This document shows positions 1 to 64,000 of a DNA stretch of 64,000 nucleotides, piece by piece; positions within the stretch are counted from its first letter, which is position 1, and every line of letters starts with the position of its first letter. The DNA lies in NCBI GenBank assembly GCA_964016885.1, contig OZ024742.1:281666001-281730000 (forward strand), written 5' to 3'. The translations under genes and the position numbers were made by a program. The notes beneath the pieces were generated by a model. That model was given only the letters and a program-made list of their open reading frames with translations. It ran no database searches and was not told the origin of the DNA. Origin of the DNA: Eledone cirrhosa (lineage: Eukaryota).

Positions 1-247
1 GATACGGGTGGAGAAAAGAGAGAGAGAGAGGGGGAGATAGATAGAGACAGACAGACAGAGAGAGACAGAGAGAGAAAGTGAGATGGAGAGCAAAAGTGAG
101 GAAGAGATACAGCGAAAGAGAAAGTGGACTAGACCTGTTGCATTCGTTTTTAAATCATCGTGTTGATTTCAAACAAGACACTACGGCTTAATACGGGATG
201 TTTGATTTCAAACAAATACAACTATGCTAGTCCATTATTAGACATCG

Positions 248-432
248 GTGGATTGGCAGTATCGGTAGAGGGTCGGACGCCATGCTTTGCAGCATAGTTA
301 CGTCCCTTTATGATCTGAGTTCAAACCCCGCCGAGGTTGACTTTGCCTTTCATCCTTACGGCGTCGATGAAATAAAGTACCAGTAATGCACTGGGTAATT
401 GCTGGCCTTGTGCCTAAAGTAGAAAGAATTAT
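248..432 (+). mobile_element. tRNA-derived SINE (family S1)
   Basis: Box A-like TGGCAGTATCGG and box B-like GAGTTCAAACCC, then the conserved body ctttgcctttcatccttac..gtcgat.aaataaagtaccagt. About 10 copies in the window. Confidence 0.8.
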
Positions 433-728
433 TAGACATCTTAACAGGAATAAACATGCACGGTCTCAAGTAGTAAAAGTCCCTTCTTTCCTGTTGTCCA
501 CTTTCGTTACAGTTCAGAAGATGCTTATAAGTGAAATGCTATGTGTTAAGAGCAATAAGACCATTATTCAACTTTGTACTCCACACCTAGGTAATATAGA
601 GTTTGAACATTATTATAGGATAGAATGACCATTATACCTTATAGAATATATATATATATATATATATACAAAGGAATCGTAAAAGACTATTTCGAGTTTA
701 TAACTCAATATTTTATATATATATATAT

Positions 729-888
729 AAGTATGTACACGTACATACATATATGTATACAGACGTACAGTAGTATGTATATATATATATACATACATGC
801 ACACATATATATATGTACGTATGGATTCACCGAACATTTATTATAATGCTCGGTGTGTTTGTAAACAAACATCCCGTATTAAGCCGTA
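729..888 (-). repeat. Inverted partial copy of HHR repeat family A
   Basis: Reverse complement of about 1361-1525, embedded in (TA)n. Confidence 0.85.
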
Positions 889-986
889 TGTATATATATA
901 TATATATATATATGTATACATATATATGTATGTATACATACATATATATATATATATGTATGTATACATACATATATATATATACC

Positions 987-1039
<53 letters not shown>

Positions 1040-1041
<2 letters not shown>

Positions 1042-1583
1042 ATATATATACATACTACTGTACGTCTGTATACATATATGTATGTACGTATACATACTTA
1101 TATTTAAGTAACAGACGTACTAAGAGTGAGAAATGAAATTTCGTTTCATTTTTTCCGTTTATCCTTTTCAGTGCACCCGGCCGATTAACCCACTCGATAT
1201 GCAAATTGGGCTACTCAGCCGTTAATATGCATAAGATAAGTATATACGTTCAACAATCTGGCAGAAAGGTATACGTTGCTGACGATAGCTAATAAGCTTG
1301 AAACTAGTACAGCGTTCCTTTGTCAGTGTTGAACAAACGAGCAACGATGGTTGCTAGACACTACGGCTTAATACGGGATGTTTGTTTACAAACACACCAA
1401 GCATTATAATAAATGTTCGGTGAATCCATACGTACATATATATATGTGTGTGCATGTATGTATATATATATACATACTACTGTACGCATGTATACATATA
1501 TGTATGTACGTGTACATACTTATATTTAAGTAACAGCCGTACTAAGCGTGGGAAATGAAATTTCGTTTCATTTTTTCCGTTTA
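1040..1583 (+). mobile_element. HHR-containing tandem repeat family A (retrozyme-like), about 1.3 units of 422 bp
   Basis: catactactg recurs at 1051 and 1473. Contains an HHR. Ends aaatgaaatttcgtttcattttttccgttta followed by (TA)n. Confidence 0.8.
1273..1315 (+). ncRNA. Type I hammerhead ribozyme (family A)
   Basis: acgttg-CTGACGA-t.agc.taataa.gct.t-GAAA-ctag-TA-cagcgt. Stem I extends over about 1248-1332 (gttcaaca..ctggca.aaagg pairs with ccttt.gtcag.tgttgaac). Confidence 0.85.
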
Positions 1584-2229
1584 TATATATATATATATAT
1601 ATATATAATACAAATATATATATATATATACAAATGGAAGTTTAGTAAAATCTAAGTTTTTGGCTGTGGCCAAGCTATCGATAAACAATCAGGAATGTGC
1701 AGTAAAGCACACGAAAAGGTTGTGCCACTTAGAGTATTAACATACGTTAGAAAACTTGACAAATTGAAGACTGCGACCCGTTACCCAGCCACACGAACCA
1801 AAGCAACGAGAAAACCAACTCAGATATATAATATATAATATATATATATATGATTTTTAATGCGATGAAATACCAATGATCGTTGGCAAATCACTGATGA
1901 GGGACTCATTTTATAACATGCAATCCATGTGCAACCATGCAGTATTCTTCTCCCCATATTTTTCATATATATATATATATATATATATGCTATGTTGGCG
2001 TGTTTGACCTTTTGATTGAACCAAATATTTACATTGCGGCAGATCTTCGAGAAATCGCGAGAGTATTGCCAAGAGATATATTCTTGTTTTGAAAAGACTT
2101 ATAACCACGTTTCTCGAGAACTGCCGTGGAAGGTTCTGTAAGAGTAATGGAATAATGGATTGATGGGCAGCTTCTTGTAGTACTGATTAATCTATACGAA
2201 TGCCCGATTATTTGTTTTCGCATAAATGG

Positions 2230-3172
2230 TGCTAATCGAAAATATTTCATGTGGGCGTGAGACTCCGCCAGGGTTACGTACTATCACCTCTTCTCTTTAA
2301 ATTTGTTCATGAAAATTGACATTCACAGCGGGGATGGAAGTGGTGTCATGACTGGCAGGTGTAAAATCAGTCAGCTGCAAATTGCAGTCGACATGGTGTT
2401 ACTTAACTCGACAGAAGATTTTAGACTTGCACTTCATAGATTTGATGGCAAATATTGTATGGCTGAAATGAAAATCAGTGCTTCGAAAATTGACACCCTT
2501 ATCCTCTCAACGAAGCCTAAGCTGTGCATTCTACACGCCAATGGAGTTCCACGGAAGCAAGTGAAGAAGTTCAAGTATCTCAGGGCCGTGTTTACGATTG
2601 ATGGAAGTCAGGAGGCTGAATTATGTGCAAGAATTGCAGAAGCTGGTCCAATAACGAGCCAGCTTCAGCATACGGTAATCAGAAGAAAGGACTATGTTTA
2701 AACGCCAAACTAGCTATCTTCAATTCAGTATTCCAGTCAACCCTTACCGATGGTAAAGAATCTTCGGTAATTACCGAAAGAATGCGATCGGAATACAAGC
2801 GGTCGAAATGGGGTTCTTCCAAAAGGTCTTTGGAGTAACGTTACTCGTTAGAGTGCGTAGCTCAGGAATCAGAGCCACTCCAGGTAGAGCCACTACTTCG
2901 CCTAATTGAAAGATCACACCTCCGGTACTATGGGCATCCGATTAGAATGTCTCAGGAAAGAATGGCAGGACAGTTTTTACGGGCAAAGCCAACCGGCAGT
3001 TGATCCAAGGGTAGACCTCGAACAACATTATTGGATAACATCCATGAGCTTGGCTGGACTCGCTTGGGGATCAAGCTGGACCAGGAGAAGACGGTTGCTT
3101 CTGATAGGACCAGTTGGAAGGGGTAATTGAGGTCTCTGCTCCCACGACCCTCTCAGTCAGGAATAAGTGGGT
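2230..3172 (+). mobile_element. RTE-clade LINE, degenerate 3' fragment (RT C-terminus)
   Basis: Translation ..KQVKKFKYL.AVFTIDG..EL.ARIAEA.. and downstream ..KLAIFNSVFQSTLT.GKES.. resemble RTE ORF C-termini. Followed by a (GAA)n tail. Confidence 0.65.
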
Positions 3173-3315
3173 GAAGAAGAAGAAGAAGAAGAAGAAGAAG
3201 AAGAAGAAGAAGAAGAAGAAGAAGAAGAAGAAGAAGAAGAAGAAGAAGAAGAAGAAGAAGAAGAAGAAGAAGAAGAAGAAGAAGAAGAAGAAGAAGAAGA
3301 AGAAGAAGAAGAAGA
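3173..3315 (+). repeat. (GAA)n microsatellite, LINE tail
   Basis: Perfect GAA run directly after the RTE fragment. Confidence 0.95.
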
Positions 3316-3394
3316 TTCTAAACATTCTTGACTTTAGTCCTCCTTCAGATTATAGAATGAGAAATCAAAGAAGAAATAGAAAGATATATATATA

Positions 3395-3425
<31 letters not shown>

Positions 3426-3590
3426 AGATAGGTAAATATACACGGGTGTGTATGATTGTGTATAGAAGATTATATTAATAAGAGGAATTCCAACTTTGTC
3501 TGATTTACTCGTTTTATTTACGATCCTTTAAAATATATAATGGTATTATAATGAAATAGTATGATAGAATATTAAATTCTAAGTGTTAAT

Positions 3591-3629
3591 TGAACAAGTA
3601 CTTTCATGCTTTCGCAATCTTCAGGTTCA
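3591..3629 (-). ncRNA. Minimal type I hammerhead ribozyme in PLE1 pseudo-LTR
   Basis: Minus strand: tgaac-CTGAAGA-t.tgc.gaaa.gca.t-GAAA-gtac-TT-gttca, with a palindromic stem III (AGUACU). Confidence 0.85.
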
Positions 3630-4006
3630 TAATATGTGGTGACAGTCGAGTTTGCAATTTTCAACTGTAATGAGATGGGTAAATTTCCTACCTTTTATAC
3701 ATTTTATACAGAGAAAGGTGGCTCCAGAATGCTAAGCCCTGTAAACTGTATTTCGAACAATCAGTGTGTAGTTTCACTGAATTACTAAAGCTGATTGGTT
3801 TAAGCGTCACGGCTGGTTGAGCATGCTAACGACCAATAATCATATCCAAAGCATCAATTGTTTTGCTATTTTTAGAAATGATGAAAATAGCATTTTCTAT
3901 TAATCATCACGATCAACATCACTTTTATTATTATTATTATTGTTGTTGTTGTTGTTGTTAGTGGTCGTGGTCATAGTGGTAGTAGAAGTAATACCCCTAA
4001 GCGTTA

Positions 4007-6179
4007 TTATTGTTCATTTAGCTTGGGTTTGAATTTATCAATAACATTCTTTTCTTTGATTTTTCTCTTGATTTCACTTGGGCTGTGTAATTTGTAAAAT
4101 GGAAATATTATAAATATTCCCTGACCACATGTTGCTAGGTGGTTGCTTAGAGGTATCTGACGGACATTTGGGTCTCTGATTTGTTGACGGTGCACCCGTG
4201 CACGTTCCAGTTTGACCGACATATATTTCTTCACAATTCGGGCATTTAATGCAGTAAATTAGATTTCTGCTTTTGCAGTTCATATTTGTATTTGGGAATA
4301 TTTTTCCAGTTTTTGTTTTCATATATTGACCGGTGTGTATGGATTGACATGTGCCGCATCGACTATCATTGCATTTAGATACAGTGAATGATTGGTCTTT
4401 GTTGTTAAGGTCAAACTTTGCTTTTGTTAGTAATTGCTTCAAATTTTTTGGCTGTCTTTTACTAAGAGTCAAAGATCGATCTGTGATTAAGCCTTTTAAT
4501 TCATTACTTTGAGCAATGATCGGTAGGTTTGCTTTGGCAGTGTTGAAGATATTCTGGTGACATGGGTTGTGTGTCATTATAAATGGTATGACCAGTTCTT
4601 GGTTTCTTCTTCCTTGGGTTGTTCTAAGTTGTTGCATAGGTATTTTTATAGACCGCTGTATGCCATTTTCTATAAATAGAGATGGGTATTTTTGTTTGAG
4701 CAAAAATTCTTTTAGTTCTGTTAGGCGTTTGTACCTGGTATTCGTATCTTCTACAATAGTACAAATTCTTCTGGCTAGGTAGTATGGGATGTTGCGTTTT
4801 GTATGAGGTGGATGGCACGACTTAAAATTCAGATATTGATGGGTGTCTGTGTGTTTATAATATATATTCGTGGTAATGGTGGTGTCGTTTTTGATTATCA
4901 TTATATCTAGGAATGGTAATTTGGTCGTACTCATCTCTTTTGTGAATTGGAGAGATGGGTGTAGGTTATTCAGGAGGATATTGAACTCATCCAGAGTATC
5001 TAGAGATTCTGTCCAGATGATGAAACAGTCGTCAAGGTATCTCTTCCAAGATTTTTCAATGTACTTTCTAAAGTCAGTACTATATTTTTCCTCTATTTCT
5101 TGGTAGAGTTGTTGTTCTAAGTATCCCATTACAGAGTTCGCGTAAACGGGAGCAAACTTCGTTCCCATCGCTGTGCCTCTAATTTGGATGTAATTCTTTC
5201 CATTGAAGAAGAAAGTGTTGTTTTCCAGAATAAGTTTAACTGCGTCTAATATAAATGGCGCCGTGAATCTAATGGGAATCACTTCTCTATGTTTTTCCAC
5301 CCAGTATTTAACCGCCTTTATTCTTAAATCATGTGTAATGTTGGTGTAAAGGCTTACCACATCAAAACTGAGTAGAAGTGAATTCGTTTCCGTGGTTTTG
5401 TGAAGATGGGACAGGAAGTCGATATCATCCCGGATGAAACTGGGTATGTGAATACATAGTGATTTCAAAATAATGTCAACAAAATTGCTTAGACAATGGG
5501 TGGGGCATGTTGGACCAGCTATAATAGGTCTAAGTTTTAAGTCTTTTGGGTGTAATAATTTAATGTACTCACTGTTTTGTTCTCTTACTGCCAGTTGTAT
5601 TTCTTTTGACTTATGAACTTTCGGTAGGCCATACAGGTTGCTGGGTTTCGGCTCAAAATTGGTGATGTAGTCTCTTTCCTTATCAGTAAATGAGTTGTGG
5701 TATTTTGAAGCCAGGTTGTTGATCTTCTTCATGGTGTTGTGGTCTATATTTGACGGTATTTCATGATAGAATGTTGTGTCTTTCAGCTGTTCCTCAACCA
5801 AATCCTTGTAGTATTCAGTATCCATTATAACAACTGCACCTCCTTTATCTGCTTGTTTAATTATTATTGTTTTATCATTTTGTATACGTTTAAGTGCAGA
5901 CATTTCTGATTTGTTAATGTTTGGCCTAACATTAGTATTATGTCTAAGAGGAAATTTAGACAGGATGTCAATGTATTGGTCGAGATAGATATTTCTTCCT
6001 TTTGGCGGAGTGAAATTTGATTTATTCTTTACTAGTGATTCATCACTCTCATTATTTTTATCAGCGAAGAATTCTACAAGACGTAATTTTCGACAGAATT
6101 CTTGGGTATCCTCCTTCAGTTCTTGGTGGTTGACTGTTGGAGTCGGTGTGAATTTCAGTCCTTTTGACAGAATTTGCAT
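4007..6179 (-). pseudogene. PLE1a reverse transcriptase + GIY-YIG endonuclease, frameshifted in the endonuclease
   Basis: SKGLKFTPTP, ADKGGAVV, LRPII, FDVVSLYT, GTAMG, RYLDD, Cys linker CNDSRCGTC, IYCIKCPNC..YVGQTG. The endonuclease continues in another frame (ARVHRQQIR..HL..PKLNEQ, ORF 4007-4234). Confidence 0.9.
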
Positions 6180-6226
6180 TTCATCATTGTCAAGATCTCT
6201 TTTAGATAAATTAATTATTTTAGGAT

Positions 6227-7333
6227 CTACGTGTACAGCTGTTTTGGGTATGTTTCCTCCTGGAGTTTTTCTTTTTCCGGTTTTTGTTGTCCTGACGTTA
6301 AAAAATGGATTTTTCTCTGTTCAGGATTTATATTCCTGTTGGTGTTCGCTTGATGAACTTTTGGTCGTGATATTATATTTGGTTTCGTTATGTATTTTGT
6401 CCTATTTTTGGTATTCTGTATATTATTTTTCTTCCTGTTAGCATTATTTTTAACAATCTGGGAAAATGACCTAGGTTTGCTTTCAGGTTTAGATCGTTTT
6501 TTCGTCCAGTTTCTTGTGGGCAATCTCTGTTGAGATCTTGAGAGTGATCTGGTTATTCTACGTTTTGTTTTCACATTCCTTGTTGGTAGTTTCTGTTGAG
6601 ATCTTGAGAATGATCTCCTGGTTTTACTACTTCTCATGGTCTGGTCAAAGTAATATCTATCGTGTTCTTGCTTTTTGTTCATGTTGTGTGCGATAGGGTG
6701 TTTTTGTAGAAAAAGCGAAGAGTTATTACCGTAGTTCTTCTTTGATTCAAGGTAAGGTGAGTGTTTGTGTTGGCACGTGTTCTGGCGTATGTTGTGTTGA
6801 TGAGATTGCCCACTTTTAATGCTTTTTCTCAGGGTTCCAGAGTCTTTACCGTAATTTGCAGCATATTCATCGAGAAATAATTGTTTCTGCTGCCATACCT
6901 TTCTTGATTTGTTTTCTTCTTTTGAGATATCTCCGATCCATAGTTCTCGTAGTTTTTCAGCTATAATACCAGTCGTTAGCTTTGAAATTTCAACTTCAAT
7001 TTGGTCATCAATAGCTTCATATTTAGCTTTGTAGCGGGATTGTTTACATTCAGAAATGGAGATGTCGGTCCTGAATTTTGTCAATGTAAGTTCCCATCGG
7101 AGTTTTGTTTCTTCTTCTGGTTCTCCTGCAATTTCTGTAATTAGGTATTTACGAGGGAGTATGGGTGCCGTTAGAGAGAGCCATTTCGAATGTGTTTCGA
7201 CATATTTTTCGCATCTGTATGCTTTCCAGAAATTTTGTTTTCTTATGTTAAGGAATTTTTTCCATGTCTTCCACATTTCTTTTCTTATTCGATGTGTTTT
7301 GTTTTCCAAATTTCTTTCGTTTATTTCTGACAT
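6227..7333 (-). CDS. PLE1a ORF1, predicted helical/coiled-coil N-half and basic K/R/S-rich C-half
   Basis: 368-aa ORF directly upstream of RT on the same strand, with a repeated SRSQQ.LPTRN motif. Nearly identical to 8001-9107. Confidence 0.7.
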   Translation of the reverse strand: MSEINERNLENKTHRIRKEMWKTWKKFLNIRKQNFWKAYRCEKYVETHSKWLSLTAPILPRKYLITEIAGEPEEETKLRWELTLTKFRTDISISECKQSRYKAKYEAIDDQIEVEISKLTTGIIAEKLRELWIGDISKEENKSRKVWQQKQLFLDEYAANYGKDSGTLRKSIKSGQSHQHNIRQNTCQHKHSPYLESKKNYGNNSSLFLQKHPIAHNMNKKQEHDRYYFDQTMRSSKTRRSFSRSQQKLPTRNVKTKRRITRSLSRSQQRLPTRNWTKKRSKPESKPRSFSQIVKNNANRKKNNIQNTKNRTKYITKPNIISRPKVHQANTNRNINPEQRKIHFLTSGQQKPEKEKLQEETYPKQLYT

Positions 7334-7469
7334 CCAAGGGGGTTGTGGGGTTGTGGTAGGCTTTCTCTTGTATCTTTGATAACTGTTGGTATAATTTCAG
7401 CTAAATTCATTTGTTGCTTTCCAGACATGTTGGCATATACACAATAGGAATATATATATAGATATAGAT

Positions 7470-7724
7470 AGGTAAATATACACGGGTGTGTATGATTGTG
7501 TATAGAAGATTATATTAATAAGAGGAATTCCAAATTTGTCTGATTTACTCGTTTTAATTACAATCCTTTAAAATATATAATGGTATTATATTGAAATAGT
7601 ATGATAGAATATTAAATTCTAAGTGTTAATTGAACAAGTACTTTCATGCTTTCGCAATCTTCAGGTTCATAATATGTGGTGATAGTCGAGTTTGCAATTT
7701 TCAACTGTAATGAGATGGGTAAAT
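7470..7724 (-). repeat. Inverted PLE1 pseudo-LTR at the 5' end of copy b, with HHR at 7631-7669
   Basis: Direct repeat of about 3431-3684 with the same HHR sequence. Confidence 0.9.
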
Positions 7725-8000
7725 GTCCTCCTATTGTGTATATGCCAACATGTCTGGAAAGCAACAAATGAAACCAACAGAATCAGAAAGAATTCTAAAG
7801 GAGATATCATCGAAATTATCAACACTTATCACGATGATGGACACACAATCCTCTATTTTAAAGGAAATAGAAAAACAATCTACAGACGGAAAACTTATAA
7901 CTGAACATATAAACTCTGAAATTAAGAATTTAGCTGAAATTATACCAACAGTTATCAAAGATACAAGAGAAAGCCTACCACAACCCCACAACCCCCTTGG

Positions 8001-9107
8001 ATGTCAGAAATAAACGAAAGAAATTTGGAAAACAAAACACATCGAATAAGAAAAGAAATGTGGAAGACATGGAAAAAATTCCTTAACATAAGAAAACAAA
8101 ATTTCTGGAAAGCATACAGATGCGAAAAATATGTCGAAACACATTCGAAATGGCTCTCTCTAACGGCACCCATACTCCCTCGTAAATACCTAATTACAGA
8201 AATTGCAGGAGAACCAGAAGAAGAAACAAAACTCCGATGGGAACTTACATTGACAAAATTCAGGACCGACATCTCCATTTCTGAATGTAAACAATCCCGC
8301 TACAAAGCTAAATATGAAGCTATTGATGACCAAATTGAAGTTGAAATTTCAAAGCTAACGACTGGTATTATAGCTGAAAAACTACGAGAACTATGGATCG
8401 GAGATATCTCAAAAGAAGAAAACAAATCAAGAAAGGTATGGCAGCAGAAACAATTATTTCTCGATGAATATGCTGCAAATTACGGTAAAGACTCTGGAAC
8501 CCTGAGAAAAAGCATTAAAAGTGGGCAATCTCATCAACACAACATACGCCAGAACACGTGCCAACACAAACACTCACCTTACCTTGAATCAAAGAAGAAC
8601 TACGGTAATAACTCTTCGCTTTTTCTACAAAAACACCCTATCGCACACAACATGAACAAAAAGCACAAACACGATAGATATTACTTTGACCAGACCATGA
8701 GAAGTAGTAAAACCAGGAGATCATTCTCAAGATCTCAACAGAAACTACCAACAAGGAATGTGAAAACAAAACGTAGAATAACCAGATCACTCTCAAGATC
8801 TCAACAGAGATTGCCCACAAGAAACTGGACGAAAAAACGATCTAAACCTGAAAGCAAACCTAGGTCATTTTCCCAGATTGTTAAAAATAATGCTAACAGG
8901 AAGAAAAATAATATACAGAATACCAAAAATAGGACAAAATACATAACGAAACCAAATATAATATCACGACCAAAAGTTCATCAAGCGAACACCAACAGGA
9001 ATATAAATCCTGAACAGAGAAAAATCCATTTTTTAACGTCAGGACAACAAAAACCGGAAAAAGAAAAACTCCAGGAGGAAACATACCCAAAACAGCTGTA
9101 CACGTAG
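8001..9107 (+). CDS. PLE1b ORF1 (368 aa; likely extended upstream by the overlapping ORF 7750-8013)
   Basis: Open ORF that overlaps the RT reading frame over 9014-9107. Confidence 0.7.
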   Translation: MSEINERNLENKTHRIRKEMWKTWKKFLNIRKQNFWKAYRCEKYVETHSKWLSLTAPILPRKYLITEIAGEPEEETKLRWELTLTKFRTDISISECKQSRYKAKYEAIDDQIEVEISKLTTGIIAEKLRELWIGDISKEENKSRKVWQQKQLFLDEYAANYGKDSGTLRKSIKSGQSHQHNIRQNTCQHKHSPYLESKKNYGNNSSLFLQKHPIAHNMNKKHKHDRYYFDQTMRSSKTRRSFSRSQQKLPTRNVKTKRRITRSLSRSQQRLPTRNWTKKRSKPESKPRSFSQIVKNNANRKKNNIQNTKNRTKYITKPNIISRPKVHQANTNRNINPEQRKIHFLTSGQQKPEKEKLQEETYPKQLYT

Positions 9108-11141
9108 ATCCTAAAATAATTAATTTATCTAAAAGAGATCTTGACAATGATGAAATGCAAATTCTGTCAAAAGGACTGAAATTCACACCGACTCCAACAG
9201 TCAACCACCAAGAACTGAAGGAGGATACCCAAGAATTCTGTCGAAAATTACGTCTTGTAGAATTCTTCGCTGATAAAAATAATGAGAGTGATGAATCACT
9301 AGTAAAGAATAAATCAAATTTCACTCCGCCAAAAGGAAGAAATATCTATCTCGACCAATACATTGACATTCTGTCTAAATTTCCTCTTAGACATAATACT
9401 AATGTTAGGCCAAACATTAACAAATCAGAAATGTCTGCACTTAAACGTATACAAAATGATAAAACAATAATAATTAAACAAGCAGATAAAGGAGGTGCAG
9501 TTGTTATAATGGATACTGAATACTACAAGGATTTGGTTGAGGAACAGCTGAAAGACACAACATTCTATCATGAAATACCGTCAAATATAGACCACAACAC
9601 CATGAAGAAGATCAACAACCTGGCTTCAAAATACCACAACTCATTTACTGATAAGGAAAGAGACTACATCACCAATTTTGAGCCGAAACCCAGCAACCTG
9701 TATGGCCTACCGAAAGTTCATAAGTCAAAAGAAATACAACTGGCAGTAAGAGAACAAAACAGTGAGTACATTAAATTATTACACCCAAAAGACTTAAAAC
9801 TTAGACCTATTATAGCTGGTCCAACATGCCCCACCCATTGTCTAAGCAATTTTGTTGACATTATTTTGAAATCACTATGTATTCACATACCCAGTTTCAT
9901 CCGGGATGATATCGACTTCCTGTCCCATCTTCACAAAACCACGGAAACGAATTCACTTCTACTCAGTTTTGATGTGGTAAGCCTTTACACCAACATTACA
10001 CATGATTTAGGAATAAAGGCGGTTAAATACTGGGTGGAAAAACATAGAGAAGTGATTCCCATTAGATTCACGGCGCCATTTATATTAGACGCAGTTAAAC
10101 TTATTCTGGAAAACAACACTTTCTTCTTCAATGGAAAGAATTACATCCAAATTAGAGGCACAGCGATGGGAACTAAGTTTGCTCCCGTTTACGCGAACTC
10201 TGTAATGGGATACTTAGAACAACAACTCTACCAAGAAATAGAGGAAAAATATAGTACTGACTTTAGAAAGTACATTGAAAAATCTTGGAAGAGATACCTT
10301 GACGACTGTTTCATCATCTGGACAGAATCTCTAGATACTCTGGATGAGTTCAATATCCTCCTGAATAACCTACACCCATCTCTCCAATTCACAAAAGAGA
10401 TGAGTACGACCAAATTACCATTCCTAGATATAATGATAATCAAAAACGACACCACCATTACCACGAATATATATTATAAACACACAGACACCCATCAATA
10501 TCTGAATTTTAAGTCGTGCCATCCACCTCATACAAAACGCAACATCCCATACTGCCTAGCCAGAAGAATTTGTACCATTGTAGAAGATACGAATACCAGG
10601 TACAAACGCCTAACAGAACTAAAAGAATTTTTGCTCAAACAAAAATACCCATCTCTATTTATAGAAAATGGCATACAGCGGGCTATAAAAATACCTATAC
10701 AACAACTTAGAACAACACAAGGAAGAAGAAACCAAGAACTGGTCATACCATTTATAATGACACACAACCCATGTCACCAGAATATCTTCAACACTGCCAA
10801 AGCAAACCTACCGATCATTGCTCAAAGTAATGAATTAAAAGGCTTAATCACAGATCGATCTTTGACTCTTAGTAAAAGACAGCCAAAAAATTTGAAGCAA
10901 TTACTAACAAAAGCAAAGTTTGACCTTAACAACAAAGACCAATCATTCACTGTATCTAAATGCAATGATAGTCGATGCGGCACATGTCAATCCATACACG
11001 CCGGTCAATATATGAAATCAAAAACTGTAAAAATATTCCCAAATGCAAATATGAACTGCAAAAGCAGAAATCTAATTTACTGCATTAAATGCCCGAATTG
11101 TGAAGAACTATATGTCGGTCAAACTGGAAATGCACTATCGG
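9014..11141 (+). CDS. PLE1b reverse transcriptase + partial GIY-YIG
   Basis: Frame is open from 9014 (first ATG at 9155). RT motifs DKG, DVVSLYT, GTAMG and YLDD are intact. The endonuclease is truncated at 11141. Confidence 0.9.
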
Positions 11142-11869
11142 AAAAAAGTGTATGTTGATAAGTATTGTGGCAATTTCAAAATTAACGAAGAGAAAAAAAT
11201 ATTAAGGTAGAAGGATTTGAGAAAAATAATGTGAAGTTAAAGTTTGTATATTGAAGGAATTGATAATATGTGCGAATAGAGAGTTAATATGTATTAAGAA
11301 TGAGTTCGTTGATGGGGAGAAAAAAATAATAAATTAAGGATGAAATTGAGATTAAAAAGTTTTAATTTATACATTAAAAAGTTTTAATTCATACATTATC
11401 TTCCAACGGTTCTCAACCTCTCTATGTAAAACAATATATCTTTTCTCAGTTATAAAAACTATCTCTTTCTCTCTATCACCCATCTCTCCCTCTCCACCTT
11501 CACTCTCATCTCCTCCCCCTTTTTTCATTCCTTCCCCCCCCCCTCCCTAAATAAAATATGTTTTCCTCGTACATATCTTCCCTTCGTTAATTTTCAAATT
11601 CTTTTAATTTATACATTATCTTCCAACGGTTTTCAACCTCTCTATGTAAAACAATATATCTTCTCTCAGTTATAAAAACTATCTCTTTCTCTCTATCACC
11701 CATCTCTCCCTCTCATCTCCTCCCCTTTTTCATCCTTTCCACCCCACCCCCCTCTCTAAATAAAATATTTTTCCCAATATCACACATCAATCTAAAACCA
11801 CTTTTCATATGTTGATTTAAAACTGTACTATCCACAAGTGTTTTTTAGCCTTCATATCATGTTCTCCTG

Positions 11870-11936
11870 TTTTATCTGATGAAAACACAAATATTATTGC
11901 ATGATGATGTTTGTTTTTGAAATGCGCATAATAAAA
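11870..11936 (+). ncRNA. Type I hammerhead ribozyme in PLE2 5' pLTR
   Basis: ttttat-CTGATGA-aaacacaaatattattgcatgatgatgtttgttttt-GAAA-tgcgca-TA-ataaaa, with a palindromic stem III. Confidence 0.85.
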
Positions 11937-12142
11937 TACATGGAACTCCTTTAACCATCTTTTGATCTTATATTATGTATACTCCAGTCCTACAAACTGT
12001 AGAGTGCTTCTTATCCGATATCTGCATTGCTTTATTGTACTACAATAAAACTCACCTCCTACATTAACTTGCTCCTTAACGGTTGAGCGCTTACTCTCCT
12101 ATTGGATACCTTTTGATGGTCTTTTACCTCTTCTTCTACAAC

Positions 12143-14544
12143 ATGGATTATTACAACATAACCAATTCAACTAAAGACATTCCTATACCTGGTAAATCTG
12201 AATTCACCAAACTTCTTATTGAAAAAACTGACTCCTTCGTAAGAAGACTTAGATGGACAGCCTATTTCTATGACCAGCGCCTAAAAGGGAACTTCCATAC
12301 CAAAGAATATAACTTCCTCGATCATCTATTTAATTCTAGACGAAATCCTCCTTCCAACAAAAATCTAGTACAATTCGAGGAAGAATTAACTAAAATAATA
12401 AAAAATCTTAAATTCAAGAGATACCCTTACAAAGGACAAGAGCACCTTGTAAATCTCAAGAACACAATTTCTAACCTAAATTCCTCAAAAAATGTTTTAG
12501 TCCACTCTGACAAAACCAATAACTTATATGGTATTTCCAAGGATAATTATAACAACCTTATCCTAAAGGAACTTAGGAAAAAGTATCGTAAAACCAACCA
12601 TGAAAATTTAGAATACATAAACCTTGAAGCCTCTGAGATTATGGCAAAACTTGGCATTGAAAAAAAGACCTAACCATTCCTCCCAAGAACTCCGAGGATA
12701 AATCTCAAGGATCACAAAAACAATTTTCGCACTGAACTACCTGTTAGATTAATCGCCCCCTCTAAATCTGATCTGGGGTTGTTAGTAAAGCCATCTTGGA
12801 TAGAATTATCCCACAGGTTAGTTCTAATTGCTCTTCTTTGAACCTAAATTTATGGTTTGGTACTTCTGAAGTGATTGGCTGGTTCAACAAATTGGATAAT
12901 AAAAACAAACTAAAATTTATTCAATTTGATATTGCCAGCTACTATTCCTCCATTTCGCCTTCACTTCTCAATAATGCTCTATCTTTCGCACTTAAATATT
13001 CTGACATCACCACAGATGAACTTCACATCATCCTCACCGCACGTAAAACCATCCTAGATTTCAACAACGAATATTGGACCAGAGCCGATACCTCTAACAA
13101 CTTCGACATCACAATGGGAGCATCCGATTCATCCCAATTGACTGATTTAATTGGTATCTTCATTTTGAACTCTTTGAGTCGGAAAATTCCTCAACTTCGC
13201 GGTGGAATTTATCGTGACGATGGACTCTTTACTATCCTAAATTGCAATATAGTTAACCTTAATATTATTAAGAACAATATACGTAATCTCTTTAACCAAC
13301 ATAACCTAAAAATTGAATTTGATAATAGTATCAAACTAGCTAATTTCTTGGATGTATCTCTTAATCTTGACACTGGCCTATATTACCCTTACCATAAAAA
13401 CAATGAGAACCTAAATTATGTTAACTTTAAATCTAACCATCCTACCAATATCAAGAATGCTATAGTTAGTAATATTGGAAAAAGAATATCTAACATATCT
13501 TCTAATAAAAACATCTTTGATGCTAACACCAATTACTATAATAACGCACTTTCTAAAGCCGGCTATCCAGATAAAATCAAATATAGTAAAGAAACAAATT
13601 CTAGAAAAACTTACAGTAGAATAATTAATCATGATCATTCCAATAATTTTAATAAAAGACCTAGATACAAAAACATAATCTGGTATAATGCTCCTTTCTC
13701 CATCTCTATTAATAACAATATTCCTAAATTATTTTTTAGTGCCTTAAATAAATGCTTCCCTCCCTCACATATCTATAGCAAAATATTTAACAAACACACC
13801 ATCAAATTTTCTTATTCTACATCCTCCAATATTTCCAACATCATCTCTAAACACAACAATAAAATACTAAATACTAAATCTCTTCCTTCCAACATTAAAT
13901 TTCATAATAACAGTAATAGTACTCCCGACGTCATTGTAAACCCTAGGCTAACTTCTGTAAACCCAAATACAACGTCAAACACAACTTCGCTAAATGTTCA
14001 TAATCCAACTCTAAATCAAGAAACTATTATTCCTATTATTCCTATCGCAAACAACTTCTCCAATCCAATTCCTTCTATAGATAACACTAGGTCACTCATT
14101 AATAATCTCTCTAATTGCAACTGCCGCATTAAAAATAAATGTCCTCTCAACAACCATTGTCTCGATAAAAACTTAATTTATGAATGTAAAGTTATAACTA
14201 GCACCAATTCCTTCACCTATTTTGGCTCCACTTCCACCTCTTTTAAAGCTCGTCTCTATAATCACCATTCATCTTTCAAATACAAACTTAAAAGAACCAA
14301 CACGGCTCTCTCAGAACTCATATGGTCCTTGAAAGACAAAAACATTAAATATACCATCTTTTGGAAGAAGGTTTCTTCTGCATCCTCATACTTGAACAGC
14401 TCTCTATCTAAAATCTGTAATCTCTGCCTAAATGAAAAATTTACCATTATCTCTAATCTAGATTCTATAATAAATAGACGTACAGATTTGTTTTCTATCT
14501 GCCTGCATAAATTCCATAGGACTTTTCACAAAGTATACAGTTAA
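12143..14544 (+). pseudogene. PLE2 RT + GIY-YIG, with an in-frame stop at 12671 and a frameshift near 12780
   Basis: SDKT, LKDHK..F...LPVRLIAPSKSDLG, FDIASYY, ITMG, YRDDG, CNC-x5-C-x5-C linker, IYECKV..YFGST, CNLC. Confidence 0.88.
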
Positions 14545-15575
14545 TATTCAATTCTTTATCAATTTAGAATCTTTTCTCAAAGGCACATATACATACACCT
14601 CTTTAAAATATACCCATCTTCCTACCCTACTTCAAAGGGCATTATACACTCTATAATACTTGTTTACTCATTACCCTTTTTCTATCTTCACCTTGTAAAA
14701 TCCTTCATAACATATACATTTGTTTTTTTGACGTTAGAATATTCATCCGCAATTATTATTATTTTTTCTCTCTATCTTAAAACTTTTTAATCTCAATTTC
14801 ATCCTTAATTTATTATTTTTTTCTCCCCATCAACGAACTCATTCTTAATACATATTAACTCTTTATTCGCACATATTATCAATTCCTTCAATATACAAAC
14901 TTTAACTTCACATTATTTTTCTCAAATCCTTCTACACACAAACCTTAATAATTTTTTCTCTTCGTTAATTTTGAAATTGCCACAATACTTATCAACATAC
15001 ACTTTTTTTGACGTTAGAATATTCATCCACAATTATTATTTTTTCTCTCTATCTTCATACATAAATTCCCTTCGTTAATTTTCAAATTCTTTTAATTTAT
15101 ACATTATCTTCCAACGGTTCTCAACCTCTCTATGTAAAACAATATATCTTTTCTTAGTTATAAAAACTATCTCTTTCTCTCTATCACCCATCTCTCCCTC
15201 TCCACCTTCACTCTCATCTCCTCCCCCTTTTTTATCCTTTCCCCCCCCCCTCCCTAAATAAAATATTTTTTCTTCGTACATATCTTCCCTTCGTTAATTT
15301 TCAAATTCTTTTAATTTATACATTATCTTCCAACTGTTTTCAACCTCTCTATGTAAAACAATATATCTTCTCCCAGTTATAAAAACTATCTCTTTCTCTC
15401 TATCACCCATCTCTCCCTCTCATCTCCTCCCCTTTTTCATCCTTTCCACCCCACCCCCTCTCTAAATAAAATATTTTTCCCAATATCACACATCAATCTA
15501 AAACCACTTTTCATATGTTGATTTAAAACTGCACTATCCACAAGTGTTTTTTAGCCTTCATATCATGTTCTCCTG

Positions 15576-15642
15576 TTTAATCTGATGAAAACACAAATAT
15601 TATTGCATGATGATGTTTGGTTTTGAAATGCGCATAATAAAA
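15576..15642 (+). ncRNA. Type I hammerhead ribozyme in PLE2 3' pLTR
   Basis: Second copy: CTGATGA at 15582, GAAA at 15625, then tgcgca-TA. Confidence 0.8.
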
Positions 15643-15842
15643 TACATGGAACTCCTTTAACCATCTTTTGATCTTATATTATGTATACTCCAGTCCTACA
15701 AACTGTAGAGTGCTTCTTATCCGATATCTGCATTGCTTTATTGTACTACAATAAAACTCATCTCCTACATATATATATATATATACATATATATAGTGAA
15801 GAAACATAAGTCAATTGCATGAATTCATAATCCTTTATTTTT

Positions 15843-15898
15843 ACTGCTATATATATTTCGATGATAGCCATTGAATGGCTATGACCTCATCAGGCAGT
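15843..15898 (-). ncRNA. Type I hammerhead ribozyme in a short orphan PLE-like 3' fragment (about 15797-16110)
   Basis: Minus strand: actgc-CTGATGA-ggtc.atagcca.ttcaa.tggctat.catc-GAAA-tatata-TA-gcagt, followed by AATAAA and (TA)n. Confidence 0.85.
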
Positions 15899-16253
15899 TA
15901 GTCAGTTCTTAGATATGCCAGATATGTTTATATGGGAAATATGAGCTTGTTAGGAATAATTTTATGTTGTCAGCAGGAATAATCTTAATTCTCATTGGTC
16001 AGATGCTAGTAGGGTTGGTATTTAACCTCAAAGAGGCAGGTGGTGTTGTAAAGTTCAAATCGTCAGGCAAGATGACAATAGTTCCATATGACTGATTTTC
16101 ACAAAAAGCATATATATATATATTTATATATATATATATAGTAGTGAAAGGGTGAAGAATAACATGCTCGGCTGTACAAAAAAGTTTTTATCTATAGTAT
16201 TAACAATTGTTTCATTAATCTAACTGGATTACCTAAAACGATAACTTGTTATC

Positions 16254-16296
<43 letters not shown>

Positions 16297-16427
16297 TATC
16301 GTTCAGAAAAGACCTGATAGCAGCCAACATCACTTGGTACGGACGTGAAAAAAAGCCGCCGCTGATCGTTACCGTTGGCGACTACTACTGCTCGATCCGT
16401 CGCACGGCGCGGACGAACCTAAGACCA

Positions 16428-16468
<41 letters not shown>

Positions 16469-17505
16469 CTCATTCGTCCTCATATTTCAATTAAGCCCCA
16501 TTTATGAATGTGTTAAGAGGAAAAGTGTTTGGGGAATAGTATGTTAGTATGTGCACTTTATTGACATGCCGAGTTCCATTAACAGCCTTATGGGTGTATA
16601 TTTCTCTCCCACCCCCTAACACTGTAATTCTCTCTCTCTTACTCTGTCGCTCGCTTCTTCTGCCCCCCCCTCTCTCTTTCTTTCTCTTGTTCATTTAACA
16701 CTATTGTAAATGGATATTTTACTCGAAATACCAGGGCTAATTAAATATTTATCAGCTAACATTTCAATATCGTACACATGTGGAATCATTCATCATATAT
16801 TCACATACGTAATGCCACTGGGTGTATTCATATAGTGCGGTTGACTGCATGTTTATGAATCGTATGTGAAACACTTCTCAATCCATGTTAAATATATACA
16901 TAATAGATTACGTAGTGCATTAAAGCACAATTCGTTAATCACATGTGGCAAACACAGTATAATATTTCAGGTGAATAACGATATGTAAAGGTACTCAGGG
17001 TCTTTCTTACACTTAAATACACTTAATTACACTTAACCTTATTAAACTGTTTGTGTACATTGTTATTCATAGTCTCCAACAATCTTACAAACTGAAAATA
17101 TATATTAGCTGAGTTTGTGATTGAACACGGGGTGTTGAAGATTCCACCTAAAAAACGTGCACCACCAAAAATGACGTTTAGACTAATATCGCTTCTAGGC
17201 GTTAGTTGAAAAACCCGCTGCATATTCAAATAAACGTGCCTTTGGGTATTGTCATCTTGTAAGTACATTATTCTTGTATTTAAGCATGTGAACAGTAATT
17301 GCAACATGTGGGTTTATATTCTCTACATATTTTACTTCTATATAGCTGCAAATCACTGCTATTATGCTTAATATTAATATTTTTCTCAGCTATATTTATA
17401 ATCCTCTCAGTATTAGGAACTTTGTGTGGCATTTATTTCTGTTATTTGCTTATTATCGCATGCCTATTTGATAAGGGGACAATTATTCCCCAAGTCTAAA
17501 AGTTT

Positions 17506-17631
17506 ATTTCCTGAGGAAACCTTTGGAATGTAATTACCATTTCTGTCGATATAATTAATCGATTCACGTATCGGGTAATTTTTCCAGGTGATTACAATTA
17601 CATTTCAATAAATCGAAACGATCATAGAAAT
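17506..17631 (+). ncRNA. Candidate hammerhead with long stem II (degenerate)
   Basis: atttc-CTGAGGA-(97 nt including ttggaatgtaatt/aattacatttcaa)-GAAA-cgatca-TA-gaaat. (TA)n begins about 50 nt downstream. Confidence 0.55.
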
Positions 17632-17678
17632 TGATAAATGATTTGAACATTATAAAGTCATTGGGTATTCACATGAAC

Positions 17679-17824
<146 letters not shown>

Positions 17825-17909
17825 CATGTATATAGGTAGGTATCTATCAATCTATTTCTCTATCTATCTGTGTCTCTTTCTCTCTCTCTCTATATATATA
17901 TATATATGT

Positions 17910-19645
17910 TGCCTGGCGGGATATTCGTCTCGGCGGTAGTTCCCCCATCGCCCGCCACTTTGGCGCCCCTGGACATTCCGCGCACCACCTCACAGTCTGT
18001 GGCCTACTCCAATGCCACGGAACACCCGCCACCCTCCTCAGGGTCGAACAACGCACCATATTCACCCTACAGACCCACACTCCCCCCGGCCTGAACTCCC
18101 CACCCATATTCCTTTAGCCTTCGACCGCCATGCCCCCCACACACACACATATCCCCCACTAACACCACTAACACACCCCTCATTTTCACCGCCCACCCCA
18201 CAACTAACACCCCCCATCCCACACCCGACCACCCTTCCCCAACTACTAACACCCCTCCTTTCACCCCCCCCCTTATCACGCACACACCCACCGGTACATA
18301 TATACACGCACTAACACTAACCACACACCCTACTACCACCACTATCTCTCACACCCACACATCCACTCCCATCACCCCACAACTAATACAACTAACACCC
18401 CCACCCCCACCCCACGCCCACGAACACACACACACTTACACCACCCATTCTACACACCCTACCACCACTTATCCCCACTATCACCCACATTCAACCCTTC
18501 CCCACCACCAGTATACTAACACCCCCTTCACCACACACACACTCATCCAAACACGCACACACACACCAGTACACTACACTCCCTCCACCGGCCCCCACAC
18601 CTTTCCCCTCCCCCATTCCCCTCCCCGCTCCAACCACACCCTTTCACACACACACACACACACATCCCACTAACACCTCTATTAATACACCCCCCTCCAG
18701 ACTCCACATTTCACGCCTACCCATCCTCTCCCCTGTCCACCGCACCTCCGCACACACTGACACACCGACTTTCTCCACCTGCCATTCTCCCCGACTGCTG
18801 CTATGCCCTGTCTCTCTGACCACCTCTCCGCACACACATACACACAACCCTCGTCCTGCCTTGACCCTCTAACCACTTACCGTTGCGCGCGCACCCCACA
18901 TCTCCCCTCTTCCGACCAACCCAACCATGGATTACACACACGAATCAACTCCATCACAAGGAAATTACCAGGCATATCACCACATCCGCTACGGAATTAC
19001 CTTAGGAACTCACCCACGGACATACACTAAAAAAAAAATTTTCCCACACGCCACCTACATCCACAATACGTATAAACACCACACACACGTGGGTACCACC
19101 ACATATTTACACACTCAGCCTCCGGAATCCTCTCCTCCACTCCCCCACCCCTCTGAGCCCTCCCCATCCACACACGCACACACACACCGACCTAAACCCC
19201 ACCACAGACACCTTTTCCTGAATATGCAACCCCGTTCTTCCCCCAACTCTCAAATTCACATACACACACACACACACGTACACCTACAGACACACACCAC
19301 CTTCAGCCCTCCCCGCTCGGACACCCCGCCTCCTCTCCCCACTCCACCCGCTACCACCCCTACACGCCCCACACCCTTCCACCACTTGTTTTACTTCATG
19401 TTTATTTTTATTATGCTTTCATATTTATTTTCATTTGTACCGTTTCTTCTCACCACCTTTCTTCTAAATGTCTCTCCCCCACTCCCCTACACACCCTTGG
19501 AACTCTCTTCCCACACACTTTTCGCCTGAACAAGGGCTTATGCCCGAAACGTCGTCCCCACCACCACCCCACTCTCAAGAGCGTGAAACTAATAAACCTT
19601 TGTTCGTACTGCCTCTCTGTTTTGTTCCCGTTCAATGTTTCACTA
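17910..19645 (+). mobile_element. 5'-truncated copy of C-rich PLE3 (endonuclease C-terminus, 3' UTR, mutated HHR at 19526-19553)
   Basis: Homologous to about 35165-36842. CTGAACA-agggcttatgccc-GAAA-cgtc. Flanked by (TA)n. Confidence 0.85.
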
Positions 19646-20226
19646 TATATATATATATATATATATATGTAAATATGAGAAAAACGTGCTGCGGGGTTGC
19701 TAATGGGTTACATATGAATAAAGTTAGTCCTTCATCAGTGATCTTCCAACCATCATTGGTATTTCATCGCTTTAAAGACCATATACCTCCGGTTGGTGCG
19801 AGCAACGGCTAAAAAAAGTCGTTGGGACACGTAATTAAAGGGGACACGAGTGTAAACAAACACAATGGTGAAGCAACGAAAAGTGAGGATGAAGGAGTCA
19901 AGTCCCAAATTTCTATGAATTTGAATTCGGTGAAATCGTGAACGAGAGAGAATAAAGACCATCAAGCCTGGTTGGAATGTAAGCAAGGAAGGAATCCCGT
20001 ACAGGTCTAACGGGAGGAAGAAGGGATCTAGTCTGTGATTTCGGTGAACGTAAGTTCTGTGAAATTGTAGACGAGAGAGATAGTAATAATAGTAAATTTG
20101 ATGACTAAAATCCAAAGAGGGCTCGATAAGGATAAATATATAAGAACCGTTAAGGGTGAAAGCGGCGAATCTTTGCTTAAACTTTAATCTGTTATTTTAA
20201 TAAATAAATATATATGTATAAATATG

Positions 20227-20283
<57 letters not shown>

Positions 20284-20650
20284 TATATATATATATATTT
20301 ACAAACATACGTACTTACATACTTATCAGTAATTTCTCTTCCTCCCTTTTCCAAAATATATATACACTCATGCATACGTACACATATATATTGATTCAAT
20401 ACAAATAATATATCTATGTCAATTTACAACCGGTGACCCCTTGACCCTCTTACAGATATACAAACAAACCACCCCATGCACTTAGTCAGCGTATACTTGA
20501 ACACCGACCAACCAAAGAATTTGTTTTATATTTGTGATATATTATTGTTTTGTATTTGTAAATTTCTACTTTAATATCATTAATTCAACAACCATAAAAA
20601 CTTTGATTAATGTATTCCTGTAACCTTCTATGTATTATATGTACATATAC

Positions 20651-20719
<69 letters not shown>

Positions 20720-20799
20720 GGGGGGGGGTATAACTTTGATAACTTTGATAGGTTTCGCACAGTATTGGCCCAGGCCTTGTCTAATTTAATAGCACCACC

Positions 20800-21562
20800 T
20801 GGCGAAGTCTTACAAATTAGTGTTTGGGCAACATGGCACTCGAGCAGAGAGTTATTGTTTACGGAGGCATATCCGGGTGTAGGAGGCTTATCCGGGATTT
20901 CTTGAAGGAATTTATCCAAAGACTTCTTGAAATTGATGGGGTCTGTCTCTGCATGGATGTGTTTTGGTGTAATGTTAAAGAGTGCAGGGCCAATTGAGGT
21001 GAAATAATTGTGCCGTATTGTTGTTATGAGATGCGAGTGAGATTTTTGTCTTGGGCGGATAGCACGGGGCGCAAGCCTTGGGTGTACATTAAAGGTGATG
21101 CCAACATCATTTGGGCAAAGCTGATGGAATATTTTCCACATCATGCAGATTATGTAGCGCTCACGGCGAGGTTGGAGAGAATAAAGGTTGAGCTTTTCTA
21201 ATCGATTCCAATAGTCAAAGCCTGTCATGCCATCTATCTTTTTTTGTAATTGACCTTTGGGGTGCTTCAACTTTCATGATAATTTGTTTCGTGTGGTGTG
21301 ACCACAGTGGACAACAGTATTCAAGGTGGGGTCGGGCAAAAGTGGAGAAGAGAAGGATAACAGTATGGATATCTCTCGACTGGAAAGTTCTGAAAATCCA
21401 GGAACACATTCTGCGGGCCATATTAACTTTGCTGTTTATGAGTGGCTCAGCTTATGTTGTTGTCCACAATTACTCCCAGGTCTCTGATGTTATTGGATGC
21501 CACTAAAGTTTCACCCGAAGGAAGAGAGTATGGTAGTTTCAGGGCAACCTTTTTTCCAAAGT
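20800..21562 (-). mobile_element. CR1/L2-group LINE 3' fragment
   Basis: ..FARPHLEYCCPLWS..E.PQR..TKKIDGM...DYWNRLEKLNLYSLQ.RRERY.. is typical of the CR1/L2 RT C-terminus. Frameshifted. Confidence 0.75.
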
Positions 21563-21564
21563 GG

Positions 21565-22092
<528 letters not shown>

Positions 22093-22629
22093 GCTGTGTA
22101 ATATTGTATACATTAATTTCAATTCTTATTATTAATAACTGCATTGTTTTTTTCCAAGAATGATGTTGAAAAATAAACCTCATTTGATTATTTTCTGAAA
22201 GTATTTTAGTCAACCTATGAACGATTCAGCCTATGAACTTTTCAACCAACCCTCATAAAATATATTCAACCTTAAATGTGTCTCGAGAAGGCTCTACTAT
22301 TGATCGAACATTCAGAACACTCATTATCTCACTCTGTCAACATGTTTATTTTATTTCCAAACCCACTTACTATTTATTTTATCGAGCAGACTATTCCATT
22401 GATCGAACAACTGTAACACTCATCGGCGAAACCAACGGTGGTCCATTCCATTCCACCAGTACTAGTTGTATTATAAATTTATCTCTGATCCCTCTCTATT
22501 TGCTACAGCCATCTAATTCATGTGCAACTCTACGTTTAGTTAACGTGCAATCTATTCCATTGATTGGACAACCGAGACACCGTTGAAAACGACAGAGATT
22601 CATTCATTTATTATCACAACTGTCATTAA

Positions 22630-23282
22630 ATTGGCAGTATCGGTAGAAGGTCAGACGCCGTGATTTACAGCATAAAGTTACGGGACTTTACGGCCTGAGT
22701 TCAAATCCCACGAAGGTTAACGTTGCCTTTCATCCTTACGGGGTCGATAAAATAAAGCACCAGTAATACACTGGCATAATTGACGGCCTTGTGCTGAAAG
22801 TAGAAACAATTATTACCACTACTGGCAGAATCGGTGATCGTCGGACAATATTTTTCGTGGCATAGAGTTACGTACCTTTACCTTCTGAGTTCTAATCTTG
22901 CCTAGGTTCGCTTTGTCTTTCAATCTTACGGGTCGATGAAATAAAAACACTAGCAATGCACTGGAGTAGATTTAATCGACTTTCCCCAATTCCTAAATAT
23001 GTTGGCCTTGTGCCTAAATCAGAAACCCTTGTGCCAAAAGTAGAAACAATTATTACCCCAACTGGCGGAATCGGTGGATCATCGGACAATATGCTTTGCG
23101 GAATAGAGTTATGACCCTTTAATTTCTGAGTTCTAATCCCGCCAAGGCTAGCTTTGCCTTTCATCCTTATGTGGTCGATAAAATAAAAGCACTAGTAATG
23201 CACTAAGGTAGATTTAAACGGCATTCTCCCACACCTTGTGCCTAATTCAGAAATCATTATTACCACCATTCAGACCAGGTTG
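22630..23282 (+). mobile_element. Three head-to-tail S1 SINE copies
   Basis: Heads at about 22630, 22820 and 23060, each with box A/B and the conserved body. Confidence 0.8.
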
Positions 23283-23284
23283 AA

Positions 23285-23728
23285 AGGAGTGAAGACAGAC
23301 ACTTTTCTCTTCGGCCAATCCCTCATTAATTTTTTCAAGTTTCATCTCAGGGATATGAGGGTAGAGAGACAAGTGCTTCCCCCCCCCCAGTATATTTGCT
23401 GAAAGGTGGGTGAATGTGGCGAGAATGGCCCGTGTGAGTGGGCCTACTCTCATCATGCGCATGTAAGTAGGTAAATTTGAGCAAGAGAGGAGTGCCCTTC
23501 CCGGGCACTCTCAAAGCGTCGGGTGGTTGAGGATTAGTGGGGTACCTGAGTGAACCCTGAGAGGTTATCCACCCTATTGGGGAATTGTCTTGTTGTTTTT
23601 TTATTATTTTTCTATTGTTATTTATATTGTTTACACGTTGTATATGTAAAACCCCACTGTCCCTATCTTTTGTATTGTCCCCTATATGTCGGCCCCTGTG
23701 GACAATAAATGAAACTATTATTACCACC
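23285..23728 (+). mobile_element. Probable LINE 3' end (L1/Tx1-like)
   Basis: ..INFFKFHL..RVERQVL...FAERW.. followed by a 3' UTR ending aataaatgaaactattatta. Confidence 0.4.
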
Positions 23729-24199
23729 CCTCATTTTTTTTAAAGTAATTTCTCATCTATCTATTTTTTTTTTTTTTTTTACCTTACGCTATGAAGTTAC
23801 TGTCTCTGCTTCAAAATGTTCTCAGCAGGTTGTTAATTTGATGAAATAACTGGAACGCTCATTGTCGAAACTAACGTTTCTCGATTCCACCACTACTGGT
23901 CTGGTCTCTTCCCATCCAGTTTGCTTATGTTTCGGGACCATGGACAGTTTCACAAAGACTCATCTATATTATTTTATATGTCCACGATTCTCATGAGGAA
24001 AAACGTGGTTTCGGTGGATTCTGAATTATCTTCCGACCGTTAATTGGAAGCTGGCTACCAAGCTGCTGCTGATCCGCCTTTCTCACAAGGATAAAGCTGT
24101 TGGCCACTGCTAGTTATGTTCAAAAGTCATTTTTCATGAGTCTATATTTGTTACATTACGCTATCATCCTACTAAGAATTTTTGAAAATAATCCCTCTT

Positions 24200-24617
24200 C
24201 GCACCAGTCCCCGTTTGGACCTCAGGCGTACTCAGTCGAGCTCCTCCAAAAGATCGGAACGTCGGCGGCTCGTCTGAGGAGGGTTCCCCGCGAGGTGGGG
24301 TGGGTGGTGCAGCGGGTGTCGCTGGCCATTACGGTCCTGTCCGCGGGGCGCAGCCCCTCCACCGCTGCACCCTAGGCCCTGAGCCCAATCCCCCCCTTTC
24401 CCCTCCCCATTCTTCTGTGAGACTATAATCCTTGCCATTTCTTCCCCTTCCCGTTTTTATTCTTTCGTATTCCCTTTTTTTCTATATTTTCCTATTTTAT
24501 ATTCCATTCTTCCCAACCTAAATTTTCTTTTTTTTTCTATTTCTATTGAATTGTATTTACACGATATATTCCATAAATTAAATTTCAATATATCATATAA
24601 AAAAAAACAAAAAAAAA
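24200..24617 (+). mobile_element. Probable RLE-type (CRE-like) LINE 3' end
   Basis: GC-rich ..FGPQA..LLQKIG....PREVGWVVQRVSLAI.. resembles the end of a restriction-like endonuclease domain. A-rich tail. Confidence 0.45.
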
Positions 24618-25351
24618 CTTCTACATTAATTTCATAACCAGGTTGATCAGTCGATCGAACGACAGATACTGTCACCATTGAAATAGACGGAAGTCCATTC
24701 TGTTCCATTACACAACTACTAACTTTGCTACCTCACTCTGTCAACGTATTGACCCTACTTTAAAAGTCACAAATACAACTAAAAATTCTACTTTCCTTCA
24801 GGTCACGAGGTAAGTTGTGTGTTAAATTTCACATAAAATTTACACTCAGTTCAGATTAATATCGCAAACATTTCGACGAGAGTTTCCCAAATGTCAACAC
24901 TTCAGAGAAAGACTTACAAATATAATTGCGTTTTATCATTGAGTTATTTTTGTTGTTGTTTGTTGCTTCTTTTATGATGATCGGTGTGGTGTGATTGTGG
25001 TTGTAGTGGTGAAGAAGAGTAGGATAAGGAGGAGGAGGGGGGGGAGAAGACGAAGGAGGGGGAGAAGAAGAGGAAGAAGAGAGTCTATCTTCTGTTTTTA
25101 ATGGGTATTTGTTTTATGGACTCCGGAAGAAAAACTTAATTAAAGATAATCAAAGCCGATATCATCGGGATGTGAACTCCCGTCATATAATAAAAGAATA
25201 AAGGGGTACATATAAATACTGAATGACTCCCCACTACCCATCAATATATTATTAAAAATTATCATTTTGATTTTCTTACTGTGACAATAATGCTGAATCA
25301 GAGAAATAGCTAAGACGAAAGACAATGCAGTCTGAACGATATGTATATATG

Positions 25352-25415
<64 letters not shown>

Positions 25416-25511
25416 TAGATATTATATATATGTATATATATATGCATGTATATATATATATACATATATATATACATATATATTATATATATGTATATAT
25501 ATATGTATGTA

Positions 25512-25543
<32 letters not shown>

Positions 25544-25828
25544 CATACATATATGTATATATATATATTTTTTTATATATATGTATATATATATGTATGT
25601 GTATATATATATATGTATATATATACATACATATGTATATATATATATAATATATATACTCCGTCATCCTTGTTTTTAGGAAGTAATACGACATTGAGTG
25701 CTAGAGGTGAATTGCATCCTTATATACCGAATGTATATATATATATATATAAAACAAAGGAATTGTGGTAAGGAACCAGATGGACCATAACGCACCAGAG
25801 TACTCAATACTTAGGGTAGTAGAGTGGG

Positions 25829-25967
25829 AAATAGAAAAAAGTATGACCCCGACGGCAGAGCTCAAGCCGTTGCTATTTCTGGACTGAAATAGCCGTCGAA
25901 ATATTCCAGAAATAGCCGTCGAAACGGCTTGAGCTCTGCCGTCAGGGTCATACTTTTTCCTATATTT
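25829..25967. repeat. Short fold-back / MITE-like inverted repeat
   Basis: aaaaagtatgacccc.gacggcagagctcaagccgtt pairs with aacggcttgagctctgccgtc.agggtcatacttttt. Inner gctatttctgga/tccagaaatagc pair. Confidence 0.8.
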
Positions 25968-26648
25968 ATATATATATATATACACACACACACCAATAAC
26001 CATACATATCTCCTTCCTCAGAGCTGAGAGTGTCTATCTGCAACAACATCTTTAGTGATTGTGCCGCAAAAATGCACCTATTACACTCCATAAGGCTGGT
26101 TGGTGAAGGTTGGTGAAGGGTGAGCATCCCATTATAGAAACCATGTCTAAAAGAGTTGAGAGGACCTTTAATTGTGTCAAAGACACAACAAACTCTCCAC
26201 TTTTGGAGATCTACATGATAAACGGACTCAGTGTACGCTATAAAGTGGTTGATGATAGAAGGGGCACCCAGCCGTAGAAAGCCTGCCAAACAAATGGTTC
26301 AGAGGACCCTTTAGTTGAGCCAAGGATACGACAGCCTCTCTAGTGCTGGTGATCTACTCAATAAAATCATCCAGTACACCCTGGAGTACTGTTGGTGTTA
26401 TGAAGGACGTAAAATATTTGCCAAACAAGGAGTTGAGAGGTGCTTATCTATCTGTGACCATATACATGACAACTTTTCTGCACTCTTTATGACCTTATGT
26501 AAGTGGGATACCGACTCCTCTGCGTGACTGTGAGGTCAATAGCCCCACTTCAGTACATATTTGATCTATGTAGATCCATCCAACCCTTTCCAGCAGGACG
26601 TTAAATGTTGAGGATGATGGGGATGATGATGATGACGATATATATATA

Positions 26649-27095
26649 CTAGCAGAGGTACCCGGCGTTGCTCGGGTATTAAATAGCAGTTGTGTATACC
26701 ATTTATGTCAATACTTCAGTGCTGCTTCGAAAACTATACTTTTACAAAATCAACGGCTTTTTCCAAAAGAGGGTTCCTGCCCCCAGGGGTCCCCTACTCA
26801 ATATGTCCAATTCTGAGAGTTCACATTCATCTGTAGGAGAAACGTAGCTCATATGTCAAGTTTTGTGAAAATCGGTTGCGAACTCCAGAAGTTATGGCGT
26901 TTTGTTGCATTGCACTGCAATGCTTCAGTCGACCCCAAGGAAGTGGTTAAAGTGGTTAAAGAGGGTTATCTGCCGGGAGGCCCTATAATCAATATCTGGA
27001 GAAATGAAAATGCCCATGACCATCCGGAGTATTTAAGTAACCTATGTCTTAAGTTTGGTGAAAATACTGTAGAAATGCATAGGGTTCATACATAC
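26649..27095 (-). mobile_element. Non-autonomous Helitron-like element (3' terminus at 26649)
   Basis: Minus strand reads tacccgagcaacgccgggta (hairpin), cctctg, CTAG, then (TA)n. The other boundary is uncertain. Confidence 0.55.
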
Positions 27096-27723
27096 GCGCG
27101 CGCGTGCGCGCGTGCGCGCGTGTGTGTGTTTGTGGGTGTGTATGTATTTGTGTGTGCGTATGTATGTGTATGTCCGTCGGGGCATACGTATGTACTGGCC
27201 AAAATCTTCACTATTTACTTTTACTATTTTAATAACCTCTGTCATTTTCGTTTTCAATTTTATTTACATCTTTCTTAAACTCCGGGGCTGGAAATCATTC
27301 TGTTATTTTAAATAGAATATTAGTCTAACGACTCCATTTATAGCATAAACTTGGTCTTGTCTTTGCATGAAATTGTTCTTCTCGGTCCACATAACGACGT
27401 ACTATCCTCGCTTGTTTCCGTTCATTGCCAGGGAACGTCTTCACAAACCAAAATATCGTCTTCCTGTTTTCCTTCGGCTGCAACGTTTCTCGAAATATTT
27501 ACTTCTGCGTTCACAGATTACTCTCAGTTCAATTTGAATGGGAAATTCCTGTTTCATCGATTTTCTCCGTAACCATGGAAGCTTGTAGCATGAAAGTCGA
27601 CCCAACTCCTCCTCTGGTCATTCTGCATAACTGTGTAAATTTTCGCTGCATTCTACCAAGCCATTTCGACGTTTATCCGACTACACCTACATATACAACG
27701 TCCGACCACTTCCAATTGATATA

Positions 27724-27758
<35 letters not shown>

Positions 27759-30700
27759 GTGTTAGTAAAATTGTCTCGCATTCTGAATATGGTGAGTGGG
27801 AAAAGATTTCAATCAATTTAGACTATCCTCACAATTTCAAGACCTAAATTCCGTTTATGGGTATTCAAAGTATAAGAAACAAATGAGAGAGAGAGAGAGA
27901 GAGAAAGATCTGCTATAGCCTGATCAGATCTACGTTTTATGTTCTTCTCGGTCCACATAACAATGCTGTGTAAGGGGACCTTTCCTATATGACAACTTCG
28001 TGAACGCACTAAACGTGATTCGATATTATTTGATCGCCTCAGCGAAGCTTATTCATTTAACAAGATGAAGAGTTTAAACCACTCAAAACTAGAAAAAATT
28101 GAGAAAGAAAATAAGGGCCGATTATGTGTGTCAATGAAGTGTAGAAGATAAAATGCTTGAAGGGATTATGTGTACATATGTTTCTCATTTTAACTAATCA
28201 CCAATTCATGTTTGATATAATATTAAATAATTGTAGGTCTTGTTTCACTAACAATCGCCTATGGTTTAAATACCAATCAATAATTTACTGATCCTATAAG
28301 TCCTAATTAAGTCGTCGTGGGCCACCTTACGGCGTGATTTGCACGTTTTAAAATTAGAAGTGATGATTCCTCAGAAGGTCTGACTACGGCCGATTTCTTC
28401 TAGAAAATTAAAGAGAGAGAAACGGAGGAAAGAGAGGGTGTGGTAGAGAAGAAGAAGAAGAAGAAGAAGAAGAAGAAGAAGAAGAAGAAGAAGAAGAAGA
28501 AGAATTCTCCCCAACAAGACTGGAACTCTATTTATAGGCCCCTAAAGAATGAAAGTTAAAGATGGTGACGTGTAGATTTGACCTCAGTAGAGCGGGAATT
28601 AATACGTAAAGTGTGTTAACGCTTAATCGAGTATTACAATATCTGAAATATATGTATAACATATCAAGGATTGAGCCTCTACATCAGGATTGGGCAAACT
28701 CTTTTAATACTAGAGTTGAGGTTAATACGGATGAATATGTGCTGAAAAAAATGGTTGTTATATGCTTACTTTTTACTCGATGTGTTCATTTCTTTTGCAC
28801 AGGAAAGAACTTGCTGCAAAGATGAATTATTTTTACTTAAAATGTCCTGTGCCACATGAAATCGCATTAGCAAGGCAATCGTGAGAAATGCAAAACGGCA
28901 TTATAACTGTTTCTCTTTAAATCTTTTTACTTAACTATTGTGAGTTTTCAAAACGGTCTGTGTACTCGTAAATGTGGTATAAATATTTGAATTAACATAC
29001 TATATGAAATTTTATTAGCAAGATATTTTTGAAAAGTACGAAATAGTACTTTAACTATATCACATTAAAACGTTATGCTTTTGCTCTAATATAGCAACTT
29101 TTCACCTGAAGGTGTACCCTATGTGATACTATGAACATTTGAATATAATCCTACGCATTAAACTGTATTATCAAGATATTTTTCAAAAGGGATACAAACC
29201 ATTACCGATACGATTGCTTTGCATTGGAAATTGAAGCTTTTTCACTAATATTACAAATTTTCCCAATGATTGGTTCAACTAGTAATGAAACTATAATCAT
29301 TTGAATTAATAAACCCGTTTTTAGATATTTTCCGATAATTCATTACAGAATATTAAGATTTAATTAGATAAAAACGGTCATGTTACATTTTATTTTATTC
29401 ACTGAATAATTATTCAAATTCAAATGTCTGTTACGTTTAAGTTGTAATATTTGTGTAGCATATATTTCTCTAATGTTTGTATACAGCTCCTCGTTTCCTC
29501 TTTCTTTAATATCGTCAGTACGAATTAATCAGAGGTTTTGCAAATTATGCACGCGATCACATCAAGCAACATTAATTAAAATGTTACAATGCATTAATTA
29601 ACAACGTAGTTGTATCATTTGAAATAACGAAACACCAAAGACGATACAGAGTATAAATGTTTGCTGTATTAGATTTAATTTAAAAAATTCTTATTTTGCA
29701 TCTTAATGAAAAGTTTGGATCTAATTTATTTTGAAACCCTCAGAGATGTAAAGAAGAATTAATGATTCAATAATTCTTAGTTTGCAAGATTTTGTATTAT
29801 CCGTAGGTCTAGCACGTGATTATTGACTAAATTTCATGTTCAGAAAAAAGAAACTCTGCACATGGGTAATTGGTAGAAATCTGGCGTGATTTCTAATGTG
29901 TGATACCTCAAAGATGGTATAACGTATGAATCTAAGTTATGGGCTTACATCCGATTTTCCATGCTTGCAAGGATTATATGACGGCCGAAGCTTAACTTCG
30001 TTTCACAGGCTTTAAGCTATAACATTTCCTGCCCTCGCAGGATGGGATGTCAATTATCGCTGAGCTACCCTCACGCTGTTGCTGGTACTCATTTAATTCA
30101 ACTGAGTGAACTGGAGCATCATGCAATGAAGTGTCATGCACAAGCACATGAAGCCCCATCTGGTCCAGGAATAGAATTCAAAACCTTTTAACCCTAAGTG
30201 CAACACCCTAACCAGTAAGTCGCGTGCCTTCATGTGGGATACAACTCATGATTCGCTAATTCTATCTTAATTTACATTATTTTCCTTAAGTCTAGCACGT
30301 GAGTGATTCTTGGCTAAACATAATGTCACATTGGTAAGTGATGTAATCTTTAATATGTGATTCCGAAAAAAATCGCAAGTGTTCAACGTCTACATATCTA
30401 TTATATAGGTATCCCAAAGTATTTTCTAAACACATACATAGATTCTCTCTCACACACACACACATTTGCGCCATCATCACCACTGCTACCACATCTGCAA
30501 CCACCACAATTACTAACACCCTTATACCCACTAGCACCACTAAACTATGATGGGGTGTTACTACTCATGGAGTCACACAGGTGCCTTCGGGGTGATTGAT
30601 ACCTGACGGAGCGGATTCTTTTCCAGGTATGAACACAGACGGTTTCATTAAGAGACGAGGGAAATGAGAGGGAGAGAGTAAAAAAGGATGAGAGAGAAAG

Positions 30701-30899
30701 AAACAAACTAACGAACAAAGAAGAGAAAGAAAGAGAGAAATGCGAGAAGTACTGAGCTGGTTTTCTTTGTATCAACCTTGAAAGAATGACAAGCAAAGCT
30801 GATCTCGGCGAGATTTGAACTTAGAGCGCAGAGAGCTGAAATAGATATACATACCATTCTATCCGACGTTCTAATTAGCTGCCAATAACGTCCCTAATG

Positions 30900-31860
30900 C
30901 CACCATTATTATAACCACTATCAACACCAACATCATCACAAACACCACCACTACTACCACCACTACCATCACCAATATCACCACCACCATCACCACTACC
31001 ATCACTAACATCAACACCACCACTACCAAAAAGAAATGCCACCACAATCACCACAAACACCACCACCATCACTAACATCAACATCACCACTACCAACAAA
31101 AATGCCACCACTACCACCACAAACACCACCACCACAACCACCATCACCACTACCATCACTAACATCCACACCACCACTACCAACAAAAATACCACCACTG
31201 CTACCACAAACACCACCACCACAACCACCATCACCACTACCATCACTAACATCAACAACACCACTACCAACAAAAATGCCACCACTGCTACCACAAACAC
31301 CACCACCACAAACACCACCACTACCATCACTAACAGCAACACCACCACTTCCAACAAAAATGCCACCACTACCACCACAAACACCACCACTACCACCACA
31401 AACACCACCACTACCATCACTAACATCAACACCACCACTTCCAACAAAAATGCCACCACTACCACCACAAACACCACCACCACAACCACCATCACCACTA
31501 CCATCACCACTACCATCACTAACATCCACACCACCACTTCCAACAAAAATGCCACCACTGCTACCACAAACACCACCACCACAAACACCATCACCACTAC
31601 CATCACTAACATCAACAACACCACTACCAACAAAAATACCACAACTGCTACCACAAACACCACCACCACAAACACCATCATCACTACCATCACTAACATC
31701 CACACCACCACTTCCAACAAAAATACCATCACTACCACCACAAACACCACCACCATCACCAACATCAACTCCACCACCACTACCAACAACCACCAATACC
31801 ATCACCAACTTCACCACCACCACCACCACCATCACCAACTTCAACGTCAACACTACCAAC
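30900..31860. repeat. ACC-rich minisatellite
   Basis: Recurring unit ccaacaaaaatgccaccact.c.accacaaacaccaccacc..ccatcactaacatc, about 80-110 bp. Confidence 0.9.
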
Positions 31861-32284
31861 AATATCACCGCCACCGCAAATAAACAATGCCGATAATATT
31901 TAGATGTTTCCATGAGGTGACGTTCATGAGGCATTCACATGTTAACAATTTCACTAAATCCATCTTTTACTGGCGAAAGATTTGCGGATTTAGAGATGGG
32001 GGAGTGAGGGTTAGCAAAGAGGGGATGATACAAATTAGGAGGAAGTTGAGAGTGGTGAAATGAGGAAGAGCACAGAAAGAAAGAAAAGAAAGAAAACCGA
32101 ATAGTTGATAGAAAGAAAACCGAATAGTTGGGTTAGGAAGAGGGATAAATATGTATATATATATATATATATATATAAAAGGAACGATCGACTTTCGTCA
32201 AATCCGACCGAGGAAACAATGTTTCCGCAGGTCTTTCCAGTTGCTAGTACTATCTATCGGTCGCAACTCCAGGTAGAATGATCA

Positions 32285-32385
32285 ACGTGAAATAAAGTGT
32301 CTTGCTCAAGGACATAACGCATCGCCCGGCCCAGGAATCGAACTCACAACCTGAAGATTGTGAATCCAATTCTCTGACCACTCAC
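32285..32385 (-). mobile_element. tRNA-derived SINE head (family S2); related copies at about 30000-30230 (-) and 41900-42130 (+)
   Basis: Minus strand has box B gagttcgattcc, followed by gttatgtccttgagcaagacactt. Confidence 0.6.
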
Positions 32386-32583
32386 ATATATATATATATA
32401 TATATATATATGATTTTTTGTCTTTAATTTTCCGGTGTTTACTCCACCCCCCTCCCTACGTTTTTCTGTTTCTTTTTCCCTTCCCCGTCTCTGCCTATCT
32501 TCGCACTCACCCCTTCGTTCACTCCACCCCGCTTCACACCCCCGCCCTCTCATCCCTCCCCCTGCTTTCACCCAACGCCCATC

Positions 32584-35395
32584 ATGGCCAACCTGAGATC
32601 CTTTCTCCACCAACTCCACAATCGCCTCAAACTTGTCCTCACCCCCCACCTTCCACCCTGCTATCTCCCCTCCGCCCTTCAACTCTCCTACCTCTCTTCG
32701 CCAAAACCCGGCACTCCAGCCACATCCATTTCCTCAGCCACTGCCTCCGCCTCCACCTTATCCCCCTCGGCTTCCGTCTACACTTCCACCCCTCCCCCGC
32801 TGCTTCCCCCTCCACGCAACGTATCCTCACCCGATCCTCACGCCTTCTGATGCGCAACTCCATCCGCGCCTCCCGTTCCACCCTCCGCCTACTTGACCAC
32901 CAACTGACCCCCACCCTCCTCCGCCTTTACTCCACCTGCCACCCCCTCCTCGCCCAAGCCATTCTCTCCTTCATGCACAACCTCAACCACAACCTCTTCT
33001 CGTTCCTCAGCTCCACCAAAGCCCGCAAGCTACACTCACTCCTCCCAACCCCCCACATCCACCACCACCCGCCCATCCCCATACGCCCACCACTCTCCAC
33101 CTCTCCCCCGACCCACATCCCCACCCAATCTCCACCCTCCACCTCACCCTTCACCACACCCTCCCTTCCCTCCCCAAACCCCCAAACCCCACCCCTTGTT
33201 GTCACCATACCCCCTGACCTCCCCCTCTCCGCACCTGAGCGCTCACTCCTTAGTAGAGGCCTTCGCTTCATACCCCACACTCCGCTCAGCGACGAGTTCC
33301 GCACCCGAACGGAAGTCGAGCGATTCGTGCGACGCACTAAGCTACAGGCACATTTCAGCCGAACGCCACCGGCTCCGGACGCCCCAGACCCGTTTCTCGC
33401 CCTGGGCCGACGACCATCTTCTTGGACGCCGGCCCCAGGGCAATTTAGCACCCTGGACGCCTTCGTCGATGCCAGCCGTAGCGCAGTAAATCGTTTCGAC
33501 TTCCGCCACCGTTCCAAACGGCACAACATCTCACGGGGCGAACTCCTCGCTCTCCGCTCCCTCCGTAGCCGAGATGACATCGTCATCAAACCGGCGGACA
33601 AGGGAGGCGCCGTGGTGGTATGGCGCGCGGACCTCTACACGGCCGAAGCCCTCAGGCAGCTCTGTAACCCCCTCTTTTACCGCCCTCTACCCTCCGATCC
33701 CACCCCCCTCTACCAACAGCAAGTCTCCTCCACCATCAAAGACCTTATCGCCTCCTCCCTCCTCCCCCCCACCGCTTCCCATCTCATCGTCCGCACCCCC
33801 CGCACCCCTACCATCTACTTCCTCCCCAAACTCCCCAAACCCGACAACCCCGACCGCCCCATCGTCTCCGCTTGCAACTGCCCAACCGAACTCATCTCCG
33901 CCTTTCTCGACTCCCTCCTCGCCCCCTTGTCACCACCCTCCCCTCCCACATCTCTGACACAAACCACGCCCTGCGCTTTTTCGACTCCTTCACCTACCTA
34001 CCCGGCCCTCAGCCATTCCTCTTCACCCTAGACATCAAGTCCCTCTATACAGTCATACCCCACGCCGACGGCCTTCGCGCCCTCAAACACTACCTCGACC
34101 TTCGCCCCTCCCCCATTCCCTCCACCCCCACCCTCCTTCGCCTCGCGGAGCTGGTCCTCACCCTAAATTGTTTCTCCTTCTCGGGTGAGTTTTACCAACA
34201 GGTCACGGGGGTAGCCATGGGCACAAGAATGGGCCCGAACTATGCCAACCTTTTTGTTGGCCATGTTGAGGCCCAAATCTTTGCCCAGTACACCGGCCCC
34301 ACGCCCGAACTGTACGGTCGTTACATTGACGACTGTATCGGAGCCACGACCCTCACCCGAGTACAGCTCGACTCCTTTCTCTCCTGCTTCTGCTCCTTCC
34401 ACCCCTCCCTCCACTTCACCACCTCTATCTCCACCACCCACGTCCACTTCTTGGACATCTCCGTCGCCTTCGACCCCTCCCACCACTCCCTCGTCACCTC
34501 CGCCTTCTTCAAACCCACCGACTCCCACTCTTACCTCGACTTCACCTCTTCCCACCCCACCCACACTAAACTCTCCATTCCCTACTCCCAACTTCTCAAG
34601 ATCCGCCGCCTCTGTAGCCGAGATGCTGACTTCGAGTCCCAGGCCCTTTCCCTAGTCAGCCATTTCATCCGCAGAGGTTACCCCCCCCTCTCTCTCCACA
34701 CCGCTCTCACCCGCGCCCGTGCTATCCCCCGCTCCACCACCCTCACGCCACGCCACCGCACACCCACCCACCGTCTCCCCTTCCCCATCACCTACCACCC
34801 CTCCACCTTACCCCTCCACCGCACCATCCGCCGCCTCTTCCGACGCCTCCAGTCCGACCCCTGCACCTCCCACATCTTCCCAAACCCACCACTCCCCTCC
34901 TTCAAACGCGCACGCAATCTCCGCACCCTCCTCGTCCACAGCTCCCTACCCCCCAACCCACGCTCCGTTTCACCCCCCGGTTCCTTCCCCTGTTCTAGGC
35001 CCCGCTGCAACACCTGTCCCCACATCACCAACACCACCACCTTCCAGGGTCCCAACGGCCACCCTCTCTCGGTCCGGCATGCCTTCCGCTGCACCTCCTC
35101 CAACCTACTCTACGGACTTCGTTGCACGGAGTGCAGCGCGACTTAAGTCGGACAGACGGGACGTCGCCTGGCGGACCGAGTCACGGAGCACCTCCGGGAT
35201 ATTCGTCTCGGGGTCAGTTCCCCCATCGCTCGCCACTTTGGTGGCCCTGGACACTCCGCACGCCATCTCACAGTCTGTGGCCTACTCCAGTGCCACGGAA
35301 CACCCGTCCATCGCCTTACGGTCGAACAACGAACTATCTTCATCTTACAGACCCACACTCCCCCCGGCCTGAACTCCCCACCCTTATTCCTTTAG
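32584..35395 (+). pseudogene. PLE3 RT + GIY-YIG (frameshifts near 32695 and 33930; TAA at 35144 replacing the Tyr of YVG)
   Basis: HFLSHC..LIPLGF, SRGLRFIP, KPADKGGAVV, LDIKSLYT, GVAMG, RYIDD, CSRPRCNTC, YGLRCTEC..*VGQTGRRLADR..EH..RHF..PGLN. Confidence 0.9.
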
Positions 35396-36721
35396 CGTTC
35401 GACCGTCCCCCTCCCCCCACACTTATTCCCCACTAACACCACTAACACACCCCTCCTTTTCACCGCCCACCCCACACTAACAATACTAACACCTCCACTC
35501 CACCCCTCATCTGACCACCCTTCCCCAACTAACATACTAACATCCCTTCCCTCCCCTCTTCTCCTCGTCCCCCCTTCTTATCATACGCACACACGCACCC
35601 ACTTACACCACCCACCCCACACGCAACTAACATCACTAACACCCTCCAACCCCACGCACACGTACCCACATACCCTCGTACACCACCAACTCTACACACC
35701 CTATCCCCACTAACCCCCACTCACACCTGCATTCCACCCCTCCCCACCTCCCGTATACTAACACCCACTAACACCTCTTCACCAAACTACACACACACCA
35801 GCACACCACACTCCCTCCATAGAAACACACACACCCTTCTCTCCCCTCTCCACACTCACTCATCCCACTAACACCCCTACTAATACACACACACAAACAC
35901 ACACACACACACCCTCCTCACTCCAACTCTCACACCTACCCATCCTCGCCTCCCTACCATTCCGCCGACTGCTGCTATGCCCTTCCGACCACTGTCTCAG
36001 CACCAACTGACCACAGCACTCCCACTGCTGACCACTTCCTGTTGCGCGCGCACCCCACATCTCTCCTCTTCCGACCACCGCTTCTTGGATTACCCACACG
36101 CGATATTGACTTCTAACCAAAATCTCCAAACATCCGTGTAACTTACCAACTTTTCAACCATCCTCTTACACCATCACCTATATAACTCACCCACACACAC
36201 ACCCCAAAAATTTTTTTATCCACACGCCACCCACACCCACAACACGCGTAAACCACACACACGTGCTTCCCACCACATATTTACACTCTCAGCCTCCTGA
36301 TTCCTCTCCCCCCACCCCCCTATCCACACACGCACAGACCCTCCGACCCACAAAAACCCACCTCACACACACCTTCCTGAACATGCAACCCCGTTCTTCC
36401 CCAAACCCTCACTTTCACATACACACACACACACACACACACGCACACCTAACCACACACACCACCTTCAGCCCTCCCCGCTCGGACACCCCGTCTCTCT
36501 CTCCCCACTCCACCACCTGTTTACCACCCTTTTAATTTCAGTTTATTTTGATCATGCCTTTATTTTTAAATTTTCTCATTCCTTGTATTTTGATCATGCT
36601 TTATTTTTATTAATTATTTATTATATTTTTGTCTTTATTTGTTAATTTTTTGTTTCCATTCGCTATATGTCTCTCCACCACTCCCCTACACACCTTTTGA
36701 ACTCTGTTCCCACACACTTCT

Positions 36722-36754
36722 CACCTGAAGAAGAGCTTATGCCCGAAACGTCGT
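36722..36754 (+). ncRNA. Minimal hammerhead motif in PLE3 3' end
   Basis: CTGAAGA-agagcttatgccc-GAAA-cg-TC. Stem I is weak. Confidence 0.6.
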
Positions 36755-36855
36755 CCCCCACCTACCCCCCACTCTCCTGAGTGTGAATTTAATAAACATT
36801 TATCGTACTGCCTCTCTGTTCTGTCCCTGTTCAATTTTTCATTATATATATATAT

Positions 36856-37092
36856 ATATTTCGAACGTTCAACTATCTGGCAGATGGGTATACGGTGCTG
36901 GTGATAGCTAACAAGCTTGAAACTAGTACATCGTTCCTGTGTCAGTGTTGAACAAAAAGGTGACGTGGTTGCCTTAACACCGTATGGCATAAATTCACGT
37001 TTTTCAGTTTGTTTACAAACGAACAAAGCGGCGTTATAATAAGCGTCCGCTAAACTGATGCGTGCATATATGTATGTGTACCTATATGTATA

Positions 37093-37165
<73 letters not shown>

Positions 37166-37610
37166 GCATGCTACTGTACGTCTGTATACATATATGTATA
37201 TACGTATACATACATACTTACATTTAAGTAAGTGCCATACTAAGAGTGAGAAATGAAATTTCGTTTTCTGGGGGTTTTTTTAAAACTTATCGTTTTCGGT
37301 ATGCCTGACCGATTTAACTCACTCAACATGCAAATTAGGCTGCTCAGCCGTTAATTTTCATAAGGAAAGTATATACTTTCGAACGTTCAACTATCTGGCA
37401 GATGGGTATACGGTGCTGATGATAGCTAACAAGCTTGAAACTAGTACATCGTTCCTGTGTCAGTGTTGAACAAAAAGGTGTCGTGATTGCCTTAACACCG
37501 TATGGCATAAATTCAGACTGTTCAGTTTGTTTACAAACGAACAAAGCGGCGTTATAATAAGCGTCCTCTAAACTGATGCGTGCATATATGTATGTGTACC
37601 TGTATGTATA

Positions 37611-37698
<88 letters not shown>

Positions 37699-38281
37699 TG
37701 TATATGCATGCTACTGTACGTCTGTATACATATATGTATGTACGTATACATACATACTTACATTTAAGTAAGTGCCATACTAAGAGTGAGAAATGAAATT
37801 TCGTTTTCTTTTTTTTTTTTCAACTTATCGTTTTCGGTATGCCTGACCGATTTAACTCACTCAATATGCAAATTAGGCTGCTCAGCCGTTAATTTTCATA
37901 AGGAAAGTATATACTTTCGAACGTTCAACTATCTGGCAGATGGGTATACGGAGCTGATGATAGCTAACAAGCTTAAAACTAGTACATCGTTCCTGTGTCA
38001 GTGTTGAACAAAAAGGTGACGTGGTTGCCTTAACACCGTATGGCATAAATTCAGGCTGTTCAGTTTGTTTACAAACGAACAAAGCGGCGTTATAATAAGC
38101 GTCCGCTAAACTGATGCGTGCATATATGTATGTGTACCTGTATGTATATATATGTATATGCATGTTACTGTACGTCTGTATACATATATGTATGTACGTA
38201 TACATACATACTTACATTTAAGTAAGTGCAATACTAAGAGTGAGAAATGAAATTTCGTTTTCTGGGTTTTTTTTCAACTTA
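36856..38281 (+). mobile_element. HHR tandem repeat family A, about 2.8 units
   Basis: HHR cores at 36898 (CTGGTGA mutant), 37416 (intact) and 37954 (GAAA to AAAA mutant). Unit lengths 518/538 bp differ because of internal (TA)n. Confidence 0.85.
37410..37452 (+). ncRNA. Type I hammerhead ribozyme (family A)
   Basis: acggtg-CTGATGA-tagctaacaagctt-GAAA-ctag-TA-catcgt. Confidence 0.85.
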
Positions 38282-38293
38282 TATATATCTATA

Positions 38294-38912
<619 letters not shown>

Positions 38913-39164
38913 AACATATATATATATATACATATATGTAGAGGTTCTATTTAAATTGTTGGGATGCAACAAGCAAATATTTTTATAACTGATATAAAGC
39001 ACTCAACAAATTATTGGAGTAAAAATACGATATATTATCAAATGGAAACTATATTTATGAAACCTAATTTGTTTCATTATACATATATATATACATATAC
39101 ATATATATATGTATATATATATACATATATATGTGTATATATATATAGATATATATATGTATAA

Positions 39165-39342
39165 ACTTGACTGTCACCACTGTATCTGACCCTGAAGATT
39201 GCGAAAGCATGAAAGTACTTGTTCAATTAACACTTAACATTTAATATTCTACCATACTATTTCATTATAATATCATTATAATTTGAAAAGGATTCTAAAT
39301 AAAACGAGTAAATCAGACAAAGTTGCAATTCCTTGTATTAAT
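39165..39342 (+). mobile_element. Solo, diverged PLE1 pseudo-LTR with HHR (39187-39225)
   Basis: Reverse complement of about 3474-3650. CTGAAGA-ttgcgaaagcat-GAAA-gtac-TT-gttca. Confidence 0.85.
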
Positions 39343-39399
39343 ATATATATATATATATACACATATATATGTTATATATATACATATATATGTATATAC

Positions 39400-39436
<37 letters not shown>

Positions 39437-39666
39437 TATATACATATGTATACATATATATATACATATATATATACATACATATATATATATATATGTA
39501 CATATATATATGTGCATATATGTATAAATATGTATATATACATGTATATGTATATACATATATATACATATATATATATGTTTAGATATGTATATGTATA
39601 TATATAAACATATATATGTATACACATATATGTATATATATACATATATATATATGCTCACGCACG

Positions 39667-39727
<61 letters not shown>

Positions 39728-41154
39728 CCATATATATATATATATACATATATATACCTGTGTATACATACATACACACACGCACGCGCACACACACATA
39801 TCTATATGTATACACATACATGGTGGCTGCCAACTCGTTTTCGAGTACGGCCACTACTTTATATCCATGTAGGAGAACCCCTACCGAAACAGCCAGTGAC
39901 TTGAAAACTCTGGTACAAACACTACACTTGTGACAATTATTGACACATAGTGCTGGGCCCATGGTACCATGTGACGACAAGTGCAGAGAGATCTCCAGAT
40001 ATAAAGCAATGCCTGTGCCGTAAAGCTTTTATAGTGAGCAAAGGCACTGCACAAAGCCAGTCCCACTCTCTTAACCAAGATTATATTTACCAAAAAGAAG
40101 AACAAGTGAACACCATTGGATACCATCAGGGTTGCAAGTGTTATATCAGAGTTTTCCTTCTCCTGGAATTCTGCCTTGACAAAGGCTAAGGGGTCATCAT
40201 TCCCGGTGATTTTGGATGGCCATTGACTATTAAGAGCTCATTTGCCCTTTGACAGGTTTTGTTTTAAGTCCTGCAGAATTTCCAGTCACCCTCCTCACCA
40301 AGAAACCTTGGTGAGGTTGTCAGTTTAGTCGCCAACGACCCGACCATGAGACAGGTTGTACTGGGATACATGTTACCAGTAGCACCAACAGGTGACCTGA
40401 CATACACATACATACATACATACATACATACATACATACATACATACATACATACATACATACATACATACATACAGGTTGTATCCAGCAGATAGTCATG
40501 ATGACGATGACGATGACAACAACGATGAGAGGAGGACAAATTAGGAAGTGGGGGACGGGGGGGGGGGGTATGGGGAAAGCGGTAAGAGTTGAGCAAGAGG
40601 AAAGAACCTTAATTAACTTTGATTATTTCCACACCATTAAGGTTAGGTTATCAGTAAGCTTAATCAGGGCTCCTTAATCAATGTAGTGACGCTGTTGCCG
40701 TCGCTGTTGTTGGTAATGGGGCGGAGCTGGTTGTTGTAGTTGTCTGGTTGTTTACGTTGTTTCTGTGTTGGTGGCTGTGGCTGTTGTTGTGGTCACAAGT
40801 TGTTGTTGTTATTGTCAATATATGATTACCGTTGCAGTGGCTGTGGTTGTATTTATTTGTGTTATTGTTGTTTTTCTTTTGTTTTTCTTTTGTTCTGTGT
40901 AGTTGATGTGGTTGATGCTTATGTTTAGTGTTGTTGTAATATATTTCTGTGGTTTCATGATGACGACAATCATGATGATGATTATGGAAGAAAATGGAAT
41001 GGTGATGATGGCGGCGGCGCTGGTGGTGCTGGTGTTGTTGTTGTTGGTGGTGGTGTAGGTGGTAACAGTTGGAGTAATAGTGTTGAGTATGACAAGTGAT
41101 AATACAGGCGGTATTATCTTTGTGATTATATACGGTGCGTTAGTTATGCATGCA

Positions 41155-41205
<51 letters not shown>

Positions 41206-41293
41206 ATATATGTATATATATATTATATGTGTGTGTGTTTGTGAGTGTATGTATTATATATATATAGAGAGAGAGAGAGAAAGAGAGAGAGAA

Positions 41294-41373
<80 letters not shown>

Positions 41374-42502
41374 GCATATACATATCTATATAGATAGATG
41401 ATTGGATGTGTGTGTGTGTGCATTCGTGTATAAGTAGCAATGCGTTGTGGGTGGAAACACGCCGTGAAATATAATTTGCTGTATGTACATAAGTACATAA
41501 ACGCATACAGGTGGAGACACACTTATGCATGAACGCACAGACACACACACAAACACACATATAAACACACACACACATACATTCATAGTTAATATACATA
41601 CACCTTCACATTGAAAGACAATTTACACATAAATAGTTATCCCAAATCAAATACACACTAATAACATTGAGTGTTCGGAACTGAATGTGAATTAAGCCAT
41701 TGTTAAACGTTATCTTGCTTAGATTGTCATGGACTGAATTAACAAAAATATACAATGATCAACCCTATGTTATTCCAACACGCACGCTGCTAATATGAGA
41801 CCTACAATCTATATTCTGAATTATCATGATTTCTTTCAGCAAGCAGTACTTTCATTTTGTTTTCCCTGTCGACACATTTTATCTTACATCACATTCGAGA
41901 AGGCGCCTGATCTAATGGCTAGAGTGTTGGGTGTACTACCACAATCTTGTAGATTCGATTCCTGGACCTAATGGTGAGTTGTGTTCTTGAAAAATAAAAA
42001 ATAAAACACTTCATTTTTCGTTACTTCTGTATACTCAGCTGAAAATGAGTACCAACGGTAGCTGGGGATTAAACTTGCGATGGAGTGGTCTTGTCCAGGA
42101 GAAACTGCTCTTCTCCTCTTACTCGCTTAACGCCGAAGAAATCGGCGAAGCTCCGTGCTTTGGCACGTGAAGCTCCGTGCTGTGGACAGATTAACCTTCG
42201 TTTAACTAGCGACATTCGCTTTTCTGTCCAAGTAAAATTGATACTCTTTTTGTTAACAGCAACACAGGAGTGTATATGTTGGATCTCTGTCGGTTGCGAT
42301 GACGCTTGTTTTATTAGTTCGAACAATGGAAAAAATTGTTTGGAAAATTAACGTGAAAATGGCTGAGCAGTCCACACATGTGTATCCTTAATGTTGTTCT
42401 TGATCAGATTCAGCGGGACACAATGTGTGACAAACCAATAGGATTATCAAATTAACGAAAGAAGTAGAGGAGAATCGTGTGCGTTACGGCTGATACTATA
42501 AT

Positions 42503-42872
42503 GCGGATTGGCAGTATCGGTAAGGCGTCGGACAACATGCTTTGCAACATAGAGTTACGGCCTTTTGTGATCTGAGTTCAAATCCCGCCGAGATTAACTT
42601 TGCCTTTCATCCTTACGGGGTCGAAAAATAAAGTACCAGTAGAAACAATTATAATGCGGATTAGCAGTATCGGTAGGGCCTCGGACGACATGCTTTGCAG
42701 CATAGAGTTACGGCCCTTCATGATCTGAGTTCAAATTCCGCCGAAGTTAACTTTGCCTTTCATCCTTACGGGGTCGAAAAATAAAGTACCAGTCACGCAC
42801 TGGAGTCGATTTAATCGACTTTCCCTTCCTCCAAAATTGTTGGCCTCATGCCTATATGAGAAACCATTATAA
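42503..42872 (+). mobile_element. Two tandem S1 SINE copies
   Basis: Box A/B and the conserved body occur twice. Confidence 0.8.
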
Positions 42873-43124
42873 TACAATCGTTCGACTCGTACCGACGGTA
42901 CTGCTGGTGTATCCGAGGTCACAATGTCTGGTAAAATAGTCTGACTCACTCCTTACATTATTAAGACGAAATATTTTGCGCATCGTATTTCCATAACGAA
43001 AAGAACTGAGAAAGAAAACATTTTTATAACCTCAGCTTTCTCGTGTTATGATTTTCTTCTAATTAAGATGCTATGATTTCATTCGAGAGGCAGTCTACGT
43101 ATTTATTACTATGGTTGGTTCATT

Positions 43125-43175
<51 letters not shown>

Positions 43176-43388
43176 TACTCGTCTCTTTCTCGCCATCATT
43201 CTCCACAATACCTCTCCCTTACTCTCTCTTTCTCTCTGACGAGACACATCGTTACTGGTTTCAAACTGGAAGATATATATCTATATCTATATCTATAGAT
43301 ATAAGTATGTATATACTTATATCTATAGATATAGATATAGATATATAGATATATATTAAAATGTCTGCGTCATTGATTTACATACAGA

Positions 43389-43429
<41 letters not shown>

Positions 43430-43506
43430 TCTCTCTCTCTCTCTCAACTTAGATACACGCACGCAGGAACACACACACATGCACACACACACACACACAT
43501 ACACAC

Positions 43507-43544
<38 letters not shown>

Positions 43545-44928
43545 TTATGAATATATATATATGCATATATTTCTAACTATATACATATGTGTATATGTCT
43601 ATATATATATAGAGAGAGAGAGCGAGAGAGAGATAGAGAGAGAGAGAAAGAGCGAAAGAGAGAGAGAAAGAGAGAGAGAGATAAAGGGCTTTATTTTTTA
43701 GCACTTAAGCTTGCGTAATATCAATAACTTGCATTGAATAGCTTTCTTTCAACCATATTCCAAATCCTATATTTTTGTGATGTACGATAACTACTGCAAC
43801 TGTGTCCAAAGTATTAGGTGTCTTGCTTTGATACATAATAAAAAAAATTGTTTTCTATGTTCAATCACTTATAACATATAAATATGATTACACAGTATAT
43901 CAATTTCTATCAATATGGTAATACCTGGGATAAAGATCCTCTTTCTGGGAAGAAAATCAAAGCCAACAACTGTTGCTGTTTGGATTGATTCCGTAATAGT
44001 CTCGTTTCTCCTCGGGCGGAGCGCTCAAAATGTTTAGAAATCCGTATGTTGCACATGTTAAAAGAAAAAGAAAAAAAATGAACATAGGTGATTTAACCCA
44101 AAATACTATAATTTAAGCCAAAATATTGGGTATGTTTGAAATGTAATTTATGTTATATGACTGCATACTGAGATAAATGGCATTTTTGCAGTATGGTAAT
44201 TTATTTAACTTTGATCGGGCCAGTGATGGGCTTCTATATGATCGACCAGCTTGCTAGAAATAGCCAAACATTTTTTTTGAATTCATGCACTATTGTTTTC
44301 AAACATAAATGAACACATGGGGGCAGCGAAAGCTTGTTCACTGTCATTTAACCTGCTAAAAATAGTAATCAATGTTCCCTCAAACGTTATCCTACTCAAA
44401 TTTTATCGATGTTGACATTGCCTTTCATTCTTTAGGGTTCGATAAGGAAATTACTAGTACAATACAAGGGTTGATTCTCATATCTTCTCATATGGCTTTC
44501 TCGTACACTCACGCCCCCACCCCTCTCTACCATTCTCTCTCCTCCTTTCTCTCCCTCTGTCTTTCTCTAAGGATATAACTGGTACGTATTTTAAATAGGA
44601 AGCAAATATTTATACTCCACTATTGACAGGATCAAAATAATAATCAATAATATGTCTTGGTAAAGTATTTAGACATAGCATAGTACGTTATTCGCTGTTC
44701 TTACAATTGACATACTTGTGTATATTCTATTTGTATTGTACTCAAGCACACAAGTATATGCTTACATTATGTTTATGCATATGTTCACCAGCAACCGCAA
44801 CACACACACACATACAGACACATATATGAGTTTGCATGTGAGTGTGTTTGTGTATATATATATATGTTTATACATAAGCATACTTATCATTTATGTATAT
44901 ATATTTGTATTATATATATGTGTGTGTG

Positions 44929-44983
<55 letters not shown>

Positions 44984-45093
44984 TATATATATTTATGTAT
45001 AGAAATATATATACATACATAAATAATAAGTATGAAGTATGTTTGTGTGTGTGTATATATATATATACCTATGTATATATATATATATATACC

Positions 45094-45136
<43 letters not shown>

Positions 45137-45804
45137 ATGTTGTGTTGTGTATGTTTGTGTCATGGAAGTTTATCACGTTATAAAATCGTTTATGATTGCG
45201 TAATGTGGTTTGCAGAAGCAAGATGAAAGCAAAGAATCAAAGACAGAAACTAAGTCAGAGAGAGGGGGGGAATAGAGAGAAAGAAAGTGTGTGGGTGTGT
45301 GTGTTAGAGTGAGGGGGTAGTGAGAGAGAGTCTTTGAGAAAATAGAAATTCTATTAGTGAAAAACAGTGCCACCAATTGTTAGCAAAAAAACTGTTTAAC
45401 CTGACCCTTCAAGAACGAGGTTATCGACAAACCAACTTTTGGCGTAACCTCGTCAAGAACTTCTCTACGTAAGCGGAGCACGACTACGTTATTAGTTCTA
45501 TAAAATGAATACAACAAAATGCAAGTGTTTTTGTTACAGTCGTTATTGTTGTTGTCTTTGCTTACATTCCTGGTGATGTTGATAATGATGACGAAACTGT
45601 GTCTAATGTTGTTATTTATAGTTGCTGCTCTTTATTCCGTGTTTGATTTTGTAGCGGCAGTTATCGTTTTTGTGTTAAAAGTAACTGTTATTATTCAAAT
45701 TTCAAATAAAGATGACTTGACAAACTGAACATCTTATATAGTGCATGCTTTGCATATATATATATATACATACACACATACTCTTTTTAATATATATATA
45801 TACA

Positions 45805-46536
45805 GCTGACGATAGCTAATAAGCTTGAAACTAGTACATCGTTCCTGTGTCAGTGTTGAACAAAAGGGCAATGATGGTCGCCGAACACTGTACGGCGTAA
45901 TTCGGGCTGTTTGTTTTCAAACAAACTGAAAATTATAATCAATGTTCGGTAAACCCATACGTACATATATGTATGTGTGCATGTATATATATACATGCCA
46001 CTGTGCGTATGTATACATATATGTATGTACGTATACATACTTGTATTTAGGTATCAGCCGTACTAAGAGTGAGAAATGAAATTTTGCTTCATTCTTTTCC
46101 ATTTATCGTTTTCGGTATGCCCGGCCGACTAACTCACTCGATATGCAAATTAGGCTGCTCAGCCGTTAATATGCATAAGGAAAGTATATACTTTCAGACG
46201 TTCAATCATCTGACAGAAAGGTATACAATGCTGACGATAGCTAATAAGCTTGAAACTAGTACATCGTTCCTGTGTCAGTGTTGAACAAAAGGGCGACGAT
46301 GTTTGCCGAACACTGTACGGCGTAATTCAGGCTGTTTGTTTACAAACAAACCGAACATTATAATAAATGTTCCGTAAACCCATACGTACATATATATATG
46401 TGTGTGCATGTATGTATATATATACATACTACTGTGCGTCTGTACATATATATGTATATACGTATACATACTTGTATTTAGGTATCAGCCGTACTAAGAG
46501 TGAGAAATTAAATTTCCTTTCATTCTTTTCCATTTA
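45805..46536 (+). mobile_element. HHR tandem repeat family A, about 1.7 units of 425 bp
   Basis: CTGACGA cores at 45806 (stem I truncated) and 46231. Ends tttcattcttttccattta followed by (TA)n. Confidence 0.85.
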
Positions 46537-46648
46537 TATATATATATATATAAACAAATAGTAGAAAGGAAAAAGATTTTTTCACTAGAAAATGCTTTCT
46601 ACTATTTGTTTTTATATATATCAACTCGTGTGTTACTTTTCTACATTG

Positions 46649-46780
<132 letters not shown>

Positions 46781-47208
46781 TGATGGTAGCTAAGATACTT
46801 CCATAGGCGGTATGCTGGTTGAGCACTCTATGCTCTTACAGAGCAGAGTATGATAGAATAAAAAACGAAAAATCAGTGATGCATCTGAACTCAATTTATT
46901 GTGTGTTACAATTGTTTCGCCGGCGGACAGTTCGAGACGCGATCACTGTCTGGATCTGTTTCATTCTAGAGCCGCAGGTTCGACCGACAAGTCTAAAGAT
47001 TTTTTCGTTTTCTATTCTATATATATATATATAATTATATAAACGGAGAAAGCTATTAGCGATACTCCGACCAATTTCCAACTCACTCAACAAACATTAG
47101 GAAATACCGGAGTATATTCCCAATTAAACGTTTGGGGTGCTAACTATATTGTATTGTGTGGATAATTGGCTGTATTATTTTATATGAGATATATTAAATA
47201 ACTCATTT

Positions 47209-47331
47209 CCCATACGAATCGTTTCATTATAATATTTCTACATGGCGAGTGAAATTATACCGAGTTATGTAGAAGCTTGTGTAAGATCAATGGATTCTTA
47301 TACAAGTGGGCTCTAATAAATCTTCAGTGGG
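47209..47331 (-). ncRNA. Hammerhead ribozyme with branched stem II insertion
   Basis: ccca-CTGAAGA-t.ttat..[cttgtataaga/tcttacacaag hairpin][ttctacat/atgtagaa hairpin]..ataa.t-GAAA-cgattcg-TA-tggg. Confidence 0.65.
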
Positions 47332-47840
47332 TGCCCAATAATATTAATATTAATAACTAAATCAATATCAATATTTAGCGATAATCACCATCAGTGCTAG
47401 GTTGTAAGTCCAGCAGTTCTAAAGAAAATCTCACACTGTCCCGAAAATGGGAAGAGGAGGCTACCGCCAAAAAATAATATACACGCAGGTCATTGTACTC
47501 TGACAAGAATTCAAGCCTAGTGCGAAGAACTCAATTGGATATGAAAAAATAAATATATGTGTGTACTGTTTAAGGAAACATAGAGATATTTTCTCAGGCA
47601 AAATAACAGATATGAGATACAGGAACAAGCAATCAATATTCATATAAAAAATAAACAAAGAGAGTCATACCTTATATCGGGAAAGTTCATGTCTGGTGAT
47701 CCAAGAGTATAATACATAATTACATAAACGGAAAAAGCTATTAGCGATACTCCGACCAGTTTCCAACTCACTCAGCAAACAATAGGAAATACAGGAATAT
47801 ATTCCCAATTAAACGTGTGGATAATTGGCTGTATTATTTT

Positions 47841-48025
47841 GGTGAATTGGCAGTATCGGTAGAGGGTCGGACGCAATGCTTTCCAGCATAGTTATGTCCC
47901 TTTACGGTCTGAGTTCAAATCCGGTCAAGGTTAACTTTGCCTTTCATCCTTACCGGGTCGATAAAATAAAATACTAGTAATGCACTGAGTTATTGCTGGC
48001 CTTGTGCCAAAAGTAGAAACAATTA
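47841..48025 (+). mobile_element. S1 SINE inserted into family C repeat
   Basis: Full head and body, with attatttt on both sides. A second 5'-truncated copy lies at 48077-48192. Confidence 0.8.
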
Positions 48026-48233
48026 TTTTATATGAGATATATTAAATAACTCATTTCCCATACGAATCGTTTCATTTGAGTTCAAATCCCGTCGAGGTTA
48101 ACTTTGCCTTTCATCCTTACGGGGTCGATAAAATAGAGTACCAGTAATGCACTGAGTAATTGCTGGCCTTGTGCCAAAAGTAGAATCAATTATATATATA
48201 TATTTAGATAGGCAAACACAGAAATGCACACAC

Positions 48234-48290
<57 letters not shown>

Positions 48291-49700
48291 GACAGGGGGG
48301 AAGAAAAAAATGGCTTAACTTGTGCTTTCAACAAATTTATTTTCTTCACAAAATCCAAAAAGAATTTTTTTCCGGATTAGAAACATTTTTTTTTTTTTTT
48401 TAAAGAAATTTTTTTATATAAATTAAGTTGTTGGTTGTTGGTTAGGTCTTAGGAGTTCTTGGTTAACGTAGGAGGTATTGTTTCGTTTTTAGAAAGACCT
48501 TTCACGCTGAAATCTGTTAGAACACGAAAAGTGTGAAACACAGAATGTTCACTTTTCGTGTTCTAACATATATGCCTAGCTTCTTTAAAAATTTTTCGGG
48601 GATAGCCGTGGTGGTGATCGTATGTCATTGGCTAATTTTCAACCAATCAGAGTACCTCTCTCTATATCTCTTCCACTGTTACTTACGCCTGTTTCTCTCT
48701 ATCTGTTCCGTCTCTATTTATATCTCTTACTCTTTCGCTTTGCACTCCTCCCCTTCAATACCATCTCTCCCCCTCTCTATATATTTGTTACTCTATCGCT
48801 GCACGCTCCTCTCCTTCAATATATCAATTACACACGCTTTACACTCCTTTATCCCCAGCGCCCCTATATATACACCCCCTCTCCCGCATCTATATTTTAA
48901 TGTACCGTTGCACCGTGAATACATGTGTCTATATATATATATACATATATATTGTATATACACATTCATGTATGTGTATACACACTCATGTATGTATATA
49001 CACTGGTTTTATGTGTGTATTGTAAATTTGTACTGTTAAAACACGAAACTAACATTCGATTGACACTTTGATTACCTGTACAGGCAATAGTTATTAGAAT
49101 GCTGTTGAAGTGTGTATATATTTTTGGGGGACATCCTGTATATACACACATTATATATAATACAATAAACAGATAAATACACACATATATATATGAGCTT
49201 ATTTAATTATAAATATTGTGAATTTTTAACTCAGTTCAATTATATATATAAATGGCTTCTACAGGACTAGAACTGTTTCATTCGAAAGAAATCATCATAA
49301 TATAGAGAGGGGGGACTAGATAAAATATTTCAAATCAAATGTGTATAAGTTATAAGTTAAAATGTATAAATAGAGACGATAGTGGAGGTATATCTGTTTA
49401 GTGGAACAGTAGACGATAGAATTAAATACAGACGATAATCTCCCTTTAATGAAACAGCAGACGATAGAATTAAGGCAATTTAAATTTTAAGCATTTGCAT
49501 TTTTGCCTTTCATCGTTACGGGGTCGATAAAATAAAGTACCAGTAATACACTGTCACTAGACGACTTTCAAATTGAATTGTTGGTTCCATTTCTTTAGTA
49601 TTTTCAATTGTAGTTATCTACTTAAAAAGCGTTACACGGTTAGAGACATAATTCGTAAGTTATATCTTCCCTATTAAACCATTGCATTATTTCGCCTACA

Positions 49701-49886
49701 GGGCGGTGAATTGGCAGTATCGGTAGAGGGTTGGACGCCATGCTTTCTAGCATAGTTACGTCCCTTTACAGTCTGAGTTCAAATCCCGCCGAGGTTAACT
49801 TTGCCTTTCATCCTTACGGGGTCGATAAAATAAAGTACCAGTAATGTACTGGGTAATTTGCTGGCCTTGTGCCTAAAGTAGAAACA
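49701..49886 (+). mobile_element. Full-length S1 SINE with 15-bp target-site duplication
   Basis: attatttcgcctaca at 49686-49700 and 49887-49901. Confidence 0.9.
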
Positions 49887-50110
49887 ATTATTTCGCCTAC
49901 AATAGAACAAAAATGAAATGTTCTTTAAAGAAACAGGAATATAACTTTATAAAAAAAAAAGTTGCATCCGCTTCTTTTATCATTGATAATTTTTTCGTTT
50001 TAATATTAATTGTTTTTTGCAGTTGTTTATATTAAAAATCTTACTGTAATATTTACTTAAACGAAGGCAAACATCTAAACTTATAGATTAATCTTGAGCG
50101 AAGGACTAGA

Positions 50111-50217
<107 letters not shown>

Positions 50218-50609
50218 GAAGAATGATAAAATTTCAAGCAAAGAGTTTAATTAGGTATATTTTGTAATATTATTAACTAATTATTATAATTAACGCGCAT
50301 ATTTTGCTATCCTCAAACACGTTTACACATGGCATGAAATATAACTAATCCGAGATGGCTAGGTTTCATCTTCTAACTGGATAAACGAAATCCATTATGT
50401 CTTGACAACAACATGAGGTAACATTATGTTATTCACAGACACACTTTGTACACTGTTCCATATCAGAATGTATTTCCTTCGTCACATTCACAAACAGTAT
50501 TGAAAATATGTTCTTCGGCAAATAAAAATGTTTTGTTCATAATATTTCAACTAGCGATTGCTCTACTTCACGCACGACCACCATAAATTAATGACCAGCT
50601 CAACACAAG

Positions 50610-50778
50610 TATTGGTAGAGCGTCAGACACCATGCTTTGCAGTATTGTTATGGTCCTTTGCATTCTAAGTTCAAATCCTGCCGAGGTTAACTTCGACTTT
50701 CATACTTACTAATTCGATAAAATAAAGTACCAGTAATGGACTGCCGTAATGGATTTGTGCCGAAAAATAGAAACACTA
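50610..50778 (+). mobile_element. Diverged S1 SINE
   Basis: aagttcaaatcctgccgaggttaac..cgataaaataaagtaccagtaatg. Confidence 0.7.
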
Positions 50779-51331
50779 TTAATGTGCAATAAGAGCAAAA
50801 TATAACGACATTGCTCAATTATTTTATCTAATGTTGTAATAACACAAGGAAATGTTGTTTGTGTATTTTTTTTTATATTTGCTCATAGGCTTTTACAATT
50901 TCGCTCAGCCAACAACTATTAAAAAGTGAGTTGCTTAAGATAACAATTTAATCACAAATTGTTGCTATCTTTTAATACACTCCAACAAGTCATCAAATTA
51001 TGTACAATAAAAACAAATCTTATTAATTTGCTCAGGGAATATAAAGAAAATGTATATACACTGATAATTGCAAATGTATGTAAATATTTTGTTTTTGTAT
51101 TGTATATTTTATGTTTTCTATTATGTATAATATATTGATTTAATATTGATTGTTTTTTGTAGTTGTTTATATTAAAAGTCTGAAAATATTTTTATACATC
51201 TTACACTAATATTTATAAGATAATTTATAATAACAATTACATAATCTAATTACATTACAACGATAATTTATTATTAATATATATCCTGTTTAACTAGAGT
51301 TATTACAAGCGTTGCCTTAAAAAAATATTAA

Positions 51332-52288
51332 ACTAGACATGAAAAATGCGCAAGCTCAAAAGTGCCACAGAATGTTATAATAAACCTTCAAAAGTGTGGG
51401 ACTAGAGTTGTTGCTAAAAAATATTGTAATCATTATATATCGTACATTCTGTGGCATCCTTTATAAAAATAGCTTAAACCAACGAAGCCTTTATTTTTAC
51501 GCTATTTCACTTAGTTAATTCTTAGAGTGTAACATATAAAAATAAATACATCTATGTTTAATGTAATAACAGCTATAAATAATTACGTAATATTATTATC
51601 ATATACACATAGTAACAAAATAATTGTGTTGAAACTTAATATGATGCTTATATGAACGATCAAATCTATAATGATAATTTCTTAAATATACTAATAGTAA
51701 AATAATTTAGTTATCTATTGTTACATTTTCATAGAACTATAATATTAACAATCGTATTGCATTATCAAATTTTTATCACTACAAACTTTCATATTGGAAT
51801 TACCTTAAGCCACTTATTATTACTTCGCTTTCGTACTTTTACAGCTGTAGATATTGCGCTGTATCTTATATCTAATATCAATATCTCGTGGTAATTTGCA
51901 TGAAGTGTAAAATAGGTTTATTAATAACTTTAATATGAAATGTATTATACAGGGCTGCGGAGTCGGTCAAAAATTGACTGGCTCCAACTCAGGATCCGAT
52001 ACTCCATTATTTCCTAAATTTCAGCTCCGCAGCTCTGTTATTATATTAATTTATTTATTTTATAGTTGTAAATCATATTTTTATATGTTACACTCTAAGA
52101 ATTAACTAAGTGAAATAGCGTAAAAATAAAGGCTTCGTTGGTTTAAGCTATTTTTATAAAGGATGCCACAGAATGTACGATATATAATGATTACAATATT
52201 TTTTAGCAACAACTCTAGTCCCACACTTTTGAAGGTTTATTATAACATTCTGTGGCACTTTTGAGCTTGCGCATTTTTCATGTCTAGT
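51332..52288. repeat. About 210-bp apparently perfect inverted repeat with a 535-bp spacer
   Basis: 51332-51542 is the reverse complement of about 52078-52288. Confidence 0.9.
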
Positions 52289-52445
52289 ATATATATATGT
52301 AGAACTACTGATGTTGTTACATTGAGCTATTTATCTTACTGGTAATAAGATAGTAATAAATTACTGTCTTTCACTTTTTAGGGTTTAAAATATATATAAC
52401 TATAAAAGGTTTTAGTATATACATAACCATAAATAGTATCCTTAA

Positions 52446-52567
<122 letters not shown>

Positions 52568-52693
52568 TTGTGTGTTTGTGTGCGTGTGTTTATGTATATA
52601 TATATATATGAACAGTCGATCGACTTTTTGTCAAATCAGACCGAGGATATACATAGATAGATGGATAGATAGATAGATATACTGTATATATAA

Positions 52694-52736
<43 letters not shown>

Positions 52737-52838
52737 TGTGTTATAAATAAGTGTGTAATTGTATACATTATTATTATATAGATACTAGCAGGCCCGTCCG
52801 GCTGGTCCTGGCTACCATTGGCGTATTCTACGGCATCC

Positions 52839-52903
<65 letters not shown>

Positions 52904-52906
<3 letters not shown>

Positions 52907-53795
52907 CTGACGTACCTAGCTTCGCTTGGATAAACAGACGATAAACCGTCTGTGTAGTATAGTATTACTGTTGAAAAAATATAGTATTACTGCTAAAAAT
53001 ATATAGTATAGTATAGTATTACTGTTGAAAATATACAGTATAGTATAGTATGACTGTTGAAAACATATAGTATAGTATTACTGTTGAAAACATATAGTAT
53101 AGTATAGTATTACTATTGAAAAGATATGGTATAATATTACTGTTGAAAACATATAGTATTACTGTTGAAAACATATTGTATAGTATTACTGTTCAAATTA
53201 TATAGTATAGTATAGTATTACTATTGAAAATATATAGTATAGTATTACTGTTGAAAATATATAGTATAATATTACTGTTGAAAACATATAGTACAGTATA
53301 ACTGTTGAAAATATATAGTATAGTATTACTGTTGAAATTATATAGTATAAAATTACTGTTGAAAATATATAGTATATTATAGTATTACTGTTGAAAATAT
53401 ATAGTATAATATTACTGTTGAAAATATATAGTACAGTATAACTGTTGAAAATATATAGTACAGTATAACTGTTGAAAATATATAGTATAGTATTACTGTT
53501 GAAAATATATAGTATAGTATCACTGTTGAAAATATATAGTATAGTATTACTGTTGAAAATATATAGTACAGTATCACTGTTGAAAATATATAGTATAGTA
53601 TCACTGTTGAAAATATATAGTATAGTATTACTGTTAAAAATCTATAGTATAGTATTATTGTTGAAAATATGTACACGAATATATAATTATATATATATAT
53701 ATAATTAATTAAAAGTTGGTTAGAAGCGAAGTCAATGCAGACAGGCAGACATACAGACATTATAAGCGCGCGACGTTATAGCTATGTATCTATCT
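52904..53795. repeat. 24-bp minisatellite (tatagtatagtattactgttgaaaa-type) inside a possible Helitron-like element
   Basis: About 28 units over 52955-53670. Preceded by tagctgacgtacctagcttcgcttgg, which resembles a Helitron terminal hairpin. Confidence 0.7.
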
Positions 53796-54724
53796 CAAAA
53801 GACAGAGTAAGAAAGAGAGAGGAATGTCGTATTATATATATTATATATAATAAACTACCAGTAATGTACTTGGATAATTGCTGGCACTCTGCCAAAAGTA
53901 GAAACAATTATACTTCTATTTTATACATGTTTATGTATGTATATATACGTATATATACGTATAAAGGAATGCTGTAATAAAATGTACAAATTAAACTGTC
54001 TGTTACTTATGATACTATATATATATATATATATATATACATACACACACTAATACCTAAGTCAATGTACAGAACCGGCTAATACATATATTTGGATATG
54101 TTTACATGTCTATATACAAAAAATAGGCAAATTTACATCCATATTTACGCAAACTCGTCTAAATCTATTTTGTATATAGGCAAATATAACTTTATCATAT
54201 TATATATATATATATATACATCCCCACTACACACACACATATATATATATACATACATGTACGTATGAATATAATGTGAACTCTTGCAATATATAGTATG
54301 GTATTTGATATTCTGATGTGTGGTGGGTATAACGTTTGTTTATATTATTTTAGTAAATTTCTTACGGTACAAATTCTTACAGTAACTTTAAATTTGATAA
54401 CTTTGAGAGTTTTCGGCCAGTATTGGCCCAGACCTTCTCTAACTTAATTTTCTTTAGATTTTATGGAGTTTTCCTAGTAGGTATCATTTATTACAGTAGA
54501 AATTATGATACTTTGTGGTAGATATTTTATTTTTAGATAATTTCCAAAATGAGATGCATTGGTTTAGATATTTTCATGTTTCGCTGAAGATCTATTGCAA
54601 TGTATCATTAGCTGTGCATGTTGTATATCTGTGTATCTATATAACTCTCTATCTCTCTCTCTATATATATATATAAATGAATATGCAAACATACCCCCCC
54701 CCCCACACACACACACATACACAA

Positions 54725-54755
<31 letters not shown>

Positions 54756-55087
54756 CACAGATATATATATATATATATTATGTTAGGTCACTCTCCAGCG
54801 AGCGCTGCTCGTAATATAACCCAATACAATCTGTTAAATGAAAGGGTCACGACTAAACTAGCAACTCTAGCAATCATGCTTAATTAGGAGGGTGGTCTTT
54901 TTACACCTTGCGGGATAAATAAACCCGAAAATGTTGACGTAGAATTACATATGAGTCATCGGTCGTCCAAAAGTGTATCCATATGCATATGTACAAATTT
55001 GTATGGTGATAATCTCTGGAAACATGAGTTAAAATCGTCATGGGCACTCCACACACTCACAAATGCACATACACACAAACACACACA

Positions 55088-55172
<85 letters not shown>

Positions 55173-55387
55173 GTTAAAAATGTACATCCACATATGTATA
55201 CTGAAATACTAGTATGCATATGAATACACACACGTATACATATGTAGATGTACCAAGTTTTTCACTGGTCACTTTACTGTGAGTGTCCAGCTATTCTGTA
55301 TGTAAACACACAGACAAACCGGTTTTTAGAGTCATACTGGTTTTTGAGGAAACACCTTTCCTCTATTTTCCAGAAAGCCAGACAAGG

Positions 55388-55432
55388 AATATTGAACTAG
55401 TTTCGTTGTTGTTACAACTCATCAGCAATATT
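55388..55432 (-). ncRNA. Type I hammerhead ribozyme (family B)
   Basis: aatattg-CTGATGA-gttg.taacaa.caac-GAAA-ctag-TT-caatatt. Confidence 0.9.
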
Positions 55433-56239
55433 TACCTATCTTCCGGCCTTTCTGGAGAATCGTAAAAGCACATATCGTTATATGCTTTTTCTATGAAAAT
55501 TAGTAATGGGCAGACTAATTTGCATAGAGTGTGAGTACGTACCGGTTCAACGGAGACGATAAAAACAAATAACGAAACGAAATTAAATTTCGTTTCGTTT
55601 GTAACTCACATTTGTATGACTGACGCTTAAACAATTAAGTTAAAAATGTACATCCACATATGTATACTGAAATACTAGTATGCATATGAATACACACACG
55701 TATACATATGTAGATGTACCAAGTTTTTCACTGGTCACTTTACTGTGAGTGTCCAGCTATTCTGTATGTAAACACACAGACAAACCGGTTTTTAGAGTCA
55801 TACTGGTTTTTGAGGAAACACCTTTCCTCTATTCTCCAGAAAGCCAGACAAGGAATATTGAACTAGTTTCGTTGTTGTAAAAACCGGTTTGTCTGTGTGT
55901 TTACATACAGAATAGCTGGACACTCACAGTAAAGTGACCAGTGAAAAACTTGGTACATCTACATATGTATACGTGTGTGTATTCATATGCATACTAGTAT
56001 TTCAGTATACATATGTGGATGTACATTTTTAACTTAATTGTTTAAGCGTCTGTCATACAAAAGTGAGTTACAAACGAAACGAAATTAAATTTCGTTTCGT
56101 TATTTGTTTTTATCGTCTCCGTTGAACCGGTACGTACTCACACTCTATGCAAATTAGTCTGCCCACTACTAATTTTCATAGTAAAAGCATATAACGATAT
56201 GTGCTTTTACGATTCTCCAGAAAGGCCGGAAGATAGGTA

Positions 56240-56284
56240 AATATTGCTGATGAGTTGTAACAACAACGAAACTAGTTCAATATT
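56240..56284 (+). ncRNA. Type I hammerhead ribozyme (family B)
   Basis: Same motif. Stem I is extended by ttctccagaaag.gcc..agatagg pairing with ccttgtct.ggc.tttctggagaa. Confidence 0.9.
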
Positions 56285-56705
56285 CCTTGTCTGGCTTTCT
56301 GGAGAATAGAGGAAAGGTGTTTCCTCAAAAACCAGTATGACTCTAAAAACCGGTTTGTCTGTGTGTTTACATACAGAATAGCTGGACACTCACAGTAAAG
56401 TGACCAGTGAAAAACTTGGTACATCTACATATGTATACGTGTGTGTATTCATATGCATACTAGTATTTCAGTATACATATGTGGATGTACATTTTTAACT
56501 TAATTGTTTAAGCGTCAGTCATACAAAAGTGAGTTACAAACGAAACGAAATTTAATTTCGTTTCGTCATTTGTTTTTATCGTCTCCGTTCAACCGGTACG
56601 TACTCACACTCTATGCAAATTAGTCTGCCCACTACTAATTTTCATAGAAAAAGCATATAACGATATGTGCTTTTACGATTCTCCAGAAAGGCCGGAAGAT
56701 AGGTA

Positions 56706-56750
56706 AATATTGCTGATGAGTTGTAACAACAACGAAACTAGTTCAATATT
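56706..56750 (+). ncRNA. Type I hammerhead ribozyme (family B)
   Basis: Identical motif one unit downstream. Confidence 0.9.
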
Positions 56751-57115
56751 CCTTGTCTGGCTTTCTGGAGAATAGAGGAAAGGTGTTTCCTCAAAAACCA
56801 GTATGACTCTAAAAACCGGTTTGTCTGTGTGTTTACATACAGAATAGCTGGACACTCACAGTAAAGTGACCAGTGAAAAACTTGGTACATCTACATATGT
56901 ATACGTGTGTGTATTCATATGCATACTAGTATTTCAGTATATATATGTGGATGTACATTTTTAACTTAATTGTTTAAGCGTCAGTCATACAAAAGTGAGT
57001 TACAAACGAAACGAAATTTAATTTCGTTTCGTTATTTGTTTTTATATATATATATATATATATAATAAAATATATTTTGATTACGTTGAATGTCTATATT
57101 TATTAATACTTTGAA

Positions 57116-57177
<62 letters not shown>

Positions 57178-57218
57178 TTCAAAATATGAATAAATATAGA
57201 CATTCAACGTAATCAAAA

Positions 57219-57290
57219 TATATTTTATTATATATATTTCGGAGGTATTCTGGTGTTTTTTTTCAGTACGTCCTCATCAGATAAAATATA
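57219..57290 (-). ncRNA. Type I hammerhead ribozyme in an orphan PLE-like 3' fragment
   Basis: tatattttat-CTGATGA-gga.c.gta.ctg..cag.aa.tac.c.tcc-GAAA-tatata-TA-ataaaatata, with a 10-bp stem I. Confidence 0.88.
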
Positions 57291-58157
57291 TAAATTGATG
57301 TGTGACATAACTCAACTGCGCCGATGGTTCAATTCCAGTCTTTGCAGAGATTAATTACAACAAAACTCAATATTCATGTACCATAAGTACTAAAACTAAA
57401 TATAATGGAGAGGGTGAGTAGGAGAAAGTGTAAAAAAAATAAATAAATACATAAAAAATAATTACATAAACACATAAATGTTAAATATCCCTTATATACA
57501 GATAAAATTGACCAGTGGTCGCTTCGATGATTCGAACCTTATTCCTTTCAGCCGGATATACACTCATATGTACGTATGTATGTATGTACCAAAAGAATGC
57601 GGTCCGGGACTATGTCAGCGACACCATGGCTTGCGCTGGAATTTCATGTGACGAATTGGTGAAATATGGCTTAGGAGCGTGTGAAGTGGAGACGTTTGAT
57701 CAAGTCAGGTAGTAAACACTTTGAAACTCGTCGCAGAGAACACCTACCACTGAAAAGGAAGGTAAGGAAAAGAGACTGTTCTGAACTGCCTGCTGTTTAA
57801 CATTATCTGGTTTGCCAGCACTGTGGTCGAGTCTGACTGAGCAAAGCTGGTTTGACTAGACACGAACAAAGTCATATCAGTAGACCTCATGTAGATTATG
57901 ATCTGAAAGGTGTAAGGAATGTGGCAAGGAATGTGCTAGCATGGGAGGTCTTAAAAGACACTTCAGAACACACAGCCAGAACAGAGCAATGGAAAGTGCC
58001 GCAGGTGCCTACAGTTGCCATCTATGTGCCATGTATGAGCCACATTCTTGAGCATTTTAACGGGCGATGGCAATGCTCGAACACGAGTTTGCAGCTATCA
58101 TGTATGTACGTACGTATGTAAGTAAGTATGTATGTGTGTATGTATGTTTGTATGTGC

Positions 58158-58206
<49 letters not shown>

Positions 58207-59977
58207 TGCATGTATGTGTATACAGTATATATATTTTGCTTTGCTTTATTTTCGAGCGTTTAGAAAGCCGTTGCACTGAACTTGCCAAACGAAGACGAAA
58301 TAATGAACATATCCTGTTTGACCTAAAATACCAACATGTATGTTAAAATATCAGCTCGGTTTGAGATAACAATTATGTTATATGAATGCATAGGGAATAA
58401 TGATGGTTTTGCATCATGGTAATTTAATTAAATTTGATTTCGTTTTGTATAAGGACAGATCACAATAACTAATGTAATCTTAAATCATACCTGTATCCCC
58501 TCCCTCAGGAAATACGTTTGATCATAGGTATACTGTGATCAGTTTTTATCTATAAATATACGACTACATCGCAAGCAACAGCAAGAATATCAAGCTTATC
58601 AATAATAAAAATGACAATATTTATCTTCAACATCAGTTCGTGAACTATATGAAAACTGCAACTCAAATTCCATGTAGGTGAATGCACATTATGCTTATTA
58701 GACTCGCTTTTTCTGTAAAGTTCTGATTTTGTTTGATGTAAGTAGCGTTTGACTATTAACCCCCCATTGTAAAGTACTTATTTTCTAATAAACGACCAAT
58801 TAGCTGTGAAACATGAAAAGTGATCTCTGAAGTTTTTTTGTTTTTTTTAATTCTCTTTACGAAAATAATAACAAAGTTTTTCTCTTTCACGATTTCTAAG
58901 GGAAGTTCATAAACTATACACGTAGTTGCACCTATATTTATCTTGGATGTTCTAATATACACTCTTTGTTATTTTAATGAAGATTAGAATGATAAATGTA
59001 ATAAACCAGCTATGTGTGTGTGAACGTGTGTGTGTGCATGTGTGTTTATGCGTGTATTTTTAATAGCTATAATAGTATTCTTATGATGTAATTGCTTCGG
59101 TTTCAACACACATTATCCGAGATCAATTCACTTGCAACATAATCACAACTCTACAAGAAGTGCAATTTTAATATGCTATTATATTGCAAAGGAAATTATG
59201 GAAGGGTCACGGCTGGAACACGTTTATTCAAATGCTCGCTCGATCAGAGTTGAACAGGTCTTAAACAACAACAGTAACAGCAGCGCCAACAGTGGCGTCG
59301 AAAGCCATTGCAAAAGCCATAACAATCACAGTGTCAGATGGGAAGGTTAAAATTGTAAACAACTGCAAATTTGATTAAATATACAAGTACCCTCCGATAT
59401 TAATCAACAACAACAGCAACAATAACATTACCACTACTACCAAAACTACACCACCAGTTTCACTACTACCATCATCAACACGCCTATTACCATTGCCGCC
59501 AACAAAAATAGGAACACCGTCACATTTTCATTACCAACACCAACACCAACACCAAAAGAAAGCACCATCACATCTTCTCGAAGACCACCACATCCAACAG
59601 AGACATCAACTACCATCAACAATATCACCAATCCCACCATCATTACGAAGAGCACCACCACTAGTAGGGTCATCGTCATATATTCACTCCGGTTACAATA
59701 TCCATCACACTTTCACAACCACCATTATGGCATCCATTGCTTTGTCACCACGAACATCAACACAATCAAACCCACCAACAAGAGCGGCACCGCTATATAT
59801 TTCATCAACGTCCACATCATTGCCACAGCTTCAACCAATAATACCAACAACATCACATACGATGCCAACTTCTCAATCTCACCTCTATACTCCGAACAAT
59901 AGCTTACCAACATTATCACCACCATAGCTTGCCAGCCACCAACATCTCAATCAGCTAAGCTTACCAACTACTAACGT

Positions 59978-60335
59978 CACTACCATGAACATCACAGACA
60001 ATGCTAAACTCTCATTCCCATTACTAAACCAACTACAGCCTCACCACCACTATAGCTTAGCAAGCTCCACCCCTCTTGCCGTAGCTTACCACTCACAAAC
60101 ACTTAACTGACCAACCGCCAACATAGTCACTACCATGAACATCACAGACAATGCTAAACTCTCATTCCCATTACTAAACCAACTACAGCCTCACCACCAC
60201 TATAGCTTAGCAAGCTCCATCCCTCTTGCCGTAGCTTACCACTCACAAACACTTAACTGACCAACCGCCAACATAGTCACCACCATGAGCAAGACATACA
60301 GTATTAAACTCTCATTCCCGTTACTAAACCAACAT
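59978..60335. repeat. 150-bp tandem duplication (about 2.3 copies)
   Basis: taccatgaacatcacagac at 59981 and 60131; diverged partial third copy at 60281. Confidence 0.9.
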
Positions 60336-60930
60336 CAACAATGCGAACAACAGCAATCTGTCCCAATGCCACCACCAACACCACCACCACCAACAACAAC
60401 AAGAGGAAAAACAGCAACAACAAGGAAAACATCAATAACATCCTGTCCGCGTCTTATAGAAGGAAATCTGCAGGTTAGCATTATTTCCAAGCGGGCAGTG
60501 ATATAAGGTGATATATTATATGAGACTTATTAAATTACAACATGTTTTGACACCCGGCTTTAACAATTTTTGACAAGTGGAAGCGTTTATTGCCGGCATA
60601 TTCTGTAGAGTTTGATGTTTATTGCCGTTATACTTCTCAATAGCAGTCTCTTATAAAATGGCGCACCACATCAACATATAATCTTCTATATCACGCCATA
60701 ATATATTCGCAGTGAACTGCAACGACGATAAACAATTAAACGAATGATAGTCTATGTACTGTATATAATGTAGATAATGCATATATGGAAGCAAACAACT
60801 GTCACATAAGCACACACATGAATATGTATGTATGCATGTATGTATGTATGTATACATGTATGTATGTATGCATGTATATATGAATGTATGTAAGTACGTA
60901 TGTATATATGTATGTATTTATCTCTCTCTG

Positions 60931-60966
<36 letters not shown>

Positions 60967-61020
60967 AAAGGGAAATAGAAATAACAACACAATCGGTACA
61001 GTATATGGAATATATATATT

Positions 61021-61077
<57 letters not shown>

Positions 61078-61715
61078 CATTTCTATCCCTCAATCTCTCA
61101 TAGCTTCTATACAAACAATTGTATGAAAATGCATAGAAATATACATACATCCATTCATGCATGTGTGTATATATATCTGGAAGAGAGGTGTATCTATATA
61201 TGGTGTATAGTCTGTGTGCCTATGTCCGTATGTATAGATAAACACATACATACACAACTACTTAGACAAATAAGTGTTGCTTCGTTTCTTGTCCGTATGG
61301 CGTGATCCGGTTATAATGAAAACGAATGAAATAGATGATACTGAATTTTTCGACTAACTCCATTCCTCTATTCCCTTATTTTTCCATTCTTTTATTTCTC
61401 TATTCCTATTTCATTCTCTTGTATTCCATTTTAATCTATTTGTCCACGCTTCTGATGATCCATTCGTATTCTTTTTATTATATTATATTCCCTTCCATCC
61501 ACCATTTTCTCCTACCTTGATTCATTCACGATACCATTTTCATATGGACTGTTTAATTAAAACATCTCATATAGAGAGGATTTAGACTACAACAAGCTTC
61601 ATTATATATTCGTGTTGTAGTTGGTATTAGAGGCATTTTGAATCTGTCAAAGCTATGATAAATCCGACTGGTTTGTATTAGGATTGGGACCGAGATCAGA
61701 AGATAAAAGAATGTG

Positions 61716-62650
<935 letters not shown>

Positions 62651-62654
<4 letters not shown>

Positions 62655-64000
62655 ATACTTTGGGAGGGTCATGTTGCCAATAAGAAACACACGCACCAGC
62701 TGCGTTCACTTCAATTTATTATAATACATTTATAGATTAGGAATTTATAAATTTCCGGTTGGTTGGTTGGTTCCACAACCAGATGGTTGTTTATATATAT
62801 TGTCAAAGTTCTTTCGTCACACATTCTGTGACCTCCTCAGTGACTGGGGATTCTTTTCTTTGTTTGTGTGCCTCTCCTTTGTTCTGTCCTACGCCATTTT
62901 GTTTATATGTGTGTGTTGTGTGCTCAGTCTGCGCATGCGCCACATCCGGGTGTCTGTGTGTGTTTATATTCGTTTATTTATTTGTTTATTTACATGTTAC
63001 AGGTTGGTTGTTTGTTCTATGTGCGTGTGTGTTTTCATTTTGTCCTTAATTGTAAGTTGTGATGTTGCTGTTCCACTCATGTTTTCTATTTAATTTTTGT
63101 TGCGATTCTTTTATGTTTATTGCCTCTGTGATTTGTCTAAACATTGCGTCTTTTCTGTGTGTAGATTCTATTTTTATTTCTGTTCTCTAATTTACCCTTA
63201 TGCTCTATTTTAGCATGTTGGTAGAGTACAGATGATTCTTTACTGTCTTGAAGGTCTCGCCAGTGTTCATTTATCCGTTCCCCTACACTACGAGCTGTCT
63301 CACCTATGTACACTATATTTTTTGTCTCTACATTGTCCTTCAGTACATCTTATGCTATATACTACATTTCTAGTTTTACAGTTAATATGGGGGCTTAATT
63401 TACAGATTATACATTTCTCATCTATACAGGGGGTTCTTTGAAAAGGGTATGTCTTGCTAATAAGTGTTTTTACGGAGGTACCTGGTCTTTCTACTATCTT
63501 AATATTGAGTTTATGTTTATCTAGGGCCCTTCTAAATGTGTATGATAATTCACCTCTAGGGGTTGTATCGATGAACATTACACTCTGGTATTTATTGCTA
63601 TCATACCATGAGTTTATTCTAATAGCCTTATTCCTAGTTCTTTCTATTATATTCCAAAATTTGCTCCTATACAAGGGGCAGGTCCCATTTGTGTCATTAT
63701 TTACCATATTTTCCCATTTGGTTCTGGCTCCTCTATACACTCTGATTTTATCTCTCTGATTGTAACCAGAGAACTGCATACAGTGGATGAAGTGTTGTAT
63801 GTGTCTCTCTAGTTCTTCGGGGTTGCACATGCGGGACACGTTTCTCATAACCCGTACCAAATCCGCAATCAGTATGTTGATTTTGGTATGGTATGAAACA
63901 GCTGAGTTTCGGTGGATCAGATATTTGGAAGTCATGGGTTTGGCATAATGAGAATGGAGGATTTGTTTTTTTGTTATTAATGGTATCTAACCAGAGCTCT
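62651..64000 (-). mobile_element. 3' part of a fourth PLE family (PLE4): RT thumb, Cys linker, frameshifted GIY-YIG, 3' UTR with HHR
   Basis: ..KPMTSKYLIHRNSA..SGY..PLYR..CIDEKCIIC..NCKTRNVVYSIRC..C, then a shifted frame VYIGETARSVGERINEH..QH..EH..RQITEAINI..LNRKHEW. Ends in (TA)n. Confidence 0.85.
62802..62844 (-). ncRNA. Type I hammerhead motif in PLE4 3' end
   Basis: gtca-CTGAGGA-g.gtcac.agaatgt.gtgac-GAAA-gaac-TT-tgac. Confidence 0.7.

Follow-up and report, generated by a model that had tools for sequence, protein, structure and literature searches.

Two fixed internal end sites, divided between opposed arms, in non-coding hammerhead repeats that are probably copied by PLE enzymes

An anole PLE (PAc, Poseidon, Anolis) starts reverse transcription in vitro internally, at two adjacent stem-loop sites. 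It nicks AT-rich DNA on both strands, extends each of them and can dispense with its hammerhead; the interval between the two start sites was equated there with the PLE tail (PMC11167929). Genomic PLE copies, as described in two further papers, carry an inverted arm and a tail of 30-40 bp, often at one end only, and have (TA)n as their targets (PMC8557442, PMC3846280). It has been proposed that circles are copied by PLE enzymes into tandem cDNA (PMC7229834, PMC4209133), and a preprint links retrozymes to PLE terminal repeats, leaning to local amplification for the arrays and leaving the mechanism open (bioRxiv 10.64898/2026.07.22.740005). The retrozyme unit sizes stated are 150-450 bp (PMC7229834) and 51-972 (bioRxiv 10.64898/2026.07.22.740005). 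Metazoan non-LTR retrozymes are further characterised by self-cleavage, by the accumulation of circular RNA and by the lack of LTR, PBS and PPT; their target-site duplications, where there are any, exceed 4 bp.

The families described here, A, B and C, lie in a 64-kb window (the whole stretch of DNA analysed, positions 281666001-281730000) within a 3.0-Gb animal genome. Like the metazoan non-LTR retrozymes, they are non-coding and AT-rich, carry a single type I hammerhead in every tandem unit, range from dimers to large multimers and co-occur with PLEs; a highly paired circle is a further resemblance, both ribozyme and circle being predicted in our case (PMC7229834; bioRxiv 10.64898/2026.07.22.740005). 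Judged by their sequence, A, B and C appear to be new members of the animal retrozymes, which would behave as PLE substrates without being PLEs. The same two retrozyme papers, in their accessible text, propose mobilisation by PLEs without mapping ends, whereas here the ends are fixed and paired between arms. With the PLEs of PMC3846280 and PMC8557442, A and B share partial tandems, a head-to-head arm, an extension at one end, a preference for (TA)n and a hammerhead, which in PLEs lies within the terminal repeat; however, A, B and C have no ORF, and the tail of A and B measures 61-77 nt instead of 30-40. With PAc, they share two internal starts downstream of the hammerhead, a stem-loop, the extension of both target strands and a hammerhead cut that is not used as an end. 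The PAc start sites, however, are described as AC-rich, without homology to the target and without a difference between strands, whereas the sites in A and B are U/A-rich, overlap the target and are used one per arm (PMC11167929).

For PLEs, the qualitative pattern has been published before, both the tail on one arm and the pair of internal starts. The present analysis adds a quantified pairing rule and corrects a terminator idea put forward in an initial annotation of the window. A search of titles, abstract openings and passages in the open-access literature returned neither an end mapping for retrozymes nor a rule of one site per arm. The results bear on the entry of retrozymes into genomes and on the origin of the PLE tail, both of which are open questions in the accessible published work.

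Retrozyme families and their setting in the window

Hammerhead cores located by motif search lie upstream of the ends in all three families, are of type I and occur once per tandem unit, the units being 422-453 nt long in A, 466 nt in B and about 685 nt in C (Table 1). In the A2 array, the core of the last unit is mutated. An Rfam scan of the window, dominated by microsatellite miRNA matches, returned HH9 for family B only (37.7 bits, against a gathering score of 52). Stop-free frames of at least 150 aa were not found over the A, B and C arrays, and an ORF with RT and GIY-YIG is absent from them. Since A and B align across their entire 3' region, we regard them as homologous relatives in which the landmark had one origin, and not as independent cases.

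Table 1. Features of the window, in window positions
Feature	Position	Strand	Remarks
Family A1 inverted arm	722-888	-	outer end S1 (~728) joined to (TA)n; 95.3% to 1362-1528
Family A1 direct arm	1011-1584	+	~1.36 units (unit 1163-1584, 422 nt); stops at S2
Type I hammerhead, A1	1258-1326	+	core 1279, predicted to cut after 1309; stem III minimal and palindromic
S1 hairpin	1517-1532	+	6 bp, 4-nt loop; S1 junction at stem-loop border, ~1522-1526; also in predicted circular fold
Tail S1-S2, A1	1523-1583	+	61 nt; on one arm only
S2 hairpin	1549-1577	+	predicted 3' arm is the T-run
S2 junction into (TA)n (landmark of the initial annotation)	1580-1590	+	
PLE-like frames	9014-11155 with inverted twin; 12080-14541; about 32400-35400; 63303-63986		
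ORF-bearing PLE	11382-15770	+	frames 12080-12670, 12772-14541; direct terminal repeats
Family A2 array	36853-38281	+	single arm, S2 end; starts in TA run at 3' end of C-rich PLE
Remnant of terminal repeat of PLE 11382-15770	38391-38828		two arms; the long end and the short end each run into (TA)n
Family A3 copy	45805-46536	+	single arm, S2 end; 5' end ~30 nt upstream of predicted cut
Family C copy	47030-47820	-	unit ~685 nt; hammerhead-like motif, long stem II; predicted cut ~47213
Family B inverted arm	55167-55884	-	outer end S1
Family B direct arm	55878-57045	+	2.5 units of 466 nt; S2 end; hammerheads 56247, 56713

The initial annotation had placed the ends of the three family A plus arms at the same unit position (1583, 38281, 46536), which we confirm, as we do for B (57043-57045). 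Its estimate that the ends lie 180-300 nt past the ribozyme cut holds approximately: the distance is 275, 297 and 276 nt in A and 302 nt in B, whereas 173 nt separate the family C cut from the shared motif. The plus arms of A and B reach (TA)n through a TTA(T) overlap, in register.

Family C shares only a 9-10-nt word with the end of A and B, and no hairpin sequence. This word had been taken for the C end as well. Among 30 family C copies inspected by eye, about nine read through and about 20 end in TA; of the latter, one stops exactly at the shared word, one is ambiguous, like the copy in the window, and the rest end 4-12 nt further on, mostly 8-12 nt, so that the word was rejected as the C junction. 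In the window copy, variant base(s) make the junction seem earlier than it is; it probably lies about 8 nt past the motif. Two-armed insertions of this family are rare, with three distinct loci showing a clear opposed arm among 60 that were fetched (some of them twice), and a second end site was not established in this sample, which was anchored on a motif close to the C end because an anchor placed further upstream matched the window copy alone.

The window is rich in (TA)n and contains several frames that we take to be PLE-like, on motifs read by eye; Pfam reported RVT_1, below its cut-off, in two of seven such frames. An inverted arm, a tail at one end and a (TA)n target, which characterise PLE-mobilised insertions, were all found in A and B; as regards the inverted arm and tail, the resemblance is weak for C.

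Two end sites and their division between opposed arms

To sample family A, we chose an anchor of 26 nt immediately beyond the landmark, which has 20,114 exact matches in the genome, and fetched the first 100 on contig C1. The 85 arms obtained, sampled regardless of their end, comprised 39 that stop at the landmark, termed S2, 32 that stop at a site about 61 nt upstream, termed S1, and 14 that stop elsewhere; two rows of this set go back to a single segmental duplication (L075), and at L092 the S1 call may reflect an inversion junction. Thus, 71 of the 85 ends fall into two windows that make up about 6% of the unit, far above chance, and (TA)n follows 68 of these 71 ends versus two of the other 14. 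Random 3' ends were rejected on this count. Carried out on this sample, the check over genomic copies that the initial annotation had called for bears out a non-random distribution of array ends, but not its single fixed landmark, as S1 is used about as often as S2. In the window, too, the inverted arms (722-888, and that of family B from 55167) stop at S1, 61-77 nt upstream of S2, a range that covers the S1-S2 spacing across families A and B.

Exact-pattern counts over the genome found 3 copies joined to (TA)n at the ribozyme cut and 3,884 joined at S1. For S2, the count was at least 1,850, its pattern leaving out the commonest A1 variant as well as those of A2. As the patterns are unequal in length, these numbers compare in orders of magnitude only. 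The ribozyme cut has no part in either the S1 or the S2 end. At the other extremity of the arms, 5' ends are spread along the unit: of 128, two lie no more than 8 nt from the cut and seven close to the start of the core, where about five would be expected in each case, although palindromes make the caller of these ends noisy. In one subfamily, nine copies begin at the cut after TA. With three (TA)n joins at the cut and two 5' ends near it, ribozyme-cut ends, 3' or 5', were rejected. The copy at 45805-46536 had been read as a ribozyme-started read-through transcript; however, it begins at the core, about 30 nt before the predicted cut, and, given the dispersion of 5' ends, is better regarded as an ordinary 5'-truncated copy.

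In back-to-back insertions, the two sites are divided between the arms. A script classified 48 of 54 head-to-head pairs as S1+S2 and none as S2+S2. Family A contributed 34 of 39 S1+S2 pairs (28 of 33 in the anchor set, five of five best-match loci, which had been selected for an S2-phase unit, and the one pair in the window) and family B 14 of 15. The 28 pairs of the anchor set include two duplicates, and L066 is possibly two insertions. In a separate walk along the arms, the lone pair called S1+S1 (L087) turned out to have an S2 end, and among four pairs of S2 with another end, three resemble S1 variants by eye, while L109 is interrupted by other sequence. Both arms of a pair tend to be of the same variant: a three-state subfamily marker is common to the two arms in 30 of 35 pairs (shuffled pairs average 11.7, and none of 20,000 shuffles reached 30), several pairs have private variants in both arms, and arm identity is 95.8% within pairs versus a median of 90.9% between them. 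In no more than 12 of 32 pairs, however, is an arm at least as similar to its own partner as to its closest match elsewhere.

Two hairpins are predicted in the tail region. Of 137 family A tails, 96-100% retain the pairs of the S1 hairpin; most departures from them produce G-U, and a single position in the loop varies freely (79 T, 57 C). Two-sided compensatory changes were not found among these 137 tails. The S2 hairpins of A and B differ, by eye, in a single swap of U-A to C-G. The initial annotation had considered this hairpin common to all families, yet its folding is strong only in A1 (z -4.05) and B (z -3.88), weak in the A2 and A3 copies of the window (z -0.96 and -1.44), and the corresponding sequence of family C is unrelated.

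Mechanism and rival explanations

A and B are abundant non-coding hammerhead repeats with two fixed internal end sites, one on each arm, and we consider it likely that they are copied by a borrowed PLE RT-endonuclease. A PLE protein would bind the double-hairpin tail, and the enzyme would cut both strands of (TA)n and prime one cDNA per site, with each target 3' end pairing with a few U/A residues of S1 or S2. Both cDNAs would halt at variable points before being joined head to head; an insertion in which only one arm succeeds would be left with a single arm, its end at one site or the other. Less surely, the template would be a monomer circle made by the hammerhead and copied repeatedly, or an uncut multimer. 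In L1 twin priming, two target ends likewise prime two cDNAs that become joined as an inversion; there, however, the position of the second primer varies and the pieces do not overlap, whereas the sites of A and B are fixed and their arms overlap. Internal priming at two sites makes the landmark the downstream edge of a PLE-type tail and not the end of a transcript. Of the initiation proposed in the initial annotation, defined sites that are neither the cut nor random, with a short U/A overlap to (TA)n, therefore stand, and so does the notion of a recognition signal, which matches the PLE tail as described in PMC11167929; a defined RNA 3' end or terminator does not.

A more specific version of this scheme is possible, although we put it forward only tentatively: a PLE dimer may sit on a single RNA circle of a retrozyme and place its two active sites one at either edge of the 60-75-nt double-hairpin module, so that the ends of a double-strand cut in (TA)n prime one site each and both enzymes travel round that circle. 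If so, the module would be a portable cis signal, sufficient for the two-armed insertion of any RNA, and its sequence would be free to diverge from the helper's own tail. The 60-75-nt RNA piece is in any case named as a candidate signal, and the near-strict rule that retrozyme families A and B share with an ORF-bearing PLE from this genome makes a sharp prediction for the in vitro PLE assay.

Two arms could also arise from one cDNA that is primed at S2, copies itself by folding back and is resolved by the endonuclease at S1, the tail then being a mark of DNA processing; self-priming and resolution by EN have been suggested for PLEs (PMC3846280, PMC8557442). Such a route would explain one tail per insertion without extra assumptions, as well as the variants common to both arms, and several inversion junctions do lie at palindromes of the unit (L060, L050, L067). 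It predicts, however, that the S1 arm is contained in the S2 arm. Among 36 pairs, the S1 arm is the longer in seven and the S2 arm in six, with 23 unresolved, and in L039, L082, L091 and L110 neither arm is, by eye, contained in the other. As either arm can be longer and neither need be nested, two separately primed cDNAs are favoured over a folded-back one. Single arms in the anchor set, moreover, end at S1 about as frequently as at S2 (15 versus 19), and two antisense cDNAs would likewise need to join at palindromes. On balance we regard fold-back as improbable.

The view of the initial annotation, that copying begins at a terminator-like 3' end of a linear read-through transcript, draws on the fixed S2 ends and on the T-run that comes after a hairpin in A1, A2 and B. 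A terminator of the Pol III/SINE type yields a single 3' end within a free run of at least four T. Here, there are two ends of similar weight, both of which are read through by some units, the S2 junction lies beyond the T-run, itself predicted to pair within the hairpin as its 3' arm, four T are missing in 11 of 49 S2 ends and, by eye, in more than half of 100 listed S2 joins, and 70 of 177 marker matches read through the landmark. A terminator-ended RNA was rejected on these grounds; it would also leave the rule of one site per arm unexplained, and we hold this view to be very improbable. The same low probability attaches to an artefact at the level of DNA, whereby recombination or slippage with (TA)n trims arrays at TA overlaps and unequal crossover enlarges them. 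S1 does adjoin an internal TA-rich stretch, and amplification of DNA does happen, as a heterogeneous array on contig C21 attests. Nevertheless, the A1 unit has 8 TTA and 51 TAT/ATA sites, yet two regions hold 71 of the 85 ends; the cut site ends in TA as well, with only three joins; and trimming cannot produce a systematic difference between opposite arms.

Templates, arrays and PLEs

The preferred reading, copying from two internal sites by a PLE enzyme, leaves a choice of templates. In the young insertions L050, L106 and L112, a comparison of 4-7 units, spread across one arm or both, gave 0-1 difference in 200 bases, compared with a mean of 16.5 and a minimum of 1 between insertions, whereas 8-21 bases differ among the units of one insertion in L074, L087, L107 and L069. 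Uniform units fit repeated copying of one circle and, equally, a uniform multimer transcript. Since copies that span the ribozyme are common, a cut linear monomer would not be the usual template. The fixed ends had been used as an argument against a circle, which does not carry, because a circle copied from fixed internal starts would yield identical ends; the circular RNA is predicted to fold with 64-69% of its bases paired. The C21 array (G000:C21:33958500-33981000), with at least 53 heterogeneous family A units and repeated variant blocks, probably grew later as DNA. Another array, at G000:C1:95942764-95965964, holds about 50 family B units, the last arm being inverted. Contigs of two other organisms contain about 35% of the sampled family A words, which is a lead to a family that reaches relatives.

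The same rule was seen in the ORF-bearing PLE at 11382-15770, whose frames have a C-terminal GIY-YIG-like motif by eye and gave no informative Pfam match. Its terminal repeat has 10,881 matches in the genome. Among the first 30 repeat copies, 15 have short ends, 12 have long ends, about 90 nt further on, and three continue into the ORF, and all ten sets of opposed neighbours, judged on orientation and distance, combine a short with a long end. A comparison of the family A and B tails with four PLE ends in the window found only words of 7-10 nt in common and identified no helper.

Two insertions join family A to PLE sequence. In L109 (750-3214; G000:C1:36251200-36256200), a family A arm is fused, in a TA-rich stretch, to a PLE-ORF piece with 98% identity to the PLE ORF near 12 kb of the window, and the opposite arm stops at S2; a template switch naming the helper and a nested insertion are both possible. 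In L069 (4266-7004), pieces of family A and of a PLE ORF are mirrored about one centre.

Further PLEs occupy parts of the window. The one at 3385-11140 contains a 3.2-kb inverted duplication of 99.5% identity (4205-7408 versus 7926-11129), has minus-strand hammerheads at 3624 and 7664, with 5,758 matches to the ribozyme motif genome-wide, and is interrupted in its plus arm near 11140 by unrelated sequence. This 3.4-11 kb family has two apparent end classes, which were left uncounted because the alignments overran into TA. A strongly C-rich PLE, at 32400-36845 and 17917-19645, has broken RT and GIY-YIG-like frames and a 3' hammerhead at 36725, and both copies stop in (TA)n about 90 nt past the predicted cut. 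On the minus strand at 63303-63986, a frame without a Pfam match resembles the RT thumb of PLEs and is cut by the edge of the window. More hammerhead-like cores, belonging to other families, lie at 15820-15900, 39163-39340 and 57056-57290, one of them beside a 182-nt palindrome. An abundant SINE-like repeat of about 190 nt, partly in tandem, occurs at 246-433, 22630-23230, 42497-42803, 47841-48201 and 49704-49892, and one copy of it sits inside the family C copy of the window.

Follow-up and report, generated by a model that had tools for sequence, protein, structure and literature searches.

The repeat array at 36856 in the window, by which we mean the whole 64,000-nucleotide stretch of Eledone cirrhosa DNA analysed here, belongs to a hammerhead-bearing, non-coding tandem repeat (family A) that was likely copied into (TA)n by the reverse transcriptase-endonuclease of a Penelope-like element (PLE), probably from a circular RNA. 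We assign a probability of roughly 0.7 to this reading as a whole. That family A is a PLE-mobilised retrozyme, with or without a circle, can be held with high confidence. The family is real, abundant and recently active and, judged by its sequence, conforms to the definition of an animal non-LTR retrozyme. Elements of this kind are already known; what is new is the insertion footprint. In the literature we found no retrozymes described in cephalopods and, in the portions of the retrozyme and PLE papers available to us, no PLE-type insertion ends described for retrozymes; the supplements of PMC7229834 and PMC11167929 may bear on novelty.

Results

Family A in the window

The genome to which the window belongs measures 3.0 Gb and is assembled in 1,796 contigs; (TA)n and PLEs abound in the window. 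Motifs resembling reverse transcriptase (RT) occur in four of its frames, two of which have a Pfam RT match under the curated cut-off. Family A had initially been annotated as one unit occurring at three loci, and the unit is indeed present at all of them. The array at 36856 is a 1.42-kb stretch of about 2.7 units, flanked on both sides by (TA)n tracts, and its unit shares 75-83% identity with the loci at 729-1584 and 45805-46537. A further family, B (55.2-57.0 kb), shows about 60-66% identity to family A. The relevant features are given below, sites 1 and 2 being the two positions at which most insertion arms end.

36860..38282, plus strand: family A, subfamily A36 (L001), tandem insertion with one arm of about 2.7 units and a truncated 5' end; its 3' end is at site 2, …CAACTTAT followed by (TA)n
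36892..36934, plus strand: hammerhead of unit 1, with core A6 changed to G (36898)
37384..37472, plus strand: predicted extended stem I hairpin of about 25 pairs with internal loops, framing the hammerhead of the middle unit
37410..37452, plus strand: intact type I hammerhead motif of the middle unit, predicted cleavage after 37446; stem I 37410-15/37447-52, core 37416-22, stem II 37423-36, GAAA 37437-40
37603..37705, plus strand: variable (TA)n, tip of a long AU-rich hairpin, long in subfamily A36 only
37766..37828, plus strand: "tail" of about 60 nt within unit 2, from site 1 (after …CTTACAT) to site 2 (after …AACTTAT), the latter about 156 nt ahead of the next predicted cleavage site
37948..37990, plus strand: hammerhead of unit 3, with core G12 changed to A and a stem I A·A mismatch (37954)
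729..889, minus strand: subfamily A1, short inverted arm of about 0.4 unit (L061), ending at site 1 in (TA)n
922..1584, plus strand: subfamily A1, plus arm of about 1.4 units (L061), ending at site 2; the 5' limit (922) is approximate as it lies within a TA-rich stretch
1279, plus strand: core of the A1 plus-arm hammerhead, the sole one of that locus, predicted cut after 1309
45805..46537, plus strand: subfamily A45, single arm of about 1.7 units (L091), ending at site 2; the first hammerhead is without the 5' stem I strand, in the second (core 46231), stem I contains an A·C mismatch
55168..57045, both strands: sister family B, head-to-head insertion with a 466-nt unit and the same predicted fold as A; the minus arm runs to site 1, the plus arm to site 2; hammerheads at 55425 (minus), 56247 (plus) and 56713 (plus)

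The letters previously read as conserved, i.e. the core CUGA(C/U)GA, stem II AGCU/AGCU and GAAA-CUAG-UA, are all present, and stem I does read ACGUUG/CAGCGU at 1273 and ACGGUG/CAUCGU at 37410. The middle hammerhead alone is intact in the three-unit array, as had been noted, unit 1 having lost A6, and unit 3 both G12 and a stem I pair. Other descriptions need correction. The locus at 729-1584, taken for a tandem array, is a minus arm head to head with a plus arm and holds a single hammerhead. At 45805, where the motif was said to be kept, the unit is there but neither hammerhead has a full stem I. An internal, expanding (TA)n had been ascribed to the units in general; it is a trait of the 36856-type subfamily, whose longest TA run spans 12-98 nt with a median of 36 nt (55 monomers), while the runs of the other two subfamilies are short (8-20 nt, 23 monomers).

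Around the array, three PLE-type insertions are stacked in one (TA)n (window 36700-38820). One is the end of a C-rich PLE (frames 32364-35146), with a hammerhead-like motif lying near 36725; another is the family A array itself, and the last is an inverted stub that belongs to a third family. Unrelated minisatellites lie at 30900-31840 (87-bp period), 52955-53670 (27-bp) and 59976-60333 (150-bp). Rfam matches to miRNAs were discarded as (TA/CA)n artefacts far under the gathering scores.

Family size, subfamilies and age

The 32-nt hammerhead core has 23,644 exact matches in the genome, compared to 0 for the reversed control, and a looser family A pattern gives 25,274; cores with another letter at the stem II base give 11,331 matches, which are mostly family B among 100 listed. 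Of these matches, which exceed 25,000, about 250 loci were examined; they had been retrieved either by similarity or with hammerhead patterns, a choice that favours young copies and hammerhead-containing arms. With TA runs collapsed, the unit is 412-452 nt long and has a GC content of 0.37-0.39. The 91 full monomers of the first 120 loci fall into three clusters of 63, 20 and 8, with a divergence of 2.8-4.6% within and 9-19% between clusters. A fourth subfamily of A carries C·A or C-G at the stem II base and a GUU site; it accounts for a CUGAUGA-C variant that we had considered, and rejected, as the repeat of a partner PLE. A suspected inter-subfamily junction at the cleavage site was rejected as well, its 24 discordant copies being more simply an intermediate subfamily.

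For each window locus, a separate set of 96-98% identical relatives exists elsewhere in the genome (40 candidates scored per search), and some arrays hold identical units. The family is thus not an older one, as the initial annotation had supposed; the divergence among the three window loci reflects different subfamilies and not age. Its description as retrozyme-like and repeatedly mobilised is borne out. Family B, in turn, has a 466-469-nt unit with a canonical G-C at the stem II base. It comprises three or more subfamilies, among which one pair of stem II is compensated, and forms very young arrays of up to about 30 units.

The hammerhead and its probable mode of cleavage

With a CUGANGA…GAAA…UH core and stems I-III in type I order, the motif is a type I hammerhead, and all core letters are present in 173 of 189 copies. 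Family A scores 18.6 bits and family B 37.7 bits against Rfam HH9, where the gathering score is 52, so that neither is HH9 as curated. In the intact motif, stem III consists of one pair closed on the palindrome ACUAGU, and the stem II base (10.1-11.1) is a U·U. The GGUA bulge region and the loop II letters, candidates for a tertiary contact between loops I and II, are invariant in 10 aligned family A/B copies. Axolotl retrozymes, as far as described in the part of PMC7229834 available to us, include one whose stem III is a single pair on a palindromic tetraloop (Amex1) and one with a U·U stem II base (Amex2), and cleave poorly as monomers and well as dimers (section 15). The two weaknesses, split there over Amex1 and Amex2, are united in one ribozyme here. 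Moreover, the fold of the single motif predicts a competing pairing that blocks the core. Given these resemblances to the axolotl ribozymes and the competing fold, the family A hammerhead would likely cleave as a dimer. A cleavage assay of the single motif (37385-37470), as had been suggested, could hence mislead by a negative outcome, since a hammerhead of this type likely needs a dimer.

A 7-8-nt deletion that affects the stem II hairpin recurs at many dispersed family A copies; possibly, it arises by slippage of the reverse transcriptase across the short hairpin.

Structure and selection

When folded as circles, all A subfamilies and family B share the same branched plan (z of -6.5 to -13.7, 25 shuffles each), with 66-70% of the monomer predicted to pair with itself. 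In directed comparisons, in which one subfamily's fold was combined with another's substitutions, pairs hit by a change could still pair, more often than under random placement, in 20 of 20 cases (p at most 0.021), the 20 not being mutually independent, and double changes are in excess in 13 of the 20. Within the hammerhead helices, 92% of positions are paired over 22 pairs, compared to 35-46% for slid partners (10 copies, 7 subfamilies); 9 of the 22 pairs are changed on both sides, mostly as single A-versus-B events and thus few independent ones. Families that are otherwise 40% apart do not differ in the core.

The stem I pair for which a swapped wobble had been noted is G·U in 81, U·G in 63 and A-U in 39 of 199 copies, with 4 further standard pairs and 12 unpaired copies, 7 of which come from one array. 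The pair is accordingly kept as standard or wobble in 187 of 199 copies, as the earlier observation implied, and its state (G·U, U·G or A-U) is a subfamily trait.

After landing, the picture differs. Private mutations amount to 14 in 1,982 site-copies in the core and 168 in 14,839 in the flanks, i.e. 0.71% versus 1.13% per site (p=0.10), in a test of 189 of 224 copies from which those fetched by the exact core were omitted; a protection of the core in landed copies is therefore not significant. Of the selection for the hammerhead fold postulated initially, the part concerning differences between subfamilies and the whole unit stands, but such selection is undetectable in inserted copies. Pair-keeping change between subfamilies, taken together with the lack of significant core protection after landing, shows that selection acts on the propagating RNAs, landed copies not being measurably protected.

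An octamer, ATGCAAAT (window 37866-37895 and homologous places), is the same in the majority sequences of the five A/B subfamilies, while the stretch predicted to pair with it is not, a hint that its letters as such have a role. A newt satellite is reportedly a precedent for reading such an octamer as part of an snRNA-type promoter. This candidate was rejected, as three U2 genes of the genome are without the octamer within 600 nt upstream and gave no convincing match to the unit. Over 40 U2 snRNA genes of the genome stand in tandem at G000:C3:307349000-307454000, spaced about 2.2 kb apart.

The insertion footprint

To locate the ends of insertions, 304 anchors were traced downstream; 162 enter the next unit, 139 stop and 3 were unaligned. 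Of the 139 stopping 3' ends, 118 share two break-off points, sites 1 and 2, which are separated by 59-63 nt; what follows there is nearly always (TA)n. Site 2 is about 150 nt upstream of the next predicted cleavage site, and all three family A loci of the window end there. A wider set including family B has 185 of 236 3' ends at the two sites.

The two sites are divided between the arms of inverted insertions. Among 76 head-to-head insertions, 39 have one arm per site and 2 have both at the same site, while 26 have an end at another position and 9 an end out of view, so that site 1 is combined with site 2 in 39 of 41 classifiable cases (p=4e-10 versus independent choice). Under these strict limits, 25 of the 76 have one end at neither site and one has both; under looser limits, 67 head-to-head insertions comprise 47 mixed, 4 same and 16 other (47 of 51 mixed). 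The 5' ends, in contrast to the 3' ends, are scattered and show no enrichment at the predicted cleavage site. They coincide with the predicted cleavage site in 6 of 242 cases and, for paired arms, in 5 of 152 versus 4.5 expected, and 156 of 206 complete arms extend back over at least one predicted cleavage site. A target-site duplication is unreadable within the (TA)n flanks.

Tandem and inverted arms, 5' truncation, a one-end tail and an AT-rich target are features of PLE-type insertion, all of which are present in family A. A coding PLE of the window and the stub directly behind the array served as comparators for the end signature.

11820..15771, plus strand: coding PLE, end-signature comparator; terminal repeat with a hammerhead at 11876, frame 12080-14544 with a broken RT plus GIY-YIG-type domain, then a second repeat and a tail ending in (TA)n
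38394..38819, both strands: inverted head-to-head stub of the coding-PLE terminal repeat, in (TA)n directly behind the array, its two arms ending one at each of that PLE's two sites

Like family A, the coding PLE terminates in (TA)n at a fixed site, and its opposite arm ends at a site 1 located 82-88 nt earlier in 22 of 22 insertions showing one. These comprise the stub at 38.4-38.8 kb and 21 of the 29 loci retrieved, with the first arm chosen to contain site 2. According to the available parts of PMC11167929, an anole PLE uses two internal RT start sites in vitro, which produce the tail, and cuts and extends both strands of an AT-rich target; one-sided tails and inverted, 5'-truncated copies are known PLE traits (PMC8557442, in part). 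Several other PLE families that target (TA)n, their hammerheads having a long stem II and a TA-palindromic stem III, occur at L341-L349 and at 15870-15910 and 57230-57290; in each of them, two end sites seem to be present, separated by about 80-95 nt.

These ends bear on the possibility that the family is an old satellite spread by unequal crossing-over or duplication, its inversions being assembly fold-backs or recombination products. One 36-unit array does have higher-order repeats, which are typical of local amplification. Dispersed copies, however, end at two fixed internal sites in (TA)n and have unrelated flanks, and the two arms of an insertion differ in end site and start at unrelated positions, whereas fold-backs would be mirror images. 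A satellite origin appears extremely improbable, and for dispersed copies these ends already contradict it.

Coding capacity and the search for a partner

A frame search over the units returned microsatellite-type frames only, with no RT or GIY-YIG inside or joined to them, and no LTR organisation was apparent. One might thus ask if the units are the 5'-truncated terminal repeats (pLTRs) of an unseen coding PLE instead of an independent element. Inverted stubs with a one-sided tail are ordinary in PLEs (PMC8557442, in part), frog retrozymes are close to PLE pLTRs according to the portion of bioRxiv 10.64898/2026.07.22.740005 available to us, and the loci examined are a small sample of the hammerhead matches. 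Against this, arms exceeding one unit continue into another unit, and 101 single 5' flanks have no common upstream sequence other than inverted family pieces and one unrelated pair. Furthermore, PLE protein matches were found at only 2 of the first 30 loci, downstream of and apart from the units. We consider it very unlikely that the units are such stubs.

No partner PLE was found by comparing the window PLE proteins with the fetched loci, among other hammerheads with the same stem III (including 18 low-copy loci), or in 9 extended loci, relatives of the PLE at 11820-15771. Local alignment of four window PLE ends to the units gave best p values of 0.04-0.065, none of which survives 16 tests. 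A 12-nt motif just past site 1 of the PLE (15650-15720) resembles the same position in families A and B (p=0.065) and may offer a weak lead to the clade of the partner.

The PLE at 11820-15771 itself has no Pfam match, PDB and NCBIfam gave nothing useful, and its match to the PLE near 4 kb is a weak one in the RT region (23%, E 2e-6). A head-to-head PLE pair at 3420-11160 comprises an upstream 389-aa frame and an RT frame of more than 700 aa; its hammerhead also has a U·U stem II base and a palindromic stem III.

A probable single template per insertion

Units of the same insertion resemble each other. In a 120-nt segment, the mean number of differences is 2.4 within an insertion versus 4.3 between insertions, and units are closer within in 84 of 92 insertions, a comparison that left out two arrays of more than 25 units and one mixed locus; in the other 8, units match one another no better than they match those of other insertions. 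For the window array the contrast is slight, its three units giving 4.0 versus 4.5 differences over these 120 nt. In 46 of 50 two-armed insertions the opposite arms agree, and rare variants are common to both arms in 19 of the 50. One family B insertion has 13 identical units across both arms, one family A insertion has an equal TA length in both, and one family A array alternates two unit types in the order ABAB. Alternation is seen at L205 (G000:C1:19315000-19317200), where the two unit types have 14 differing sites. They meet in two kinds of junction, and in one kind stem I is weakened, which would be expected if a two-unit circle had formed by skipping that hammerhead. At L210, the 3'-most partial unit differs from two identical upstream units, which a one-unit circle does not predict; no identical parent was found among 40 scored of 1,636 candidates, the best outside match being 97%.

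Judged from these sequences, the homogeneity of units within an insertion fits repeated reading of a circle. An uncut multimeric transcript would yield the same end pattern. On this alternative reading, family A would still be a PLE-mobilised parasite, but an existing array would be transcribed into a linear multimer that serves uncut as the template, the hammerhead being used at another step (processing or stability) or being a mere passenger. In the available parts of PMC11167929, the anole PLE inserts unprocessed RNA in vitro, and hammerhead mutants insert normally. Slow cleavage is moreover predicted from the weak stem III, the U·U stem II base and the competing fold, of 9 dimers of frog retrozymes just one cleaved in vitro (bioRxiv 10.64898/2026.07.22.740005, in part), and the last unit of L210 is unlike its neighbours. 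Yet arms in which 6-11 units are identical or nearly so, on both strands and with variants specific to the insertion, would need a homogeneous source array of the same length, while most loci have 1-3 units; the hammerhead core is unchanged between the two diverged families, and the simplest account of the ABAB array is that a two-unit circle was read through twice. A linear multimer is, on balance, an unlikely template, and a circular RNA the probable one.

Discussion

Proposed course of an insertion

We propose that neighbouring hammerheads in transcribed arrays would pair via their palindromic stem III and cut after GUA, thereby releasing monomers of 410-540 nt which may circularise. The propagating RNAs, as the sequence comparisons show, are selected for one branched predicted fold through pair-keeping changes. 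A PLE protein would then nick both strands of a (TA)n target, and priming on the RNA would take place at two internal sites about 60 nt apart, presumably aided by a UAU/CAU microhomology of 2-4 nt. Arms do end at the two sites, one per arm in head-to-head insertions. Each reverse transcriptase would circle the template a variable number of times and halt at an unrelated position, and the two cDNAs would be joined 5' end to 5' end. Later local expansion is seen at a few loci, in long arrays with higher-order repeats. We suggest more tentatively, at somewhat below even odds, that a dimeric PLE protein on one circular RNA primes each (TA)n strand at a different fixed site, both RT units rolling around it.

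Relation to known elements

As far as described in the portions of PMC7229834 and bioRxiv 10.64898/2026.07.22.740005 available to us, animal non-LTR retrozymes are likewise short, low-GC (37-39% here), non-coding, structured tandem units with a type I hammerhead per unit, present in tens of thousands of copies and co-occurring with PLEs. Family A differs in that its ends are fixed, paired and PLE-like with (TA)n as target, while the main texts on retrozymes mention no inverted insertions, tail or target site. In the same sources, the enzyme that moves retrozymes and the use of a circle as template are posed as open questions, and the link between PLEs and retrozymes consists so far of co-occurrence and terminal-repeat similarity.

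Endonuclease-positive PLEs (PMC8557442, PMC11167929, each in part) share with family A the tandem and inverted insertions, 5' truncation, microsatellite targets, a one-end tail, two internal RT start sites and a hammerhead in the repeat. Unlike these PLEs, family A is without a protein and forms pure unit arrays of up to 36 copies. Its tail is about 60 nt long (about 70 nt in family B) compared to 30-40 nt in PLEs, and its sites follow the cleavage site at a distance of 206-296 nt, with the TA run collapsed, compared to about 85-90 nt. The MRC1-type non-autonomous elements of Chlamys, in the part of PMC8557442 available to us, are likewise non-coding, multicopy head-to-tail, PLE-dependent and bounded by pLTR-like ends. 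They resemble their partners at the 3' end, whereas no partner similarity was found for family A, and Chlamys elements are reportedly for the most part without a canonical hammerhead, which is the best conserved part here.

Implications

Family A bears the mechanical footprint of PLE insertion in large numbers, with two priming sites named to the base and a conserved fold common to two families that are 40% apart. It is therewith a ready substrate for an in vitro PLE assay, and circle versus multimer is testable from the genome alone. If a dimeric PLE protein does act on one circle, the one-sided tail of PLEs would be explained by two start sites strictly divided between the two strands, and the insertions described here would testify directly, from the genome, to the movement of animal retrozymes as circles via PLE machinery.
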